This document shows positions 1 to 64,000 of a stretch of DNA of 64,000 nt, in pieces. Both the position numbers and the translations under genes were made by a program. This DNA is from Terriglobia bacterium (GTDB lineage: Bacteria; Acidobacteriota; Vicinamibacteria; Vicinamibacterales; CAVVIG01), in NCBI GenBank assembly GCA_020073005.1, contig JAIQFX010000037.1:18-64017 (forward strand), in the 5' to 3' direction. Numbering within the stretch: the stretch's first letter is position 1; each line of letters starts with the position of its first letter. Below the pieces are notes generated by a model. That model did not search any database. It was not told where the DNA came from and saw only the letters and a list, made by a program, of their open reading frames with translations.

Positions 1-8833: not shown

Positions 8834-10300
8834 CTACGGCTTCCCGGCGGGCACCGCTTTCAGGAACTCGGCATACGGCGCGACGGCGCCGTGAATCGGC
8901 ACGATGCGATCGATCTTCAGGTCGTGCTTCTTGATGTTCTCGAGCAGGTTGGCGGCATACGGGTTCACCGCGGAGCCCGGACTGAACACGTCCGCCTCGA
9001 CGAGCAGCCGCTCTTTCGGGAAGTACGCCATCAGCAGCGTGTCGGCGTGAGCACTGCCGGCGATGCGGTAGAGATTGACCGTCATCGCCGCGTCCTTGAG
9101 CGCCATCTCGTCGTCGACGGTCTCGATCTTCAGCGGCTTCGGATTCTTCGCGAGCGCGTCCGGCACGATCGAGTGCGACCGCGAGATCGCATCCTGATAG
9201 AAGGCGGCGTTCGCCTTCTGCGTGATGACCGTCAGGCCTTCCGAGACGGCCGCGCGGATGCCGCCCGAATGATCGAAGTGATGATGCGTGTTGACAACGG
9301 TGGTCAGCGGCTTGTCCGGCCGCAGCTCGCGCGCTTTCGCGATGACGGCGAGCGCGCGCGTGTCGTTCTGCGGCGTTTCGATCAGCGTCAGATGGTCCGC
9401 GAATTCCACGAGCACGCTGTGATGCGACTGGCCCGCGAGAAACCAGACACCCTTCGCGACCTCCTGCGCCGTCACGACCGCGGGCGGCGGACCGGTAATC
9501 GGCGGGGCTGACATCGCGGCAGCCGGCGCCGCGAGATCGCCCGCGTCGCCGTCGACGGTCTGCTTCGACACCTTGATGTCGACCGTCGTCCACTTGTCGG
9601 TCTTCGTCGTCAGGTGCGCCGGCAGCTTCAGCCCGTTGACGTCCTGGTAATCGGCAAAGCTCGTTTCGATCGCGACGTCGCCGAGGTTGATGTTGTCCGC
9701 CATCGACACGACGCGCGTCGGCAGCTTGGTGGCGATGTCGATCGCGAGCGTGAACTTCAGGCCGTTGGCCAGCGCGGCGTCGACGATGCGCTCCTTGTCG
9801 TGCGTCCGGGGGTTGGACAGGATGGTCGCCGCGTCGAGCGCGGCACGGACGATCGTGAGCGGATGGTGATAGAGATCCGCGCGTCGATCGTTCGCGGCGG
9901 CGTTCGCGACGCGCGTCGCGGTACCGTTCGGCGCGATGTTGTAGCCGACGCTTCCGTCGATGCCGAGCACCTGCTTCTGCGGCTGCTGGCCCTGGAAGTA
10001 CGTGAAGTTCGGCGTGCGCGTCTGCTCGATCCGCATGCGGCCGCCGGCGACGTCAATCGCGCGCTTGTAGTCGGTGAGGATGAACGCCTGCCCCGTCGCG
10101 TCAGGCGTCATGTCCTGGCCCAGGTTGCCGTCGAGCCCGGCGCCGTCGATGACGATCGTCTTGATGGCCTGCACGCGCGCGCGGCCGCCGAGCGCGTCGG
10201 CCGCGTCGTTGACGATCTGTTGCTCGGGCGGCGCCTGCGCGCACGCGCTGAGCGTAACGATCGCCAGCGGGGCCAGCAGCGCGAGAATGAGGCGGGACAT
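8834..10300 (-). CDS. secreted/lipoprotein MBL-fold metallo-hydrolase
   Basis: MSRLILALLAPLAIVTLSACAQ is a lipobox-like signal. VVNTHHHFDHSGGIRA is the HxHxDH metallo-beta-lactamase motif. The track start at 10318 is an alternative, 6 codons upstream. Confidence 0.8.
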   Translation of the reverse strand: MSRLILALLAPLAIVTLSACAQAPPEQQIVNDAADALGGRARVQAIKTIVIDGAGLDGNLGQDMTPDATGQAFILTDYKRAIDVAGGRMRIEQTRTPNFTYFQGQQPQKQVLGIDGSVGYNIAPNGTATRVANAAANDRRADLYHHPLTIVRAALDAATILSNPRTHDKERIVDAALANGLKFTLAIDIATKLPTRVVSMADNINLGDVAIETSFADYQDVNGLKLPAHLTTKTDKWTTVDIKVSKQTVDGDAGDLAAPAAAMSAPPITGPPPAVVTAQEVAKGVWFLAGQSHHSVLVEFADHLTLIETPQNDTRALAVIAKARELRPDKPLTTVVNTHHHFDHSGGIRAAVSEGLTVITQKANAAFYQDAISRSHSIVPDALAKNPKPLKIETVDDEMALKDAAMTVNLYRIAGSAHADTLLMAYFPKERLLVEADVFSPGSAVNPYAANLLENIKKHDLKIDRIVPIHGAVAPYAEFLKAVPAGKP

Positions 10301-10368
10301 GTGTGGCTCCTGATGCATGACGCGCGCAGCATAGCACCACGTGGACGGGTCTCATCCCGGTCTGACTC

Positions 10369-10426
10369 GGTCCGCCTGAAGGCGGACACCACGAATCCGC
10401 CCGTGGCGTCCGGCTTTAGCCGGACC
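10369..10426. repeat. head-to-head pair of REP-like 26-nt elements
   Basis: ggtccgcctgaaggcggacaccacga (10369-10394) faces the reverse-oriented cgtggcgtccggctttagccggacc (10402-10426). The pair is intergenic, directly abutting the stop of the BNR gene at 10427. Confidence 0.8.
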
Positions 10427-13400
10427 CTACCGATCGGGCCTGATCGCCGAGAGACCAGCGGTACTCGTCGTCCGATTGAACGCCGGCACGTCCTGATCCA
10501 TCACGCGGCTGAATTCCGCCCGCGCGGCCGCGAGATCCCGATCGATCCCTTCGAGCACTTCGAGCGACGCGTCGGTCGGACGATAATCGGCACCGCCCGC
10601 GACGTCGCCGGCGCCGCTGCCGACGACGCCGTTCAGCCAGACGAGATTCATGTAGATCTTGTAGGCCTCGACATACCACTTGTCGTCGCTGTGCAGATCA
10701 GTTCGTGACAGCAGCCGCAACTCGACCGCGAGCAGCTTCGCGTCCAGATCGTTCAGCGCCTTCTCCGCTGCCGCCTGGCCCTTGTGGCTCTTGAGCTGAT
10801 CCTCGATCTGCTTTCGCGCGATCTCGATGCGATTGATCATGTCGGCCGTCGCCGTCATGCGATCGCGGATGCGGATCTGCGCCGCGGTCGAGATCCCGAG
10901 GTCGGCGTCCGACGATGGAATCGCCGGATCCTTGAGCAGCTCGATCGGCTGCGTGTACGAGCGGCCGTTCACCGTCAGTCGCGCCGTGTATTTGCCCGGC
11001 GCCGCGATCGGCGCCGCGAACGCCGCCTGCTCGATGCCCCAGTGCACGATCGGCCGCGTCTCACGCCCTTTGAAGCGCGGCTCTTCCCAGATGTGCGGAT
11101 TGTCGGGCGGCGTCGTCCGCAGCTCGACCGCTTTCGGCGGGTCGTAGCGCAGATCCCACGCGGCGCGGTTGAGCCCGGCGCGCGCGGTGAACTGCATCGA
11201 GCGAATCGCCGAGCCGCCGGCGTCGAGGATCTCCAGCTTCACCGGATCGGCCGGCGCGGCCCTCAGCGAGTACAGGAGATCGACGGTCCCGCTGCGCGCC
11301 TGGCGGAAACCTGGTCGCGGCGCGTACAAGAACGCGTCGGCCGTCGTCGTCACCTGATCGCTCTGCTCGAGCCGCGTGATGTCGTTCAGGATGAACAGCC
11401 CGCGGCCGTACGTCGAGATGACGACGTCGTGCGCCAGCTTCGGCACGACGATCCACGTGACCGGCGCCGCCGGCAGGCCGTCCCTGAACTGCGTCCAGTG
11501 CCCGCCATCGTCCAGCGAGTAGAAGAAGCCGTGACCGGTGCCGGCGAACAGCATGCCGCGGCGATTCGGGTTCTCCGCGATCGACAACGCGTAAGAGAGT
11601 GGATGCTTCGACGGCAGGCCGTCGCTGATCTTTCTCCACGTCTGCCCGAAGTCCGTCGTCTTGTAGATGAACGGATCGCGGTTGTCGACGAGGTGAAAGT
11701 CGATCGTGACGTACGCCGTGCCCGCATCGAAGTGCGACGGCTCGATCTTTCTCACCGTTCCCCACGCGGGAAGACCGGGGATGTTCTTCGTCACGTCGTT
11801 CCAGCGGCCGCCGCCGTCGCGCGTGTTCCACACCTTGCCGTCGTTGGTGCCGGCCCAGATCAGGCCGCGCTGGATTTCAGACGGCGCGATCGCGAACACC
11901 AGCTCGCCGTAGAACTGCCCGAGGTTGTCGCCGATGATCCCGCCCGACGACACGATGCGCGAGGCGTCCTGCGTCGAGAGATCGGGGCTGATCACCTTCC
12001 AGCTCTGGCCGCCGTCAGACGTGCTGAAGATCACCTGGCAGCCGAAGTACACCGTGTTGTGATCGAACGGATCGATCGCGAGCGGCGGCGTCCAGTGACA
12101 GCGGTACTTGACGTCGGTCGGCGCCGAATCGAGCGTGTGCATCGTCGGGCTCACCGAACGCGCGCGCTTCGTGCGCGCGTCGTAGCGCGTGACCTCGGCG
12201 CCGTAGCAGCTCGCCCAGACGATATCCGGATTGGTGAGGTCCGGCAGCGTGAAGCCCGACTCGCATCCGCCGAGATTCGGCTGCCACGGCGTGACGCCGA
12301 TGCCGCCGGCGCCGCCGCGACCGCGTCCGCCACCACCGCCGCCGCGGCCTCCGCGTCCGCCTGCCGCCGCCGGATCGACGATGCCCGAACCGACGCCGGT
12401 GATGCCTCGATACGACGGGACATTCCCAACCGCGACCGGTGAGTCGCTCGGTCCGCGCATCGTGCCATCGTCCTGGCGATTGCTGTAGATCCAGTACGGC
12501 GCCTGGTTGTCGACGGCGACGTGATACATCTGACCGATCGGCAGCGCGATCTGGTTGAACGTGCGTCCGTGATCGGTCGTGATGCCCATCCCGCCGTCGC
12601 CGGTCGCGACCCAGTGATCGGCGTTCTTCTGATCCATCCAGATGTCGTGGCAGTCGCCGCAGCCGCCGCCGTTGTTGATCGTGAAGTTCCGGCCGCCGTC
12701 GAGCGATCGATGGAAGCTGCTGTTCGCGATCAGCACTTCGTCCGCGTTCTTCGGATTGACGTCGATGCGGATGTAGTAGCCCGCGCGGCCGATCAGCGTG
12801 CGGTCCCAGCTGACCACTTTCCACGTAAGAGCGCCATCGTCCGATCGCCAGAGCGATCCCTGGTTCGCGGTCTGAATCAGCGCGTACGCGCGCGTCGCGT
12901 CCGACGGCGCGATGGCGACATCGATCTTGCCCACCGGCGGCTTCGGCAGACCGGTCTCGCCTTTCTTCCACGTCGCGCCGCCGTCGCGCGTGACGTAGAC
13001 GCCGCTGCCGGGTCCGCCGCTCAGCTCGGCCCACGTGTGCATCTCGACCTGCCACATGCCGGCGACGAGCACGTTCGGATCGTGCGCGTCCAGCGTCAGG
13101 CCCGAGCAGCCGGTGTTCGCGTCGGCGAAGAGCGATTGCGTCCACGTCTGGCCGCCGTCGATCGTCTTGTAGACGCCGCGCTCCTGCTGAGGACCGGTCG
13201 TGCGGCCCAGCGCGCAGACGTAGACGATGTTCGTGTTCGTCGGATGAACGATGATGCGGCCGATGCGCCCTGTTTCGGCGAGACCCATGTTCTTCCAGGT
13301 CTTACCGGCGTCAGCCGACTTGTAGACGCCGTCGCCCATCACGTCGCTGTCGCGAATCGCCCACGCTTCGCCGGTGCCGGCCCACACCTGATTCGCATCC

Positions 13401-13696
13401 GAGGGCGCGACCGCGAGCGCGCCGATCGCCTGCACCGGCTGATCGTCGAACACCGGTTCGAACGTGCGCGCGCCGTCGGTCGATTTCCAGACACCACCCG
13501 ATGCGGCGCCGGCGTAGTAAACATTTGTATCGCCGGGCACGCCGGCGACAGCCGCGATGCGGCCCGCGCTTTCCGGTCCCATGTAGCGGAAGCGGAATGG
13601 CAATGGCGCCTGCGCGGCGGGCGGAGCCGTCTGCTGCGCCAGAGCCGCCGCACCGAGAATCGCGACACAGAGGAGTTTGGAGAAGAACCGCATCAT
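10427..13696 (-). CDS. secreted sortilin/VPS10-type BNR (Asp-box) beta-propeller protein
   Basis: Signal MMRFFSKLLCVAILGAAALAQQ (start 13696 or 13693; the track ORF extends to 13744). Asp-box-like motifs recur: GVWKSTDGARTF, VYKSADAGKTW, VYKTIDGGQTW, YVTRDGGATW, LWRSDDGALTW, FHRSLDGGRNF, ITTDHGRTF, STSDGGQSW, NTRDGGGRW, YKTTDFGQTW, YSLDDGGHW. Confidence 0.85.
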   Translation of the reverse strand: MMRFFSKLLCVAILGAAALAQQTAPPAAQAPLPFRFRYMGPESAGRIAAVAGVPGDTNVYYAGAASGGVWKSTDGARTFEPVFDDQPVQAIGALAVAPSDANQVWAGTGEAWAIRDSDVMGDGVYKSADAGKTWKNMGLAETGRIGRIIVHPTNTNIVYVCALGRTTGPQQERGVYKTIDGGQTWTQSLFADANTGCSGLTLDAHDPNVLVAGMWQVEMHTWAELSGGPGSGVYVTRDGGATWKKGETGLPKPPVGKIDVAIAPSDATRAYALIQTANQGSLWRSDDGALTWKVVSWDRTLIGRAGYYIRIDVNPKNADEVLIANSSFHRSLDGGRNFTINNGGGCGDCHDIWMDQKNADHWVATGDGGMGITTDHGRTFNQIALPIGQMYHVAVDNQAPYWIYSNRQDDGTMRGPSDSPVAVGNVPSYRGITGVGSGIVDPAAAGGRGGRGGGGGGRGRGGAGGIGVTPWQPNLGGCESGFTLPDLTNPDIVWASCYGAEVTRYDARTKRARSVSPTMHTLDSAPTDVKYRCHWTPPLAIDPFDHNTVYFGCQVIFSTSDGGQSWKVISPDLSTQDASRIVSSGGIIGDNLGQFYGELVFAIAPSEIQRGLIWAGTNDGKVWNTRDGGGRWNDVTKNIPGLPAWGTVRKIEPSHFDAGTAYVTIDFHLVDNRDPFIYKTTDFGQTWRKISDGLPSKHPLSYALSIAENPNRRGMLFAGTGHGFFYSLDDGGHWTQFRDGLPAAPVTWIVVPKLAHDVVISTYGRGLFILNDITRLEQSDQVTTTADAFLYAPRPGFRQARSGTVDLLYSLRAAPADPVKLEILDAGGSAIRSMQFTARAGLNRAAWDLRYDPPKAVELRTTPPDNPHIWEEPRFKGRETRPIVHWGIEQAAFAAPIAAPGKYTARLTVNGRSYTQPIELLKDPAIPSSDADLGISTAAQIRIRDRMTATADMINRIEIARKQIEDQLKSHKGQAAAEKALNDLDAKLLAVELRLLSRTDLHSDDKWYVEAYKIYMNLVWLNGVVGSGAGDVAGGADYRPTDASLEVLEGIDRDLAAARAEFSRVMDQDVPAFNRTTSTAGLSAIRPDR

Positions 13697-13749
13697 AAGA
13701 ACCTCTTGAATAACGCCGCGCGTGTGTACCGCGATAGCATACAAGAACG

Positions 13750-14574
13750 ATGGAGCAGGCTTGGGACCTCGTGCTCGCCGCCGCCAGGGACGCCGAATCT
13801 CTCGCGCGCGCGAGCCGGTGGCCGGCCGACGATCGCGCGCGCCCGCTGGTCGACCTGTATTTGCCGATTTGCGCCGCCACGGCCATGCGGCCGGTCACGG
13901 TCGGCCATCTCGGGCAGAGCCTCGACGGCTTCATCGCGACGCACGCCGGCGAATCGCGCTTCGTCACGGGCGAAGAAAACATCCTGCACCTGCACCGCAT
14001 GCGCGCGCTGAGCGACGCCGTCGTCGTCGGCGCCGGGACCGTGGCCGCCGACGACCCGCGGCTCACCACGCGTCTCGTTCCCGGTCCGAGTCCACTGCGC
14101 GTCGTCCTCGATCCGACGCGCCGGCTCGAGCCGCGTCACAAAGTGTTCACCGACGACTCGGTCGAAACGCTCTATGTCTGTTCGCGGGCGCTCGTCACGC
14201 CGGGCGAACGCTGTTTCGGCCGCGCGACGATCGTCGGCGTCCAGAGCAACGCGGACGGCGTGGATCTCGTCGAGCTGCGGCGGCTGCTCCGCGATCGCGG
14301 GTGCGCGCGGATTTTCGTCGAGGGCGGCGGGGTGACCGTGTCCGCGTTCCTCGCGGCGGGCCTGCTCGATCGTCTGCACATCGCGGTCGCGCCGCTGCTG
14401 ATTGGCGACGGACGTCCGGCGATCCGCATTCCGCCGCCCGCGGCGCTGAACGAATGCCATCGGCCGCGCTATCGCGTGTTCCGCATGGGCGGCGACGTCT
14501 TGTTCGATTGCGAGCTCACGCCGCGCGACGAGACGGCTGGCGACGCGCAGCCTGGCCTTACGCGCGTGATTTAG
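13750..14574 (+). CDS. RibD C-terminal-domain / dihydrofolate-reductase-like reductase
   Basis: 274 aa. GQSLDGFIATHAGESRFVTGEENILHLHRMRALSDAVVVGAGTVAADDPRLTTR ... PLRVVLD ... RIFVEGGGVTVSAFLAAGLLDRLHIAVAPLLIG. Confidence 0.7.
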   Translation: MEQAWDLVLAAARDAESLARASRWPADDRARPLVDLYLPICAATAMRPVTVGHLGQSLDGFIATHAGESRFVTGEENILHLHRMRALSDAVVVGAGTVAADDPRLTTRLVPGPSPLRVVLDPTRRLEPRHKVFTDDSVETLYVCSRALVTPGERCFGRATIVGVQSNADGVDLVELRRLLRDRGCARIFVEGGGVTVSAFLAAGLLDRLHIAVAPLLIGDGRPAIRIPPPAALNECHRPRYRVFRMGGDVLFDCELTPRDETAGDAQPGLTRVI

Positions 14575-16045
14575 GCCAGGCCGCGAGATCTTCGTGGCCG
14601 ACGATGAGTTTCGATCGACCGGCCGCGACGAGTGCGAGGCGGCGGGTGCGCCACGCGTCGATCGTTTCCTTTCGCGCGCCCTCGATCTCTGCCGCCGCTC
14701 GCGCCCAGCCGTCGATCAACTCCTCCTGCAGCTCGCGCGACTCCGGCGTCAATACCCAATCGCTCCGCTCGCGCCGCACCTGGTAGCCGAGGCCGCTGAA
14801 ACAGCGCGCGGCCACGCTGGCGGCGTCAGGCCCAAGCGCGGGACCGAATCCTTTGTCGGTCCGCTGATGCCGGTTGACGAGATCGCGGACCAGCGCATCG
14901 TCCGGATCCGCTGGTGCGCATTCGATCCGGCCGTCGTACGTGAGCGCGAACAGGACGACGGAGCGATTCGCGGCGCAGCGCTCCGCGAGCGCGCGAAGCC
15001 AGGATTCGGAAACGAGATCGAGCAGCGCGGATGCGGTGACGAGATCACAATCCACGAACACCTCGTCGAGTCTGTTGAGATCGATCACGCGCGTCGCCGC
15101 TGACGGGATGCGTTTCGCCGCGCGCGCGAGCAGACTCGCATCACGGTCGACGAGCAGCCACTGCTGCGGCGGCGGGAGACGATCCATCAGGTAGCGCGCG
15201 TTGGCGCCGGTGCCGGCGCCGAGATCGAGAATCCGTAGTGGTCGCGTCGGCGGAAGCGCGCTCACGAGTACTTCGGTCAGCGATGCGGATCGCGCGGCAG
15301 TATCCGCGGACTCGCGCAGCGCGAGCCAGTCGGCGGAGAACGCCTGGTCCGGCTGAAGCCGGACGCCACGAATGACGGACAGCGCTGCCGCCATCTTCGT
15401 GACCTGCTGATCCCATGTCGGAATCCGATCGCGTGCCAGCTGCGCGCCGCGAGTCAGTTGCGCGCGCAGGCTCGCATCGGTCAGGACGCGCCTCAGCGCC
15501 GACGCGAGGGCGTCTGCGTCGCCGGGCGGGACGAGAAGTCCTGCGCTGAGGTCCGGCTGAAGCCGGGCCCCACGTACTAATTCTTCGATGCCGCCGGTCG
15601 CCGTGCTGACCACCGGCACGCCGTGCGCCAGCGCTTCGGCGACGACCATGCCGTAACCCTCATACAGCGTCGGCAGGACGAACAGATCGGCGCGCGCGTA
15701 CTCGGCGTCGAGCGTCGCACCGGCCATGTCGCCGGCGAACGTCACGCGATCCTCGAGTCCCTCCCCGCGCACCTGCGCGCGCAGACGCGTGGTCAGCGCG
15801 GGATCGCGATCGAGGCCACCGACGCACGTCAGCCGCCATTCGACATCGCGCAACATCGCGAGCGCGCGAAACAGAATGTCGTGGCCCTTGCGAGGGATGA
15901 CCGTCGCGACGCAGAGGAGACGAGGTGGCTGGTGGCTGGTGGCTGGTGGCTGGGATGCGGTGGCTGGTGACTGGCGGCTGGTGGCTGGAGGACGGCCAGC
16001 ATCTTCGCCGTCGCGCGACTCGTGACGATGACTTGCCTGGCGCAC
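14558..16045 (-). CDS. glycosyltransferase C-terminal half fused to a class I SAM-dependent methyltransferase domain
   Basis: The track ORF is 495 aa. RLLCVATVIPRKGHDILFRAL ... LFVLPTLYEGYGMVVAEALAHGVPVVSTATGGIEELV is a GT-B C-terminal domain. RILDLGAGTGANARYLMDRL ... LLVDRD ... DLVTASALLDL are methyltransferase motifs I and post-I. Two REP-like elements (15346, 15550) lie in-frame. The N-terminal roughly 40 aa are heptamer-array translation. Confidence 0.7.
   Translation of the reverse strand: MRQASHRHESRDGEDAGRPPATSRQSPATASQPPATSHQPPRLLCVATVIPRKGHDILFRALAMLRDVEWRLTCVGGLDRDPALTTRLRAQVRGEGLEDRVTFAGDMAGATLDAEYARADLFVLPTLYEGYGMVVAEALAHGVPVVSTATGGIEELVRGARLQPDLSAGLLVPPGDADALASALRRVLTDASLRAQLTRGAQLARDRIPTWDQQVTKMAAALSVIRGVRLQPDQAFSADWLALRESADTAARSASLTEVLVSALPPTRPLRILDLGAGTGANARYLMDRLPPPQQWLLVDRDASLLARAAKRIPSAATRVIDLNRLDEVFVDCDLVTASALLDLVSESWLRALAERCAANRSVVLFALTYDGRIECAPADPDDALVRDLVNRHQRTDKGFGPALGPDAASVAARCFSGLGYQVRRERSDWVLTPESRELQEELIDGWARAAAEIEGARKETIDAWRTRRLALVAAGRSKLIVGHEDLAAWPKSRA
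15346..15371 (+). repeat. REP-like 26-nt element translated in-frame (antisense orientation) at the GT/methyltransferase junction
   Basis: ggtccggctgaagccggacgccacga is read on the minus strand as ...VIRGVRLQPDQ..., linking the two enzyme domains. Confidence 0.75.
15550..15575 (+). repeat. REP-like element translated in-frame inside the glycosyltransferase C-terminal domain
   Basis: ggtccggctgaagccgggccccacgt is read on the minus strand as ...ELVRGARLQPDLSAG... Confidence 0.7.
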
Positions 16046-16419
16046 GCGAGGGCGCGACGCTCGCTGGCGTTCAGCCTCGCCGCCAGCGCCGCATCGATGC
16101 CGGTTTCCGCCGCGAGCGGATGATGCACGAGCGCGATCAACCGCAATCGATCGCGTTCGCGTTCCGCTTCGGCAGGCATCGCGCCGAACGCGAGACCGTC
16201 GACGAGCACGGTCGCGCCGTCCGGAATCTCGCCGAGCACGCGCGCCGCCCGAGCACGCGCGGCCGGTGTCGGCGACGGAAAGCTGCCGTCGATCTCGCGC
16301 ACGTCGACGGTCCAGCCGCGATCGCGCAGCCCGGCGATCATGCGCCGGTCGTACGCGTATCCGCCGGTCAGCGTCTGGAGATCGCCAGGAACGACTACGA
16401 CGAGTGCGGCTGGGCCCAT
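15829..16419 (-). pseudogene. glycosyltransferase N-terminal half, out of frame with its C-terminal half (break inside the heptamer array)
   Basis: MGPAALVVVVPGDLQTLTGGYAYDRRMIAGLRDRGW ... LIALVHHPLAAE ... ERRALACARQVIVTSRATAKML is a GT-B N-terminal domain. The frame then reads through the repeat and stops at 15829. The C-terminal half resumes in the frame of ORF 14558..16045 (16419-16045=374, which is 2 mod 3). Confidence 0.55.
15924..15986. repeat. tandem heptamer array, 9 units of GGTGGCT (6 perfect, 3 variant)
   Basis: Read directly: ggtggct x4, gggatgc, ggtggct, ggtgact, ggcggct, ggtggct. It lies exactly between the two out-of-frame halves of the glycosyltransferase. Confidence 0.85.
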
Positions 16420-16832
16420 CGCAGGAACGCGTCGGTGATCCGGTCGTCGTAAGTGGCCGACGCGACGTGCGATTCGTGGAGCGTCACGCGCAGACTCTCG
16501 ATCGCGCTGGCGCCCTGGCCGAGCTCACCGTGGCGGATCGCCGCCACCATCCGGTCGAACACGACCCGCGCGAGAAACTCCGTCGTCGTGTTGTGGCCTT
16601 TGAAGAGCGGATCCTCGTCGAGGTTGCGGCAGTTCAGACCGGCGCAAATCGCCTTGAGCGACTCGGCCGCGCGCCCGATGTCCACGACGATGCCGTCGGC
16701 GTCGACTTTCTGCCGGCGGAACTCGACGTCGACGATGAACGTGGCGCCGTGCAGCTTCTGCGCGGGACCGAAGACGTCGCCCTTGAAGCTGTGGGCCACC
16801 ATGAAATGATCGCGGACCGTCACTGAATACAT
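16395..16832 (-). CDS. 6-pyruvoyl-tetrahydropterin synthase / QueD-family enzyme
   Basis: MYSVTVRDHFMVAHSFKGDVFGPAQKLHGATFIVDVEF ... NCRNLDE ... TTEFLARVVFDRM ... LRVTLHESH. The track ORF's extra 12 N-terminal aa (MASAFRRTRSVS) are REP-element translation, so the start is placed at 16832. Confidence 0.75.
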   Translation of the reverse strand: MYSVTVRDHFMVAHSFKGDVFGPAQKLHGATFIVDVEFRRQKVDADGIVVDIGRAAESLKAICAGLNCRNLDEDPLFKGHNTTTEFLARVVFDRMVAAIRHGELGQGASAIESLRVTLHESHVASATYDDRITDAFLRWAQPHSS

Positions 16833-16844
16833 TGAAACACTCCG

Positions 16845-16870
16845 GGTCCGCCTGAAGGCGGACGCCACTG
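16845..16870 (+). repeat. REP-like 26-nt element between the Zn-dehydrogenase and the PTPS-like gene
   Basis: ggtccgcctgaaggcggacgccactg, with a perfect 7-bp stem and a tgaa loop. Confidence 0.8.
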
Positions 16871-16872
16871 AT

Positions 16873-17847
16873 CTAGTACTTGATGCGATGACATAGCGTG
16901 TTGCCGGGTGACGCCGACAGTTCCGCCATCACCTTGGGCAGCGCGTCGAAGTTGCTCTCGCCGCTGATCAGAATATCCAGCACGGGATCCACGAGCGACG
17001 CCAGCGCGAACTGCATCCGCCGGTTCGTATCCCACCGTGCCCGCTGCGACGTCGCGACGTGACCCACCTGCGACGACTTCAGCGTCAGCCGGCGCGCGTG
17101 AAATTCGGCGCCGAGCGCCAGGGGGACCGCCGTGTCGCCGTACCAGCTCATCTCGACGACCGTCGTTTCGAATCCCGCGGCGCGCAGCGCGACCGTGAGT
17201 CCGTCAGGCGACCCGCTCGCGTGGATCACGACGTCGGCATCCTGCGGCGCCGCGGACGGCGACGCGAACCGCACGCCGAGCGCCCGCGCGACGGACGCGC
17301 GCTGCGGGTTGAGGTCGATCAGGTGAACTTCGCAGCCGTGCACGCGCGCGGCGAGCCACGCGACGAGACAACCCACCGTGCCCGCGCCGACGACGACGAC
17401 GCGATCGCCGATGTGCGGCCGCGCGTCCCAGAGTCCGTTGATCGCCGTCTCGAGATTGGCCGTGAGCACCGCGCGCGGCGGCGGCACCGCGTCCGGCAGC
17501 ACGCGCACCGCGCTTGCGGGCACGACGTAGCGCGTCTGGTGCGGGAACAGCGTGAACACGTGACGGCCTACGAGTTCGCGCGGACCGCGCTCCACTTCAC
17601 CGACGCTGGCGTAGCCGTACTTCACCGGCGCGGGAAACTCGCCGGCCTGAAACGGCGCGCGCATGCGCGCGTACTCGCTCGGCGGCACGCGGCCCTGAAA
17701 GACGAGCGCTTCGGTGCCGCGGCTGATGCCGCTGAAGCGCGCGCGGACGACGACGTCGGTCGCGGACGGCGCGGCGAGCGTTTCGTCGCGGATCTCGCCG
17801 CGTCCCGGGGCGGCGATCCAGAAAGCACGCGCCTGCTCTGACGCCAT
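16873..17847 (-). CDS. zinc-binding alcohol dehydrogenase / MDR-family oxidoreductase
   Basis: 324 aa. VVVRARFSGISRGTEALVFQGRVP ... YGYASVGEV ... VVVVGAGTVGCLVAWLAA (Rossmann GxGxxG). Confidence 0.75.
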   Translation of the reverse strand: MASEQARAFWIAAPGRGEIRDETLAAPSATDVVVRARFSGISRGTEALVFQGRVPPSEYARMRAPFQAGEFPAPVKYGYASVGEVERGPRELVGRHVFTLFPHQTRYVVPASAVRVLPDAVPPPRAVLTANLETAINGLWDARPHIGDRVVVVGAGTVGCLVAWLAARVHGCEVHLIDLNPQRASVARALGVRFASPSAAPQDADVVIHASGSPDGLTVALRAAGFETTVVEMSWYGDTAVPLALGAEFHARRLTLKSSQVGHVATSQRARWDTNRRMQFALASLVDPVLDILISGESNFDALPKVMAELSASPGNTLCHRIKY

Positions 17848-17915
17848 CCGGCTAATTCTGTCGCTTCACGGCGCACGATACAATGCGGGGATCCAAGTAC
17901 TGACGACGGTATTCA

Positions 17916-18178
17916 CCACGGAGGACACGGAGGAGAAGTCGTGGTTCGTACAAAATGATTCGGATGTGGCGACAACGATGAACGCAGAGATCGCGGAGAC
18001 TGCAGAGTCGCTCGACGCGCCGCCGCTGCGCGGCGGGACCGGCACAGCCAATCGCGGACGAGCGACACGTGCCCCTCGATCTGTCGTTCGTCCGGGATTG
18101 GCGTGCCGGGCTGGCTCGGCCTGCTTTGCAGGCCGACCGCGACGAGCGTGAATCTGCGGCCCACCGTGTCCTCCGTGG
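17916..18178. repeat. 15-bp inverted repeats flanking a 233-nt intergenic segment (MITE-like or structured element)
   Basis: ccacggaggacacgg at 17916-17930 pairs with ccgtgtcctccgtgg at 18164-18178. An internal perfect hairpin tcggcctgc-ttt-gcaggccga lies at 18116-18136. The element sits in the divergent promoter region between 17847 and 18203. Confidence 0.5.
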
Positions 18179-18202
18179 TTACTCGTCCGTCTGCCAGCCT
18201 GT

Positions 18203-20335
18203 GTGACCACCCATTCTGTGTCCCCCGCCAACTTCGTCACTGCCGTCCGCGCGGCGCTCGTCGCCGGAATCGCCGTCGCCCTCTTCCAGCCGCACGTCGA
18301 TACCATGGCCTGGGCCGTCGCGGCCGCCGCGATCCTCGTGACGGTGCTGGACGGCGTCGACGGCTGGATCGCGAGGCGCACGGGCACCGCGTCCGCGTTC
18401 GGCGCGCGCTTCGACATGGAAGTCGACAGCGCGCTGATCCTCGTCCTGTCGATCCTCGCGTGGCAGTACGACAAGGCCGGCGCGTGGGTGATCCTCTCCG
18501 GACTGCTCCGCTATCTGTTCGTCGCCGCCGGCTGGCAGTGGCCGTCGCTCCAGCAACCGCTCTTTCCCAGCCGCCGCCGTCAGACAATCTGCGTCGTCCA
18601 GGCTGTCGGGTTGATCATCACGGTCGCGCCCATCGTGACGCCGCCGCTGAGCGTCGCGATCGCGGCAGTCGTGCTGGCCGCGCTGTGCGCGTCGTTTGCG
18701 ATCGATGTGGTGTGGTTGTTCCGATCGGAGGGCCGCCTGAAGGCGGCCGCCACGACCGCGGGGCCCACGGCTGAGCAACGTTGGGCGACGCTGTCGGTTT
18801 CGATCGCGCTGCTGAACGTCTCGCTCGCCTTCGACAACCTCTGGCCGACGCCGGCAATCACGTGGCTCGGGTGCCTGTCCATCGAGCTCGCCGTCTGCAT
18901 CCTTATATTAAGGATGGGGCCCAGGGCCGCCGGCTGGCTGAGTTTCGTCTGGCTGCTGCTGGTTCTCGGCCGCTACGCCGACGTGACCGCGCCCGCGCTC
19001 TACGGGCGCGACATCAATCTGTACTGGGACCTGCGGTTCATCCCCGACGTCGCCGCGATGGTGACGCGCGTCGCGCCGACGTGGTTGATCCTGATCGCGT
19101 GCGCGGCGGCAGGCCTTGCGCTCCTGCTGATCTATCGACTGCTGCGAGCCGCGCTCACGCGTGTCGCCGGCGCGATGCGCCAGACGCACGAGCGGCGCGC
19201 GGTCGTTGCGCTCGCGCTCGCCATGATCGCGCTGTTCGCCATCAGGCCGACGCCGCCGACGCAGGACGACCCGCACCTGCTGACGTTCTCCGCACCCGTG
19301 ACCGCCGTCTACGCGCGGCAGGCGCGTCTCGTCTTCCAGGCCGTCACCGGATCGCGCGAGCTCGCGCCGAGCCCGCCGATGGACTCGGATCTCTCGCTCG
19401 TGAAGGGCGCCGACGTCTTTCTGATCTTCATCGAGTCGTACGGCGCCGTCAGCTGGGATCGGCCCGCGTTCGCCGCCTCGCTCGCGGATAGCCGGCGCCA
19501 GTTCAACTCAGCGATCCAGGCGACCGGCCGCGACGTCGTCTCCGCGTTCGTCGAGTCGCCGACCTTCGGCGGATCGTCGTGGCTCGCGCACCTCAGCCTG
19601 ATGTCCGGCGTCGAAGTGCGCGATCCGGAAACCAACGCGCTGCTGATGACGACGCCGCGCGACACGATCGTCGGCGCGTTCAAGCGCCGCGGCTTCCGCA
19701 CGGTCGCGCTCATGCCGGGGCTGAAGCAGAAATGGCCGGAAGGTGTCTTCTACAAGTTCGACGACATCTACAACGCGGATCGGCTGAAGTACCAGGGTCC
19801 GCAGTTCGGCTGGTTCGTGATCCCCGATCAGTTTTCGATCGCGAGCCTGGACGCCGCTGAAGTGATGCGGCCGTCGCGCGCGCCGCTCTTCGTCTTCTAT
19901 CCCACGATCAGCACGCACTTTCCGTTCAGCCCGACGCCGCCCTATCAACCCGACTGGCCGCGCGTGCTGACCGCGGATCCGTTCACCGACGCGCAGATCG
20001 TCGACGCGTACTCGACCGAGCCCGACTGGCTGGACTTCGGCCCGGGCTACGTCGCGGCGCTGACGTACGACTTCGCGTCGATTGGGGCGTATCTGCGCTG
20101 GCAGCCGAAACGTGACTTCGTGATGATCCTGCTCGGCGATCATCAGCCGCCGGCGGCCGTCAGCCGTGAAGGCGCGCCATGGGACGTGCCCGTGCACGTG
20201 ATCGCCAGCCGTCCGGCCGTGCTGGACGCGCTGATCGCGCGCGGGTTTCGCCGCGGTCTCGCGCCGGAGCGGCCGACGCTGAGCAAGATGCACGCGCTGC
20301 TGCCGATTCTGCTCGACGCGTTTGGATCGCGTTGA
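18203..20335 (+). CDS. CDP-alcohol phosphatidyltransferase domain fused to a polytopic membrane / sulfatase(LTA-synthase)-like domain
   Basis: 710 aa with a GTG start. LDGVDGWIARRTGTASAFGARFDMEVDSALI is the D-G-x2-A-R...D-x3-D CDP-alcohol motif. The C-terminal part has FLIFIESYGAVSW ... SSWLAHLSLMSG ... MILLGDHQPP, which is alkaline-phosphatase-superfamily-like. A REP-like element is in-frame at 18731. Confidence 0.7.
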   Translation: MTTHSVSPANFVTAVRAALVAGIAVALFQPHVDTMAWAVAAAAILVTVLDGVDGWIARRTGTASAFGARFDMEVDSALILVLSILAWQYDKAGAWVILSGLLRYLFVAAGWQWPSLQQPLFPSRRRQTICVVQAVGLIITVAPIVTPPLSVAIAAVVLAALCASFAIDVVWLFRSEGRLKAAATTAGPTAEQRWATLSVSIALLNVSLAFDNLWPTPAITWLGCLSIELAVCILILRMGPRAAGWLSFVWLLLVLGRYADVTAPALYGRDINLYWDLRFIPDVAAMVTRVAPTWLILIACAAAGLALLLIYRLLRAALTRVAGAMRQTHERRAVVALALAMIALFAIRPTPPTQDDPHLLTFSAPVTAVYARQARLVFQAVTGSRELAPSPPMDSDLSLVKGADVFLIFIESYGAVSWDRPAFAASLADSRRQFNSAIQATGRDVVSAFVESPTFGGSSWLAHLSLMSGVEVRDPETNALLMTTPRDTIVGAFKRRGFRTVALMPGLKQKWPEGVFYKFDDIYNADRLKYQGPQFGWFVIPDQFSIASLDAAEVMRPSRAPLFVFYPTISTHFPFSPTPPYQPDWPRVLTADPFTDAQIVDAYSTEPDWLDFGPGYVAALTYDFASIGAYLRWQPKRDFVMILLGDHQPPAAVSREGAPWDVPVHVIASRPAVLDALIARGFRRGLAPERPTLSKMHALLPILLDAFGSR
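18731..18756 (+). repeat. REP-like element translated in-frame between the two domains of the 710-aa protein
   Basis: ggccgcctgaaggcggccgccacgac is translated as ...RSEGRLKAAATTAG... Confidence 0.7.
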
Positions 20336-20617
20336 GTCCTTCCGCAGGGCGAGCCTTCCAGGCGTGACGCTCGGCTGAAAGCCTCGCGCGACAAGTCGAT
20401 CCGACCTCGGTAGGAGTACCGTCCGACCAAAGTCGGATCCATCGGACAGGAGTCTGGCCCGTGCGGTCAACCGGTTGTCCATGTCTGCCGCGCAAACGCC
20501 GCGTGACGTTTCCAACACAACGGCGTGCCGCCGATCACAGTGTGCAAGCGGCCGCGTCGCCGCAAGACGCGTCGACTAAGATGACGTGAACCTCCCGATC
20601 CGACGGCACGCGCACAC

Positions 20618-21997
<1,380 letters not shown>

Positions 21998-22006
21998 TCG
22001 TTCTCC

Positions 22007-22029
22007 CCAGCCACCAGCCACCAGCCACC
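22007..22029. repeat. three tandem copies of heptamer CCAGCCA (the same repeat family as 15924, opposite strand)
   Basis: ccagcca ccagcca ccagcca cc, 10 nt after the EBP stop codon. Confidence 0.7.
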
Positions 22030-22039
22030 GGGACTCTCT

Positions 22040-22092
22040 CGTCCCACCCGCGCAGTTTTCACCCGTCCACGTGGGACGCGGGCGTCCCACCC
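22040..22092. promoter_or_regulatory. candidate enhancer (UAS) for the sigma-54 activator
   Basis: cgtcccaccc occurs at 22040-22049 and again at 22083-22092. An inverted copy gtgggacg lies at 22071-22078. The sites are 70-120 nt upstream of the sigma-54 promoter, the usual EBP-site distance. Confidence 0.4.
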
Positions 22093-22159
22093 TCCGCTCG
22101 ACGCATCCAGCATTCGACGTTTTGGCGAATGTTTCCGCGCGGCCGCCCCGGCGCCGCGA

Positions 22160-22175
22160 TGGCGCGTGCGTTGCT
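22160..22175 (+). promoter_or_regulatory. sigma-54 (-24/-12) promoter
   Basis: TGGCGCG-TGCG-TTGCT against the consensus TGGCACG-N4-TTGCW. GG-N10-GC spacing is exact and there is one mismatch. It lies between the EBP gene and the first gene of the injection-system operon. Confidence 0.7.
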
Positions 22176-22189
22176 GAACCCGAGCCATC

Positions 22190-22492
22190 TTGCAAGAGGG
22201 GCAACGCGCCGATCCAGCGGTGATCAAAGAAGTCTTGCGCTATTTCATCCAGCACCCGCACGCCGCCGACGACCTCGAAGGCATCACTCGATGGCGTCTG
22301 GTCGAGCACCAGATCCGGCAGCGCGTCGAGGAAACGCGGCGCGCGCTCGCGTGGCTGGTCGATCGCCACTACCTGCAGCGCGACGTCCGCGGTGGGCCGG
22401 TGCCGATCTTCACGCTGAACCCCGACAAGGTCGATGCCGCCCGCGCGCTGCTCCGCAGCGACGAGCCGGCGCCGCGGGAACCGCAAGGATAA
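22190..22492 (+). CDS. small hypothetical protein, possibly winged-helix-like; first gene after the sigma-54 promoter
   Basis: Strong third-position G/C bias. The sequence is VIKEVLRYFIQHPHAADDLEGITRWRL...ALAWLVDRHYLQRDVRGGPVPIFTLNPDK. The start is ambiguous: a TTG at 22190 would be almost leaderless, and an in-frame GTG lies at 22220. I do not recognise a family. Confidence 0.55.
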   Translation: MQEGQRADPAVIKEVLRYFIQHPHAADDLEGITRWRLVEHQIRQRVEETRRALAWLVDRHYLQRDVRGGPVPIFTLNPDKVDAARALLRSDEPAPREPQG

Positions 22493-22495
22493 CGC

Positions 22496-23086
22496 GTGGC
22501 CAGTTATCAGTCCATTGCGGCGGTGGGCAAGAGCATCGAGCGCCTGTTGAACGCGGCGTTCGCCGAGGATCCCGTGCCCGTCGACAACAAGACGACGCGC
22601 GCGTACCTCGTGCGGAGCGAGGACTTCGATCGCACGTCGGCCGCCACGATCATCGTCCGGCCGGCGCTGTCGATCTTTCTCTACCGCGTCGACTTCAACA
22701 AGACGATGCGCGCGGCGTGGGCGGGCGTGACCGCCAACGACGGCCTGCCGCACCTGCCGCTCGATCTGCACTTCCTGCTGACGCCGTGGGGCGACAACGC
22801 CGAAGCGGAGAGCGCGATTCTCGGCCGCGCGATGCAGTGTCTCGACTCGGCGCCGATTCTGAGCGGCCCGCTGCTCCATCAGTCCGGCGAGTGGCAGCCA
22901 GGCGACGCGATTCAACTGCTGATGGACGAAATCAGCACGGAAGCGGTGATGCGGACGTTCGACTCGCTCGAAGCCGACTACCGCGTCAGCGTGCCGTACA
23001 TCGCGCGCGTGATCCGGCTCGACGGCCGCAAGGCCGCGCCGCCGCCCGACGTCACGACCGTCGTCGCCGGAGCGCGACCGCTGTGA
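22496..23086 (+). CDS. DUF4255 (Pvc16/Afp16 N-terminal-like) tail terminator/cap protein
   Basis: 196 aa with a GTG start and an aagga SD. SIAAVGKSIERLLNAAF ... LSIFLYRVDFN ... LPLDLHFLLTPWG ... AILGRAMQCLDSAPILSG ... SVPYIARVIRLD is a typical DUF4255 motif order. Confidence 0.8.
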   Translation: MASYQSIAAVGKSIERLLNAAFAEDPVPVDNKTTRAYLVRSEDFDRTSAATIIVRPALSIFLYRVDFNKTMRAAWAGVTANDGLPHLPLDLHFLLTPWGDNAEAESAILGRAMQCLDSAPILSGPLLHQSGEWQPGDAIQLLMDEISTEAVMRTFDSLEADYRVSVPYIARVIRLDGRKAAPPPDVTTVVAGARPL

Positions 23087-23093
23087 GCCCCCT

Positions 23094-23921
23094 GTGAGCG
23101 ACGTCAACACGTTTCTGTCGTCCGCGTTCACGGAGCAGATCAAGCGGCTGATCCTGGGCGTCGAGCCCGTCGACGCCATGCGGCGATCGCGGATCGCGCG
23201 TCCGATCGAGCTGACGCTCGACGGCGTGCCGTACCCGACGGGCACCGTGACGAAGGAAGAGTTCGACGGCACGACCGATCCGCTCGGCTACCTCTCGTCC
23301 ATTCCGAGACACAGCTCGTGCCGCCACGCGCTCGTGTATCCGCCCGATCACGCGTCGCCGATCGCGATCCGGCTCTACGACCGGACGCGGCGCTTCGTGC
23401 CGCGGCGCATCAGCTACGCGATCCCGGATGCGATCGAAACCCGCTCCTCAACGCGCGTGCGACGGCCGGCGCTCTATCCCGGCGCGGCGTACGACGTGAG
23501 CGTGACGGCGACGGGCATGCGGGGCCGCGTCACCTGGAATCAGTCGGACGACGACGAAGTGCCGGCGCGGTGGGTGCGCGTGGAGGCCGCGATCGACGGC
23601 CAGATCGTCGGGCGCGCGCACGGCGACGATCGCGGCGAGTTCCTGCTCGTGCTGCGGAACGAGGCCGGAGGGCTCGGCGATCTGCCGTCGCCGCTCGTCG
23701 CCGACGTCACGGTCTACGGACCGGCCGGGCCGCAGACAGTTCCGGACGACGATCCGCTGGGCGATCTGCCGCTCGAAATCGTGAGCGCGGATCCGGACGA
23801 GGTGTCGGATGGAGAAACGCCGCCGAGCGGGTACGCCGCGACGGCGCACAGCAGCCGGGCCGTGACGTTCGAGCTCGGCACGCTCTTGACCGGTCAGGAC
23901 AAATTTTTTTTCAACGCCTAG
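23094..23921 (+). CDS. hypothetical protein (possible beta-sandwich, carboxypeptidase-regulatory-like segment)
   Basis: 275 aa with good coding bias. MRGRVTWNQSDDDEVPARWVRVEAAIDGQIVGRAHGDDRGEFLLVL resembles prealbumin-like fold repeats. No family is assigned. Confidence 0.5.
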   Translation: MSDVNTFLSSAFTEQIKRLILGVEPVDAMRRSRIARPIELTLDGVPYPTGTVTKEEFDGTTDPLGYLSSIPRHSSCRHALVYPPDHASPIAIRLYDRTRRFVPRRISYAIPDAIETRSSTRVRRPALYPGAAYDVSVTATGMRGRVTWNQSDDDEVPARWVRVEAAIDGQIVGRAHGDDRGEFLLVLRNEAGGLGDLPSPLVADVTVYGPAGPQTVPDDDPLGDLPLEIVSADPDEVSDGETPPSGYAATAHSSRAVTFELGTLLTGQDKFFFNA

Positions 23922-23951
23922 CGCGGAAGACGACGACAAGGAGCGAACGAT

Positions 23952-25802
23952 ATGCCCGAATACCTTGCCCCGGGAGTGTACGTCGAAGAAGTCAGCTTCC
24001 GATCGAAGTCCATCGAAGGCGTGCCGACGAGCACGACGGGCTTCGCCGGCATGACGCGGTTCGGGCCCGTGCACTATCCGGACGGCCCCACGACCACCGA
24101 GCCGCGGCTGATCACGAGCTTCACGGAATTCGAGAGCGTGTACGGCGGCCTCGAGGCCCTGCACGCGCCGACCGAAGCCGACGAGCGGCTGAGCTACGTC
24201 GCCCACGCGGCGCGCGCGTTCTTCATGAACGGCGGCACGCGGCTCTACATCTCGCGCGTCTTCGCGCCGCGCGGCGTGGATCCGAACTTCGACTACGGCA
24301 TCGCGACGCTGCCGATCGCCGTCAGCGGCACGACGGCGACGTGGACCGCGCGGTGGCCGGGCGAGATGGGCAACGCGTGGATCAAGGTCGAGGTCGTCCG
24401 CAGCAAGAACGCCGCGTACCAGGCGTCGGAATTCGGCAACAAGGTGCAGGTCAACGGCGCCAAACTCGGATCGATCGTCGAGGTCATCACGGGCGGCACC
24501 GTGCCGGACGGGAACGATCCGCTGACGCTCGCCAATCTCGCGCAGATTTCGATCGACGCGACCGACGGCCATCAGATCTTCAACCGCGGCGGCGGGACGT
24601 TCCTGCCGAACTCGACCGACATCATTCAGAACCTCACGCTGAAAGTCACGGTCACGACCGATGACCAGCGCAACAAGGCGTACGACAGCCTCGAGACCAG
24701 CGACGACACGAAGCGCTACATCGGCAAGATCCTCCAGGCGAACAATCCCGAGGACGAGAACGCGGTCGTGTACCTCGACTGGGATGTGACCAAGGCCGTC
24801 GGCAACGACATCGACGCCAACCTGATGGTCGCGCTGCAGGCGAACTCGGGCAGCCGGCTGAGCGGCGGTCACGACGGCGTCGTCGCGAGCGCCGCCGATC
24901 TCGCGGGCGAGGACGCGGATCCGGACGATCCGCTGATCAAGGCGACGGGCCTCGCCGCGCTCGGCGAGATCGACGACATCGCGATCGTCGCGCTGCCGGA
25001 CGCGGGCGCGCTCGGCGATCTCGACGAGAGCCACACGGCAGTCGACTCGCTCATCACGCACGCCGAGACGCTGCGGTACCGCATCGCGGTCGTCGACGCG
25101 CCGCCCGGATCGTCGATGACGCAGATCCGGAACTTCCGCGGCCAGTTCGACAGCTCGTACGCCGCCCTCTATCACCCGTGGATCGAAATCCTCGATCCGA
25201 CGGAGCGTCCCGCACAGGGCGCGCCGCCGCAGCGGCTGGTGCTGCCGCCGAGCGGCTTCGTCACCGGCATCTACGCGCGCACGGACATCCGGCGCGGCGT
25301 CTTCAAGGCGCCGGCGAACGAGATCGTCCGGGGCCTGACGAAGTTCGAAGCCAACATCAACAAGCCGCGGCAGGACGTGCTGAACCCGGAAGGGATCAAC
25401 GCGCTGCGCTTCTTCGAGGGACGCGGCAACCGCGTCTGGGGCGCGCGGACGATGAGCTCCGATCCCGAGTGGAAGTACGTCAACGTCCGCCGGCTGTTCA
25501 TCTTCCTCGAGCACTCGATCGACAAGGGCACGCAGTGGGCCGTGTTCGAGCCGAACAACGAGCGGCTGTGGGCGAACATCCGCAGCACGATCGAGGACTT
25601 CCTGCTCGTGCAGTGGAAGTCGGGCGCGCTGCTCGGGTCCAAGCCCGAGGAGGCGTTCTTCGTCCGCTGCGATCGCACGACGATGACGCAGAACGATCTC
25701 GACAACGGGCGGCTCATCTGCCTGATCGGCGTCGCGCCGACGTATCCGGCCGAGTTCGTGATCTTCCGCATCGGCCAGTGGACGGCCGATTCGCAGAGCT
25801 AG
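23952..25802 (+). CDS. contractile tail sheath protein (copy 1)
   Basis: 616 aa. MPEYLAPGVYVEEVSFRSKSIEGVPTSTTGFAG is the canonical sheath N-terminus. The C-terminal NRVWGARTMSSDPEWKYVNVRRLFIFLEHSIDKGTQWAVFEPN is the sheath C-terminal domain. Confidence 0.9.
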   Translation: MPEYLAPGVYVEEVSFRSKSIEGVPTSTTGFAGMTRFGPVHYPDGPTTTEPRLITSFTEFESVYGGLEALHAPTEADERLSYVAHAARAFFMNGGTRLYISRVFAPRGVDPNFDYGIATLPIAVSGTTATWTARWPGEMGNAWIKVEVVRSKNAAYQASEFGNKVQVNGAKLGSIVEVITGGTVPDGNDPLTLANLAQISIDATDGHQIFNRGGGTFLPNSTDIIQNLTLKVTVTTDDQRNKAYDSLETSDDTKRYIGKILQANNPEDENAVVYLDWDVTKAVGNDIDANLMVALQANSGSRLSGGHDGVVASAADLAGEDADPDDPLIKATGLAALGEIDDIAIVALPDAGALGDLDESHTAVDSLITHAETLRYRIAVVDAPPGSSMTQIRNFRGQFDSSYAALYHPWIEILDPTERPAQGAPPQRLVLPPSGFVTGIYARTDIRRGVFKAPANEIVRGLTKFEANINKPRQDVLNPEGINALRFFEGRGNRVWGARTMSSDPEWKYVNVRRLFIFLEHSIDKGTQWAVFEPNNERLWANIRSTIEDFLLVQWKSGALLGSKPEEAFFVRCDRTTMTQNDLDNGRLICLIGVAPTYPAEFVIFRIGQWTADSQS

Positions 25803-25850
25803 GTGAGATGTAGGGCGAGCCTTTCAGGCGAGCCGTAATCGGAGGCAACG

Positions 25851-26312
25851 ATGGCAACTTTCCGGGACAACCCGTACGGCGCATTCAACTACCTCGTGGC
25901 CCTCGGCGGCGATCAGGGCGACGGCTCCGAGGGCACGATCGTCGGCGGCTTCTCAGACGTGTCTGGCCTCGGCTACGACGTGAGCTACTCGGATTACCGC
26001 AACGGGAACGAGCGCGTGAACACGATGCGGCACATCCCCAACACGTTCAAGAACGACGAAATCACGCTCAAGCGCGGCGTCGTCGGCTCCACCGATCTCT
26101 TCCAATGGCTGAAGGGCGTCGCGGACGGCAAGGCCGATCCGCGGACGGTCACGATCACGATGCTCGACGAGGCGCGCAGCCCCGTCGCCGTCTTCAAGGT
26201 CCGCCAGGCGCAGCCCAAGAAGTGGACGGGCCCGACGCTCGCCTCCAAGGGCGGCGGCGAAGTCGCGATGGAAGAGATCCACCTGGTGCACGAAGGCATC
26301 GAGTACCAGTAA
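25851..26312 (+). CDS. tail tube protein (T4 gp19-like / Afp1-5-like), copy 1
   Basis: 153 aa. NPYGAFNYLVALGG ... GGFSDVSGLGYDVSYSDYRNGNE ... ITLKRGVVGSTDLFQW ... EEIHLVHEGIEY. Confidence 0.85.
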   Translation: MATFRDNPYGAFNYLVALGGDQGDGSEGTIVGGFSDVSGLGYDVSYSDYRNGNERVNTMRHIPNTFKNDEITLKRGVVGSTDLFQWLKGVADGKADPRTVTITMLDEARSPVAVFKVRQAQPKKWTGPTLASKGGGEVAMEEIHLVHEGIEYQ

Positions 26313-26324
26313 GGAGCCGCCGCG

Positions 26325-28379
26325 GTGACCGCGTCTCTCGCGTCGCTCGCGCTCGGGGCGCCGGGCATCTACCCGGCCGCCAGCGAGCCGATTCGCATGC
26401 TGACCGGCGTGCGCATGGACGTCTGCGCGTTCGCGGGCGTCGCGCCGCGCGGTCCCGCGCGCGATCCGTACTTCGACGCCGAGTGGGCGCCGAAGCCGGA
26501 GTCGGAGCGGCCGCGCGATCTCAACGTCAAGCTCGCGACGCCGGTCGCGGTGGAAAGCTGGAGCGAATACACGCGCCTGTTCGGATCGTTCGAAGGTCCC
26601 GGCCTTCTGCCGTACGCGGTCTCCGCGTTCTTCGACAACGGCGGCCGGCGCGCGTACATCGTCCGCATCGTCCATCAGTACTTCAAGGCTGACGGATCCG
26701 GCGATGACGACAAAAACGGCGCCGGATTCGCGCGGGCCGCATTCGCGGGACTGACGGCGAGCGGCGGCCGCGCCGTCTGGGTCCGCGCGCGCAACGAGGG
26801 CTCGTGGGGGAACAGCCTCCGCGTCACGCTTTCGTTCACCGCGCGCACGCTCGGCCTCGCCGCGTCCGACTTCTACGTCGATCGCCTCAGCCTGCCGAAC
26901 GGCGCCGACGCCGTGCCGGGCGCGGTGCTCCGCTTGTTCCTCGGCGCCGGCGTGAAAACGATCCGGCGCATCTCGCTCGTGACCGAGGACTGGAATCCGC
27001 TCGACGGATCGCGGCAGACGTGGGCCTGGTTCGATCACGCCACGGCATCGGCCGCGCAATCCGCCGAGCTGATCGAAGGCGTCGTGACGATCGACGACGG
27101 CGTCAACGCGATCGAGACCTTCGAGCACGTCGGGCTGGCCGCGAACCATCCGCGCTGGCTGGCGAACGTCCTCGTCAACGACTCTGAGCGTCTGTATCCC
27201 TGCGACGATCCCGCGCTGGGCAGCGGCAATCCGCTCGCGTCGTGGATCGACGCGGACCTCGACGTCGACGCGCGGCTCGATCCGATCGCGACGGCTGTCT
27301 TCACCGGCGGCACCGACCGTTACGCCGACATCGTGCCGGAGGATTTCTTCGACAGCGAGTGGGTCCTCGGCGACGACGCGCCGGGCTGCGGCGTCCACGC
27401 GCTGACGCAGCTCGACGATCTCTCGCTCGTCGTCGTGCCGGATCTGTACTCGCCCGGCGCCCTCGCGCCGATCGAATCGATCGTCGAGCCCGCCACGTTT
27501 GCGGGCGCGGAGTTCGCCGAGTGCATCGACCCGGCACCGCCCGACGCGCAGGGCGAGCCGGCCGAGGACCTGACCGGCCTCCGGCTCGATCCTTCCGTCG
27601 ACTTCGACGCCATCGTCGCGCTCCAGCGGCAGCTCGCCGATCTCGCGGACGATCTCGAATCGTTCATCGTCCTGCTCGACGTGCCGCCGCGCCTGAGCCA
27701 GAAGAAGATGCTGAACTGGCGCGCGAAGTTCGACAGCGCGTATGCCGCCGCGTATTACCCGTGGCTGGACGTCACGCGGGCCGACGACGCGCGCGACGCC
27801 AAGATCGCGGTGAATCCATCGGCCGCCGCCGCCGGCATCATCGCGCAGCGCGAGACGCAGTTCGGCGTGCCGTACGGTCCGGCCAACGTGATCGCGACGG
27901 GCGTCGTCGCGGTCGAGGATCGCGTCTCGCCCGCGCGTCACGCCGAGCTGCACCAGAACGCGGTCAACGTCTTCGTGCCCGAGCGCGACGGCGTCCGCCT
28001 GACCGCGGCGCGGACCCTCTCGCGCGATCCGCAGTGGCGGCAGCTCAACGTCCGCCGCCTCGTGACGATGATCCGGCGCGTCCTCGAGCGCCAGATGCAG
28101 TGGGTCGTCTTCGAGCCCAACACGCGACAGCTGCGATTTCAGATCGCGCGCCTGCTCGACGCGTTTCTCCGGCAGCTCTATCGCGCCAACGCGTTCGCGG
28201 GCGCGACGGAAGCCGAGGCGTTCTTCGTCAAGTGCGACGACGAGCTGAATCCGCCGGTGTCGCAGGAGGCCGGGCGGCTGCTGGCGCACGTCGGCGTCGC
28301 GCCGGCCGAGCCGCTCGAGTTCATCGTCGTCAACCTCGCGCGCGAAGGCGATTCCATCCTGACGGCGGAGGACCACTGA
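26325..28379 (+). CDS. contractile tail sheath protein (copy 2, longer)
   Basis: 684 aa with a GTG start. LGAPGIYPAASEP...VCAFAGVAPRGP. The C-terminal part reads AAYYPWLDV ... NVFVPERDGVRLTAARTLSRDPQWRQLNVRRLVTMIRRVLERQMQWVVFEPN. Confidence 0.85.
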   Translation: MTASLASLALGAPGIYPAASEPIRMLTGVRMDVCAFAGVAPRGPARDPYFDAEWAPKPESERPRDLNVKLATPVAVESWSEYTRLFGSFEGPGLLPYAVSAFFDNGGRRAYIVRIVHQYFKADGSGDDDKNGAGFARAAFAGLTASGGRAVWVRARNEGSWGNSLRVTLSFTARTLGLAASDFYVDRLSLPNGADAVPGAVLRLFLGAGVKTIRRISLVTEDWNPLDGSRQTWAWFDHATASAAQSAELIEGVVTIDDGVNAIETFEHVGLAANHPRWLANVLVNDSERLYPCDDPALGSGNPLASWIDADLDVDARLDPIATAVFTGGTDRYADIVPEDFFDSEWVLGDDAPGCGVHALTQLDDLSLVVVPDLYSPGALAPIESIVEPATFAGAEFAECIDPAPPDAQGEPAEDLTGLRLDPSVDFDAIVALQRQLADLADDLESFIVLLDVPPRLSQKKMLNWRAKFDSAYAAAYYPWLDVTRADDARDAKIAVNPSAAAAGIIAQRETQFGVPYGPANVIATGVVAVEDRVSPARHAELHQNAVNVFVPERDGVRLTAARTLSRDPQWRQLNVRRLVTMIRRVLERQMQWVVFEPNTRQLRFQIARLLDAFLRQLYRANAFAGATEAEAFFVKCDDELNPPVSQEAGRLLAHVGVAPAEPLEFIVVNLAREGDSILTAEDH

Positions 28380-28852
28380 TGGCCTCCACGCTCGCGGGCA
28401 CGTTCAACTTCCGCGTCACGCTGAACCGCAGCGACGGCAGCTCGCCGCCGCTCGGCGACGGCGGCTTTCAGGAGTGCACCGGCCTCGATCTCGAAATGGA
28501 CGTCGTCGAGCTGATCGAAGGCGGCCGCAACAACGGCACCGTGCGGCAGGCCGGGCGCGGCAAGTTCAGCAGCATCGTGCTCAAGCGCGGGATGCTCTTT
28601 CCGGATCGCGGCGAAGTGAACAACGGACTGTGGAGCTGGATCCAGAGCGTGTTGAACGGCGAGCGCCCGATCGCGCGCTACGACGGCGTCATCGAGGTGC
28701 TGTCGGCCGACGCCAACGACACCGTCGCGACGTGGACGTTCGACCGCGGGCTGCCGCAGAAGATTTCCGGTCCGCACCTCAACGCGAAGAGCGGCGAGAT
28801 CGCGATCGAGGAACTGACGATCGCGCACGAAGGCCTGCGTCTCAAGGTGTGA
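28379..28852 (+). CDS. tail tube protein, copy 2
   Basis: 157 aa. The ATG at 28379 overlaps the sheath-2 stop (TGATG). FNFRVTLNRS...GGFQECTGLDLEMDVVELIEGGRNNGTVRQAGRGKFSSIVLKRGM ... EELTIAHEGLRL. The track shows it only as the tail of spurious ORF 27242..28852. Confidence 0.85.
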   Translation: MASTLAGTFNFRVTLNRSDGSSPPLGDGGFQECTGLDLEMDVVELIEGGRNNGTVRQAGRGKFSSIVLKRGMLFPDRGEVNNGLWSWIQSVLNGERPIARYDGVIEVLSADANDTVATWTFDRGLPQKISGPHLNAKSGEIAIEELTIAHEGLRLKV

Positions 28853-28856
28853 TGCC

Positions 28857-30215
28857 ATGCCGACGCTGAAGAAAGCCACGCTGCAGGAAATCAAGGCCGA
28901 CGCGAGCGCCGCGCCGCTCGGGCCCGAGATCGAAGTGCAGTTCAACCCGGCGTCGCTGAGGCTCGAGCTGGCGAACAGAATCGAGGGCGGCGAATCGAAG
29001 GGCAAGCAGCAGCGGCAGTACCTGGGCAAGACGTCGACGACGCTCTCTTTCGATCTGCACTTCGACACGGCCGATCAGGGCACGACCGACGCGCCGGTCT
29101 CGGTGCGCACGCTCACCGCGCAGGTCGAGAAATTCCTCCTGCCGAAAGGCGAGGGCAACGCGAAGCAGGCGCCGCCCAAGTGCCGGTTCCACTGGGACGA
29201 GCTCGTCATCGACGGCATCATCGAGAGCGTCTCGATCGACTTCGATCTGTTCGCGTCCAACGGCACGCCGCTGCGCGCGAAGATGGGCGTGTCGATCAAG
29301 GAACAGGACGCGAAGTACGAGCTGCTCCAGAGCGGTCCCGGCGCGAACACGGCCGCCGGCGCATCGCCGTCCGGGGCCTCGCTGGCGGCGGGAAGCTCGA
29401 TCAGCCCGCCGGATCGCAGCGCCGATGCGCTCGAGGGCGAATCGGTGGCGGACTTCGCGGCTCGCATGGGGCTCGACCCGTCGGCGTGGCGCGGGATCGC
29501 GGACGGCCTCGGCGCGGCGAGCTCGCTGTCGCTGTCGGCGGGCCTGTCGATCGGCTTCAGCTCGTCGCTCTCCGCCAGCGCCGGCATCGGCGTCTCGGTC
29601 GGCGTCGAAGCCGGCGCGAGCGCGTCGCTGGACGCGTCGTTCGGTCTCGACGCCAGCGCGAGCGTGAAGGTCGCGTCGGGATCGAGCGCATCGACCTCCT
29701 CCGGCCTCGCGCTCACCGCGGCAGGAGGCGTCGGCGCGGCGCTGGAATCCGTCGCGAGCGCGAAAGCGCAGAGTGCGGCCGGCGACGCCAAGCGATCGTT
29801 CGCGTCGGCGGCGCCGTCATCCGCGCCGTCCTCCGCATCTTCATCGTCGGCGCCGAGCGGGGCCGCATCGAGCCTGCCGTCGAGCATCGCCGCGGCGCTG
29901 CCGCCATCGACGATGCCGAAGCCGTCGCTGCCGGAACAATCGCGCACGCCGCTGCAGTTGAGCGGCCTGCCGTCGCCGGCGACGCAAGCCGCCACACCGA
30001 GCGCGCCGCCGCCGCCGGCCGCCGATCCGCGCACGACGTCGTTCGGCTTCGGCGTTCCGCTGAAACCGCGATCGAACGTGACGGCGGCGACGGCGGCGCC
30101 GAACGATCCATCGGCCGCGCCCTGGACGCGGCCGCCCGTCGTATCGGCGACAACACCGGCGAGCCCGTGCAGCTGTCGCCCGCGGCGCCGTCAGGGAGCG
30201 CACACATGCCAGTGA
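28857..30215 (+). CDS. tube-fold N-terminal domain protein (Afp7-like tube initiator, LysM-like segment) with a long Ser/Ala-rich tail
   Basis: 452 aa. The N-terminal roughly 150 aa (IEVQFNPASLRLEL ... TLSFDLHFDT ... CRFHWDELVIDGIIESVSIDFDLFASNGTPLRAKMGVSIKE) resemble the CIS tube-like domain. GESVADFAARMGLDPSAWRGIA is LysM-like (tentative). Residues from about 170 to 400 are Ser/Ala/Gly low complexity. Confidence 0.65.
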   Translation: MPTLKKATLQEIKADASAAPLGPEIEVQFNPASLRLELANRIEGGESKGKQQRQYLGKTSTTLSFDLHFDTADQGTTDAPVSVRTLTAQVEKFLLPKGEGNAKQAPPKCRFHWDELVIDGIIESVSIDFDLFASNGTPLRAKMGVSIKEQDAKYELLQSGPGANTAAGASPSGASLAAGSSISPPDRSADALEGESVADFAARMGLDPSAWRGIADGLGAASSLSLSAGLSIGFSSSLSASAGIGVSVGVEAGASASLDASFGLDASASVKVASGSSASTSSGLALTAAGGVGAALESVASAKAQSAAGDAKRSFASAAPSSAPSSASSSSAPSGAASSLPSSIAAALPPSTMPKPSLPEQSRTPLQLSGLPSPATQAATPSAPPPPAADPRTTSFGFGVPLKPRSNVTAATAAPNDPSAAPWTRPPVVSATTPASPCSCRPRRRQGAHTCQ

Positions 30216-30382
30216 CGATCGGCGAGCTGACCACCGAAGTGATCGCGGAAGACGCCGCGCCCGCGGCGAGCGCCGGCGCGGCGGCGGGCGATGAGCCGCA
30301 GCACCTCACGATGATTCGCGCCCAGATGGCGGCCGTCGCGCGCGAGACGATGCGAACGCGCGCGGAAGGGTTCGATGACTGA
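30206..30382 (+). CDS. small DUF5908-like (Afp6/Pvc6-like) protein
   Basis: 58 aa. MPVTIGELTTEVIAEDAAP... matches my recollection of the MP[IV]EI.EL N-terminus of the roughly 60-aa eCIS-associated family. It overlaps both neighbours (by 10 nt and 8 nt). It is hidden in the track inside ORF 29180..30382. Confidence 0.55.
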   Translation: MPVTIGELTTEVIAEDAAPAASAGAAAGDEPQHLTMIRAQMAAVARETMRTRAEGFDD

Positions 30383-31454
30383 TCTCTTCGTCTCGAAGTC
30401 GCCCGTCTTCAAGGTGGACGGCCAGGTGCGCGGCGAGCTCGCGCGCGACATGTCGTCGCTGCGGATCGACGAGGCGACCGACGGTCTCAAGACGATGGTG
30501 TTGAACCTGACGGCCGAGGGGCCGCAGGACAACGCGGCCGAGGAACAGCAGCTCTATCTCGACGGCCGGATCGTGGATTTCGGCAAGGCGATCGAAGTGT
30601 CGATCGGACCCGGCGACAACGCGCGGATCGTGTTCAAGGGCGTCATCAGCGCGATCGAAGTGAACTTCAGCGGCGGCGGCGTGCCTCACGTCACCGTGTT
30701 CGCGGAGGACAAGCTGATGAACCTGCGCATGACGCGGCGCATCAAGACGTGGGAGAACATGACCGACGCCGATATCGCGAGCCAGATCGCGTCCGAGAAC
30801 GGGCTGACCGCCGACACATCCGCGACGGGGCCGACCTACAAGGTCGTCCAGCAGTGGAACCAGAGCGATCTCGCGTTCCTGCGCGAGCGCGCCCGCCTGA
30901 TCCAGGCCGAGGTGTGGTTCGACAACGACACGCTCTGCTTCAAGACGCGCGGCAACCGCGCCGGCACGACGATGACGCTCGTGCAGGGCCGCGAGCTGAT
31001 CGACGTGCAGATTCGCGCGGATCTCGCGCACCAGCGCACGAAGGTCAAGGCCAGCGGCTTCGACGCGGGCGCTCGCGATCAGATCGACGAAGAGTCGGGA
31101 TCGGACGCGATCCAGGCGGAGATCTCCGGCGGCCGCACCGGCCCCGCGGTCCTCGAGCAGGCGTTCGGCGAGCGCGTGTCGTACCGCGTGCGCGAGAATC
31201 CGCTCGCGTCGGGCGAAGCGAGCGCGTGGGCCAAGGCGGAGATGCTGCGCCGGTGCCGCGGCTTCGTCACGGCGCTCGGCACGACCGACGGCTCGCCGGA
31301 CATGGTGGTCGGCAGCACGCTGAACCTCGATCGCGTCGGCGCGCCGTTCAACGGCGACGGCTACTACGTCGTCCACGTGTCGCACACCTACGATCTCGCC
31401 CACGGGTACCGCACGCACTTCGAAGCGCAGCGGCCCACGATCAACGAGGCCTGA
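30375..31454 (+). CDS. phage late control gene D (gpD)-like baseplate hub protein
   Basis: 359 aa. TVFAEDKLMNLRMTRRIKTWENMTDADIASQIASENGLTAD ... QQWNQSDLAFLRERARLIQAEVWFDNDTLCF ... GDGYYVVHVSHTYD. Confidence 0.85.
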   Translation: MTDLFVSKSPVFKVDGQVRGELARDMSSLRIDEATDGLKTMVLNLTAEGPQDNAAEEQQLYLDGRIVDFGKAIEVSIGPGDNARIVFKGVISAIEVNFSGGGVPHVTVFAEDKLMNLRMTRRIKTWENMTDADIASQIASENGLTADTSATGPTYKVVQQWNQSDLAFLRERARLIQAEVWFDNDTLCFKTRGNRAGTTMTLVQGRELIDVQIRADLAHQRTKVKASGFDAGARDQIDEESGSDAIQAEISGGRTGPAVLEQAFGERVSYRVRENPLASGEASAWAKAEMLRRCRGFVTALGTTDGSPDMVVGSTLNLDRVGAPFNGDGYYVVHVSHTYDLAHGYRTHFEAQRPTINEA

Positions 31455-31455
31455 T

Positions 31456-32127
31456 GTGAAGATCGATGCCTTCAGGCCCGACGGCGACGCGCCCCGCTAC
31501 TTCGGCGTGTACCCCGCCATCGTCACCGACCTCACGAAGGACAGCGAGAGCCTCGGCCGCGTCGAGGTGAAGTTTCCGTGGCTCGGCGCGGACGGCTCGG
31601 ACGTGCGCGCGCTCGCGACGCTGTGCACGCCGTACGCCGACGACGATCAGGGGCTCGAGATCATTCCGGAAGTCGACTCGCAGGTCGTCGTCGCGTTCGA
31701 AGCCGGAGTGCTCACCCGGCCGTACATCATCGGCGCCTGCTGGAACGGACAAGAGTCGCTGCCGGAGAGCCCGACCGCCGCGAACAACAAGCGGCTCATC
31801 AAGACGCGATCGGGGAGCCAGCTCGAGTTCGACGACACGTCCGGCGCCGCAAAAGTCACGATCTCGATGAAGAGCGGGCACGTCCTCGTGCTCGACGACA
31901 GCGCGCAGGAGATCAAGCTCACGCACTCGAACGGCTGCCTGCTCAAGATGAACGCCGCGGGCCAGGTCTCGCTCACGGCCAACTCCACGGTCGAGATCAC
32001 GGCGTCGGCCGTGAACGTCCACGCCGCGACGGCCACCTTCGACGGGATCGTGAACTGCACGACGCTGATCGCGTCGAGCGCGGTCGTGTCGCCGTCCTAC
32101 ACGCCGGGCGCCGGCAACATCTGGTGA
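31456..32127 (+). CDS. gp5/baseplate-V (VgrG C-terminal-like) spike protein
   Basis: 223 aa with a GTG start. YFGVYPAIVTDLTKDSESLGRVEVKFPWLG ... IPEVDSQVVVAFEAGVLTRPYIIGACWNG is an OB-fold. It is followed by beta-helix-like repeats (KVTISMKSGHVLVLDDSAQEIKLTHSNGCLLKMNAAGQVSLTANSTVEITA). Confidence 0.85.
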   Translation: MKIDAFRPDGDAPRYFGVYPAIVTDLTKDSESLGRVEVKFPWLGADGSDVRALATLCTPYADDDQGLEIIPEVDSQVVVAFEAGVLTRPYIIGACWNGQESLPESPTAANNKRLIKTRSGSQLEFDDTSGAAKVTISMKSGHVLVLDDSAQEIKLTHSNGCLLKMNAAGQVSLTANSTVEITASAVNVHAATATFDGIVNCTTLIASSAVVSPSYTPGAGNIW

Positions 32128-32131
32128 CGCG

Positions 32132-33853
32132 ATGACGCATCCGATCGAACGCGACTGGATGATCGTGGCGCCCTGGTGGCGGTGGACCGATCCCGCGACG
32201 GTTCCGGCGGGCACGCCGGTCACGCCCGATCCGGCGAAGGGCCGGCTCTCGACGCCGATCTTCCAGAAGTACGACTCGGCCAGCCTCGTCACGGACTTCA
32301 TGAAGGATCCGCAGCGCTGCCTGACGTTCGTCGACGACGATCTCGTCCACGCGGTCCGCGCGCGATCGGGCGCCTCGACGAGCAAGGCGGGCAAGCTCTT
32401 CCGCATCACGGCCAGCACGCAGTCTGGCGCGGTGGTCGATCAGGAATACGTGCCTGACGGCACCGACACGCGAAAGATCTTTCTCAACACGCACAAGCGT
32501 TTCTATCTCGCCGTCTGCGACGTGCGGTGCGACGGCCCGGGCTTCCCGAAGGTCGCGCGCAACAAGATTTGCCAGGCGGGGTTCGTCGTCCGGCGGCGCA
32601 CGCTCACGGCTCCAGGAAATGCGCTCGACGAAGTGAAGCCGATCGTGAAGCGCTTGACGACGAGCCGGAGCAAGCTGGCGCGCGTCAACGAACTGAGCGA
32701 GATCGAGCAGTTGGCGCTCAGCGAGGCGACCGGCGGCAAGACGACGACGAGCGCCAAGCTCGAGTCGCTCCTGAAGACGCGCGCGTCGCTGCAGGATCTG
32801 CTCGCCACGGAGCGGGACCGCTTCGACGCGTGGGTGAAGCGGTTCAACGTCGTCCCGCAGCTGCAGGGCTGGTTCCCGTCGCCGAAGGGCTTCGCGAACG
32901 TCGGCTACTGGGGAACCGTGAGCGAGAGCCCGGATGCGCTCGGTACTGAGTCGAGCTTTCCGCTTTACCCGCTGATTCCCGATCAGAACGATCCGGATCA
33001 CGACGGCCAGTTCGGGACGATCTACTTCGGGCTCCTGCCGGTCTCGTCGCACGACTGCGACGAGACCGGCCGCGCGCGCTTCGACGATCAGGAGTACTAC
33101 GAGGTGCGCTGCTGGGTGACGCGGCATCTCGTGCCGCACGATCCCGATCAGCCGTGCCCGTGCCCCGACGGCATCTTCTGGAGCCGGCCGACGCGGCCGT
33201 ACAAGCTCGCGCCGCACTTCGATCTCGCGGGCACGAGCAATCAGCCCATCACGATCCAGCTGCCCGATCTCAACGCGCTCGCCGCGCAGGCGAAGCCGAC
33301 GCTCGGCGTCGGGTTCGCGAAGCCGCCGGGCTCGCTCATGCTCCAGACCTCCACCGACGGGACGCCCAAGAAGAAGGACTCCGGACGATCCGCGTCATTC
33401 GAGATCTGCTTCTTCCCGATCCCGCTGATCACGATCGTCGCGACGTTCGTGTTTCAGCTCTTCCTGCCTGTCGTCATGTTCGTCTTCCAGTTGTGGTGGA
33501 TGCTCGCGCTGAAGTTCTGCATCCCGCCCGAGATCGAAGTCGGCGCCGCGATCAGCGCCGAGATCGGACTCGGCGGGCAGATTGGCATCAAAGCCGACGT
33601 GGACCTCGACGCCGAGATCGAGGCGCGCATCGATGGGGCCGTGCAGCTCAGCGTGAACAAGGCGTTCGATCCTGCGACCGCGGCTTCTCTGCTCGCCACG
33701 TACTCGCCGATCGCGCTCGCGAACCTGGAAGTCGGCGCCAGCTCGGCGGCGGCCGCGACCGACACGGATCCGGACACGACCGCTCCCGCCGGCGCCGACG
33801 TGCCGTCGGCCGTCGCCAATCTCGACTACGAGCCTGAGGTCACGCACGCATGA
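32132..33853 (+). CDS. unassigned 573-aa protein with a C-terminal hydrophobic hairpin, located between spike and gp25
   Basis: Good coding bias. It has Cys-containing motifs (YLAVCDVRCDG, SSHDCDETG, VRCWV, QPCPCPDG). A roughly 40-residue hydrophobic stretch, FEICFFPIPLITIVATFVFQLFLPVVMFVFQLWWMLALKFCI, is encoded at about 33398-33526. I do not recognise a family. Confidence 0.6.
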   Translation: MTHPIERDWMIVAPWWRWTDPATVPAGTPVTPDPAKGRLSTPIFQKYDSASLVTDFMKDPQRCLTFVDDDLVHAVRARSGASTSKAGKLFRITASTQSGAVVDQEYVPDGTDTRKIFLNTHKRFYLAVCDVRCDGPGFPKVARNKICQAGFVVRRRTLTAPGNALDEVKPIVKRLTTSRSKLARVNELSEIEQLALSEATGGKTTTSAKLESLLKTRASLQDLLATERDRFDAWVKRFNVVPQLQGWFPSPKGFANVGYWGTVSESPDALGTESSFPLYPLIPDQNDPDHDGQFGTIYFGLLPVSSHDCDETGRARFDDQEYYEVRCWVTRHLVPHDPDQPCPCPDGIFWSRPTRPYKLAPHFDLAGTSNQPITIQLPDLNALAAQAKPTLGVGFAKPPGSLMLQTSTDGTPKKKDSGRSASFEICFFPIPLITIVATFVFQLFLPVVMFVFQLWWMLALKFCIPPEIEVGAAISAEIGLGGQIGIKADVDLDAEIEARIDGAVQLSVNKAFDPATAASLLATYSPIALANLEVGASSAAAATDTDPDTTAPAGADVPSAVANLDYEPEVTHA

Positions 33854-34239
33854 GCGCGATTGCCTTTCTCGGCCAGGGATGGAATTTCCCCGTGGCGCCG
33901 CCGCCCTCCGGCGGAGCGCTCGAGTACGCCTCGGGCCCGGACAAGGTCGCGCAGTCGATCTGGATCATTCTCGACACCGATCCGGGCGAGCGCGTGATGC
34001 GGCCGACCTTCGGCTGCGGGCTGCGCCGGTATCTCATGGCGCCCAATACGACGGCGACGCGCGCGCTGATCAAGCACGACGTGCAGATCGCGCTCGCGAC
34101 GCTCGAGCCGCGCATCACCGTGACGGATCTGCAGGTCACGCCGGGCGACGATCCCGCGCTGGTGCTCATTCGCGTCGCGTACCTCAACATCCGCGACAAC
34201 CGGCCGGGCAACCTCGTGTACCCGTTCTATCTGGAGTAG
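33850..34239 (+). CDS. GPW/gp25-family baseplate wedge protein
   Basis: 129 aa. GQGWNFP ... VAQSIWIILDTDPGERVMRPTFGCGLRRYLMAPN ... The start overlaps the upstream stop (ATGA). Confidence 0.85.
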   Translation: MSAIAFLGQGWNFPVAPPPSGGALEYASGPDKVAQSIWIILDTDPGERVMRPTFGCGLRRYLMAPNTTATRALIKHDVQIALATLEPRITVTDLQVTPGDDPALVLIRVAYLNIRDNRPGNLVYPFYLE

Positions 34240-34245
34240 CGACGC

Positions 34246-36489
34246 GTGCCCCTGCCAACCCCGATCCTCGACGATCGTTCCTACCAGCAGCTCCGCGACG
34301 AGCTGATCCGGCGCATTCCCGTCTACGCGCCCGAGTGGACCGATCACAACGCGAGCGATCCGGGCATCACGCTGATCGAGCTGTTCGCGTTCCTCGGCGA
34401 GAACCTGCTCTACCGCTTCAATCAGATTCCGGAAGCGACCAAGCTCGCGTTCCTCAAGTACCTGCAGATTCCGCTCCGGCCCGCGACCGCGGCGCGCGCG
34501 ATGGTCACGATCAAGACCTCCGGCACGAGCAGCTCGGTTCTCGTGCCGATCGCGACCGAGATGCGCGCCGGCTCGGTGCCGTTCGAGTCGCTCACCGAAG
34601 TGTCCGCGTGGCCGCTCGAGATCACCGCGATGGGCAAGATCGTCGCGGCGAAGCCGACGTCGCCCGACAGTCTCGAATTCACTGAAGCGGCGATCGCCGC
34701 GCGCGGCGGTCTGAAAGCGAAGGAGCAGGCGGCCTACTACACGAACGCGACCGTGCCCGGCGATCCGACGGCGGCGACGGCGGCGCCGGTGGATTTCTCG
34801 GTCGCCTCGACCTCGGTCGACTACTCGAAGTCCGTCGACGGCGCGATCTGGATCGCGGTCCGCAAGACCAAGGACACCGACATCGGCGCGCTCGACAAGG
34901 GACTTCTCAGTCTCGGCTTCGTGCCCGATCCCGTCGTCCCCACGATCGAAGAGATCGACGCGTGCCCAGGCGCGGGGCGATCGTCGAGCAGCGGCTCAGA
35001 AATGATCTGGCAGGCGTCGACGTCAACGCTCGAGGCGAACGGCCTGCCCGCCTACACGAGCATCACGGTCGAGCGAGACACGACGCGCGGTCTGGAAACG
35101 CAGGGCACCGTGCAGCTGCGGCTGCCCGACAACGTCGAAACGGCGCTCGGTGTGGTCGCGCTGTCCGACGTCGATCGCGGCGGCACCGACACGTTCCCGC
35201 CACAGATCGAGGACGACGATGTCGCGAAGTCGGTGATCTTCTGGCTGCGCGCGACGCGGCGCGATCCCTCGCGCCCGCTCGGCAAGATTCTGTTCATCGG
35301 CATCAACGCGACTGAAGTGGTGCAGATGATCACGGCGCCGCCGGAGTTCGTCGGCACCGGCACGGCGGGCGCCAGCCAGGTCTACAAGCTGGTGCACACG
35401 CCGGTCATCAACGGCACGACGTCGATCCAGGTCGAAGAGCCGCAGGGCTGGACCGATTGGCAGGCCGTCGACGGCTTCGAGGAAAGCACGGAAGACTCGC
35501 GGCACTACGTCCTCGATCCGGAAGCCGGAACGATCACGTTCGGCAACGGTGTGCGCGGCCGTGCGCCGCAGATCGGCGAACGCATCCGCGCGGTCGAGTA
35601 CCGGTACGGCGGCGGCGCCGATGGCAACGTCGGCGCAAAGGCGATCACGAAGATCGTCGGCGTCAGCAGCGTCGCCGCGAGCAATCCGCTGCCCGCCGTC
35701 GGCGGCGCGCCCGGCGAAACCGTCGCCGAAGGCCTCGAACGGGTCCCCGGCGAATTCCGCCGCCACGATCGCGCGGTCACGCAAAGCGACTTCGAAGAGC
35801 TCGCGCTCGCCACGCCCGGCGCTGGCGTCGGCCGCGCCGATTGTCTGCCGCTCTTCGATCCGCGAACGAAGAACCCCGATGCCGCCGGCGTCGTGAGCGT
35901 CGTCGTCTGGCCGCGCGAGGATCTCGCGCACCCGAACGCACCGGTGCCGGATCGCGCGCTGCTCTCACAAGTGTGCGAGTGCCTCGACGCGCGACGCCTG
36001 ATCACGACCGAGCTGTACGTGATCCCGCCCACGTACAGACGCATCGCCGTCGCCGTCGGACTGCAGGCGAAGCCCGGGTACGGCATCGAGGCCGTGCGGC
36101 GATGGGCCGAGCTCGTCGTCCGTCAGTACCTCTCGCCGCTTCCGCCGTACGGACCGTCGGGCGACGGCTGGCCGCTCGGCACCGACGTGTACGGACCGGA
36201 GCTCGAAGCCGCCGTGCTGCAGGTCGAAGGCGTGCAGTTCATCGAGTGCCTGCGTCTCGCGGTGTGGGACGAGACCAAGAAGGCGTGGGTCGAAGCGATG
36301 GCCGAGGCCACGACCGACGGGAGCAACTGCCCGCCGCGCGAAAAGATCCCGATGAAGGCGTGGGAAGTCCCCGAGGTCGCGGAGATCACGGTGGTGCAGG
36401 GCGACGCGATGACGCCGGGCGAAGCGCTCGGCCCGGTGACGCCGCCGCTCGTGCCCGTGCCGATCCCGACGATCAAGAGCGAGTGCTGA
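34246..36489 (+). CDS. baseplate J / gp6-like (Afp11-like) baseplate protein
   Basis: 747 aa with a GTG start. LDDRSYQQLRDELIRRIPVYAPEWTDHNASDPGITLIELFAFLGENLLYRFNQIPE ... RAVTQSDFEELALATPGAGVGRADCLP ... LITTELYVIPPTY. Confidence 0.85.
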   Translation: MPLPTPILDDRSYQQLRDELIRRIPVYAPEWTDHNASDPGITLIELFAFLGENLLYRFNQIPEATKLAFLKYLQIPLRPATAARAMVTIKTSGTSSSVLVPIATEMRAGSVPFESLTEVSAWPLEITAMGKIVAAKPTSPDSLEFTEAAIAARGGLKAKEQAAYYTNATVPGDPTAATAAPVDFSVASTSVDYSKSVDGAIWIAVRKTKDTDIGALDKGLLSLGFVPDPVVPTIEEIDACPGAGRSSSSGSEMIWQASTSTLEANGLPAYTSITVERDTTRGLETQGTVQLRLPDNVETALGVVALSDVDRGGTDTFPPQIEDDDVAKSVIFWLRATRRDPSRPLGKILFIGINATEVVQMITAPPEFVGTGTAGASQVYKLVHTPVINGTTSIQVEEPQGWTDWQAVDGFEESTEDSRHYVLDPEAGTITFGNGVRGRAPQIGERIRAVEYRYGGGADGNVGAKAITKIVGVSSVAASNPLPAVGGAPGETVAEGLERVPGEFRRHDRAVTQSDFEELALATPGAGVGRADCLPLFDPRTKNPDAAGVVSVVVWPREDLAHPNAPVPDRALLSQVCECLDARRLITTELYVIPPTYRRIAVAVGLQAKPGYGIEAVRRWAELVVRQYLSPLPPYGPSGDGWPLGTDVYGPELEAAVLQVEGVQFIECLRLAVWDETKKAWVEAMAEATTDGSNCPPREKIPMKAWEVPEVAEITVVQGDAMTPGEALGPVTPPLVPVPIPTIKSEC

Positions 36490-36490
36490 C

Positions 36491-38779
36491 ATGTCGGAGC
36501 TGCGACCCTTCGCGTTGCTGCGCACCGGCGATCAGTGGCTGCGGTGCTCGTACGAGGACACCGCGCTCGATCCCCAGGCGGGCATCGTCACGCTCGCATC
36601 GACGACCGCGACCGCGGACACGTCGACGCCGGCGCCGCCGCTCGGCGCGGGCCTCGCCTTCGATCACGAGTGCCGCCTGTATCACAGCACGGCGTCCGCG
36701 GACGGATCGGCCGATCGCGTCGAGCGCATTCTCTGGAAGGCGACCGATCCGCTCGGGCCGATCGCGGATCAGCCGCCGCCGCTGAATCTGTTCGACAGCC
36801 ATCGCGTCGACAGTCACGGAGACTTCGCGGCGGCCGAGGCCGAACGATCGCTCGTCGAACCGCGCGGGCTCGCCGTCGACTGCAACGATCGGCTGTTCGT
36901 CGCCGAGCGCGGCAGCGATCGCATCCTTATCTACGACCTGTGGAGCGAGCGTCTGGTCCGCCGCGTCGCGCTGCCGGGCACGCGGCCGTGCGATCTCGCG
37001 TCCCACGGCAACGACGTCTACGCCGTCCTCACCGGCACGAAGCAGATCGTCCGCCTGACCGCGAGCTCCGGACCCGCGCCGTTGGCGCTGCCGAACGGAT
37101 GCACGGATCCGTCGCGCGTCGCCGTCTCGCCGTCGGGCGCCGTCGCGATTCTCGAGAAGGCCGCTACGGCCAACGCGCGCGTCTGGTTCGCGGACGGAGT
37201 GTTCGCGAGCGTCGCCGTTCCCATGGCGACCGATCTCGAATGGGAATCGGACACGGTGATCGTCGTCGCGCGCCGGCCCGGCGCGGATTTCCATCGATAT
37301 CAGCTCACAGCGGGACAACCAGCGGTGCGACTGCCGTCGCTGCGCGGCCGCGACTACGACGGCCTCGGCATCGTCGCGCTGCCGGTCACCGAGTGTTCGT
37401 GCGCGACGAGCAAGAGCGCGAAGGATTCCGTCGAGCGCCGGATCGGTTACTGGACCGCATTCGGTTTCCGCACGGCCGTGCTCGCGCGGCAGGTCTACGC
37501 GCGCAGCGGACGCGTGACGACGTTCCGTCTCGACAGCGGCGCGTTCCAGACCGTGTGGGGCCGGCTGTTCGTCGACGCGTGCCTCCCCGAGGGCACCGAT
37601 CTGCGCGCGCACTTCATCGTCGCTGACGATGCCGACGATGAGACGCCGATCGTGCGCGGGGCGCCGGTCAACCTGGGCAGCAGCTACACGGTCGAGCACG
37701 CGGAGCTTTCACCGCCGCTGCCGCCCGCGGTGATGGCGCCGGACGCGGATGAAGTCGTGCAGCCGCTGCACGAGCGCGAGAGCGGACGCGAGCTGCCGTG
37801 GACCGCCGTTCCCGGCGATCGATTCGAGACCTTCGAAGCGCCGATCAACGCGCCGGCGGGACGGTATCTCTGGATCACGCTCGAGCTGCGCGGCAACACG
37901 CGCGTGACGCCGAAGGTCAGATGTCTGCGCGCGGAGCATCCGTCGCACGATTACCTGCGGCGCCTGCCGCGCACGTTTTCGCGCAGCGACGCCGCCGCGT
38001 CGTTCCTGCTGCGGTATCTCGCGATCTTCGAAGGCTTCCTCGGCGAGACCGAAGCGCGCGGCGTCGACCGCCATCTGCTGCTCGATCCGTGCTCGGCGCC
38101 CGCCGATTGTCTCCCGTGGCTCGCGAGCTTCGTCGGCTTGACTCTTGACGATCGCTGGGCGAGCGCGCCGGCGCCGTGCGGGCACGCGTCGCCGGATGCG
38201 AGGCGCCGCATCATCAAGGAAGCCGCGTGGCTGTTCCGCTATCGCGGCACGTTGCCCGGCCTCACGCGCTTCATCGAGCTGTACGTCGGATCGCCGGTCA
38301 TCATCATCGAGAAGTTCCGCCTGCGCGGCGTGGGCGCCGTCGTGCTCGGCGACCGCGAGACGTCGCACAACTCCATCGTCGGCGTCGGGTTCCGGATCGG
38401 CGGAGCCGTCAGCAGCGATACATCTACACCGGACACGCCGGATCAAATCGACGCCGACGCGTTCCGCACGCACGCGCATCGCTTCACCGTGATGATCCCG
38501 GCGCCGCTCACCGACGAGCAGCTCGACGTCGTCACGCAGATCATCAAGATTCATCGGCCGGCACACACGTCCTTCGACATCTGCACCGCCGGCGCCGGCA
38601 TGCGCGTCGGTCGCGGGCTGATGCTCGCGGTCTCGTCGATCATCGGTCCGACCGGCGCGTTCTCGCCGTTCCAGATCGCCGCCACGTCCGTGCTCGGCCG
38701 CGACGCGATCGTCGGCCGTCCGGCGGAGGGCGGCTCGGTCGGCAACAGCCGGCTCGGCGCCACGACGAGGATCGGGTAG
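36491..38779 (+). CDS. P2 gpI-like (Afp12-like) baseplate wedge protein with an N-terminal NHL/beta-propeller-like region
   Basis: 762 aa. PRGLAVDCNDRLFVAERGSDRILIYDL is NHL-like. YLRRLPRTFSRSDAAASFLLRYLAIFEGFLGETE ... CLPWLASFVGLTLDDRW ... EAAWLFRYRGTLPGLTRFIELYVG is the tail protein I domain. Confidence 0.8.
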   Translation: MSELRPFALLRTGDQWLRCSYEDTALDPQAGIVTLASTTATADTSTPAPPLGAGLAFDHECRLYHSTASADGSADRVERILWKATDPLGPIADQPPPLNLFDSHRVDSHGDFAAAEAERSLVEPRGLAVDCNDRLFVAERGSDRILIYDLWSERLVRRVALPGTRPCDLASHGNDVYAVLTGTKQIVRLTASSGPAPLALPNGCTDPSRVAVSPSGAVAILEKAATANARVWFADGVFASVAVPMATDLEWESDTVIVVARRPGADFHRYQLTAGQPAVRLPSLRGRDYDGLGIVALPVTECSCATSKSAKDSVERRIGYWTAFGFRTAVLARQVYARSGRVTTFRLDSGAFQTVWGRLFVDACLPEGTDLRAHFIVADDADDETPIVRGAPVNLGSSYTVEHAELSPPLPPAVMAPDADEVVQPLHERESGRELPWTAVPGDRFETFEAPINAPAGRYLWITLELRGNTRVTPKVRCLRAEHPSHDYLRRLPRTFSRSDAAASFLLRYLAIFEGFLGETEARGVDRHLLLDPCSAPADCLPWLASFVGLTLDDRWASAPAPCGHASPDARRRIIKEAAWLFRYRGTLPGLTRFIELYVGSPVIIIEKFRLRGVGAVVLGDRETSHNSIVGVGFRIGGAVSSDTSTPDTPDQIDADAFRTHAHRFTVMIPAPLTDEQLDVVTQIIKIHRPAHTSFDICTAGAGMRVGRGLMLAVSSIIGPTGAFSPFQIAATSVLGRDAIVGRPAEGGSVGNSRLGATTRIG

Positions 38780-38783
38780 CGCC

Positions 38784-40409
38784 ATGACTTCGATCGCCAT
38801 CGATCGCTTCAAGGCGCGCTATCGCACACCCGCGAGCGCGGTCCCGCGCCTGCGCCGGATCACGGACAGCGCGCTGACGAGCGTGCTCCCGCTCGTAGTC
38901 AATGCCGCCGTCGATCGATCAGGGATCGCGACGGACGGCTACGTCTGCGTTCGCGACCTGCACGCGACGGCGAGACTGCGTCTCGCGGAACCGGACTCGG
39001 CGCTGGCGACTCACCTTGGTGAGGCGATCGCGGATGCGATCCGCGCCGCGTTGCGCGACCCGTCGGCCGCGGCCGTCCATTACAGCTCGCGCGCGCAGGC
39101 GTTGATCGATCTCGCCGCCAGCGCGCTGGCAGGCGACTTCAGCCGGCGCTGGGCGTGGATGCAGATCGGCCTCTGGCGCACGGACGTGAACGTGAGCGCC
39201 GGCGCGGCCGCCGATCTTGTGCTCCGCGCGCTGACGCGCGAGCCGCGAGACGCGGCGGCGGTCGTGGCGTGGCTGGCGCGTCACCGTCCAGCTGCGCTGG
39301 TGTCGGTCATCACGCGGGCGACGCCGAGCCTGTGGACCTCGCTGGCCCGCGCGGCACTCGGCGCCACCGGCGCCGCTTTCGACGTGGCCGATCCGGGCGA
39401 CCGCGTCGGCGCACGGGTGCGCGCACGTGACGGCGAGCGCCAGCGCGCCGATCCGATCGGTCCTGACACGGTCGCGGCCGCGTCGCTCGTGGCACGGTCG
39501 CCCATCGCGCGCGTCGCGGCGGAATTCGCTCGCGATCTTCCCACCGGCTCCTGGCGCGCGCTCGCGACGCTCCTGCTGCTGGACGTCGAGCCTGCGACTC
39601 TCAGAAATGTGGCGGCCGATCGCGCCGGTGCGCTCGTCGCCGCCGTGGCGGGCGCGCTGAAGTTGCGGGCGCTCGCACCATTGCCGGCGTCAGACGCAGC
39701 GCAGACATCGGACGTTCGCGAGGCAGCAACGCCGACCGATGGTACTCGCGACACCAGATCGAAATCAGCGAACGAGCACCAGCGCGACGAGCAACGTCCC
39801 GCGCGCCACGATGCGTCGATCGAGACGCCGCTCGCCGCGGCCGAAGCGACGCAGGACGCGGCCACGCTCGATCGCGACGATGACGACGAACCGTTGCCGG
39901 AGGTTCGCGCCGAGGCATCGACGGAATGCGGCGGTCTCCTCTACCTGATCAACGTGGCCACGCGCCTCGCCCTGGCCGACGCCATCGTCCGCGACGATCG
40001 CTTGAAAGACCGCGGGCCGCGCTGGGTGCTCCATCAGATCGCAACGGCGCTGGCGTCGATCGCGCCGTCCGATCCCTCGGCGCTGGCGTTCGCCGGTCTT
40101 CCGCCGGACGCGCGATCGCCGTCATCGCTCGAAGCGTTGCCCACCGAAATCGAAACGATGGCCATCGGTGATCATCGCGCCGCGATCGTGCAGGCGCTGC
40201 GGGACGCGCTCGATCGGCCGGAGGAGCCGGAAGTCGATCTCCTGAATTTCGTCTGCCGCCGATCCGCCCGCATCGTCGCCGATCCGGGCTGGATCACCGT
40301 TCGCCTGGCGCTCGACGACGTGTCGCCGGACATCCGGCGCGCGGGTCTGGATCTCGATCCCGGGTGGGTGCCGTGGCTCGGCGTCGTCGTGAGGTTCACG
40401 TATGCGTGA
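38784..40409 (+). CDS. hypothetical protein; candidate tape-measure (Afp14-like) by position and C-terminal motif
   Basis: 541 aa, Ala/Arg-rich and helical-looking. It lies directly upstream of the AAA+ ATPase, as Afp14 does. The C-terminal CGGLLYLINVATRLALADAIV ... DPGWVPWLGVVVRFTYA resembles what I recall of CIS tape-measure C-termini. This is unverified. Confidence 0.45.
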   Translation: MTSIAIDRFKARYRTPASAVPRLRRITDSALTSVLPLVVNAAVDRSGIATDGYVCVRDLHATARLRLAEPDSALATHLGEAIADAIRAALRDPSAAAVHYSSRAQALIDLAASALAGDFSRRWAWMQIGLWRTDVNVSAGAAADLVLRALTREPRDAAAVVAWLARHRPAALVSVITRATPSLWTSLARAALGATGAAFDVADPGDRVGARVRARDGERQRADPIGPDTVAAASLVARSPIARVAAEFARDLPTGSWRALATLLLLDVEPATLRNVAADRAGALVAAVAGALKLRALAPLPASDAAQTSDVREAATPTDGTRDTRSKSANEHQRDEQRPARHDASIETPLAAAEATQDAATLDRDDDDEPLPEVRAEASTECGGLLYLINVATRLALADAIVRDDRLKDRGPRWVLHQIATALASIAPSDPSALAFAGLPPDARSPSSLEALPTEIETMAIGDHRAAIVQALRDALDRPEEPEVDLLNFVCRRSARIVADPGWITVRLALDDVSPDIRRAGLDLDPGWVPWLGVVVRFTYA

Positions 40410-42372
40410 CGCGCTCGCGTGCGCGGCGCGCATGAGCCGCGAAGTCGCGCTGATGGGCGGACGCCTGGCGCAGGCGATCGGACGCGCCCCGGCGGCGCAG
40501 GAAAGCGCCCTCGCCCAGGCGCTCGCGTTTCTGAACGGGATGCTGGCGGCGACGGCGGAGGCGCCCGCGCGCGCGCCAGACGACGTGGACCCGATCGAGC
40601 GAATCGCGGCGCGGCTGTCGCTGCCGCCTGAGGAAATCGCACTGATCGTGCTGGCGGCGATGCCCGAGGAGCACGAGGGCTACGCGAGCGTGCTGCGCGC
40701 GCTGCATCCGCGCGGCGAGCCGTTCGCCACCGCCGGCCTGGCCGCGCAGCTTTCGTGCGGCAGCCTGCGTGACCGGGCGTCACTGCGGCGTCTGCTCGAA
40801 GACGGCGCCGCCGCGACGCTCGGGATCCTCGCGCTCTCCGGCGACGCGCCGTTCTACGAACGCACGCTCACGCTCGCCGATGGCCTCTGGCCCGTGCTCT
40901 GCGGCATCGACGCATACCCCGCGGCGCTCCGGGCTGTTGCGGTCGCCGCCGCGCCGGCCGGCCTCGATCAATGGCTGGAGTCGCCGGAGATCGTTCGCGT
41001 GCGTCGCGCGATCGCCGCCGACGAGCGGAGGCTGATCCTGGCGGTCGCCGACTCGGAGACGGTCGCAATGCACCGCGCCGTGGCGATCGCGTCGGCCAGC
41101 GGCCGCGAGTGGGCGGTGTTCGAGCGCGCGCCCAACGCGACGGCCGCGTCGGATCGCCTGGCGCTCGCGCACGCGGTGGCGCGTGGCGCGCTGCCGGTGT
41201 TCGTGCCGGCCGCGTCCGAATTGCCGGCGACCGCGGCGCCGCCGGCGCTGGAGCGCTTTCCCGGATCCGTGATCGTCTGCGCGCGGCGCGGCGCCGCGAT
41301 CGAGAGCGGCGTCGATCTTCCGGTGTTGACGTTCGACGCCCGGCCGCTGTCGACGCTCGCGCGGGAGCGGATGTGGCGCGACACGCTGCCCGAGCTGGCC
41401 GATCACGCGCCCGCGCTCGCGTCGTGCTACGCGATCGAGCCGTCGACGGCCGCCGGCGTGGCGCTGGACCTTCGCGCGCGCGCCGCACTCAACGGCGGCG
41501 CGGTCGACGTGTCGTCGGTCGCCGACTGCGTGCGCGTGCGCTGCAGCCTGCCGGGCGGCGCCGGCCTCAAGCTGATCCGCCCGGCGGCGCGCTGGGATCA
41601 GCTCGTGCTGCGCCCCGATCGCAAGACGCTGCTCGTCGAGGCGCTGAACCGCCTTCGCCATCAGAGCACCGTGCTCGATCGCTGGAAGTTTCTCGACGGC
41701 CGGCCGGGCGCGCGCGGCGTGCGCGTGCTGCTCAGCGGTCCGCCCGGGACCGGCAAGACGCTGTCGGCGGAAGTCATGGCCAACAGCCTCGGCGTCGACC
41801 TGATGGTCGTCGACATCTCGCGCGTCGTGTCGAAGTGGATCGGCGAGACCGAGAAGCATCTCGCTCAGGCATTTGACGCGGCCGAACGCACGCGCGCGGT
41901 CCTGCTCTTCGACGAAGCCGATGCGCTCTTCGGCAAGCGCACCGAAGTGTCCGACGCGCACGATCGCTACGCCAACCTCGAGACGGCGTACTTGCTGTCG
42001 CGCCTCGAGCAGTTCGACGGCCTCGTGATCCTGTCGACGAACCTCAAGCAGAACATCGACACGGCGTTCCTGCGCCGCCTCGAATTCGTCGTGGACTTCG
42101 ACGAGCCGACCGCGAGCGAGCGGGAGACGTTATGGCGCTGCCATCTGCCGCCGCAGGCGCCGCTCGCCGGCGACGTCAACCTGCGCGAGCTCGCCGCGCT
42201 CTACCCCGTCGTCGGCGGCCTCATCCGCAACGCGTCGGTGGCCGCCGGCTTCCTCGCGGCGGCGGCCGATGCGCCGATCGGCCGCGATCACTTGATCGGC
42301 GCCGTCCGGCGCGAATACGACAAGTCGGCCAAAGCGTTTCCGGGCGCGCCCGCCGGCGCGCATCCGGTTTAA
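40402..42372 (+). CDS. AAA+ ATPase (Afp15/Pvc15-like assembly ATPase)
   Basis: 656 aa. VLLSGPPGTGKTLSAEVMA (Walker A), AVLLFDEADALFGKR (Walker B), LVILSTNLKQNIDTAFLRRLEFVVDF (sensor / Arg finger region). The long N-terminal non-ATPase region is as in eCIS ATPases. Confidence 0.85.
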   Translation: MRDALACAARMSREVALMGGRLAQAIGRAPAAQESALAQALAFLNGMLAATAEAPARAPDDVDPIERIAARLSLPPEEIALIVLAAMPEEHEGYASVLRALHPRGEPFATAGLAAQLSCGSLRDRASLRRLLEDGAAATLGILALSGDAPFYERTLTLADGLWPVLCGIDAYPAALRAVAVAAAPAGLDQWLESPEIVRVRRAIAADERRLILAVADSETVAMHRAVAIASASGREWAVFERAPNATAASDRLALAHAVARGALPVFVPAASELPATAAPPALERFPGSVIVCARRGAAIESGVDLPVLTFDARPLSTLARERMWRDTLPELADHAPALASCYAIEPSTAAGVALDLRARAALNGGAVDVSSVADCVRVRCSLPGGAGLKLIRPAARWDQLVLRPDRKTLLVEALNRLRHQSTVLDRWKFLDGRPGARGVRVLLSGPPGTGKTLSAEVMANSLGVDLMVVDISRVVSKWIGETEKHLAQAFDAAERTRAVLLFDEADALFGKRTEVSDAHDRYANLETAYLLSRLEQFDGLVILSTNLKQNIDTAFLRRLEFVVDFDEPTASERETLWRCHLPPQAPLAGDVNLRELAALYPVVGGLIRNASVAAGFLAAAADAPIGRDHLIGAVRREYDKSAKAFPGAPAGAHPV

Positions 42373-42384
42373 GGAGGGACGATC

Positions 42385-43746
42385 GTGACCGTTCTTGCAT
42401 TCTGGCAGCAGCAGCTCACGACGTATCAAGCGGCGCAATCAGCCGCGCAAAGCGATTTGAGCGCGGCGCAGGCTGCGCTCGCCGCGGCGAAGACGAAGCT
42501 GGACACCGACCAGCGGGCGCTGGCGGCCACGCTCGCCAGCATCGCGTCCGCGCGCGCGGCGCTCGCCGTGGCGACGATCCCCGCCGATGCGGCCGCGCTG
42601 ATCGAAACGATCACGCAGTCGATCATCACGCAACGGGCGCAGCAGGGGACGGTGCTCGACGATCAGGACGCGGTCGCGGAGGCGCAGGCATCCGCCGACG
42701 CGGCCGCGGCCACGCTCGCGCGTGCCGCTTCGCGCATCGCCAGCGTCACCTCGACGATCGCCGCCGTCACCGCGGACGACGATCGGCGTCAGGCCTACAA
42801 GACCGCGATCGCCGCCGCGCCGTTCAACACGCTCAAAGCGGACGCGACGACGTACCTCGCGAGCGCGACCGTGACCAACGCGACGACGCGGATCGGCGTC
42901 GACTTCCCGGACAAGATTCTCACCATCGCGGGCAAACGGCATGACGCGCGGACCGGCCGCGTCGACAGTCTGCACACCGTCGTCGAGAACGCGGAGGACG
43001 CGCTGGCGAACGAGCGCGACACCAACGGCGGACTGGCGGGCGCCGCCGCCAGCGCCCTCACCGAGTTCGCGCGCGCGGAAGCGGCGGTCGCCGACTACGT
43101 GGCGACCGCCAGCGTGAAGTTCACCAGGGCGCAGACCATCATGGCCGCGCTCGCAGCGATCCAGCTCGACAGCACGCTGCCCGACGTCCTGACCGACGCG
43201 GAGAAAACTCAGGTCGCCGCGCTCAAAGCCGCCGCAGCCGCCGCCGAGCCGACGGCCGAGACGCTCGACGGCGACCTCACCGACATCTTCGATGCCGAGG
43301 ACGACCTCGCCGCGCAGGTGCTGACGTCGATCGCGGCCAACGTCGACGGCCTCGCGAGCGATGCCACGATCACGGCCAAGAAAGCGGCCATCACGTCGGC
43401 GAAGAACGCGTTCGCCGCGGCGCTCGCCACGTTCAACGGCGCCAACAAGGACGATCTGGACGCGCTCGAAGCCGTGATTCCGGACACGGCGTGGCTGGTG
43501 CTCCTCGAGTACGAGGAAGGCATGGCCGCGCTCAACGAGATCGCCGGCATCACGCCGGCGACGCTCGCGTCCGCGATGGATGCCGCTGAGAGCACGTACG
43601 CCGCAGCGCTGGCCGCCGCGGCGCTTTCCGATCGACGCGTCGACGCGCTGTCGGACGCGATCGCGTATCAGCAGGATCGGCTCGACGCCGCGCGGGCGGC
43701 GATCGCCGCCCGCCTGCCGAGCGCGATTCGCGGCGACAGCTATTAG
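42385..43746 (+). CDS. Ala-rich, predicted all-helical/coiled-coil protein of unknown function
   Basis: 453 aa with a GTG start and a strong aaggaggg SD. It is very rich in Ala by eye and reads in a heptad-like way (AAQSDLSAAQAALAAAKTKLDTDQRALAATLASIASARAAL). No family is assigned. Confidence 0.55.
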   Translation: MTVLAFWQQQLTTYQAAQSAAQSDLSAAQAALAAAKTKLDTDQRALAATLASIASARAALAVATIPADAAALIETITQSIITQRAQQGTVLDDQDAVAEAQASADAAAATLARAASRIASVTSTIAAVTADDDRRQAYKTAIAAAPFNTLKADATTYLASATVTNATTRIGVDFPDKILTIAGKRHDARTGRVDSLHTVVENAEDALANERDTNGGLAGAAASALTEFARAEAAVADYVATASVKFTRAQTIMAALAAIQLDSTLPDVLTDAEKTQVAALKAAAAAAEPTAETLDGDLTDIFDAEDDLAAQVLTSIAANVDGLASDATITAKKAAITSAKNAFAAALATFNGANKDDLDALEAVIPDTAWLVLLEYEEGMAALNEIAGITPATLASAMDAAESTYAAALAAAALSDRRVDALSDAIAYQQDRLDAARAAIAARLPSAIRGDSY

Positions 43747-43770
43747 GACATCCACGAGGAGGATCGCGAA

Positions 43771-53092: not shown

Positions 53093-54751
53093 GTGACCCG
53101 CAAGCCCGTCGAAGATCTCAAGCGCGACCGGCCCGGCGCCGTGACGGGCGAACTGGACGATCTGCGCCATGCGCTGACGTCACGCCTCTCGGCGCTCGAA
53201 TCCGCGCTCGCCGATCCCGGTCAGACCGGCTCGCTCGAGCGACTGATGATCGAGCTGGCGCGCGTCGCGACGGCCGAGGCCGAAGCGTCCGCCGCGCGCG
53301 CCTGGGCGGAGGCGGCCGCGAAAGTGCGCGAACAGGCCGTGACGCTCCGCGAGGCCGAAGAGGCGCTGGACGCGGAGCGCGCGGCAACGGCCACGCTGCA
53401 GCGCGACCTCGGCCGGCTCCGGACGGCGTACGAAGCGGAGTGCGGAGCGGTCGCGCAGCTGCGGCGCGATCTGGCGGCCGCGCATGCGGCGACCAAGGGC
53501 GAGCGCGACTCGGCCGCGCAGGCCGCCGCGACGATCGCCCGGCTGCAGCAGGACCTCGACAACGTCCAGCGCGCGGCGACGTCGAGAATCGCCGAGCTCG
53601 AGGAAGCCTCGGACCGGTTCACAGCGGAATCCCTCGGGCACGTCTCGGAAGTGGACGCGCTCAAAGCGGAGCTGGAGACGAGCCGTGAAGCCGGCGCCGC
53701 CCTCGAAGCGGACGCGCGCGCGCGCTACCAGGCGCGGCTCGAGAGCGACCGCGCGCAATTCGACGAGCGCTTCGAGAGCGCCCGCGCGCAGTTCGAGGAG
53801 CGGTTCGAGGACGCCCGCGCGCAATTCGAGGAGCGTCTCGCGGACGCGCGCGGCCCGTTGGACCGGCGCATCCACGATCTGGAGCTCGAGCTCGCCACCG
53901 TGCAGAACGCGGCGGCGGCGCGGATTGCGGAGGTCGAGAAAAGCGCGGACCGCTTCCAGCACGACGCCGGCCGCCTGCAGGGCGACGTCGATCGGTTCAA
54001 GAGCGATGCGGATCGTCTTCGGGAGGACGCGGACCGCCTGACGATGGAACTGGAGGCGACGCGCGCCGCCGCCGGCGCGGCGGAGGCGGAAGCGCTGGCG
54101 CGCTACGAGCACGCGCGCGAGCAGGCGGACCGGCGCATCCTCGATCTCGAGCTCGAAATCGACGAGCGCGATCGCGAAGTGAAAAAGCGTAACGATCGGA
54201 TCGCCGAGCTCGAGCGCGCGCTTGCCGCCGTGCCGCCGCCGGTCGCGGCCGTGGACGAGCCCGTCATCGAACCCGTCTTCGAGCCCGCGATCGAATCCGC
54301 GTGCGAACCCGCGGCCGAACCCACGTTCGAGCCCGCGTTCGAGCCCGCGTTCGAGCCCGCGTTCGAGCCCGCGTTCGAACACGCGTTCGCGGCCGCGCCC
54401 GCAGCGGCGAACGAACCGCAGATCGACTATCAGCCGGCGCGCCGGGCGAAGCGGGTCGCCTTCGAAGACGTCGAAGTGCTGATCGACGAAGACGCGGCCG
54501 TGCTCGTGGATCTGTCGACGTACGGCGCGCAGGTGCTCTCACCGCGCGCGCTGCGACCCAATCGCGTGCTGACGGTTCAGCTCGCCGGCGGCGAAAGGCC
54601 CGTGTCCTGCGCCAGCGCCGTCGTGTGGGCGAGACTCGAGCCCTCGAACGGATCGCTGATGTACCGCGCGGGCATGGCGTTTCTCGAAGTGGACGAGGCG
54701 GCGGTCGAGGAATTCCTGACGAGATACGAGAGCGGGACGGTCAGAAACTGA
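53093..54751 (+). CDS. coiled-coil protein with a C-terminal PilZ domain
   Basis: 552 aa with a GTG start. Long heptad-like E/A/R/L-rich regions carry internal repeats. The C-terminal RRAKRVAFEDVEVLIDEDAAVLVDLSTYGAQVLSP...VVWARLE...YRAGMAF matches the PilZ RxxxR ... D/NxSxxG pattern. Confidence 0.7.
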   Translation: MTRKPVEDLKRDRPGAVTGELDDLRHALTSRLSALESALADPGQTGSLERLMIELARVATAEAEASAARAWAEAAAKVREQAVTLREAEEALDAERAATATLQRDLGRLRTAYEAECGAVAQLRRDLAAAHAATKGERDSAAQAAATIARLQQDLDNVQRAATSRIAELEEASDRFTAESLGHVSEVDALKAELETSREAGAALEADARARYQARLESDRAQFDERFESARAQFEERFEDARAQFEERLADARGPLDRRIHDLELELATVQNAAAARIAEVEKSADRFQHDAGRLQGDVDRFKSDADRLREDADRLTMELEATRAAAGAAEAEALARYEHAREQADRRILDLELEIDERDREVKKRNDRIAELERALAAVPPPVAAVDEPVIEPVFEPAIESACEPAAEPTFEPAFEPAFEPAFEPAFEHAFAAAPAAANEPQIDYQPARRAKRVAFEDVEVLIDEDAAVLVDLSTYGAQVLSPRALRPNRVLTVQLAGGERPVSCASAVVWARLEPSNGSLMYRAGMAFLEVDEAAVEEFLTRYESGTVRN

Positions 54752-54759
54752 AAACTGAA

Positions 54760-54820
54760 AACTGAAAAGAGAAAAGTGAAGAGTCTTCAGTCTCCACTTC
54801 CAACTTTTCTCTTTTCAGTT
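54760..54820. terminator. AT-rich 18-bp perfect inverted repeat between convergent stop codons (likely bidirectional terminator)
   Basis: aactgaaaagagaaaagt (54760-54777) pairs with acttttctcttttcagtt (54803-54820) across a 25-nt loop. It is flanked by the stops at 54749-54751 (+) and 54821-54823 (-), and the arms are built from GAAAACT-like heptamers. Confidence 0.6.
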
Positions 54821-55309
54821 CTAACTTTTGGAATATACCAACACTCTCGTCGTCGATTGGCCGCCCGACTCGAGATCGCGGATGATCGTCAGCGTCGTTC
54901 CGCTGAGCGACAGCTGATCGCGGCCCCAGTTCATTCCCTGCTTGTAGTGCAGGTGCAGCTTCCCGCCCTCCCAGTGCGCGCGGCTCTTGAACGCCATCAC
55001 GTCGCCCGGCGGCAGCTCCGTCGTCTTGTCGTCGAGCGTGTAGACGATCTTCTTGCCGCCGATCTCGACGGTCACCGATGACGCCGACTGCGCGATCGTG
55101 ATCGTGTCCGGCGCCTGCGCGAGCATCGTGTCGGCGTAGGGGCCGCTGATGCCGCCGCCGCCGGCGCCACGCCCGCGTCCGGCCGGCGCCGGCGGGTCGA
55201 CGGACGCGATCTTCCACGTGCCGGAGAAGTTCGCCGTGCCCTGCGCCGGCGTCACGGCGGGCCACGCGACGACGAGCGCGAGCAGGAGCAGCAGGCTGGA
55301 TTTCGTCAT
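54821..55309 (-). CDS. small secreted protein of unknown function (beta-rich, lipocalin-like by feel)
   Basis: 162 aa, with the start at the ATG at 55309 (MTKSSLLLLLALVVAWPAVTPAQG signal). The track ORF 54821..56104 upstream extension is spurious. It contains a GRGRGAGGGG insert. Confidence 0.6.
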   Translation of the reverse strand: MTKSSLLLLLALVVAWPAVTPAQGTANFSGTWKIASVDPPAPAGRGRGAGGGGISGPYADTMLAQAPDTITIAQSASSVTVEIGGKKIVYTLDDKTTELPPGDVMAFKSRAHWEGGKLHLHYKQGMNWGRDQLSLSGTTLTIIRDLESGGQSTTRVLVYSKS

Positions 55310-55338
55310 GATATCGCTCCCGTCAGTCCTGTCAGCGT

Positions 55339-56463
55339 TCACTGCGCCGCCGTCGACGTGGTCCTCGGCATCAGCGGCTGCGGCCGGTAGACGTGCGCCG
55401 GATCCGCGCCGGCGCGCGGCTTGAATTTCTGCGCGCGTCCGCCGAAGACTTCCGCGGTGTAGAGATTGCCGTCGGTGTCGGCCGAGAATTCGTGGACGGC
55501 CCAGAAGAGCCCGGGCGTCGTGCCGTGCGTGCCCCACGCGTACAGCAGATGGCCCTGCAGATCGTACTTGAGGAACTTGTCGAGCGGGCCCGAGAACACC
55601 CAGAGGAATCCGTCGTCGCTGACGCGGATGTGGTACGGCTGCTGGATGTTCGGGAACTGGTCGAGGTACTTGCCGTTCTCGTCGAACACCTGGATGCGGT
55701 TGTTCGCGCGATCCGCGACGTAGACGCGGCGGTTCTTGTCGATCGTAATCGAGTGCGGCGTCTGCAGCTGGCCGTTGCCGGTGCCGCGCGTGCCCCACAT
55801 CATCAGGAACTTGCCGTTCTTGTCGAACTTGGCGACGCGCGTGTTGCCGTAGCCGTCGCTGATGAAGAAGGTCCCGTCGGGCAGCCAGGCGATGTCGGTC
55901 GGGCGCTTGAAGTGCGTGCCGTCGTTGCCCGCCTCGTCGCGCGTGCCGAGCGTCATCAGCAGCTTCTTGCCGTCGTTGCTGAACTTCCAGATCTGGTGAT
56001 GGATGTCGTCGATCACCCAGACGTTGTGCTCGGGATCGTACGGGCTCATCGTCACCGAGTGCGGACCGCGGCCGTCGGCGAACAGATGATCCCACTGCGT
56101 CCACGACTCGACGGCCTTGCCGTTGCCGTCGACGACGACCAGGCAGTTGCGGAACTCCGGCGTCGGCGTCGTCGCCTGCTCGCCGAACGAGCCCCAGAAA
56201 CCGGTGAAGCCGAACGGCAGCTCCTTCGGCAGCTTCAGCTCGCCGCGATTGGCGATGAAGATGCGGTTGGACGACTCGGCGAACACGCCGCCGGTCGAAC
56301 CCCAGATGTAGCCGGGCTTCGCGTAGGCGAGCGGCTGCGGCCAGTTCGCGACGACGTCGTACGGGCCCGTGCGATCGTCGCCGCCCTTCTCCTGCAGCAG
56401 GGCAGGCGCCGACAAGGAACCGACGACGGCGACAGCGGCGAGCGAGAGAAGGAGTGTCTTCAT
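55339..56463 (-). CDS. secreted NHL-repeat six-bladed beta-propeller protein (peptidyl-alpha-hydroxyglycine lyase-like)
   Basis: 374 aa with signal MKTLLLSLAAVAVVGSLSAPA. PHSVTMSPYDPEHNVWVIDDIHHQIWKFSNDGK, FKRPTDIAWLPDGTFFISDGYGNTRVAKFDKNGK, LQTPHSITIDKNRRVYVADRANNRIQVFDENGK. Confidence 0.8.
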   Translation of the reverse strand: MKTLLLSLAAVAVVGSLSAPALLQEKGGDDRTGPYDVVANWPQPLAYAKPGYIWGSTGGVFAESSNRIFIANRGELKLPKELPFGFTGFWGSFGEQATTPTPEFRNCLVVVDGNGKAVESWTQWDHLFADGRGPHSVTMSPYDPEHNVWVIDDIHHQIWKFSNDGKKLLMTLGTRDEAGNDGTHFKRPTDIAWLPDGTFFISDGYGNTRVAKFDKNGKFLMMWGTRGTGNGQLQTPHSITIDKNRRVYVADRANNRIQVFDENGKYLDQFPNIQQPYHIRVSDDGFLWVFSGPLDKFLKYDLQGHLLYAWGTHGTTPGLFWAVHEFSADTDGNLYTAEVFGGRAQKFKPRAGADPAHVYRPQPLMPRTTSTAAQ

Positions 56464-56474
56464 GGCGGTCGCCA

Positions 56475-59400
56475 TTATACGGCTTTCCCGCCAGCCTTCT
56501 GGCGCATGTCCGAAACGAGCTTCAGCAGCGTGGTGGCGGCGGTGATGCTGCCGCCGATGTACGCCAGCGACGAGTCGAAGAATTCCTGCTGCGCGTAGAA
56601 CAGCCACACGGCGCCCAGCAGGCCGGCGATGCCGAGCGACAGTTTCAGCGCGCGCCAGGTGCTCTGGCGCTCCTGCGTCTCCCACTCCGCGACCTCGTTC
56701 GGATAGGTCGACGCGCTCACGAAGCGGCGGAACGTCTCGTTCATGACGCGGAAGCCGCGCGGCGACGTGATCAGACCGCGGCGATCGAGCTCCATGATGG
56801 CGTCCTTGTTCTTCGGATTCACCCAGCCGTCGGCGGCGAGCTGAAACAGCGCCAGCCGCTCCTGCTTGGAGCACGTCGTCCAGAGCGCGCGGTAGTACGC
56901 GCTCGCGCGGTCCGCGACGAGGCCGAGCATCATGTCCTCGTTCAGGCCCGCGTTGCCCTCCTGCTGGATCAGGAGCCGGCGTCCCAGGTGACGCAGATGC
57001 GGCGTCCGATCGCATTCACGGCAGGCGCACTCGAGCGCGCGCGCGTGCGCGGGCTCGCGCCAGAACGGCCGGCCGCGCAGCCGCTCGACGAACGCGGCGA
57101 ACGGCGCCACCGATCGATCTTCGACGAGCACCGTCTCGAAGCGCGAGAGGACCTCCGACCAGCGATCGAGCAGCAGCATCGCCTCCGCGGCCGGCGTGCC
57201 TTCGGCGACCATCGTCTGCGGGAACCCGGACGCCAGGTAGTAGACGGGATCCACGGCGCTCAGCAGGTAGACGGTCTTCTTCGACGTGAGCATCAGCGTT
57301 TCCACGAGCCGCAGCTTCTCGGCGTTGGCCGCGGGCTGATCGATGTCGTGATCGAAGTGATCGAGCGCGACGATGTCGCTGAGGCCGTCCGGCAGCGTCC
57401 ACGGCGAGCCTTCGAGCGCGAGCACGCGCAGGTCGATCACGGTCACCCGCGATCCGAACGCGCCGACGTAGTGGCGCTTGCCGCTGCGCGGCGGACCGAG
57501 GACGATCGTGTGGCGATCGGCGAGCTGGCCGCGCGCGCGCGTCTCGAGCGGCGGCGCGCTCCGGTAGGTCGCGAAGAAGAGCTGCCGCGTGATCACGTAC
57601 AGCCAGACGCCGAGGCCCAGCCAGATCGCCGTGATGCCGAGGCCGCCGCGGCGGCCGACGCCCGCCCAGCGCGGGAACGCCGAGCGGATCGTTTCGGCCC
57701 GCGTCCGCGGCAGCGCCGCCTGCATCACGATCTGCCCGCCCTTCGGCAGCCGGACGCCGGTCCGCGTCCATTGGATCGACGCGGCCGGATTGTTGTCGGA
57801 AATCCGCGACAGCGCGCCGAGCTCGGCGCCGGCGTCGGTGCGCGCGAGCTTCTCGATCGTGTAGCCGATGAAGCGATCGAGCACGAACCGCACCTGCTCC
57901 GACGTCAACGGGCAGCCGGGAATCGGCAGGCACGGCGACGACGCGTCCGCCTGCAGCGGCGGATCGCCGGTCTGCACCAGCGCGTCGTCGTACCGGTCCA
58001 GCCGCAGGTCGATGCGTTCCGGCCCGAGCGCGGGCGCGCCGAGCCGCGTGTACAACTGCTCGACGCGTTCTTCGCGGGCCGCGAGCGCCACCGCGACCGA
58101 CAGCTGCTCGCGCATCAGCGCCAGGCGCTCGACCGATTCCACCGTTCCCTTGAACACCGTCGCCATCGGCAGCGCGATCACGATCAGCAGCAGCGACGCG
58201 GCGCCGAAAGGATAGACGCGCGATCCGGGCCACCGCCGCACGGGCGCCTGCGCGCGCGGCGCCCACGCGCACAGCATCGCCAGGACGAAGTACGCCGCGA
58301 CGCCGTAGAACGCGGCGGAGTGGCGGACGAGATAGCCAAAGACGACGACCGCGACGATCTCGAGCGCGAGCGCGACGCGCGGCAGGCGTTCGACGGTGGC
58401 GAAGTACGCCAGCGCGAGGCCGATCGCGGTCAGGCAGATCGCGCTGTCGGTCAGCAGGCTGCGATCGGCGAACCCGACGAACGCCGCCATCAGCAGCATC
58501 AGGTTGAACACGCCGCTGCGCCCGTAGATCAGCGCGGCGTCGTGGCGCGGCCACGCCCACGCCAGCGGGTACTGCAGCTGCTTCGCGAAGGGCAGCACGA
58601 TCAGCGCGACGATGCCGAGCGGCAGGCCGAACATCCACAGCGGCGACATCACCATCGCCACGTTGACCGCCTCGTCGTCGCGCGTGTCGTGGAACGTCAG
58701 CAGCGACCAGCCCGCGCCGTCGATCGCGCGCAGCGGCGCGACGCGGACGATCTCCGGGCGTCCCATGTAGGTCGTGCGCACGATGCCCGCGCCGTGCTGG
58801 CGCAACAGCGCGGCCAGCGCGCGATCCGACTGCGTTTCGCGCGTGAAGTCCTCGACGAGGTTGTGCGCCGGGTTCGAATGAAACTTGACGAGACCGTCGC
58901 CGTCGACGATGGCGAAGCCGTAGCCGCGCGGCAGCACCGACTGCCAGATCGATTCGAGGCGGACCGCCATCACCTTGACCACGGGCGCCTTGCTCGCGGA
59001 CACGGGCGTCGTCCCGGCCGGCGGCAGCTCGGCGGGCATCGCGAGAATCGTCAGGAACTCATCCGTGCTCGGCGAGCGCAGCGGCTCCAGCCAGTAGCGA
59101 TGCCTCCCCGGCGATCCGTCGCGCGGCGTCGAAAAGAGGTTCTCCGCCGACGCGGAATCGTGCGCTTCCTTCGCGCGCTTGAAGTACTCGGCGGCCGCCA
59201 CGGATCGCAGCGGCGTGCCCTGCGGGTCGGCGGTCAGCTTCAGCGTCTGCGCGCCCGCGCCGTTCACCCAGAACATGTAGCTGAAATAGGGATAGTCGCT
59301 GACGGGCGGCGCGAAAAAGCGCGATGCGTAGATCTTCGTCGCCTGGAAGGCGATCGGGTAGTCCGCGGCGCGCGAGCGTTCGAGCACCGACAGCGCGAGG

Positions 59401-60524
59401 TTCAGCTCCTTTCGCAGATTGGTCTCAATCGCGTTCGCGAACCGCTCGAGCTTCGTGTCTTCGCGCTCCGGCGCGCGCCACTCGTAGGCGCCCCACAGCA
59501 CGATGGCCGTGGCGAACGCCGCGCCCCACAGCACGGTGACGATGAGCGTGACCGCCTGCTTGTGCTGCAGGCGCTCGGCCTCGCTCATGTACCAGATCTT
59601 CAGGATCGGCCACGTGAACGTGAAGATCGCGGCGAGGAGGAGCGTCACCCACACGACGACGCCGTGCGGCACGCTGAGGGCCTGCATCTCCAGCCGCTCG
59701 ACGTCGCGGATGCCGGCGACGACGAGCCGCTCGTTGTTGTCCAGTTTCAGCGCCAGCGGCTGGACGTACAGGCGGTACTTCGCGTCGCCGATCTGGATCG
59801 CGCGCTGATCGCTCGCGTCGAACGAGAGATCCTGGACCTTCGGCGCGTCCGCCTTGTCGCCCGATTTCGGCGGCGCGATGGCGTTCGCGATCCACGGCTT
59901 CAGCTCCGTGGCGCGCAGCGGCGACGGCGAATGCTGATACAGCACGTGGCCGGTCGCGTCGGCGATGAAGAGATCGTTGAAGAGCCCTTCCGACAGCGCG
60001 CTGATGAGCGGAGCGACGACCGGCGCGAGATTGACGTCGAGGCAGCTGTAGTACTCGGCGCTGTTGGCGTCGCACCGCAGCGGCGCGTTCGGCTTCGGCT
60101 CGACGTACTCCGCGTGAATCCAGAATCCGCGACGGTTCGGCATCAACGACATGCGGAACGGCGCTTTCGCCGTCGTCTCGTCCGAGACGGCCTCGAGACG
60201 GCGGCGCATCGCCACCGGCACGTCGTTGGCGATGTCGCCCGGGGACAGGCCGAGCACGTTCTGCACGTAGAGGGCGGGCCGTTCGGGCGCGGCGCCCGGA
60301 TCGATCGTGTACGTGGACGAGGCGAGGATGTTCTTGAGGCCGCCGAGCGCGGTCACGATGCGCACGCCGATGACGTCGAGGACGCGGAACGCGCGATCGT
60401 TGTAGTACGCCTGCTGGCGCGTCACCCAGCCCATGTCGTACAGCGCGAACAGCGCGACGACGGCGACCGAGGTCAGCGCCGGGAGGAACAGCTTGTTCGA
60501 CGAGAGCGCGCGCTTGATCGGCAT
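56475..60524 (-). CDS. 1349-aa polytopic membrane protein with two large non-membrane loops and a cytoplasmic P-loop NTPase module
   Basis: The start is placed at the ATG at 60524 (MPIKRALSSNKLFLPALTSVAVVALFALY), because the track ORF's upstream 149 aa overlap the divergent DUF4097 gene region. There are multiple TM clusters, a Walker A (IVLGPPRSGKRH), a Walker-B-like SDIVALDHFDHD, and a C-terminal TM (LSLGIAGLLGAVWLFY). No family is assigned. Confidence 0.65.
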   Translation of the reverse strand: MPIKRALSSNKLFLPALTSVAVVALFALYDMGWVTRQQAYYNDRAFRVLDVIGVRIVTALGGLKNILASSTYTIDPGAAPERPALYVQNVLGLSPGDIANDVPVAMRRRLEAVSDETTAKAPFRMSLMPNRRGFWIHAEYVEPKPNAPLRCDANSAEYYSCLDVNLAPVVAPLISALSEGLFNDLFIADATGHVLYQHSPSPLRATELKPWIANAIAPPKSGDKADAPKVQDLSFDASDQRAIQIGDAKYRLYVQPLALKLDNNERLVVAGIRDVERLEMQALSVPHGVVVWVTLLLAAIFTFTWPILKIWYMSEAERLQHKQAVTLIVTVLWGAAFATAIVLWGAYEWRAPEREDTKLERFANAIETNLRKELNLALSVLERSRAADYPIAFQATKIYASRFFAPPVSDYPYFSYMFWVNGAGAQTLKLTADPQGTPLRSVAAAEYFKRAKEAHDSASAENLFSTPRDGSPGRHRYWLEPLRSPSTDEFLTILAMPAELPPAGTTPVSASKAPVVKVMAVRLESIWQSVLPRGYGFAIVDGDGLVKFHSNPAHNLVEDFTRETQSDRALAALLRQHGAGIVRTTYMGRPEIVRVAPLRAIDGAGWSLLTFHDTRDDEAVNVAMVMSPLWMFGLPLGIVALIVLPFAKQLQYPLAWAWPRHDAALIYGRSGVFNLMLLMAAFVGFADRSLLTDSAICLTAIGLALAYFATVERLPRVALALEIVAVVVFGYLVRHSAAFYGVAAYFVLAMLCAWAPRAQAPVRRWPGSRVYPFGAASLLLIVIALPMATVFKGTVESVERLALMREQLSVAVALAAREERVEQLYTRLGAPALGPERIDLRLDRYDDALVQTGDPPLQADASSPCLPIPGCPLTSEQVRFVLDRFIGYTIEKLARTDAGAELGALSRISDNNPAASIQWTRTGVRLPKGGQIVMQAALPRTRAETIRSAFPRWAGVGRRGGLGITAIWLGLGVWLYVITRQLFFATYRSAPPLETRARGQLADRHTIVLGPPRSGKRHYVGAFGSRVTVIDLRVLALEGSPWTLPDGLSDIVALDHFDHDIDQPAANAEKLRLVETLMLTSKKTVYLLSAVDPVYYLASGFPQTMVAEGTPAAEAMLLLDRWSEVLSRFETVLVEDRSVAPFAAFVERLRGRPFWREPAHARALECACRECDRTPHLRHLGRRLLIQQEGNAGLNEDMMLGLVADRASAYYRALWTTCSKQERLALFQLAADGWVNPKNKDAIMELDRRGLITSPRGFRVMNETFRRFVSASTYPNEVAEWETQERQSTWRALKLSLGIAGLLGAVWLFYAQQEFFDSSLAYIGGSITAATTLLKLVSDMRQKAGGKAV

Positions 60525-60596
60525 AGTGGCTCGGCGGCTCGAATCAACGATCCGGCGCCTGGTGCCGTCTAAGGCCCCGAGGACACTGGAGGTTCC

Positions 60597-61385
60597 ATGC
60601 GTACCTTTATTAAAGGCGTCTTGCTCGGGAGTCTGGCCCTGCTCGGTCTGGCGCCGCAGGCGGCCGCCCAGAACGACTTTCACTGGAGTGGACAACTCTC
60701 GCCCGGGCAGACCATTGAAATCAAGGGAATCAACGGCAATGTGCACGCGATTTCGAGCGGGAGCGGGATCGCCGAAGTGACGGCGACGAAAACCGCTCGC
60801 CGCAGCGACCCGAACGAAATTCGGATCGAGGCCGTGCCCCATGCCAGCGGCGTGACGATTTGCGCGGTGTACCCGAGCGAGACCGGCCGATCGCTGAACA
60901 CGTGCGAGCCCGGTTCCGGCGGCACCCAGTCCACGCGCAATAACGATACTGTCGTCAACTTCACGATCCACGTGCCCCAGGGCGTCGCCTTCGCCGGCCG
61001 CACGGTGAACGGCGACGTCGAGGGCGAGTCGCTGACGGGCAACGCGGACGCGAAGACGGTCAACGGATCGGTGAAGCTGTCGACGACGGGCACGGCGACG
61101 GCCAACACGGTCAACGGATCGATCACGGCGACGATGGGCCGCGCGGATTGGGCGCAGGGCGCGTCGTTCAAGACGGTGAACGGCGGCATCACGCTCAGTT
61201 TCGGCGGCGACCTGAACGCGAACGTCAAGGCCGAGACGCTCAACGGCAGCATCGAGTCGGACTTTCCGATGACGGTGACCGGCGTGTTCTCGCCGCGCCG
61301 GCTGCAGGGCACGATCGGCGCCGGCGGCCAGCCGCTGAATCTGTCGACGGTGAATGGCAGCATCAGGCTGCTCAAAACGCAGTAA
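60597..61385 (+). CDS. DUF4097-family (putative adhesin, beta-helix) secreted protein
   Basis: 262 aa with signal MRTFIKGVLLGSLALLGLAPQAAAQ. Units of the type V/INGxV/I recur (INGNVHA, VNGDVEG, VNGSVKL, VNGSITA, VNGGITL, LNGSIES, VNGSIRL). Confidence 0.75.
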   Translation: MRTFIKGVLLGSLALLGLAPQAAAQNDFHWSGQLSPGQTIEIKGINGNVHAISSGSGIAEVTATKTARRSDPNEIRIEAVPHASGVTICAVYPSETGRSLNTCEPGSGGTQSTRNNDTVVNFTIHVPQGVAFAGRTVNGDVEGESLTGNADAKTVNGSVKLSTTGTATANTVNGSITATMGRADWAQGASFKTVNGGITLSFGGDLNANVKAETLNGSIESDFPMTVTGVFSPRRLQGTIGAGGQPLNLSTVNGSIRLLKTQ

Positions 61386-61396
61386 TCTTCTGCGGC

Positions 61397-64000
61397 GTGA
61401 GCCGCCGTCACACTCGTAGCGCGAGGCTTCAGCCGAGCGTCGCCTGGGCCGCCGGGATCATCCTGGCGGCCGCCGTCTCCACGCTCCTCGCTTCCCCGCC
61501 GACACTCCCTGTGGATAAAGGTGCGTCCGGCCTCTGGCAGCAGCTCCTGAAACTGCAGACGACCGCGAGCGCGCTGCACACGACGGCGCATCCAGACGAT
61601 GAGCACGGCGGCGTGCTCACGATGCTCAGCCGCCGCGACGGCGCGCGCGTGTCGCTGCTGACGCTGACGCGCGGCGAAGCCGGCGACAACGCAATCGGTC
61701 CGCAGTTGTTCGACGGCCTTGGTGTGATCCGCACGGAGGAACTGCTCGACGCCGACGCGTACTACGGCGTCGGCACGCAGTACTTCACGACGGTCGCCGA
61801 CTACGGCTTCTCGAAGCGCCTGGACGAAGCGCTCGACACATGGGGCGAGCAGAATGTTCTGCGTGACGTCGTGCGCGTGATTCGGATGGACCGGCCGTTC
61901 GTCCTCATCTCGCGCTTTCAAGGCAACGCGCGCGACGGCCACGGCAATCACTCGACCGCCGGTCTCATCACGCAGGAAGCGTTCAAGGCCGCGGGCGATC
62001 CGAAGATGTTTCCGGAACAGATCGCCGACGGTCTGCGGCCGTGGCAGCCGTTCAAGGTGTACATCGGCGGCGTGCGTGAACACGAGAACTGGACGCTGCG
62101 TGTCGATCCCGGCGAATACAGTCCATGGCTCGGCGATTCGTACGCGAACTTCGCGCGGCTCGGCCTGAGCTTCCAGCGATCGCAGAACAGCGGTCGCTAC
62201 GCGCCGCAGCTCGGACCATCGCCCGCGTACTACACGCGCGTCGCGACGACGCTGTCGGCTGCGCCGGAGAAGGAGTCGAGCTTCTTCGACGGCATCGACA
62301 CGACGATCCCCGCACTGTTCAGGACGCTCGGCGAGACGCCGCTGCCTGGCGGCGACACGGCACTGCAGCAGATCGATCGCGCGGTCAGAGACGCCGTCGC
62401 GGCGTTCAACGTGAGCAACCCATCGCTGTGCGTCCCCGCGCTCGCCGCCGGATTGAAAGCGACACGCCTCGCGATCAATGCGGCCACGACCTCGCCCGAT
62501 GCGATGTTCGCGCTCGAGGTGAAGGAACAGCAGTTCCAGGACGCGATCAACATCGCGCTCGGCGTCGAGCTGATCGCGACGGCGTCGGTGCGCACGGCGC
62601 CGGCGCCGGGTCAGTCGTTCGAGGTCGTGACCGAGCTCGCGAATCGCAGCCCGATCGCGCTCGGCGGCGCATGGACGTCGACGCTCAACGCGCCGAGAGG
62701 CTGGCGCGTGCAGCTCGCCCCGATGCGCGCCGGTCCGCTTGCGCCTGGTGCCGTGCTCTCGCAGCGCTTTGCCGTGACACTCGGCGATGACGTGGCGATC
62801 AGCACGCGGCCGTACTTCGGGCGCGCGTCGATCGCCGAGAGCCGCTACTCGCTCGCCGACGAGCTGCAGTTCGGCCGGCCAGGTTCCGCGCCGCCGGCGG
62901 TCGCGTCGGCCAGCTACCGCATCGGCGCCGGACCCGATGGCGTGGAGGTCCACGCGCGCGCCATCGTCCGCCGGCGCGAGCCGAAGCCGCCGTACGGCGA
63001 CGCGCTGCGCGAGCTAGGCGTCGTGCCGGCGCTCGCGCTGACGCTGGATCCCGGCGTCGCGGTCGTGCCGCTGTCGGCCGCGAGGAAACAGATCGCGGTC
63101 AGCGTCGACCTGCTCAACAACAGGGACGGCGCGACGGCCGGCCGCCTCGCGCTGCGGATGCCGGCGGGCTGGACGTCCGCGCCCGCGGCGCATGACTTCA
63201 CGTTCGTCCGCGCGGGCGAACGCCGCGCGTACCGCTTCACCGTTTCGATTCCATCGATCGAGGACGAGCCGTACGCACTCGAGGCCGTCGCGACATCTGG
63301 CGGACGCGAGTATCGCGAAGGGTATGACCTGATCGACGAACGCGATCTCGAGTTGCGGTACTTGTATCGACCGGCGAAGACGATGGTCCGCGGCGTCGCG
63401 GTCAGCGTGCCGGCGAAGCTGCAGGTCGGCTACGTCATGGGCATCGGCGATCAGGTGCCGGCCGGCATCGCGCAGCTCGGCCACGCCGTGACGCTGCTCG
63501 ACGAGCGCGAGCTGGCGTCAGGGAATCTGCAGCGGTTCGACGCGATCGTCACCGGCACGCGCGCGTACGCGGTGCGCGATGATCTCGTCACGTACAACCA
63601 GCGTCTGCTGGACTACGCGAAGGCCGGCGGCAATCTCATCGTGCTGTACAACACGGCCGAGCTCGTGCCGTCGAAGTTCGCGCCATACGCGGGCGAGCTG
63701 ACGCCGCAGGCGGAAGAAGTGTCCGAAGAAGATTCGCCGGTCAACATCCTCGCGCCGGCGGATCAGGCGTTCACGTGGCCCAACACGATCACGAAGTCAG
63801 ACTTCGATGGATGGATCGAGCAGCGCGGCTCGAAGTTCTGGTCGACGTGGGCGCCGGAGTACACGCCGATGATCGAGACGTGGGACAAAGGGCAGGCGCC
63901 GCAGAAAGGCGGCTGGCTGTCCGCGCGCTACGGCAAGGGGCGCTACACGTACTTCGCGTACGCGTTCCACCGGCAACTGCCGTACGGCGTCCCCGGCGCG
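61397..64000 (+). CDS. PIG-L/LmbE-family deacetylase with a large C-terminal extension (partial, runs off the window end)
   Basis: GTG at 61397, with an open frame to 64000 (868 codons, so it is absent from the ORF track). SALHTTAHPDDEHGGVLTMLSRRDGARVSLLTLTRGEAGDN ... YGFSKRLDEAL ... GNARDGHGNHSTAG carries the PIG-L AHPDDE and HxxH motifs. Confidence 0.8.
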   Translation, partial: MSRRHTRSARLQPSVAWAAGIILAAAVSTLLASPPTLPVDKGASGLWQQLLKLQTTASALHTTAHPDDEHGGVLTMLSRRDGARVSLLTLTRGEAGDNAIGPQLFDGLGVIRTEELLDADAYYGVGTQYFTTVADYGFSKRLDEALDTWGEQNVLRDVVRVIRMDRPFVLISRFQGNARDGHGNHSTAGLITQEAFKAAGDPKMFPEQIADGLRPWQPFKVYIGGVREHENWTLRVDPGEYSPWLGDSYANFARLGLSFQRSQNSGRYAPQLGPSPAYYTRVATTLSAAPEKESSFFDGIDTTIPALFRTLGETPLPGGDTALQQIDRAVRDAVAAFNVSNPSLCVPALAAGLKATRLAINAATTSPDAMFALEVKEQQFQDAINIALGVELIATASVRTAPAPGQSFEVVTELANRSPIALGGAWTSTLNAPRGWRVQLAPMRAGPLAPGAVLSQRFAVTLGDDVAISTRPYFGRASIAESRYSLADELQFGRPGSAPPAVASASYRIGAGPDGVEVHARAIVRRREPKPPYGDALRELGVVPALALTLDPGVAVVPLSAARKQIAVSVDLLNNRDGATAGRLALRMPAGWTSAPAAHDFTFVRAGERRAYRFTVSIPSIEDEPYALEAVATSGGREYREGYDLIDERDLELRYLYRPAKTMVRGVAVSVPAKLQVGYVMGIGDQVPAGIAQLGHAVTLLDERELASGNLQRFDAIVTGTRAYAVRDDLVTYNQRLLDYAKAGGNLIVLYNTAELVPSKFAPYAGELTPQAEEVSEEDSPVNILAPADQAFTWPNTITKSDFDGWIEQRGSKFWSTWAPEYTPMIETWDKGQAPQKGGWLSARYGKGRYTYFAYAFHRQLPYGVPGA

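Follow-up and report, generated by a model that had tools for sequence, protein, structure and literature searches.

The window, by which is meant the whole 64-kb stretch of DNA analysed here, carries an operon for an extracellular contractile injection system (eCIS), the gene of a bacterial enhancer-binding protein (EBP) immediately before it, and, between the two, a sigma-54-type promoter element together with two palindromic candidate enhancer sites (Table 1). The preliminary description had announced an injection operon downstream, and Pfam matches bear this out with a complete Afp/PVC-like gene set of ~30 kb; the EBP gene and its GAFTDA loop were likewise recovered at the coordinates given there. 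TssJLM, TssA and ClpV, the markers of T6SS, were absent from the Pfam matches for the operon genes. The first operon gene most likely starts at the GTG at 22220, since the N-terminus so defined is conserved across loci. Its 90-aa product found nothing in Pfam or NCBIfam, gave only a weak SarA-like match against the PDB (E 0.44), and was represented by five sequences in a word-based homolog search. Its AF2 model is of moderate quality (pLDDT 74), with a helices-plus-beta-hairpin layout, and Foldseek returned no match for it at E<6.

Table 1. Features of the eCIS locus, numbered from the first letter of the window
Feature	Coordinates	Strand	Basis or remark
Gene for 459-aa EBP	20618..21997	+	Pfam, translation
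Pseudo-receiver domain of EBP	20618..20953	+	Profile vs PDB, AF2 model, Foldseek
GAFTDA, variant of the GAFTGA L1 loop	21245..21262	+	Translation
C-terminal Fis-type helix-turn-helix containing GNITQAARSAGQDRRAFGRLVKR	21851..21970	+	HTH_8, residues 412-451
CCAGCCA tandem heptamer, 3.3 copies	22007..22029	.	Between EBP stop and distal palindrome
Distal candidate enhancer site UAS-1, GGGACTCTCTCGTCCCAC	22030..22047	.	Centre ~-148 from predicted start
Proximal candidate enhancer site UAS-2, perfect 20-nt palindrome GTGGGACGCGGGCGTCCCAC	22071..22090	.	Centre ~-105
AT-enriched spacer including ATTTCCGCGCGG	22110..22143	.	Between proximal site and promoter; alignment
Sigma-54 -24/-12 promoter element TGGCGCGTGCGTTGCT	22160..22175	+	Consensus scan and conservation in relatives
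First operon gene, conserved 90-aa protein	22220..22492	+	Found in all related loci
eCIS structural and effector operon	22496..51805	+	Pfam scans, GC3-based coding calls
Pvc16_N	22496-23086	+	Pfam
Sheath	23952-25802	+	Pfam
gp19 tube	25851-26312	+	Pfam
Second sheath	26325-28379	+	Pfam
CIS_tube	28857-30215	+	Pfam
gpD	30375-31454	+	Pfam
OB spike	31456-32127	+	Pfam
gp25	33838-34239	+	Pfam
Baseplate_J	34246-36489	+	Pfam
Tail_P2_I	36491-38779	+	Pfam
Pvc15-like AAA+	40402-42372	+	Pfam
eCIS_core/DUF4157	49787-51805	+	Pfam

The predicted activator and its pseudo-receiver domain

The EBP is built from a pseudo-receiver (residues 1-112), a linker helix (118-130), an AAA+ sigma-54 interaction domain (135-301), an AAA lid (307-381) and a Fis-type helix-turn-helix (HTH; 412-451). 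Its Pfam matches comprise Sigma54_activat (PF00158, 1.6e-60), aligned over profile positions 1-167 of 168, AAA_lid_14 (2.3e-20) and HTH_8 (7e-05; 22.9 bits, with the cutoff at 22), and it reached no named NCBIfam activator family at its cutoff. The Walker A (GETGTGKE) and Walker B (LFLDEID) motifs are intact, as well as invariant in the family. In EBPs, the GAFTGA L1 loop contacts sigma-54. The G, A, F/Y, T and A positions of this loop are conserved in the present family, the fifth residue being Asp, and GAFTDA or GAYTDA is found in 115 of 118 family homologs. The same two variants occur in about one-fifth of the nearest generic EBPs, among the matches listed for a background set that was drawn from genome-collection scan matches on GETGTGKE and NE[LM]FGHxRGA and in which the listed paralogs are partial and show at most 49% identity. 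These features lead us to regard the adjacent gene as encoding a bona fide EBP, predicted to be a sigma-54 activator. Among the matches listed in the genome-collection scan, EBPs are common in Acidobacteriota genomes, which indirectly favours the presence of rpoN.

The N-terminal domain has a (beta-alpha)5 receiver fold, as the PmrA and PhoB receivers were matched over their full length in the profile comparison with the PDB (E ~5e-7), and every Foldseek match of its AF2 model (pLDDT 84.5; strands 3-8, 24-29, 44-48, 71-75 and 93-96) was a receiver or a pseudo-receiver, with TM values of 0.6-0.72. It had been described at first as receiver-like, but without the phospho-acceptor Asp, and alignment to receivers upholds this by placing Val48 at that position; the Thr and Lys are also missing, their positions being taken by Leu75 and Trp97, respectively. 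All three residues are absent family-wide, where the consensus reads ADLIVPVA, LAILP and DF..WP, while Asp93, Phe94, Glu103, Arg107 and Arg110 of beta5/alpha5 are invariant. Two alternative acceptors were considered and rejected, namely Asp43, at the wrong end of beta3, and Asp93, which precedes the aromatic switch position. Pfam Response_reg was not detected in the domain, and among 30 family sequences it appeared only once, at E 0.054. None of the 30 N-terminal domains taken from the family matched the Pfam FleQ domain (PF06490), even at E<=10; the weak Pfam match is to GlnR_1st.

With its Asp, Thr and Lys substituted by Val, Leu and Trp, the pseudo-receiver is, at the level of sequence and model, not phosphorylatable. 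No histidine kinase adjoins the EBP gene in the window or in seven orthologous loci, nor is there a conserved neighbour partner in them; a search for signalling genes revealed no kinase and no second EBP elsewhere in the 64-kb window, and the kinase present in locus L087 is partnered by another EBP, of canonical type. Given the lack of a linked kinase, the activity of the EBP would not be set by a two-component phosphorelay. With a receiver fold that is present, and acceptor residues and an adjacent kinase that are not, the EBP does not appear to be a phospho-accepting two-component response regulator. Pseudo-receivers are known in other regulators. Here, the most likely role of the domain is in dimerisation and gating, exerted via the invariant beta5-alpha5 face and the linker, which resembles a coiled coil, and the input to the EBP may be a ligand or a protein partner, or else its activity may simply follow its amount.

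The sigma-54 promoter element and the candidate enhancer palindromes

The element TGGCGCGTGCGTTGCT has its GG at 22161-62 and its GC at 22173-74, with exactly 10 nt between them, and it departs from the TGGCACG-N4-TTGCW consensus by one mismatch, so that its position, spacing and sequence agree with the preliminary description. It is the only sigma-54-type match with at most one mismatch in the 64-kb window. The match by itself is not significant, because 32 of 100 shuffled windows yield at least one (mean 0.38). Its placement counts for more than the motif match alone: the element sits in the single relevant intergenic region, of 220 nt, on the operon strand, and the first eCIS gene begins ~45 nt after it. 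Transcription is predicted to start near 22186. Counted against the model are the G, not A, at -22 and the GC-rich character of the promoter, which bear on its strength. A search of the 64-kb window for signalling genes did not find rpoN, and an Rfam scan of 21900-22600 gave zero matches, and hence no known riboswitch or leader in that interval.

Dozens of related loci repeat this combination of promoter, sites and activator. An EBP ortholog adjoins the eCIS operon in seven out of seven look-ups, one of them in divergent orientation, and among 29 informative metagenomic loci, 28 have it codirectional with and upstream of the eCIS, a near-obligate adjacency that supports the earlier term "dedicated". 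In each of eight orthologous loci, the intergenic region of interest contains exactly one GG-N10-GC site on the operon strand, and these regions, which make up 0.7% of the search space, hold 8 of the 16 matches. In an independent promoter set, which was anchored on the first operon gene and comprises 80 loci with 56 unique promoters, the -24/-12 element was present with at most two mismatches in 59% of the unique promoters, as against 0.4% of null windows, and with at most three in 89%, as against 3.8%. The distance from the end of the motif to the start codon is 38-68 nt in 46 of 50 loci of this set. Positions that had been left free in the search are nevertheless conserved (T-26 in 43/47, C-23 in 41/47 and T-14 in 47/47), and the element is retained in locus L002, where the EBP gene is divergent.

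Upstream of the promoter, the repeats noted earlier were found again (cgtcccaccc at 22040-22049 and 22083-22092, gtgggacg at 22071-22078), but what had been read as direct plus inverted copies is really two dyads, UAS-1 and UAS-2, each a copy of one dyad-symmetric palindrome, GGGAC-N6-GTCCCAC. This palindrome gives three strand matches, compared with 0.27 expected, and none of 100 shuffles reached three. One-mismatch palindromes at 17123, 34899 and 51407 are probably not extra operators, as the null rate predicts ~2.5 of them and all three are intragenic. The view that the repeats have the usual geometry of EBP sites has been strengthened, since the sites keep their sequence and location in dozens of orthologous loci, far above matched controls: the form GGGWC-N6-GWCCC is found in 56 of 61 unique loci and in 3.2% of null windows. 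The centre of UAS-2 lies 80.5 nt upstream of the -24 GG. In relatives, the separation between the proximal palindrome and the -24 GG falls into groups of 60-63, 72-75 and 80-85 nt, in steps of one helical turn, and the distal palindromes lie at 150-190 nt. The spacer that separates the promoter from the proximal site, and in which ATTTCCGCGCGG is common to the window and to the relative locus L001, has an AT content of 0.44-0.49 across 48 aligned promoters, compared with 0.31-0.35 in its flanks, and could serve as a bending or IHF-type segment.

The two half-sites switch jointly between relatives, from GGGAC/GTCCC to GGGTC/GACCC, and the type of palindrome follows the residue at the start of the recognition helix of the EBP (Asp441 in the window), Asp going with GGGAC in 28 of 30 cases and Glu with GGGTC in nine of nine. 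A switch between Asp and Glu accompanies the change of palindrome on at least four separate branches of the EBP tree. The covariation between HTH and site is phylogenetically structured, and the 90-aa product of the first gene likewise co-occurs with the sites.

The proposed circuit and its rivals

We consider it likely that the eCIS operon is controlled by a sigma-54 promoter that the adjacent pseudo-receiver EBP activates at two dyad sites, and this model is supported because the comparative evidence, consisting of adjacency, promoter, palindrome and covariation, carries the case. The operon, from 22220 to ~51805, would be read from the sigma-54-dependent promoter, at which, by established sigma-54 biology, a closed complex of the sigma-54 holoenzyme would wait. 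EBP dimers would bind the GGGAC-N6-GTCCC sites near -105 and -148 through the Fis-type HTH, as the covariation suggests, and would then form an AAA+ ring and contact the promoter by looping over the AT-enriched spacer. The GAFTDA loop, in spite of its departure from the canonical GAFTGA, would engage sigma-54, and ATP hydrolysis would open the promoter. A soil Acidobacterium thus appears to switch on a 30-kb phage-tail-like eCIS via a sigma-54 promoter and a neighbouring activator with a dead receiver.

The palindromes might instead be real sites that are bound by another protein, either the 90-aa product in a feedback role or an unlinked factor, while the EBP acts from solution or from other sites. 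Certain EBPs do function without DNA binding, and the 90-aa protein accompanies the sites in every locus, has a layout that recalls winged-helix proteins and shows the weak SarA-like similarity (E 0.44) mentioned above. However, across 39 classified loci the palindrome variant agrees with the recognition-helix residue of the EBP in 37, and it tracks that residue on at least four branches, the sites occupy helically phased positions from -100 to -190 that are typical of EBP enhancers, and the 90-aa protein is without a significant match to a DNA-binding family or fold, all of which makes a different binder improbable. Even less probable is that transcription relies chiefly on a promoter for a housekeeping sigma factor, or on read-through out of the EBP gene, the -24/-12 match being non-functional or minor. 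Such a scheme draws on the non-significance of the lone motif match (32/100 shuffles) and on the terminator scan of 20300-22600, which found no intrinsic terminator 3' of the EBP gene, so that read-through could contribute to operon transcription. It is countered by the preservation of the -24/-12 element, in sequence and position, in 89% of the 56 promoters compared with 3.8% of controls, and by its persistence in L002, where read-through is impossible because the EBP gene is divergent. In addition, the sigma-70 promoter scan of 20300-22600 detected no sigma-70-like site, although the sigma-70 promoters of Acidobacteria are poorly defined and could escape such a scan.

The EBP-like protein could also be no sigma-54 activator at all, but a conventional repressor or activator, or a non-transcriptional AAA+ factor serving the eCIS. 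Its loop differs from GAFTGA, its receiver is dead, and sigma-54-independent roles are known for FleQ, as a repressor, and for the NtrC of Rhodobacter. FleQ represses a T6SS (PMC10482370). Such a role is nonetheless hard to reconcile with an EBP that is accompanied by a conserved sigma-54 promoter, retains the F/Y and T of the loop together with intact ATPase motifs, and carries a loop of a kind (GAFTDA/GAYTDA) that is a common natural variant in otherwise ordinary EBPs; we therefore give it very little credence.

Relation to known systems and possible use

The closest functional precedents for the sigma-54 circuit are VasH of Vibrio cholerae, V. fischeri and Aeromonas, and Sfa2 of the Pseudomonas aeruginosa H2-T6SS, which are EBPs of T6SS clusters that activate with RpoN (PMC10482370). 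Like them, the window EBP is encoded with a contractile-injection cluster, is apparently dedicated to it and is predicted to act on its sigma-54 promoter, and the mechanism envisaged is the standard one of sigma-54/EBP activation, which also applies to VasH and Sfa2. The likeness is one of role: the target is an extracellular CIS of the Afp/PVC type (Pvc16, Pvc15-like ATPase, DUF4157) instead of a membrane-anchored T6SS, the host belongs to the Acidobacteriota, and the EBP falls in no named family and has a pseudo-receiver. With NtrC, NtrC1 and DctD it shares the order of receiver, helical linker, AAA+ and Fis-type HTH, as well as a pair of dyad-symmetric sites ~100-150 nt upstream of a -24/-12 promoter, and NtrC1 (4l4u, 1ny5) and NtrX are among the best structural matches of its pseudo-receiver. 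Unlike these proteins, it is devoid of the acceptor Asp/Thr/Lys, of a nearby kinase and of a Response_reg match, and its loop is GAFTDA. A receiver fold without phospho-acceptor chemistry is found likewise in GlnR, AmiR, the CpaE/TadZ ARD and the REC-like domain of FleQ, and the top fold matches of the window domain include actinobacterial GlnR (4o1h), AmiR (1qo0) and CpaE/TadZ (4myr, 4lda). From these known pseudo-receivers it differs in its output domain and its sequence family, which has motifs of its own (ADLIVPVA, P.LAILP, DF..WP...E...R..R), and, from FleQ, in that its family lacks the Pfam FleQ domain.

The regulators so far named for eCISs are of GerE/LuxR type, BTAD, RfaH/AnfA1 and the TetR-like Afp6 (Geller 2021 PMC8213781; Chen 2019 PMC6899500). 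The window EBP resembles them in being encoded beside the eCIS operon that it is proposed to control, whereas they belong to other classes, which imply sigma-70-type or antitermination mechanisms. Sigma54_activat occurs only in supplementary tables, with 49 genes in four phyla, an odds ratio of 1.59 and the label "Shell" (Geller 2021 PMC8213781), and the literature searched offered no description of a sigma-54/EBP control circuit for an eCIS. The arrangement had been called distinctive at the outset, and for eCISs this stands; the sigma-54/EBP logic as such is familiar from T6SS, and pseudo-receivers are familiar from elsewhere.

When cultured, most eCISs remain silent, which stands in the way of both functional study and engineering. 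How many eCIS clusters are under regulation, and what elicitors trigger them, is unclear according to reviews (PMC10598620). A conserved, compact and seemingly self-contained switch, in which a single activator gene is combined with two operator dyads and a -24/-12 promoter, would offer a direct handle on eCIS expression and would carry the sigma-54 theme beyond T6SS to extracellular injection systems. Over-expression of the EBP, or of a version lacking the receiver, should induce all of the 30-kb operon, the covariation of Asp/Glu with A/T constitutes a testable specificity code, and the pseudo-receiver represents a new regulatory input to look for. More tentatively, the large EBP family may be the master switch of a soil eCIS clade, with an Asp/Glu operator code, phosphorylation-independent sensing and possibly the 90-aa protein as a feedback partner; the clade marked by such pseudo-receiver EBPs may be mainly acidobacterial and include at least Leptothrix as well. 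If true, it would give environmental eCISs their first defined induction circuit, one that could be transplanted to switch them on. In Leptothrix cholodnii, the gene order of Lcho_3032-3038 (listed in Geller 2021 PMC8213781) is the same as in the window, and strain SP-6 is a cultured carrier in which the circuit is testable.

The sigma-54 element and the operon it precedes

All sequences and coordinates of the preliminary description proved correct on re-checking, and its sigma-54-type promoter element at 22160-22175 was confirmed: TGGCGCGTGCGTTGCT matches TGGCACG-N4-TTGCW with no more than one mismatch and is the only such match in the window. Because matches of this quality also arise by chance (shuffle mean 0.38, with at least one in 32 of 100 shuffles), the match alone is unremarkable, and it is the placement of the element that counts. 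It lies on the operon strand, in the single 220-nt gap between the gene for a bacterial enhancer-binding protein (EBP) and the operon of an extracellular contractile injection system (eCIS), about 45 nt upstream of the first operon gene, and the predicted transcription start is near 22186. At up to two mismatches the motif is scarcer in the window than expected (1 versus 7.7 ± 2.3 in dinucleotide shuffles), which could reflect selection against spurious sigma-54 sites or an effect of codon structure.

Pfam scans of the window, which has a GC content of 69%, revealed a complete eCIS operon downstream of the element, the upstream genes being unrelated metabolic ones. The EBP is 100% identical to protein P0001, which ties the window to a 64-kb contig of an Acidobacteriia metagenome-assembled genome. 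Within the operon, five ORFs of appreciable size are without a Pfam match, and the three of these that were also scanned against NCBIfam matched nothing there; the 275-aa ORF keeps its position after Pvc16_N in relatives and in Leptothrix (Lcho_3035). The first gene, which holds this place behind the sigma-54 promoter in every related locus, encodes a 90-aa product with no match in Pfam, NCBIfam or the PDB. The invariant residues of this product are Asp17, Glu20, Gly21, Trp25-Arg26-Leu27 and Trp45-Leu46-Val47, its AF2 model consists of helices and a beta-hairpin (pLDDT 74), and its possible roles are those of a regulator in a feedback loop, an interaction partner for the pseudo-receiver described below or an assembly factor.

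Features of the regulatory region and the eCIS operon, in operon order
Feature	Coordinates	Strand	Basis or remark
EBP gene, 459 aa	20618-21997	+	Pfam
Distal dyad GGGAC-N6-GTCCCAC	22030-22047		centre about -148 from predicted start 22186
Proximal dyad GGGAC-N6-GTCCCAC	22073-22090		centre about -105 from predicted start 22186
Small conserved ORF, first operon gene	22220-22492	+	conservation in related loci
Pvc16_N cap/terminator	22496-23086	+	Pfam
275-aa protein directly after Pvc16_N	23094-23921	+	no Pfam match
Sheath, gp19-type tube, second sheath		+	Pfam
CIS_tube, then gpD hub and OB-fold spike		+	Pfam
gp25, Baseplate_J, Tail_P2_I		+	Pfam
Pvc15-like AAA+ ATPase with winged-helix domain	40402-42372	+	Pfam
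DUF4157 'eCIS_core' protein	49787-51805	+	Pfam
Other operon ORFs	32132-33853, 38784-40409, 42385-43746, 43771-45120		no Pfam match

Seven orthologs of the EBP (52-64% identity, exact-protein look-ups) all adjoin eCIS operons, six co-directionally and one divergently (metagenomic locus L002), with at least three different gene orders among the operons. With the window counted, exactly one GG-N10-GC element (at most two mismatches, three for the related locus L085) stands on the operon strand of the target intergenic region in 8/8 loci; these regions, 0.7% of the search space, hold 8 of the 16 such matches in the whole loci, as well as 11 of the 16 matches to GGGAC-N6-GTCCC at one mismatch or fewer. 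The conserved first-gene product (alignment A4) was used to fetch 80 metagenomic loci, giving 56 unique promoters, and the best sigma-54 match within 200 nt upstream was compared with 2134 null windows from the same loci. Matches with at most one, two and three mismatches occurred in 21%, 59% and 89% of the target promoters, versus 0%, 0.4% and 3.8% of the null windows. In 46/50 loci, 38-68 nt separate the end of the motif from the start codon, and positions that the search did not fix are also conserved, namely T-26 (43/47), C-23 (41/47), A-22 (28/47), T-15 (39/47), T-14 (47/47) and W-11 (40/47). Of the 29 unique loci whose upstream sequence exceeds 2 kb, 28 have a co-directional EBP ortholog upstream, and the gap between EBP gene and operon is usually 170-490 nt. 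Many relatives share a conserved (A)TTGG some 15 nt downstream of the -12 element, which suggests a conserved 5'-UTR element. Elsewhere, at 559 (- strand) of the related contig L084, an eIF-1a/infA-like gene (317-535, - strand) is closely preceded by the near-consensus TGGCACACTCGTTGCT, a candidate, unrelated sigma-54 promoter.

Putative enhancer dyads and the recognition helix of the activator

The repeats upstream of the promoter had been described as two direct copies and one inverted copy; their sequences and positions stand, but they resolve into a single dyad present twice, with centres 43 nt apart, and the proximal copy is part of a longer, perfect palindrome of 20 nt (GTGGGACGCGGGCGTCCCAC, 22071-22090). 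GGGAC-N6-GTCCCAC has three strand matches in the window versus 0.27 expected, a number reached in 0/100 shuffles. Among the loci fetched with the first gene, GGGAC-N6-GTCCC (at most one mismatch) occurs in 39/55 upstream regions versus 1.2% of null windows. Measured from dyad centre to the -24 GG, the spacings group at 60-63, 72-75 and 80-85 nt, in steps of one helical turn; the window dyad, at 80.5 nt, belongs to the third cluster, and distal copies lie at 150-190 nt. Loci without this dyad carry the symmetric GGGTC-N6-GACCC, and GGGWC-N6-GWCCC is found in 56/61 unique loci versus 3.2% of null windows. The palindrome variant tracks a single residue at the start of the EBP recognition helix, Asp or Glu: the helix-turn-helix motif ...DRRxFGR... 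accompanies GGGAC in 28/30 loci, and ...ERRAFGR... accompanies GGGTC in 9/9. A rough tree built by neighbour joining places the Glu/GGGTC state on no fewer than four distinct branches amid Asp/GGGAC lineages. Of the in silico evidence, this covariation argues most strongly that the dyads are read by the EBP itself.

The spacer that separates promoter and proximal dyad is AT-enriched across 48 aligned promoters (0.44-0.49 versus 0.31-0.35 in the flanks) and may be a bending segment. In the window this spacer occupies 22110-22143, ATTTCCGCGCGG being common to the window and the related locus L001, and IHF-like AATCAA...TT motifs occur in the spacers of four other loci (L104, L119, L141, L163). 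The distal palindrome abuts a perfect tandem repeat of the heptamer CCAGCCA (22007-22029, 3.3 copies), which follows directly on the stop codon of the EBP gene; no such repeat was found in the relatives inspected. In L002, a short fragment of a Methyltransf_1N (MGMT N-terminal) gene lies between the EBP gene and the enhancer region (5424-5684, 5064-5423), with the promoter and both palindromes kept downstream of it.

The pseudo-receiver of the activator

The assignment of the adjacent gene to the EBPs holds, with a full-length Sigma54_activat match (1.6e-60), AAA_lid_14, a C-terminal Fis-type HTH_8, the Walker A motif GETGTGKE, the Walker B motif LFLDEID and an L1 loop of the form GAFTDA; no named NCBIfam activator family reaches its cutoff (best AtoC, 300 bits versus 714). 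Since GAFTDA/GAYTDA is the family norm (115/118 homologs) and is also present in roughly one in five of the closest generic EBPs, it is a natural variant and no lesion. More than 100 full-length homologs from soil metagenomes share 50-71% identity, none with a Pfam Response_reg annotation, and Pfam likewise calls no receiver in the N-terminal domain of the EBP. Built from 30 N-termini of the family, a profile aligns end to end with the PmrA/BasR, PhoB and PhoP receivers of the PDB (E ~5e-7). The AF2 model of the domain (pLDDT 84.5, pTM 0.76; strands 3-8, 24-29, 44-48, 71-75 and 93-96) retrieves only receiver-fold domains from the PDB, mostly at a target-normalised TM of ~0.6-0.7, including canonical receivers and the non-phosphorylated pseudo-receivers GlnR, AmiR and CpaE/TadZ. 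By profile and model, the domain thus has a receiver fold.

The suspected loss of the phospho-acceptor Asp is borne out by HMM alignments, which place Val48 in the acceptor column (PhoB D53), Leu75 at the beta4 Thr position and Trp97 at the beta5 Lys position, the family consensus there being ADLIVPVA, P.LAILP and DF..WP. Beta5/alpha5, the usual dimerisation and signalling face of receivers, carries all the invariant residues (Asp93, Phe94, Glu103, Arg107 and Arg110), and a conserved helix (118-130) joins the pseudo-receiver to the AAA+ domain. No histidine kinase, rpoN or second EBP was found within the 64-kb window. We infer that the pseudo-receiver acts as a phosphorylation-independent dimerisation and gating module.

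Activation model and known injection systems

Classical sigma-54 activation is the best-supported model. The sigma-54 holoenzyme would form a closed complex at 22160-22175, and EBP dimers would bind at -105 and -148 and then assemble an AAA+ ring, which would loop across the AT-rich spacer to the promoter; ATP-driven remodelling through the GAFTDA loop would open it for transcription of the ~30-kb operon. A protein other than the EBP might bind the dyads, the operon might be transcribed from a sigma-70 promoter or by read-through, or the EBP might have a sigma-54-independent role, but none of these has comparable support, and against read-through the divergent L002 keeps both promoter and dyads.

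Sigma-54/EBP control is established for type VI secretion (T6SS), with VasH and RpoN in Vibrio/Aeromonas, Sfa2 and RpoN in P. aeruginosa, and FleQ (PMC10482370). The proposed arrangement, previously called distinctive, is orthodox in mechanism. For eCIS, full-text literature searches found no link to sigma-54, RpoN or EBPs. Geller et al. 2021 (PMC8213781) name GerE/LuxR, BTAD and RfaH as regulators and never mention sigma, Chen et al. 2019 (PMC6899500) list the TetR-like Afp6, and a 2023 review (PMC10598620) calls the regulation of many eCIS clusters unclear. Nor did the literature searched describe the promoter, the operator dyads, the pseudo-receiver family or the Asp/Glu to A/T code. The association of EBPs with eCIS, which no paper searched analyses, is already latent in public data: the supplementary tables of Geller et al. 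2021 count 49 Sigma54_activat genes from 4 phyla at such loci (odds ratio 1.59, p ~0.04, 'Shell'). What this offers is a well-defined induction switch that can be tested and is probably portable, for a class of machines with a recognised gap in what is known of their regulation.

One of the tabulated Sigma54_activat genes is that of the cultured betaproteobacterium Leptothrix cholodnii SP-6 (NC_010524), which has Lcho_3032 (EBP, annotated at 361 aa), 3033 (72 aa), 3034 (afp16) and 3035, then sheath, tube and sheath, so that Lcho_3032-3038 follow the gene order of the window; judging from its annotated length, this EBP may have no pseudo-receiver. Pelobacter propionicus places a canonical Response_reg-containing EBP (Ppro_0378) and a kinase beside its eCIS (Geller et al. 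2021, supplement). Given these two cases, EBPs linked to eCIS come with several kinds of input domain.

Follow-up and report, generated by a model that had tools for sequence, protein, structure and literature searches.

The CIS locus and its subtype

The window, that is, the whole stretch of 64,000 nucleotides that was analysed, carries a CIS cluster whose genes and features are listed in Table 1. The locus also holds an eCIS_core/DUF4157 protein, which is a cargo candidate. An ORF at 28474-28869 was considered as an Afp6-like gene and rejected as an Arg-rich artefact of an alternative reading frame. Within the cluster we recognised no tape-measure or plug gene, no Eag-type chaperone and no hypervariable fibre-like gene; the NHL part of Cis12 is conserved over its full length. 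The best conserved part of gpV is its C-terminal 30 aa, the tip.

Table 1. Genes of the CIS cluster and features within the protein X
Feature	Position	Strand	Basis
Cap (Pvc16_N)	22496-23086	+	Domain searches
Conserved protein without assigned function	23094-23921	+	
Sheath 1	23952-25802	+	
Tube 1	25851-26312	+	
Sheath 2	26325-28379	+	
Tube 2	28379-28852	+	
Cis7-like tube initiator	28857-30215	+	
gpD/gp27-like hub, other half of split VgrG	30375..31454	+	Phage_GPD 6.4e-13, VgrG_rel
gpV/gp5-like spike, OB fold and beta-helix	31456..32127	+	Phage_base_V 1.2e-19; PDB VgrG C-terminal halves match
X, core protein specific to the subtype-IIb CIS lineage	32132..33853	+	ORF and translation; at least 805 homologues
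X, N-terminal globular domain, aa 1-360, predicted beta-rich, no known fold	32132..33211	+	AF2 pLDDT 87-98
X, long alpha-helical hairpin inserted in N-terminal domain, aa 162-238	32615..32845	+	DSSP helices 162-200, 208-238
X, conserved extended linker, aa 360-402, A.HFDL.GTS..PVTIQLPDL..LAAQAKP.LG..FAKPPGS	33209..33337	+	Candidate partner-binding segment
X, hydrophobic stretch, probable hairpin, aa 425-466, ICFFPIPLITIVATFVFQLFL-P446-VVMFVFQLWWMLALKFCIPP, flanked by paired C426/C463	33404..33529	+	Only TM-like segment in cluster
X, acidic C-terminal region, aa 467-573, 3 K/R vs 18 D/E	33530..33850	+	Sequence, AF2
gp25/Afp9 wedge protein	33850..34239	+	GPW_gp25 5.7e-22
gp6/Baseplate_J (Afp11), single copy	34246..36489	+	Baseplate_J 7.9e-14, TIGR02243 3e-88
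Cis12/gp7-like baseplate protein, N-terminal NHL-repeat part	36491..38779	+	CIS12_fam, Tail_P2_I, NHL
Conserved 541-aa protein without assigned function	38784-40409	+	
CIS AAA+ ATPase	40402-42372	+	

When compared with the text of Chen 2019 (PMC6899500), the locus fits eCIS subtype IIb: afp8 is split, afp11 is single, afp10 is absent, and a cap (Pvc16_N) and an AAA+ ATPase are present. The published subtype shares the split of afp8 into gp27-like and gp5-like genes, the single afp11, a divergent afp12, the lack of afp10 and extra conserved genes without domains. It is the only eCIS subtype without Afp10/PAAR and has unexplained subtype-specific genes, and afp14 is generally missing in lineage II (PMC6899500). 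The protein encoded by the ORF at 32132-33853, here labelled X, is almost certainly one of these subtype-specific conserved (grey-box) genes, which that report neither names nor describes by feature or function; it makes no mention of the hairpin, the Cys pair, the fold or the fixed position between spike and gp25. Our literature search found no publication on any IIb system or on CIS in the genera of IIb hosts.

Position and conservation of X

X begins with ATG and is 573 aa long. The gpV stop codon (TGA, 32125-32127) is separated from the X start at 32132 by a 4-nt spacer, CGCG, and the X stop codon (33851-33853) overlaps the gp25 start codon (33850-33852) as ATGA. Pfam assigns the 5' neighbour to Phage_base_V and the 3' neighbour to GPW_gp25 (Table 1). 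An identical 573-aa protein with the same neighbours occurs on an ENA metagenome contig. None of the homologues is named; the family spans 520-600 aa and comprises 1111 cluster representatives at 50% identity. X matched nothing in Pfam (E<=0.01), NCBIfam or PHROGs, as was also true of 39 relatives, and sequence and profile searches of the PDB were empty.

The order gpD-gpV-X-gp25-gp6 is kept in 80 of 80 genome loci from about ten phyla, as well as in 2 IMG/VR fragments and one Rhodococcus plasmid. Hosts of subtype IIb belong to the Acidobacteriota, Gemmatimonadota, Myxococcota, Actinomycetota, several classes of Pseudomonadota, Planctomycetota, Verrucomicrobiota and Chloroflexota. The two IMG/VR matches were considered as phages and rejected, since they are CIS fragments that carry a cap gene. 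X and gp25 overlap as ATGA or GTGA in 72 of 79 loci, which shows the translational coupling of X to gp25. Because synteny is identical in all 80 loci and this overlap is so widespread, X is a core gene of the CIS cluster. No match to X was found in the 50,697 phage genomes searched, and X is therefore specific to CIS rather than an inheritance from phage tails.

A mirror-tree analysis, in which the distance matrix of X was compared with those of 13 further cluster proteins across 52 loci, gave correlations that only order the proteins by evolutionary rate, with no signal specific to X and gpV or gp25. An apparent Rosetta-stone fusion of the C-terminal part of X with gp25 (P0307) is probably a long-read indel artefact, the contig having several frameshifts in X and gp6; a fusion of the gpV tail to X (P0249) was set aside as a 400-aa fragment.

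A preliminary description of this DNA had observed that X starts close behind the spike stop and overlaps the gp25 start as ATGA, which is correct, and had proposed that X is co-expressed with the baseplate; the synteny and the overlaps support co-expression with both spike and baseplate. The survey of co-occurrence that it suggested found X between gpV and gp25 at every genome locus, and homology searches returned no known family and a constant, not scattered, genomic context. It had also placed X in the slot of PAAR/Afp10. X does lie next to the spike and gp25 genes, but the assignment is loose, because Afp10 follows gp25: in the Afp/PVC order (Afp1-16 numbering), the PAAR gene afp10 comes after the gp25 gene afp9, not between spike and gp25. 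The suggestion that X is a payload, in the sense of a variable effector, is not supported, given its universal presence, its synteny and its core status. The two hypotheses of that description, a membrane anchor inside the producer and a spike tip or membrane-inserting payload, otherwise correspond to the first two readings below, and the computed results are compatible with either.

Predicted structure of X

The AlphaFold (AF2) model of X is a compact single body (pLDDT 86.7, whole-chain pTM 0.86). Foldseek searches with two models (pLDDT 70.6 and 86.7), conducted twice against the PDB and also against BFVD, returned only coiled-coil noise (best E 0.03-0.04 in the PDB, TM-scores 0.1-0.2). Weak MacA/AcrA rows are explained by the alpha-helical hairpin of aa 162-238 alone, whose sequence is poorly conserved. 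Structure prediction of X alone, another check proposed beforehand, thus gave a confident model that matches no PDB fold.

All three of the Cys motifs pointed out previously are present, namely CDVRCDG (C129, C133), DCDETG (C309) and CPCPDG (C342, C344). Among the Cys residues of the motifs and the N-terminal domain, only C133, C147, C327, C342 and C344 are conserved across the family; C309 and C63 are not. Along with H121 and H290, the conserved residues form a candidate metal site in the N-terminal domain, and X may bind metal. The linker that follows the domain has a mean top-residue frequency of 0.62, is almost gapless and is modelled with moderate confidence (65-87).

The preliminary description had reported a hydrophobic segment of about 40 residues near 33398-33526; it is found at aa 425-466 (nt 33404-33529). 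The 36 residues from I425 to L460 include no charged residue, and Kyte-Doolittle means over 19 residues reach 2.4. By the Hessa scale, the best 21-mer of X (432-452) has a summed dG of -0.36 kcal/mol, and the next-best 19-mer across 19 cluster proteins has +3.3. The segment is also the most conserved region of X (top-residue frequency 0.76, gap fraction 0.01) and is fixed in length. P446 is present in 285 of 301 sequences. C426 and C463 are both present in 287 sequences and both absent in about 8, and one is missing without the other in at most one; the nearest neighbours of most Cys-less sequences carry Cys.

Monne, Hermansson and von Heijne reportedly found in 1999 that a single central Pro turns a hydrophobic stretch of about 40 residues into a helical hairpin. 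In the AF2 model, the segment forms, at low confidence, a helix at 430-452 plus another at 455-459, and the N- and C-terminal parts of X appear to pack together. The fixed length, the near-invariant P446, the joint loss of C426 and C463 and the N-/C-terminal packing lead us to infer a two-helix hairpin with both ends on the same side, which is the best reading of a segment that had already been judged long enough for one. Together with the hydrophobicity, they speak for an integral membrane hairpin, against which stand the two helices drawn by AF2 at low confidence; the conserved hairpin is probably the means by which IIb machines engage a membrane.

The C-terminal region contains an alternation of hydrophobic and polar residues (467-508), helices (490-544) and a conserved tail, (L/Y)E(F/Y)E.EV.H(A/P). 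The tail is predicted with pLDDT 92-94 and forms beta-bridges at 566 and 571-572, which are the only strands of the region. An assignment of aa 467-508 as an amphipathic beta-hairpin was withdrawn, because AF2 and i,i+4 covariation contradict it at 489-511. Top MI/APC covariation pairs in X are dominated by indel and subfamily effects; of the pairs, we used C426/C463 and, as weak evidence, 295/572 (ranked 32nd), which is in line with the tail lying against the N-terminal body, and 397/442.

X as a possible anchor or gate in the producer membrane

Our preferred reading, held tentatively and with somewhat less than even confidence, is that X is a baseplate subunit at the spike end and serves as an anchor or gate by inserting into the cytoplasmic membrane of the producer. 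X would be made together with the gpV spike and the gp25 wedge as a core subunit of the PAAR-less IIb CIS. Its N-terminal 360-residue domain and its C-terminal helical region would make up a single body in the cytoplasm. This body would sit at the baseplate's spike end, bound to the strongly conserved tip of gpV or else to the inner wedge. The 42-residue hydrophobic stretch would bend at Pro446 into a helical hairpin whose ends lie on the same side, where C426 would meet C463. Hairpins would enter the producer's own cytoplasmic membrane, in which case the hydrophilic domains would need no translocation. Three or six copies of X may fasten the baseplate to the membrane, set its orientation and perhaps serve as a gate for the fired spike. 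Subtype IIb would then be a membrane-attached CIS, like T6SS, tCIS and CisA-dependent CIS, and not a free one.

This arrangement is consistent with the segment of X being the sole membrane-like one in the cluster and with the lack of a recognisable fibre or PAAR there. However, many hairpin positions carry near-identical residues, which is unusual for a simple lipid-facing anchor; such extreme conservation suggests that the helices pack closely against protein, whether within an oligomeric bundle or in a soluble, sheltered form. The summed dG, at about 0, is borderline. In the compact AF2 body, the helix breaks at 453-454 and not at P446, with a confidence there of 65-73. The locus also bears hallmarks of released eCIS, namely the AAA+ ATPase, the Pvc16 cap and the eCIS_core/DUF4157 protein.

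In four other lineages, TM proteins of CIS clusters have been demonstrated, or suggested, to act as anchors or adaptors at the producer membrane. TM segments that tie the machine to the producer membrane are those of Anabaena tCIS Cis13 (PMC8894136), haloarchaeal T6SS Hbor_38620 (PMC11566945) and SalCis19 (10.1101/2025.06.01.657177). Their architectures are unlike that of X, Cis13 being a fibre-like trimer, Hbor_38620 a 6-TM protein and SalCis19 a 3-TM hydrolase. All are encoded peripherally or beyond the core, and each is confined to a narrow taxon, whereas X occurs in about ten phyla; that known anchors of other lineages are encoded at the cluster periphery, and not between spike and wedge, argues against an anchor.

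The fourth protein, CisA (SCO4242) of the Streptomyces subtype-IId CIS, is a membrane protein of a fibre-less lineage that is needed for firing, with a predicted contact between its cytoplasmic N-terminal part and the baseplate (PMC12237407). The gene for CisA lies at the cluster end; the protein starts with an unstructured N-terminus, crosses the membrane once, ends in a C-terminal domain that is periplasmic and substrate-binding-like, and is missing from purified particles (PMC12237407). By description, X is set apart from such an adaptor: its gene stands between those for gpV and gp25, its large N-terminal domain is folded in the model (pLDDT 87-98), its C-terminal tail is predicted to pack onto the body, and it probably forms a hairpin with both ends inside.

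Alternative readings

The main rival reading, possible though on the whole doubtful, has X borne by the particle as a spike-tip or cage protein that takes over the function of PAAR and whose hairpin is driven into a target membrane. X would be carried at the tip of gpV, on particles either released or cytoplasmic, with its hairpin sheltered by the surrounding amphipathic helices or by oligomerisation, and firing would drive the hairpin into the target membrane, or into the producer's from inside, to give a pore or translocon for spike or cargo. The X gene lies directly 3' of gpV in the sole subtype without Afp10/PAAR (PMC6899500), and the conservation of the gpV tip suggests a conserved partner. 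Near-identity of the hairpin fits protein packing before insertion, the globular AF2 model places amphipathic helices after the hairpin, once outside the cell, C426 and C463 could pin the hairpin together through a disulfide, and the cargo candidate and AAA+ ATPase suit a particle of this kind. The layout of a hairpin followed by amphipathic helices recalls the way in which colicin, diphtheria toxin and Bcl-2 shelter theirs. However, the cluster has no recognised Eag-type chaperone or target-binding fibre gene, Foldseek found no structural likeness to pore-forming families, X at 62 kDa is far above any known tip, and a particle-borne structural subunit with a hydrophobic hairpin has not been described for any CIS.

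Helical hairpins that are carried at a tip or sheltered and then insert into a target membrane are seen in T6SS prePAAR/TMD effectors with Eag, T3SS translocators, colicin and diphtheria toxin. The prePAAR/TMD effectors of T6SS set a precedent for membrane-inserting helices at a spike tip (PMC12881460). With all of these, X has a functional analogy only, and no similarity of sequence or fold. Moreover, unlike the prePAAR/TMD effectors, X has no chaperone gene in sight and is a conserved core gene, not a polymorphic effector.

X is unlikely to be a hub-wedge adaptor or assembly factor outside the membrane. In that case its hydrophobic helices would stay buried in the baseplate and never meet lipid; they might, for instance, form a bundle that surrounds or underlies the spike, or stand in for the missing Cis6 plug or tape measure. 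The gene slot between hub and wedge mirrors assembly order, the hydrophobic residues are extremely conserved, and the K397/E442 charge pattern hints at a contact between helix and linker. The cluster has no recognisable tape-measure or plug gene, and afp14 is generally missing in its lineage (PMC6899500). Yet a charge-free stretch of 36 residues with so high a Kyte-Doolittle mean is very rare in soluble assemblies, and the Trp-Trp and Lys/Arg461 at one end and the K/R-rich N-flank resemble features of a membrane interface. Judged by its size, the globular 360-aa domain would be too large for the lumen of tube or spike.

A hairpin with N- and C-termini inside is the topology of class II holins, and X could accordingly be pictured as a holin-like release factor whose hairpin permeabilises the producer membrane to free particles, or as a toxic effector. 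Full-length CisA is toxic in E. coli (PMC12237407), an indication that CIS membrane proteins can harm. We consider this reading quite improbable, because effectors and holins are variable, small or peripheral, whereas X is large, universal, syntenic and coupled to structural genes; profile searches also found no toxin domain in X.

PAAR, Afp10, Cis10 and T4 gp5.4 resemble X in having genes next to spike and gp25 and in a possible Cys/His metal site, which in X could mimic the PAAR Zn site. They differ in size (about 100 aa) and in lacking the hydrophobic hairpin and the large alpha-hairpin domain. As the preliminary description had stated, X has no PAAR motif: neither Pfam, NCBIfam nor profile searches of 39 family members, even at E<=10, gave a match, and no PAAR was found anywhere in 18-50 kb of the window. 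The PAAR domain that might have been embedded in X was also sought with Foldseek, which returned no PAAR cone, the only PDB matches being alpha-hairpins of efflux adaptors. That X is an ordinary extended PAAR protein or a tape measure (Afp14/gp29), missed by sequence searches in a lineage without recognisable genes for either (PMC6899500), is thus extremely unlikely, because the confident model matches neither a PAAR structure nor any other PDB fold, and X is predicted to be beta-rich and globular, with no long helical ruler and no tape-measure family match.

Implications

The X family is a gap in annotation: its roughly 1,100 clusters (50% identity) lack both a Pfam entry and a structural neighbour in the PDB. 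X provides a handle on subtype IIb, as it is the only membrane-like protein of the cluster and universal in the lineage. Its sharply defined features, P446, C426/C463, the Cys/His cluster and the C-terminal tail, lend themselves to mutation, and culturable IIb hosts include Aliiglaciecola lipolytica E3, Nitrococcus mobilis Nb-231, Micromonospora fulviviridis JCM 3259, Hyalangium versicolor and Caulobacter sp. BE254.

Every CIS lineage must engage a membrane somehow, and whether it does so as a released eCIS or in a membrane-bound or cytoplasmic mode is the main open question of the field. We offer as a speculative possibility, one that we think has the balance against it, that a phylum-spanning CIS lineage has swapped its PAAR tip for a protein of novel fold with a Cys-stapled alpha-helical membrane hairpin, such that the machine brings its own translocon or gate. 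If true, CIS would have a new principle for crossing a bilayer, one that differs both from sharpening by PAAR and from the membrane complexes of T6SS.

A conserved gene between the spike and gp25

The window contains a complete contractile injection system (CIS) operon, all on the + strand. Its genes encode, in order, a cap protein (Pvc16_N), a conserved unknown protein, sheath 1, tube 1, sheath 2, tube 2, a Cis7-like tube initiator, a gpD hub, a gpV spike, the 573-aa protein studied here (X), gp25, gp6/J, Cis12 (Tail_P2_I + NHL), an unknown 541-aa protein and an AAA+ ATPase. VgrG is split into gp27-like and gp5-like ORFs, there is a single Baseplate_J gene, and Afp10 is absent. This combination agrees with the eCIS subtype IIb of Chen et al. 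2019 (PMC6899500), in their words "the only subtype from which afp10 is absent". That paper already reported both that IIb lacks PAAR and that it has specific genes without explanation; X very probably belongs to these genes, and the paper says nothing more about it.

The reading frame of X is real and translates to 573 aa. An independent ENA metagenome contig encodes an identical protein, flanked there by genes for Phage_GPD, Phage_base_V and GPW_gp25. The Cys-containing motifs named in the preliminary description are present in X, and the tight junctions noted there were confirmed: 4 nt separate the spike stop from the X ATG, and the X stop overlaps the gp25 start (ATGA).

Homologues of X number at least 805 in a 90%-clustered database, all unnamed and none with Pfam domains. 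A profile search of 1.84 billion representatives (E<=1e-3) yielded 1111 clusters, almost all of 500-620 aa. The proposed survey of homologues beside gp5/gp25 genes revealed a fixed position: in all 80 loci found by scanning GTDB species genomes, X lies between gpV and gp25 with gene order unchanged, and in 72 of 79 its stop overlaps the next start (ATGA or GTGA). These loci occur in Acidobacteriota, Gemmatimonadota, Myxococcota, Actinomycetota, Planctomycetota, Alpha-, Beta- and Gammaproteobacteria, Verrucomicrobiota and Chloroflexota. The same arrangement is carried by a Rhodococcus opacus plasmid, on which RefSeq names X "hypothetical". No relatives were found among 50,697 phage genomes, and the two IMG/VR matches are both CIS fragments with a cap gene. 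Because it is syntenic in every locus and absent from phage genomes, X is a universal, CIS-specific core gene of the IIb lineage, and neither a phage-tail heirloom nor a variable payload; the payload idea of the preliminary description is not supported in the sense of a variable effector. X is a stoichiometrically co-expressed subunit, structural or accessory, and groups with the spike/wedge junction. Taken as a whole, its sequence changes faster than those of tube, spike and gp25 (median identity 37% vs 59-67%).

One protein (P0307; ENA contig_127990, 4798-6915) joins the C-terminal part of X in frame with gp25. It was rejected as a true fusion and is probably an assembly artefact, since X and gp6 carry frameshifts on the same contig.

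Features of the window and of X (residues in aa, AlphaFold2 regions with pLDDT)
Feature	Position	Strand	Remarks
CDP-alcohol phosphatidyltransferase-domain protein	18203-20335	+	710 aa; C-terminal part weakly sulfatase-like; activator gene follows closely
Sigma-54 enhancer-binding activator	20618-21997	+	Sigma54_activat, 1.6e-60; directly upstream of consensus
Sigma-54 promoter consensus	22160-22175	+	TGGCGC-N5-TTGCT; sole exact match in 64 kb
Small ORF	22190-22492		starts 15 nt after consensus
Second tube paralogue	28379-28852	+	157 aa; ATG overlaps sheath-2 stop by one base
Rejected ORF	28474-28869	+	Arg-rich alternative-frame artefact; real gene is the tube paralogue
Cis7-like initiator	28857-30215	+	
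gpV/gp5-type spike	31456-32127	+	Phage_base_V, 1.2e-19; upstream of X
X	32132-33853	+	573 aa
gp25	33850-34239	+	5.7e-22; downstream of X
Cis12	36491-38779	+	NHL-repeat N-terminal part; conserved over full length across phyla
541-aa protein	38784-40409	+	conserved at two ends only; Ala/Arg-rich, not fibre-like
Large ORF	45117-48584	+	1155 aa; GC3 coding-like; no Pfam match
eCIS_core (DUF4157) protein	49787-51805	+	672 aa; Pfam, 8e-29
Large ORF	56475-60971	-	1498 aa; GC3 coding-like; no Pfam match
X, N-terminal domain	aa 1-360		beta-rich; 87-98
X, alpha-hairpin	aa 162-238		75 residues, inserted in N-terminal domain
X, linker	aa 360-428		conserved; lower confidence
X, helix and short helix	aa 430-452, 455-459		65-73
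X, low-confidence stretch	aa 460-489		
X, alternating segment	aa 467-508 (33530-33655)		
X, three helices	aa 490-544		followed by beta-bridged C-terminal tail (92-94)

Other genes of the locus

The exact sigma-54 consensus precedes the cap gene by 320 nt and adjoins an activator gene; therefore, the operon may be under sigma-54 control. The eCIS_core protein is likely a cargo or effector of this CIS. On the Rhodococcus plasmid (locus L083), two inserted DUF4157 genes separate sheath 2 from tube 2. In the Cis7-like protein, a Ser/Gly/Ala-rich stretch follows the CIS_tube domain (aa ~232-271), and its hydrophobic/polar alternation score of 2.03 is the second highest in the cluster. The last 30 codons of gpV, ATFDGIVNCTTLIASSGVVSPSYTPGAGNVW, encode the C-terminal spike tip, which across 52 loci is the best conserved part of gpV, above the beta-helix body. 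Such conservation hints at a partner, or a structure at the apex, that is itself conserved.

Predicted fold of X

From a 111-sequence alignment, AlphaFold2 models the whole chain confidently (pLDDT 86.7, pTM 0.86). X is not a PAAR protein: neither sequence searches nor fold comparison revealed a PAAR domain, in agreement with the preliminary description, and none turned up among the large ORFs or the 93 small reading frames examined between 18 and 50 kb. A confident match to a non-CIS family, which would have spoken against that description, was likewise sought; we found no related PDB entry, and Foldseek against PDB and BFVD gave no structural neighbour (best E 0.04, TM 0.1-0.2), the alpha-hairpin being the only part that resembles efflux adaptors.

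In a 301-sequence alignment, H121, C133, C147, H290, C327, C342 and C344 are conserved at 88-99% and form a candidate structural metal site. Residues 467-508 alternate strictly between hydrophobic and polar, in register for ~40 residues, with a 180-degree hydrophobic moment of 2.74 vs 1.24 +/- 0.21 in 2000 shuffles (z ~7); the 301 homologues keep the pattern and not the sequence itself. The segment resembles an amphipathic beta structure, one face of which is acidic, although aa 489-511 are helical according to AlphaFold2 (helix 490-511) and i,i+4 covariation.

A conserved hydrophobic stretch, probably a hairpin

The uninterrupted hydrophobic segment reported near the C-terminus is indeed there: I425-L460 contains no charged residue, and Kyte-Doolittle 19-residue means reach 2.4. 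The best 21-mer has a simple Hessa dG sum of -0.36 kcal/mol, and the next-best 19-mer window among all 19 cluster proteins has a sum of +3.3. Residues 425-466 are the best conserved region of all X (mean top-residue frequency 0.76, entropy 0.98 bit, essentially no indels), with P446 in 285 of 301 sequences and K/R461 in 95%. At the flanks of the stretch are C426, 20 residues from P446, and C463, 17 residues from it. The two cysteines occur together in 287 sequences and are jointly missing in ~8, with at most one single loss; because the nearest neighbours of most Cys-less sequences do carry them, joint loss appears to have happened repeatedly.

Four lines of evidence suggest a hairpin with both ends together on the same side: a constant length of 42 residues around a near-invariant central proline, the paired cysteines at its ends, the C-terminal tail of the AlphaFold2 model, which beta-bridges tie to the rest of the body even though the C-terminal region contains no other strands, and modest covariation of residues 294/295 with residue 572. 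In 1999, Monne, Hermansson and von Heijne reportedly found that a central proline makes a long hydrophobic stretch fold as a helical hairpin. Against this, AlphaFold2 breaks the helix at 453-454, with low confidence, rather than at P446. The N-terminal flank is K/R-rich (+4) and the C-terminal region acidic (3 K/R vs 18 D/E). We consider it solid that X carries a membrane-competent, sequence-specific hydrophobic segment, best read as a hairpin.

Possible roles of X

Our proposals for the mechanism of X are hypotheses. Tentatively, we favour a hairpin that would sit constitutively in the cytoplasmic membrane of the producer and act there as anchor or gate. Unless a chaperone intervenes, such a hydrophobic segment would be expected to enter the membrane at its site of synthesis; the cluster shows no hypervariable candidate for a tail fibre; and for TM proteins encoded with the CIS of four further lineages, anchor or adaptor roles have been shown or proposed (PMC8894136, PMC12237407, PMC11566945, 10.1101/2025.06.01.657177). 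Somewhat unlikely, and the main rival, is that X rides on the particle as a tip or cage protein and delivers a sheltered hairpin into the membrane that is pierced. The missing PAAR, the very conserved gpV tip, the near-identity of the hairpin, the compact model and the eCIS-type cargo and ATPase genes at the locus speak for such delivery. A buried, non-membrane adaptor between hub and wedge is improbable, and an effector or holin-like factor more doubtful still. That X is an unrecognised PAAR or a tape measure seems very improbable.

Literature searches found no experimental or structural studies of any IIb system. X differs in position and architecture from CisA, Cis13, Cis19, Hbor_38620 and SalCis19; by analogy, not membership, it may work as a membrane anchor, as in the systems of these proteins, or in the manner of spike-tip effectors with a TMD. 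The identity of the X gene, its fixed position between spike and gp25 in ~10 phyla, its unmatched fold and its hyper-conserved, Pro-centred, Cys-flanked predicted hairpin appear to be undescribed features of the IIb lineage.
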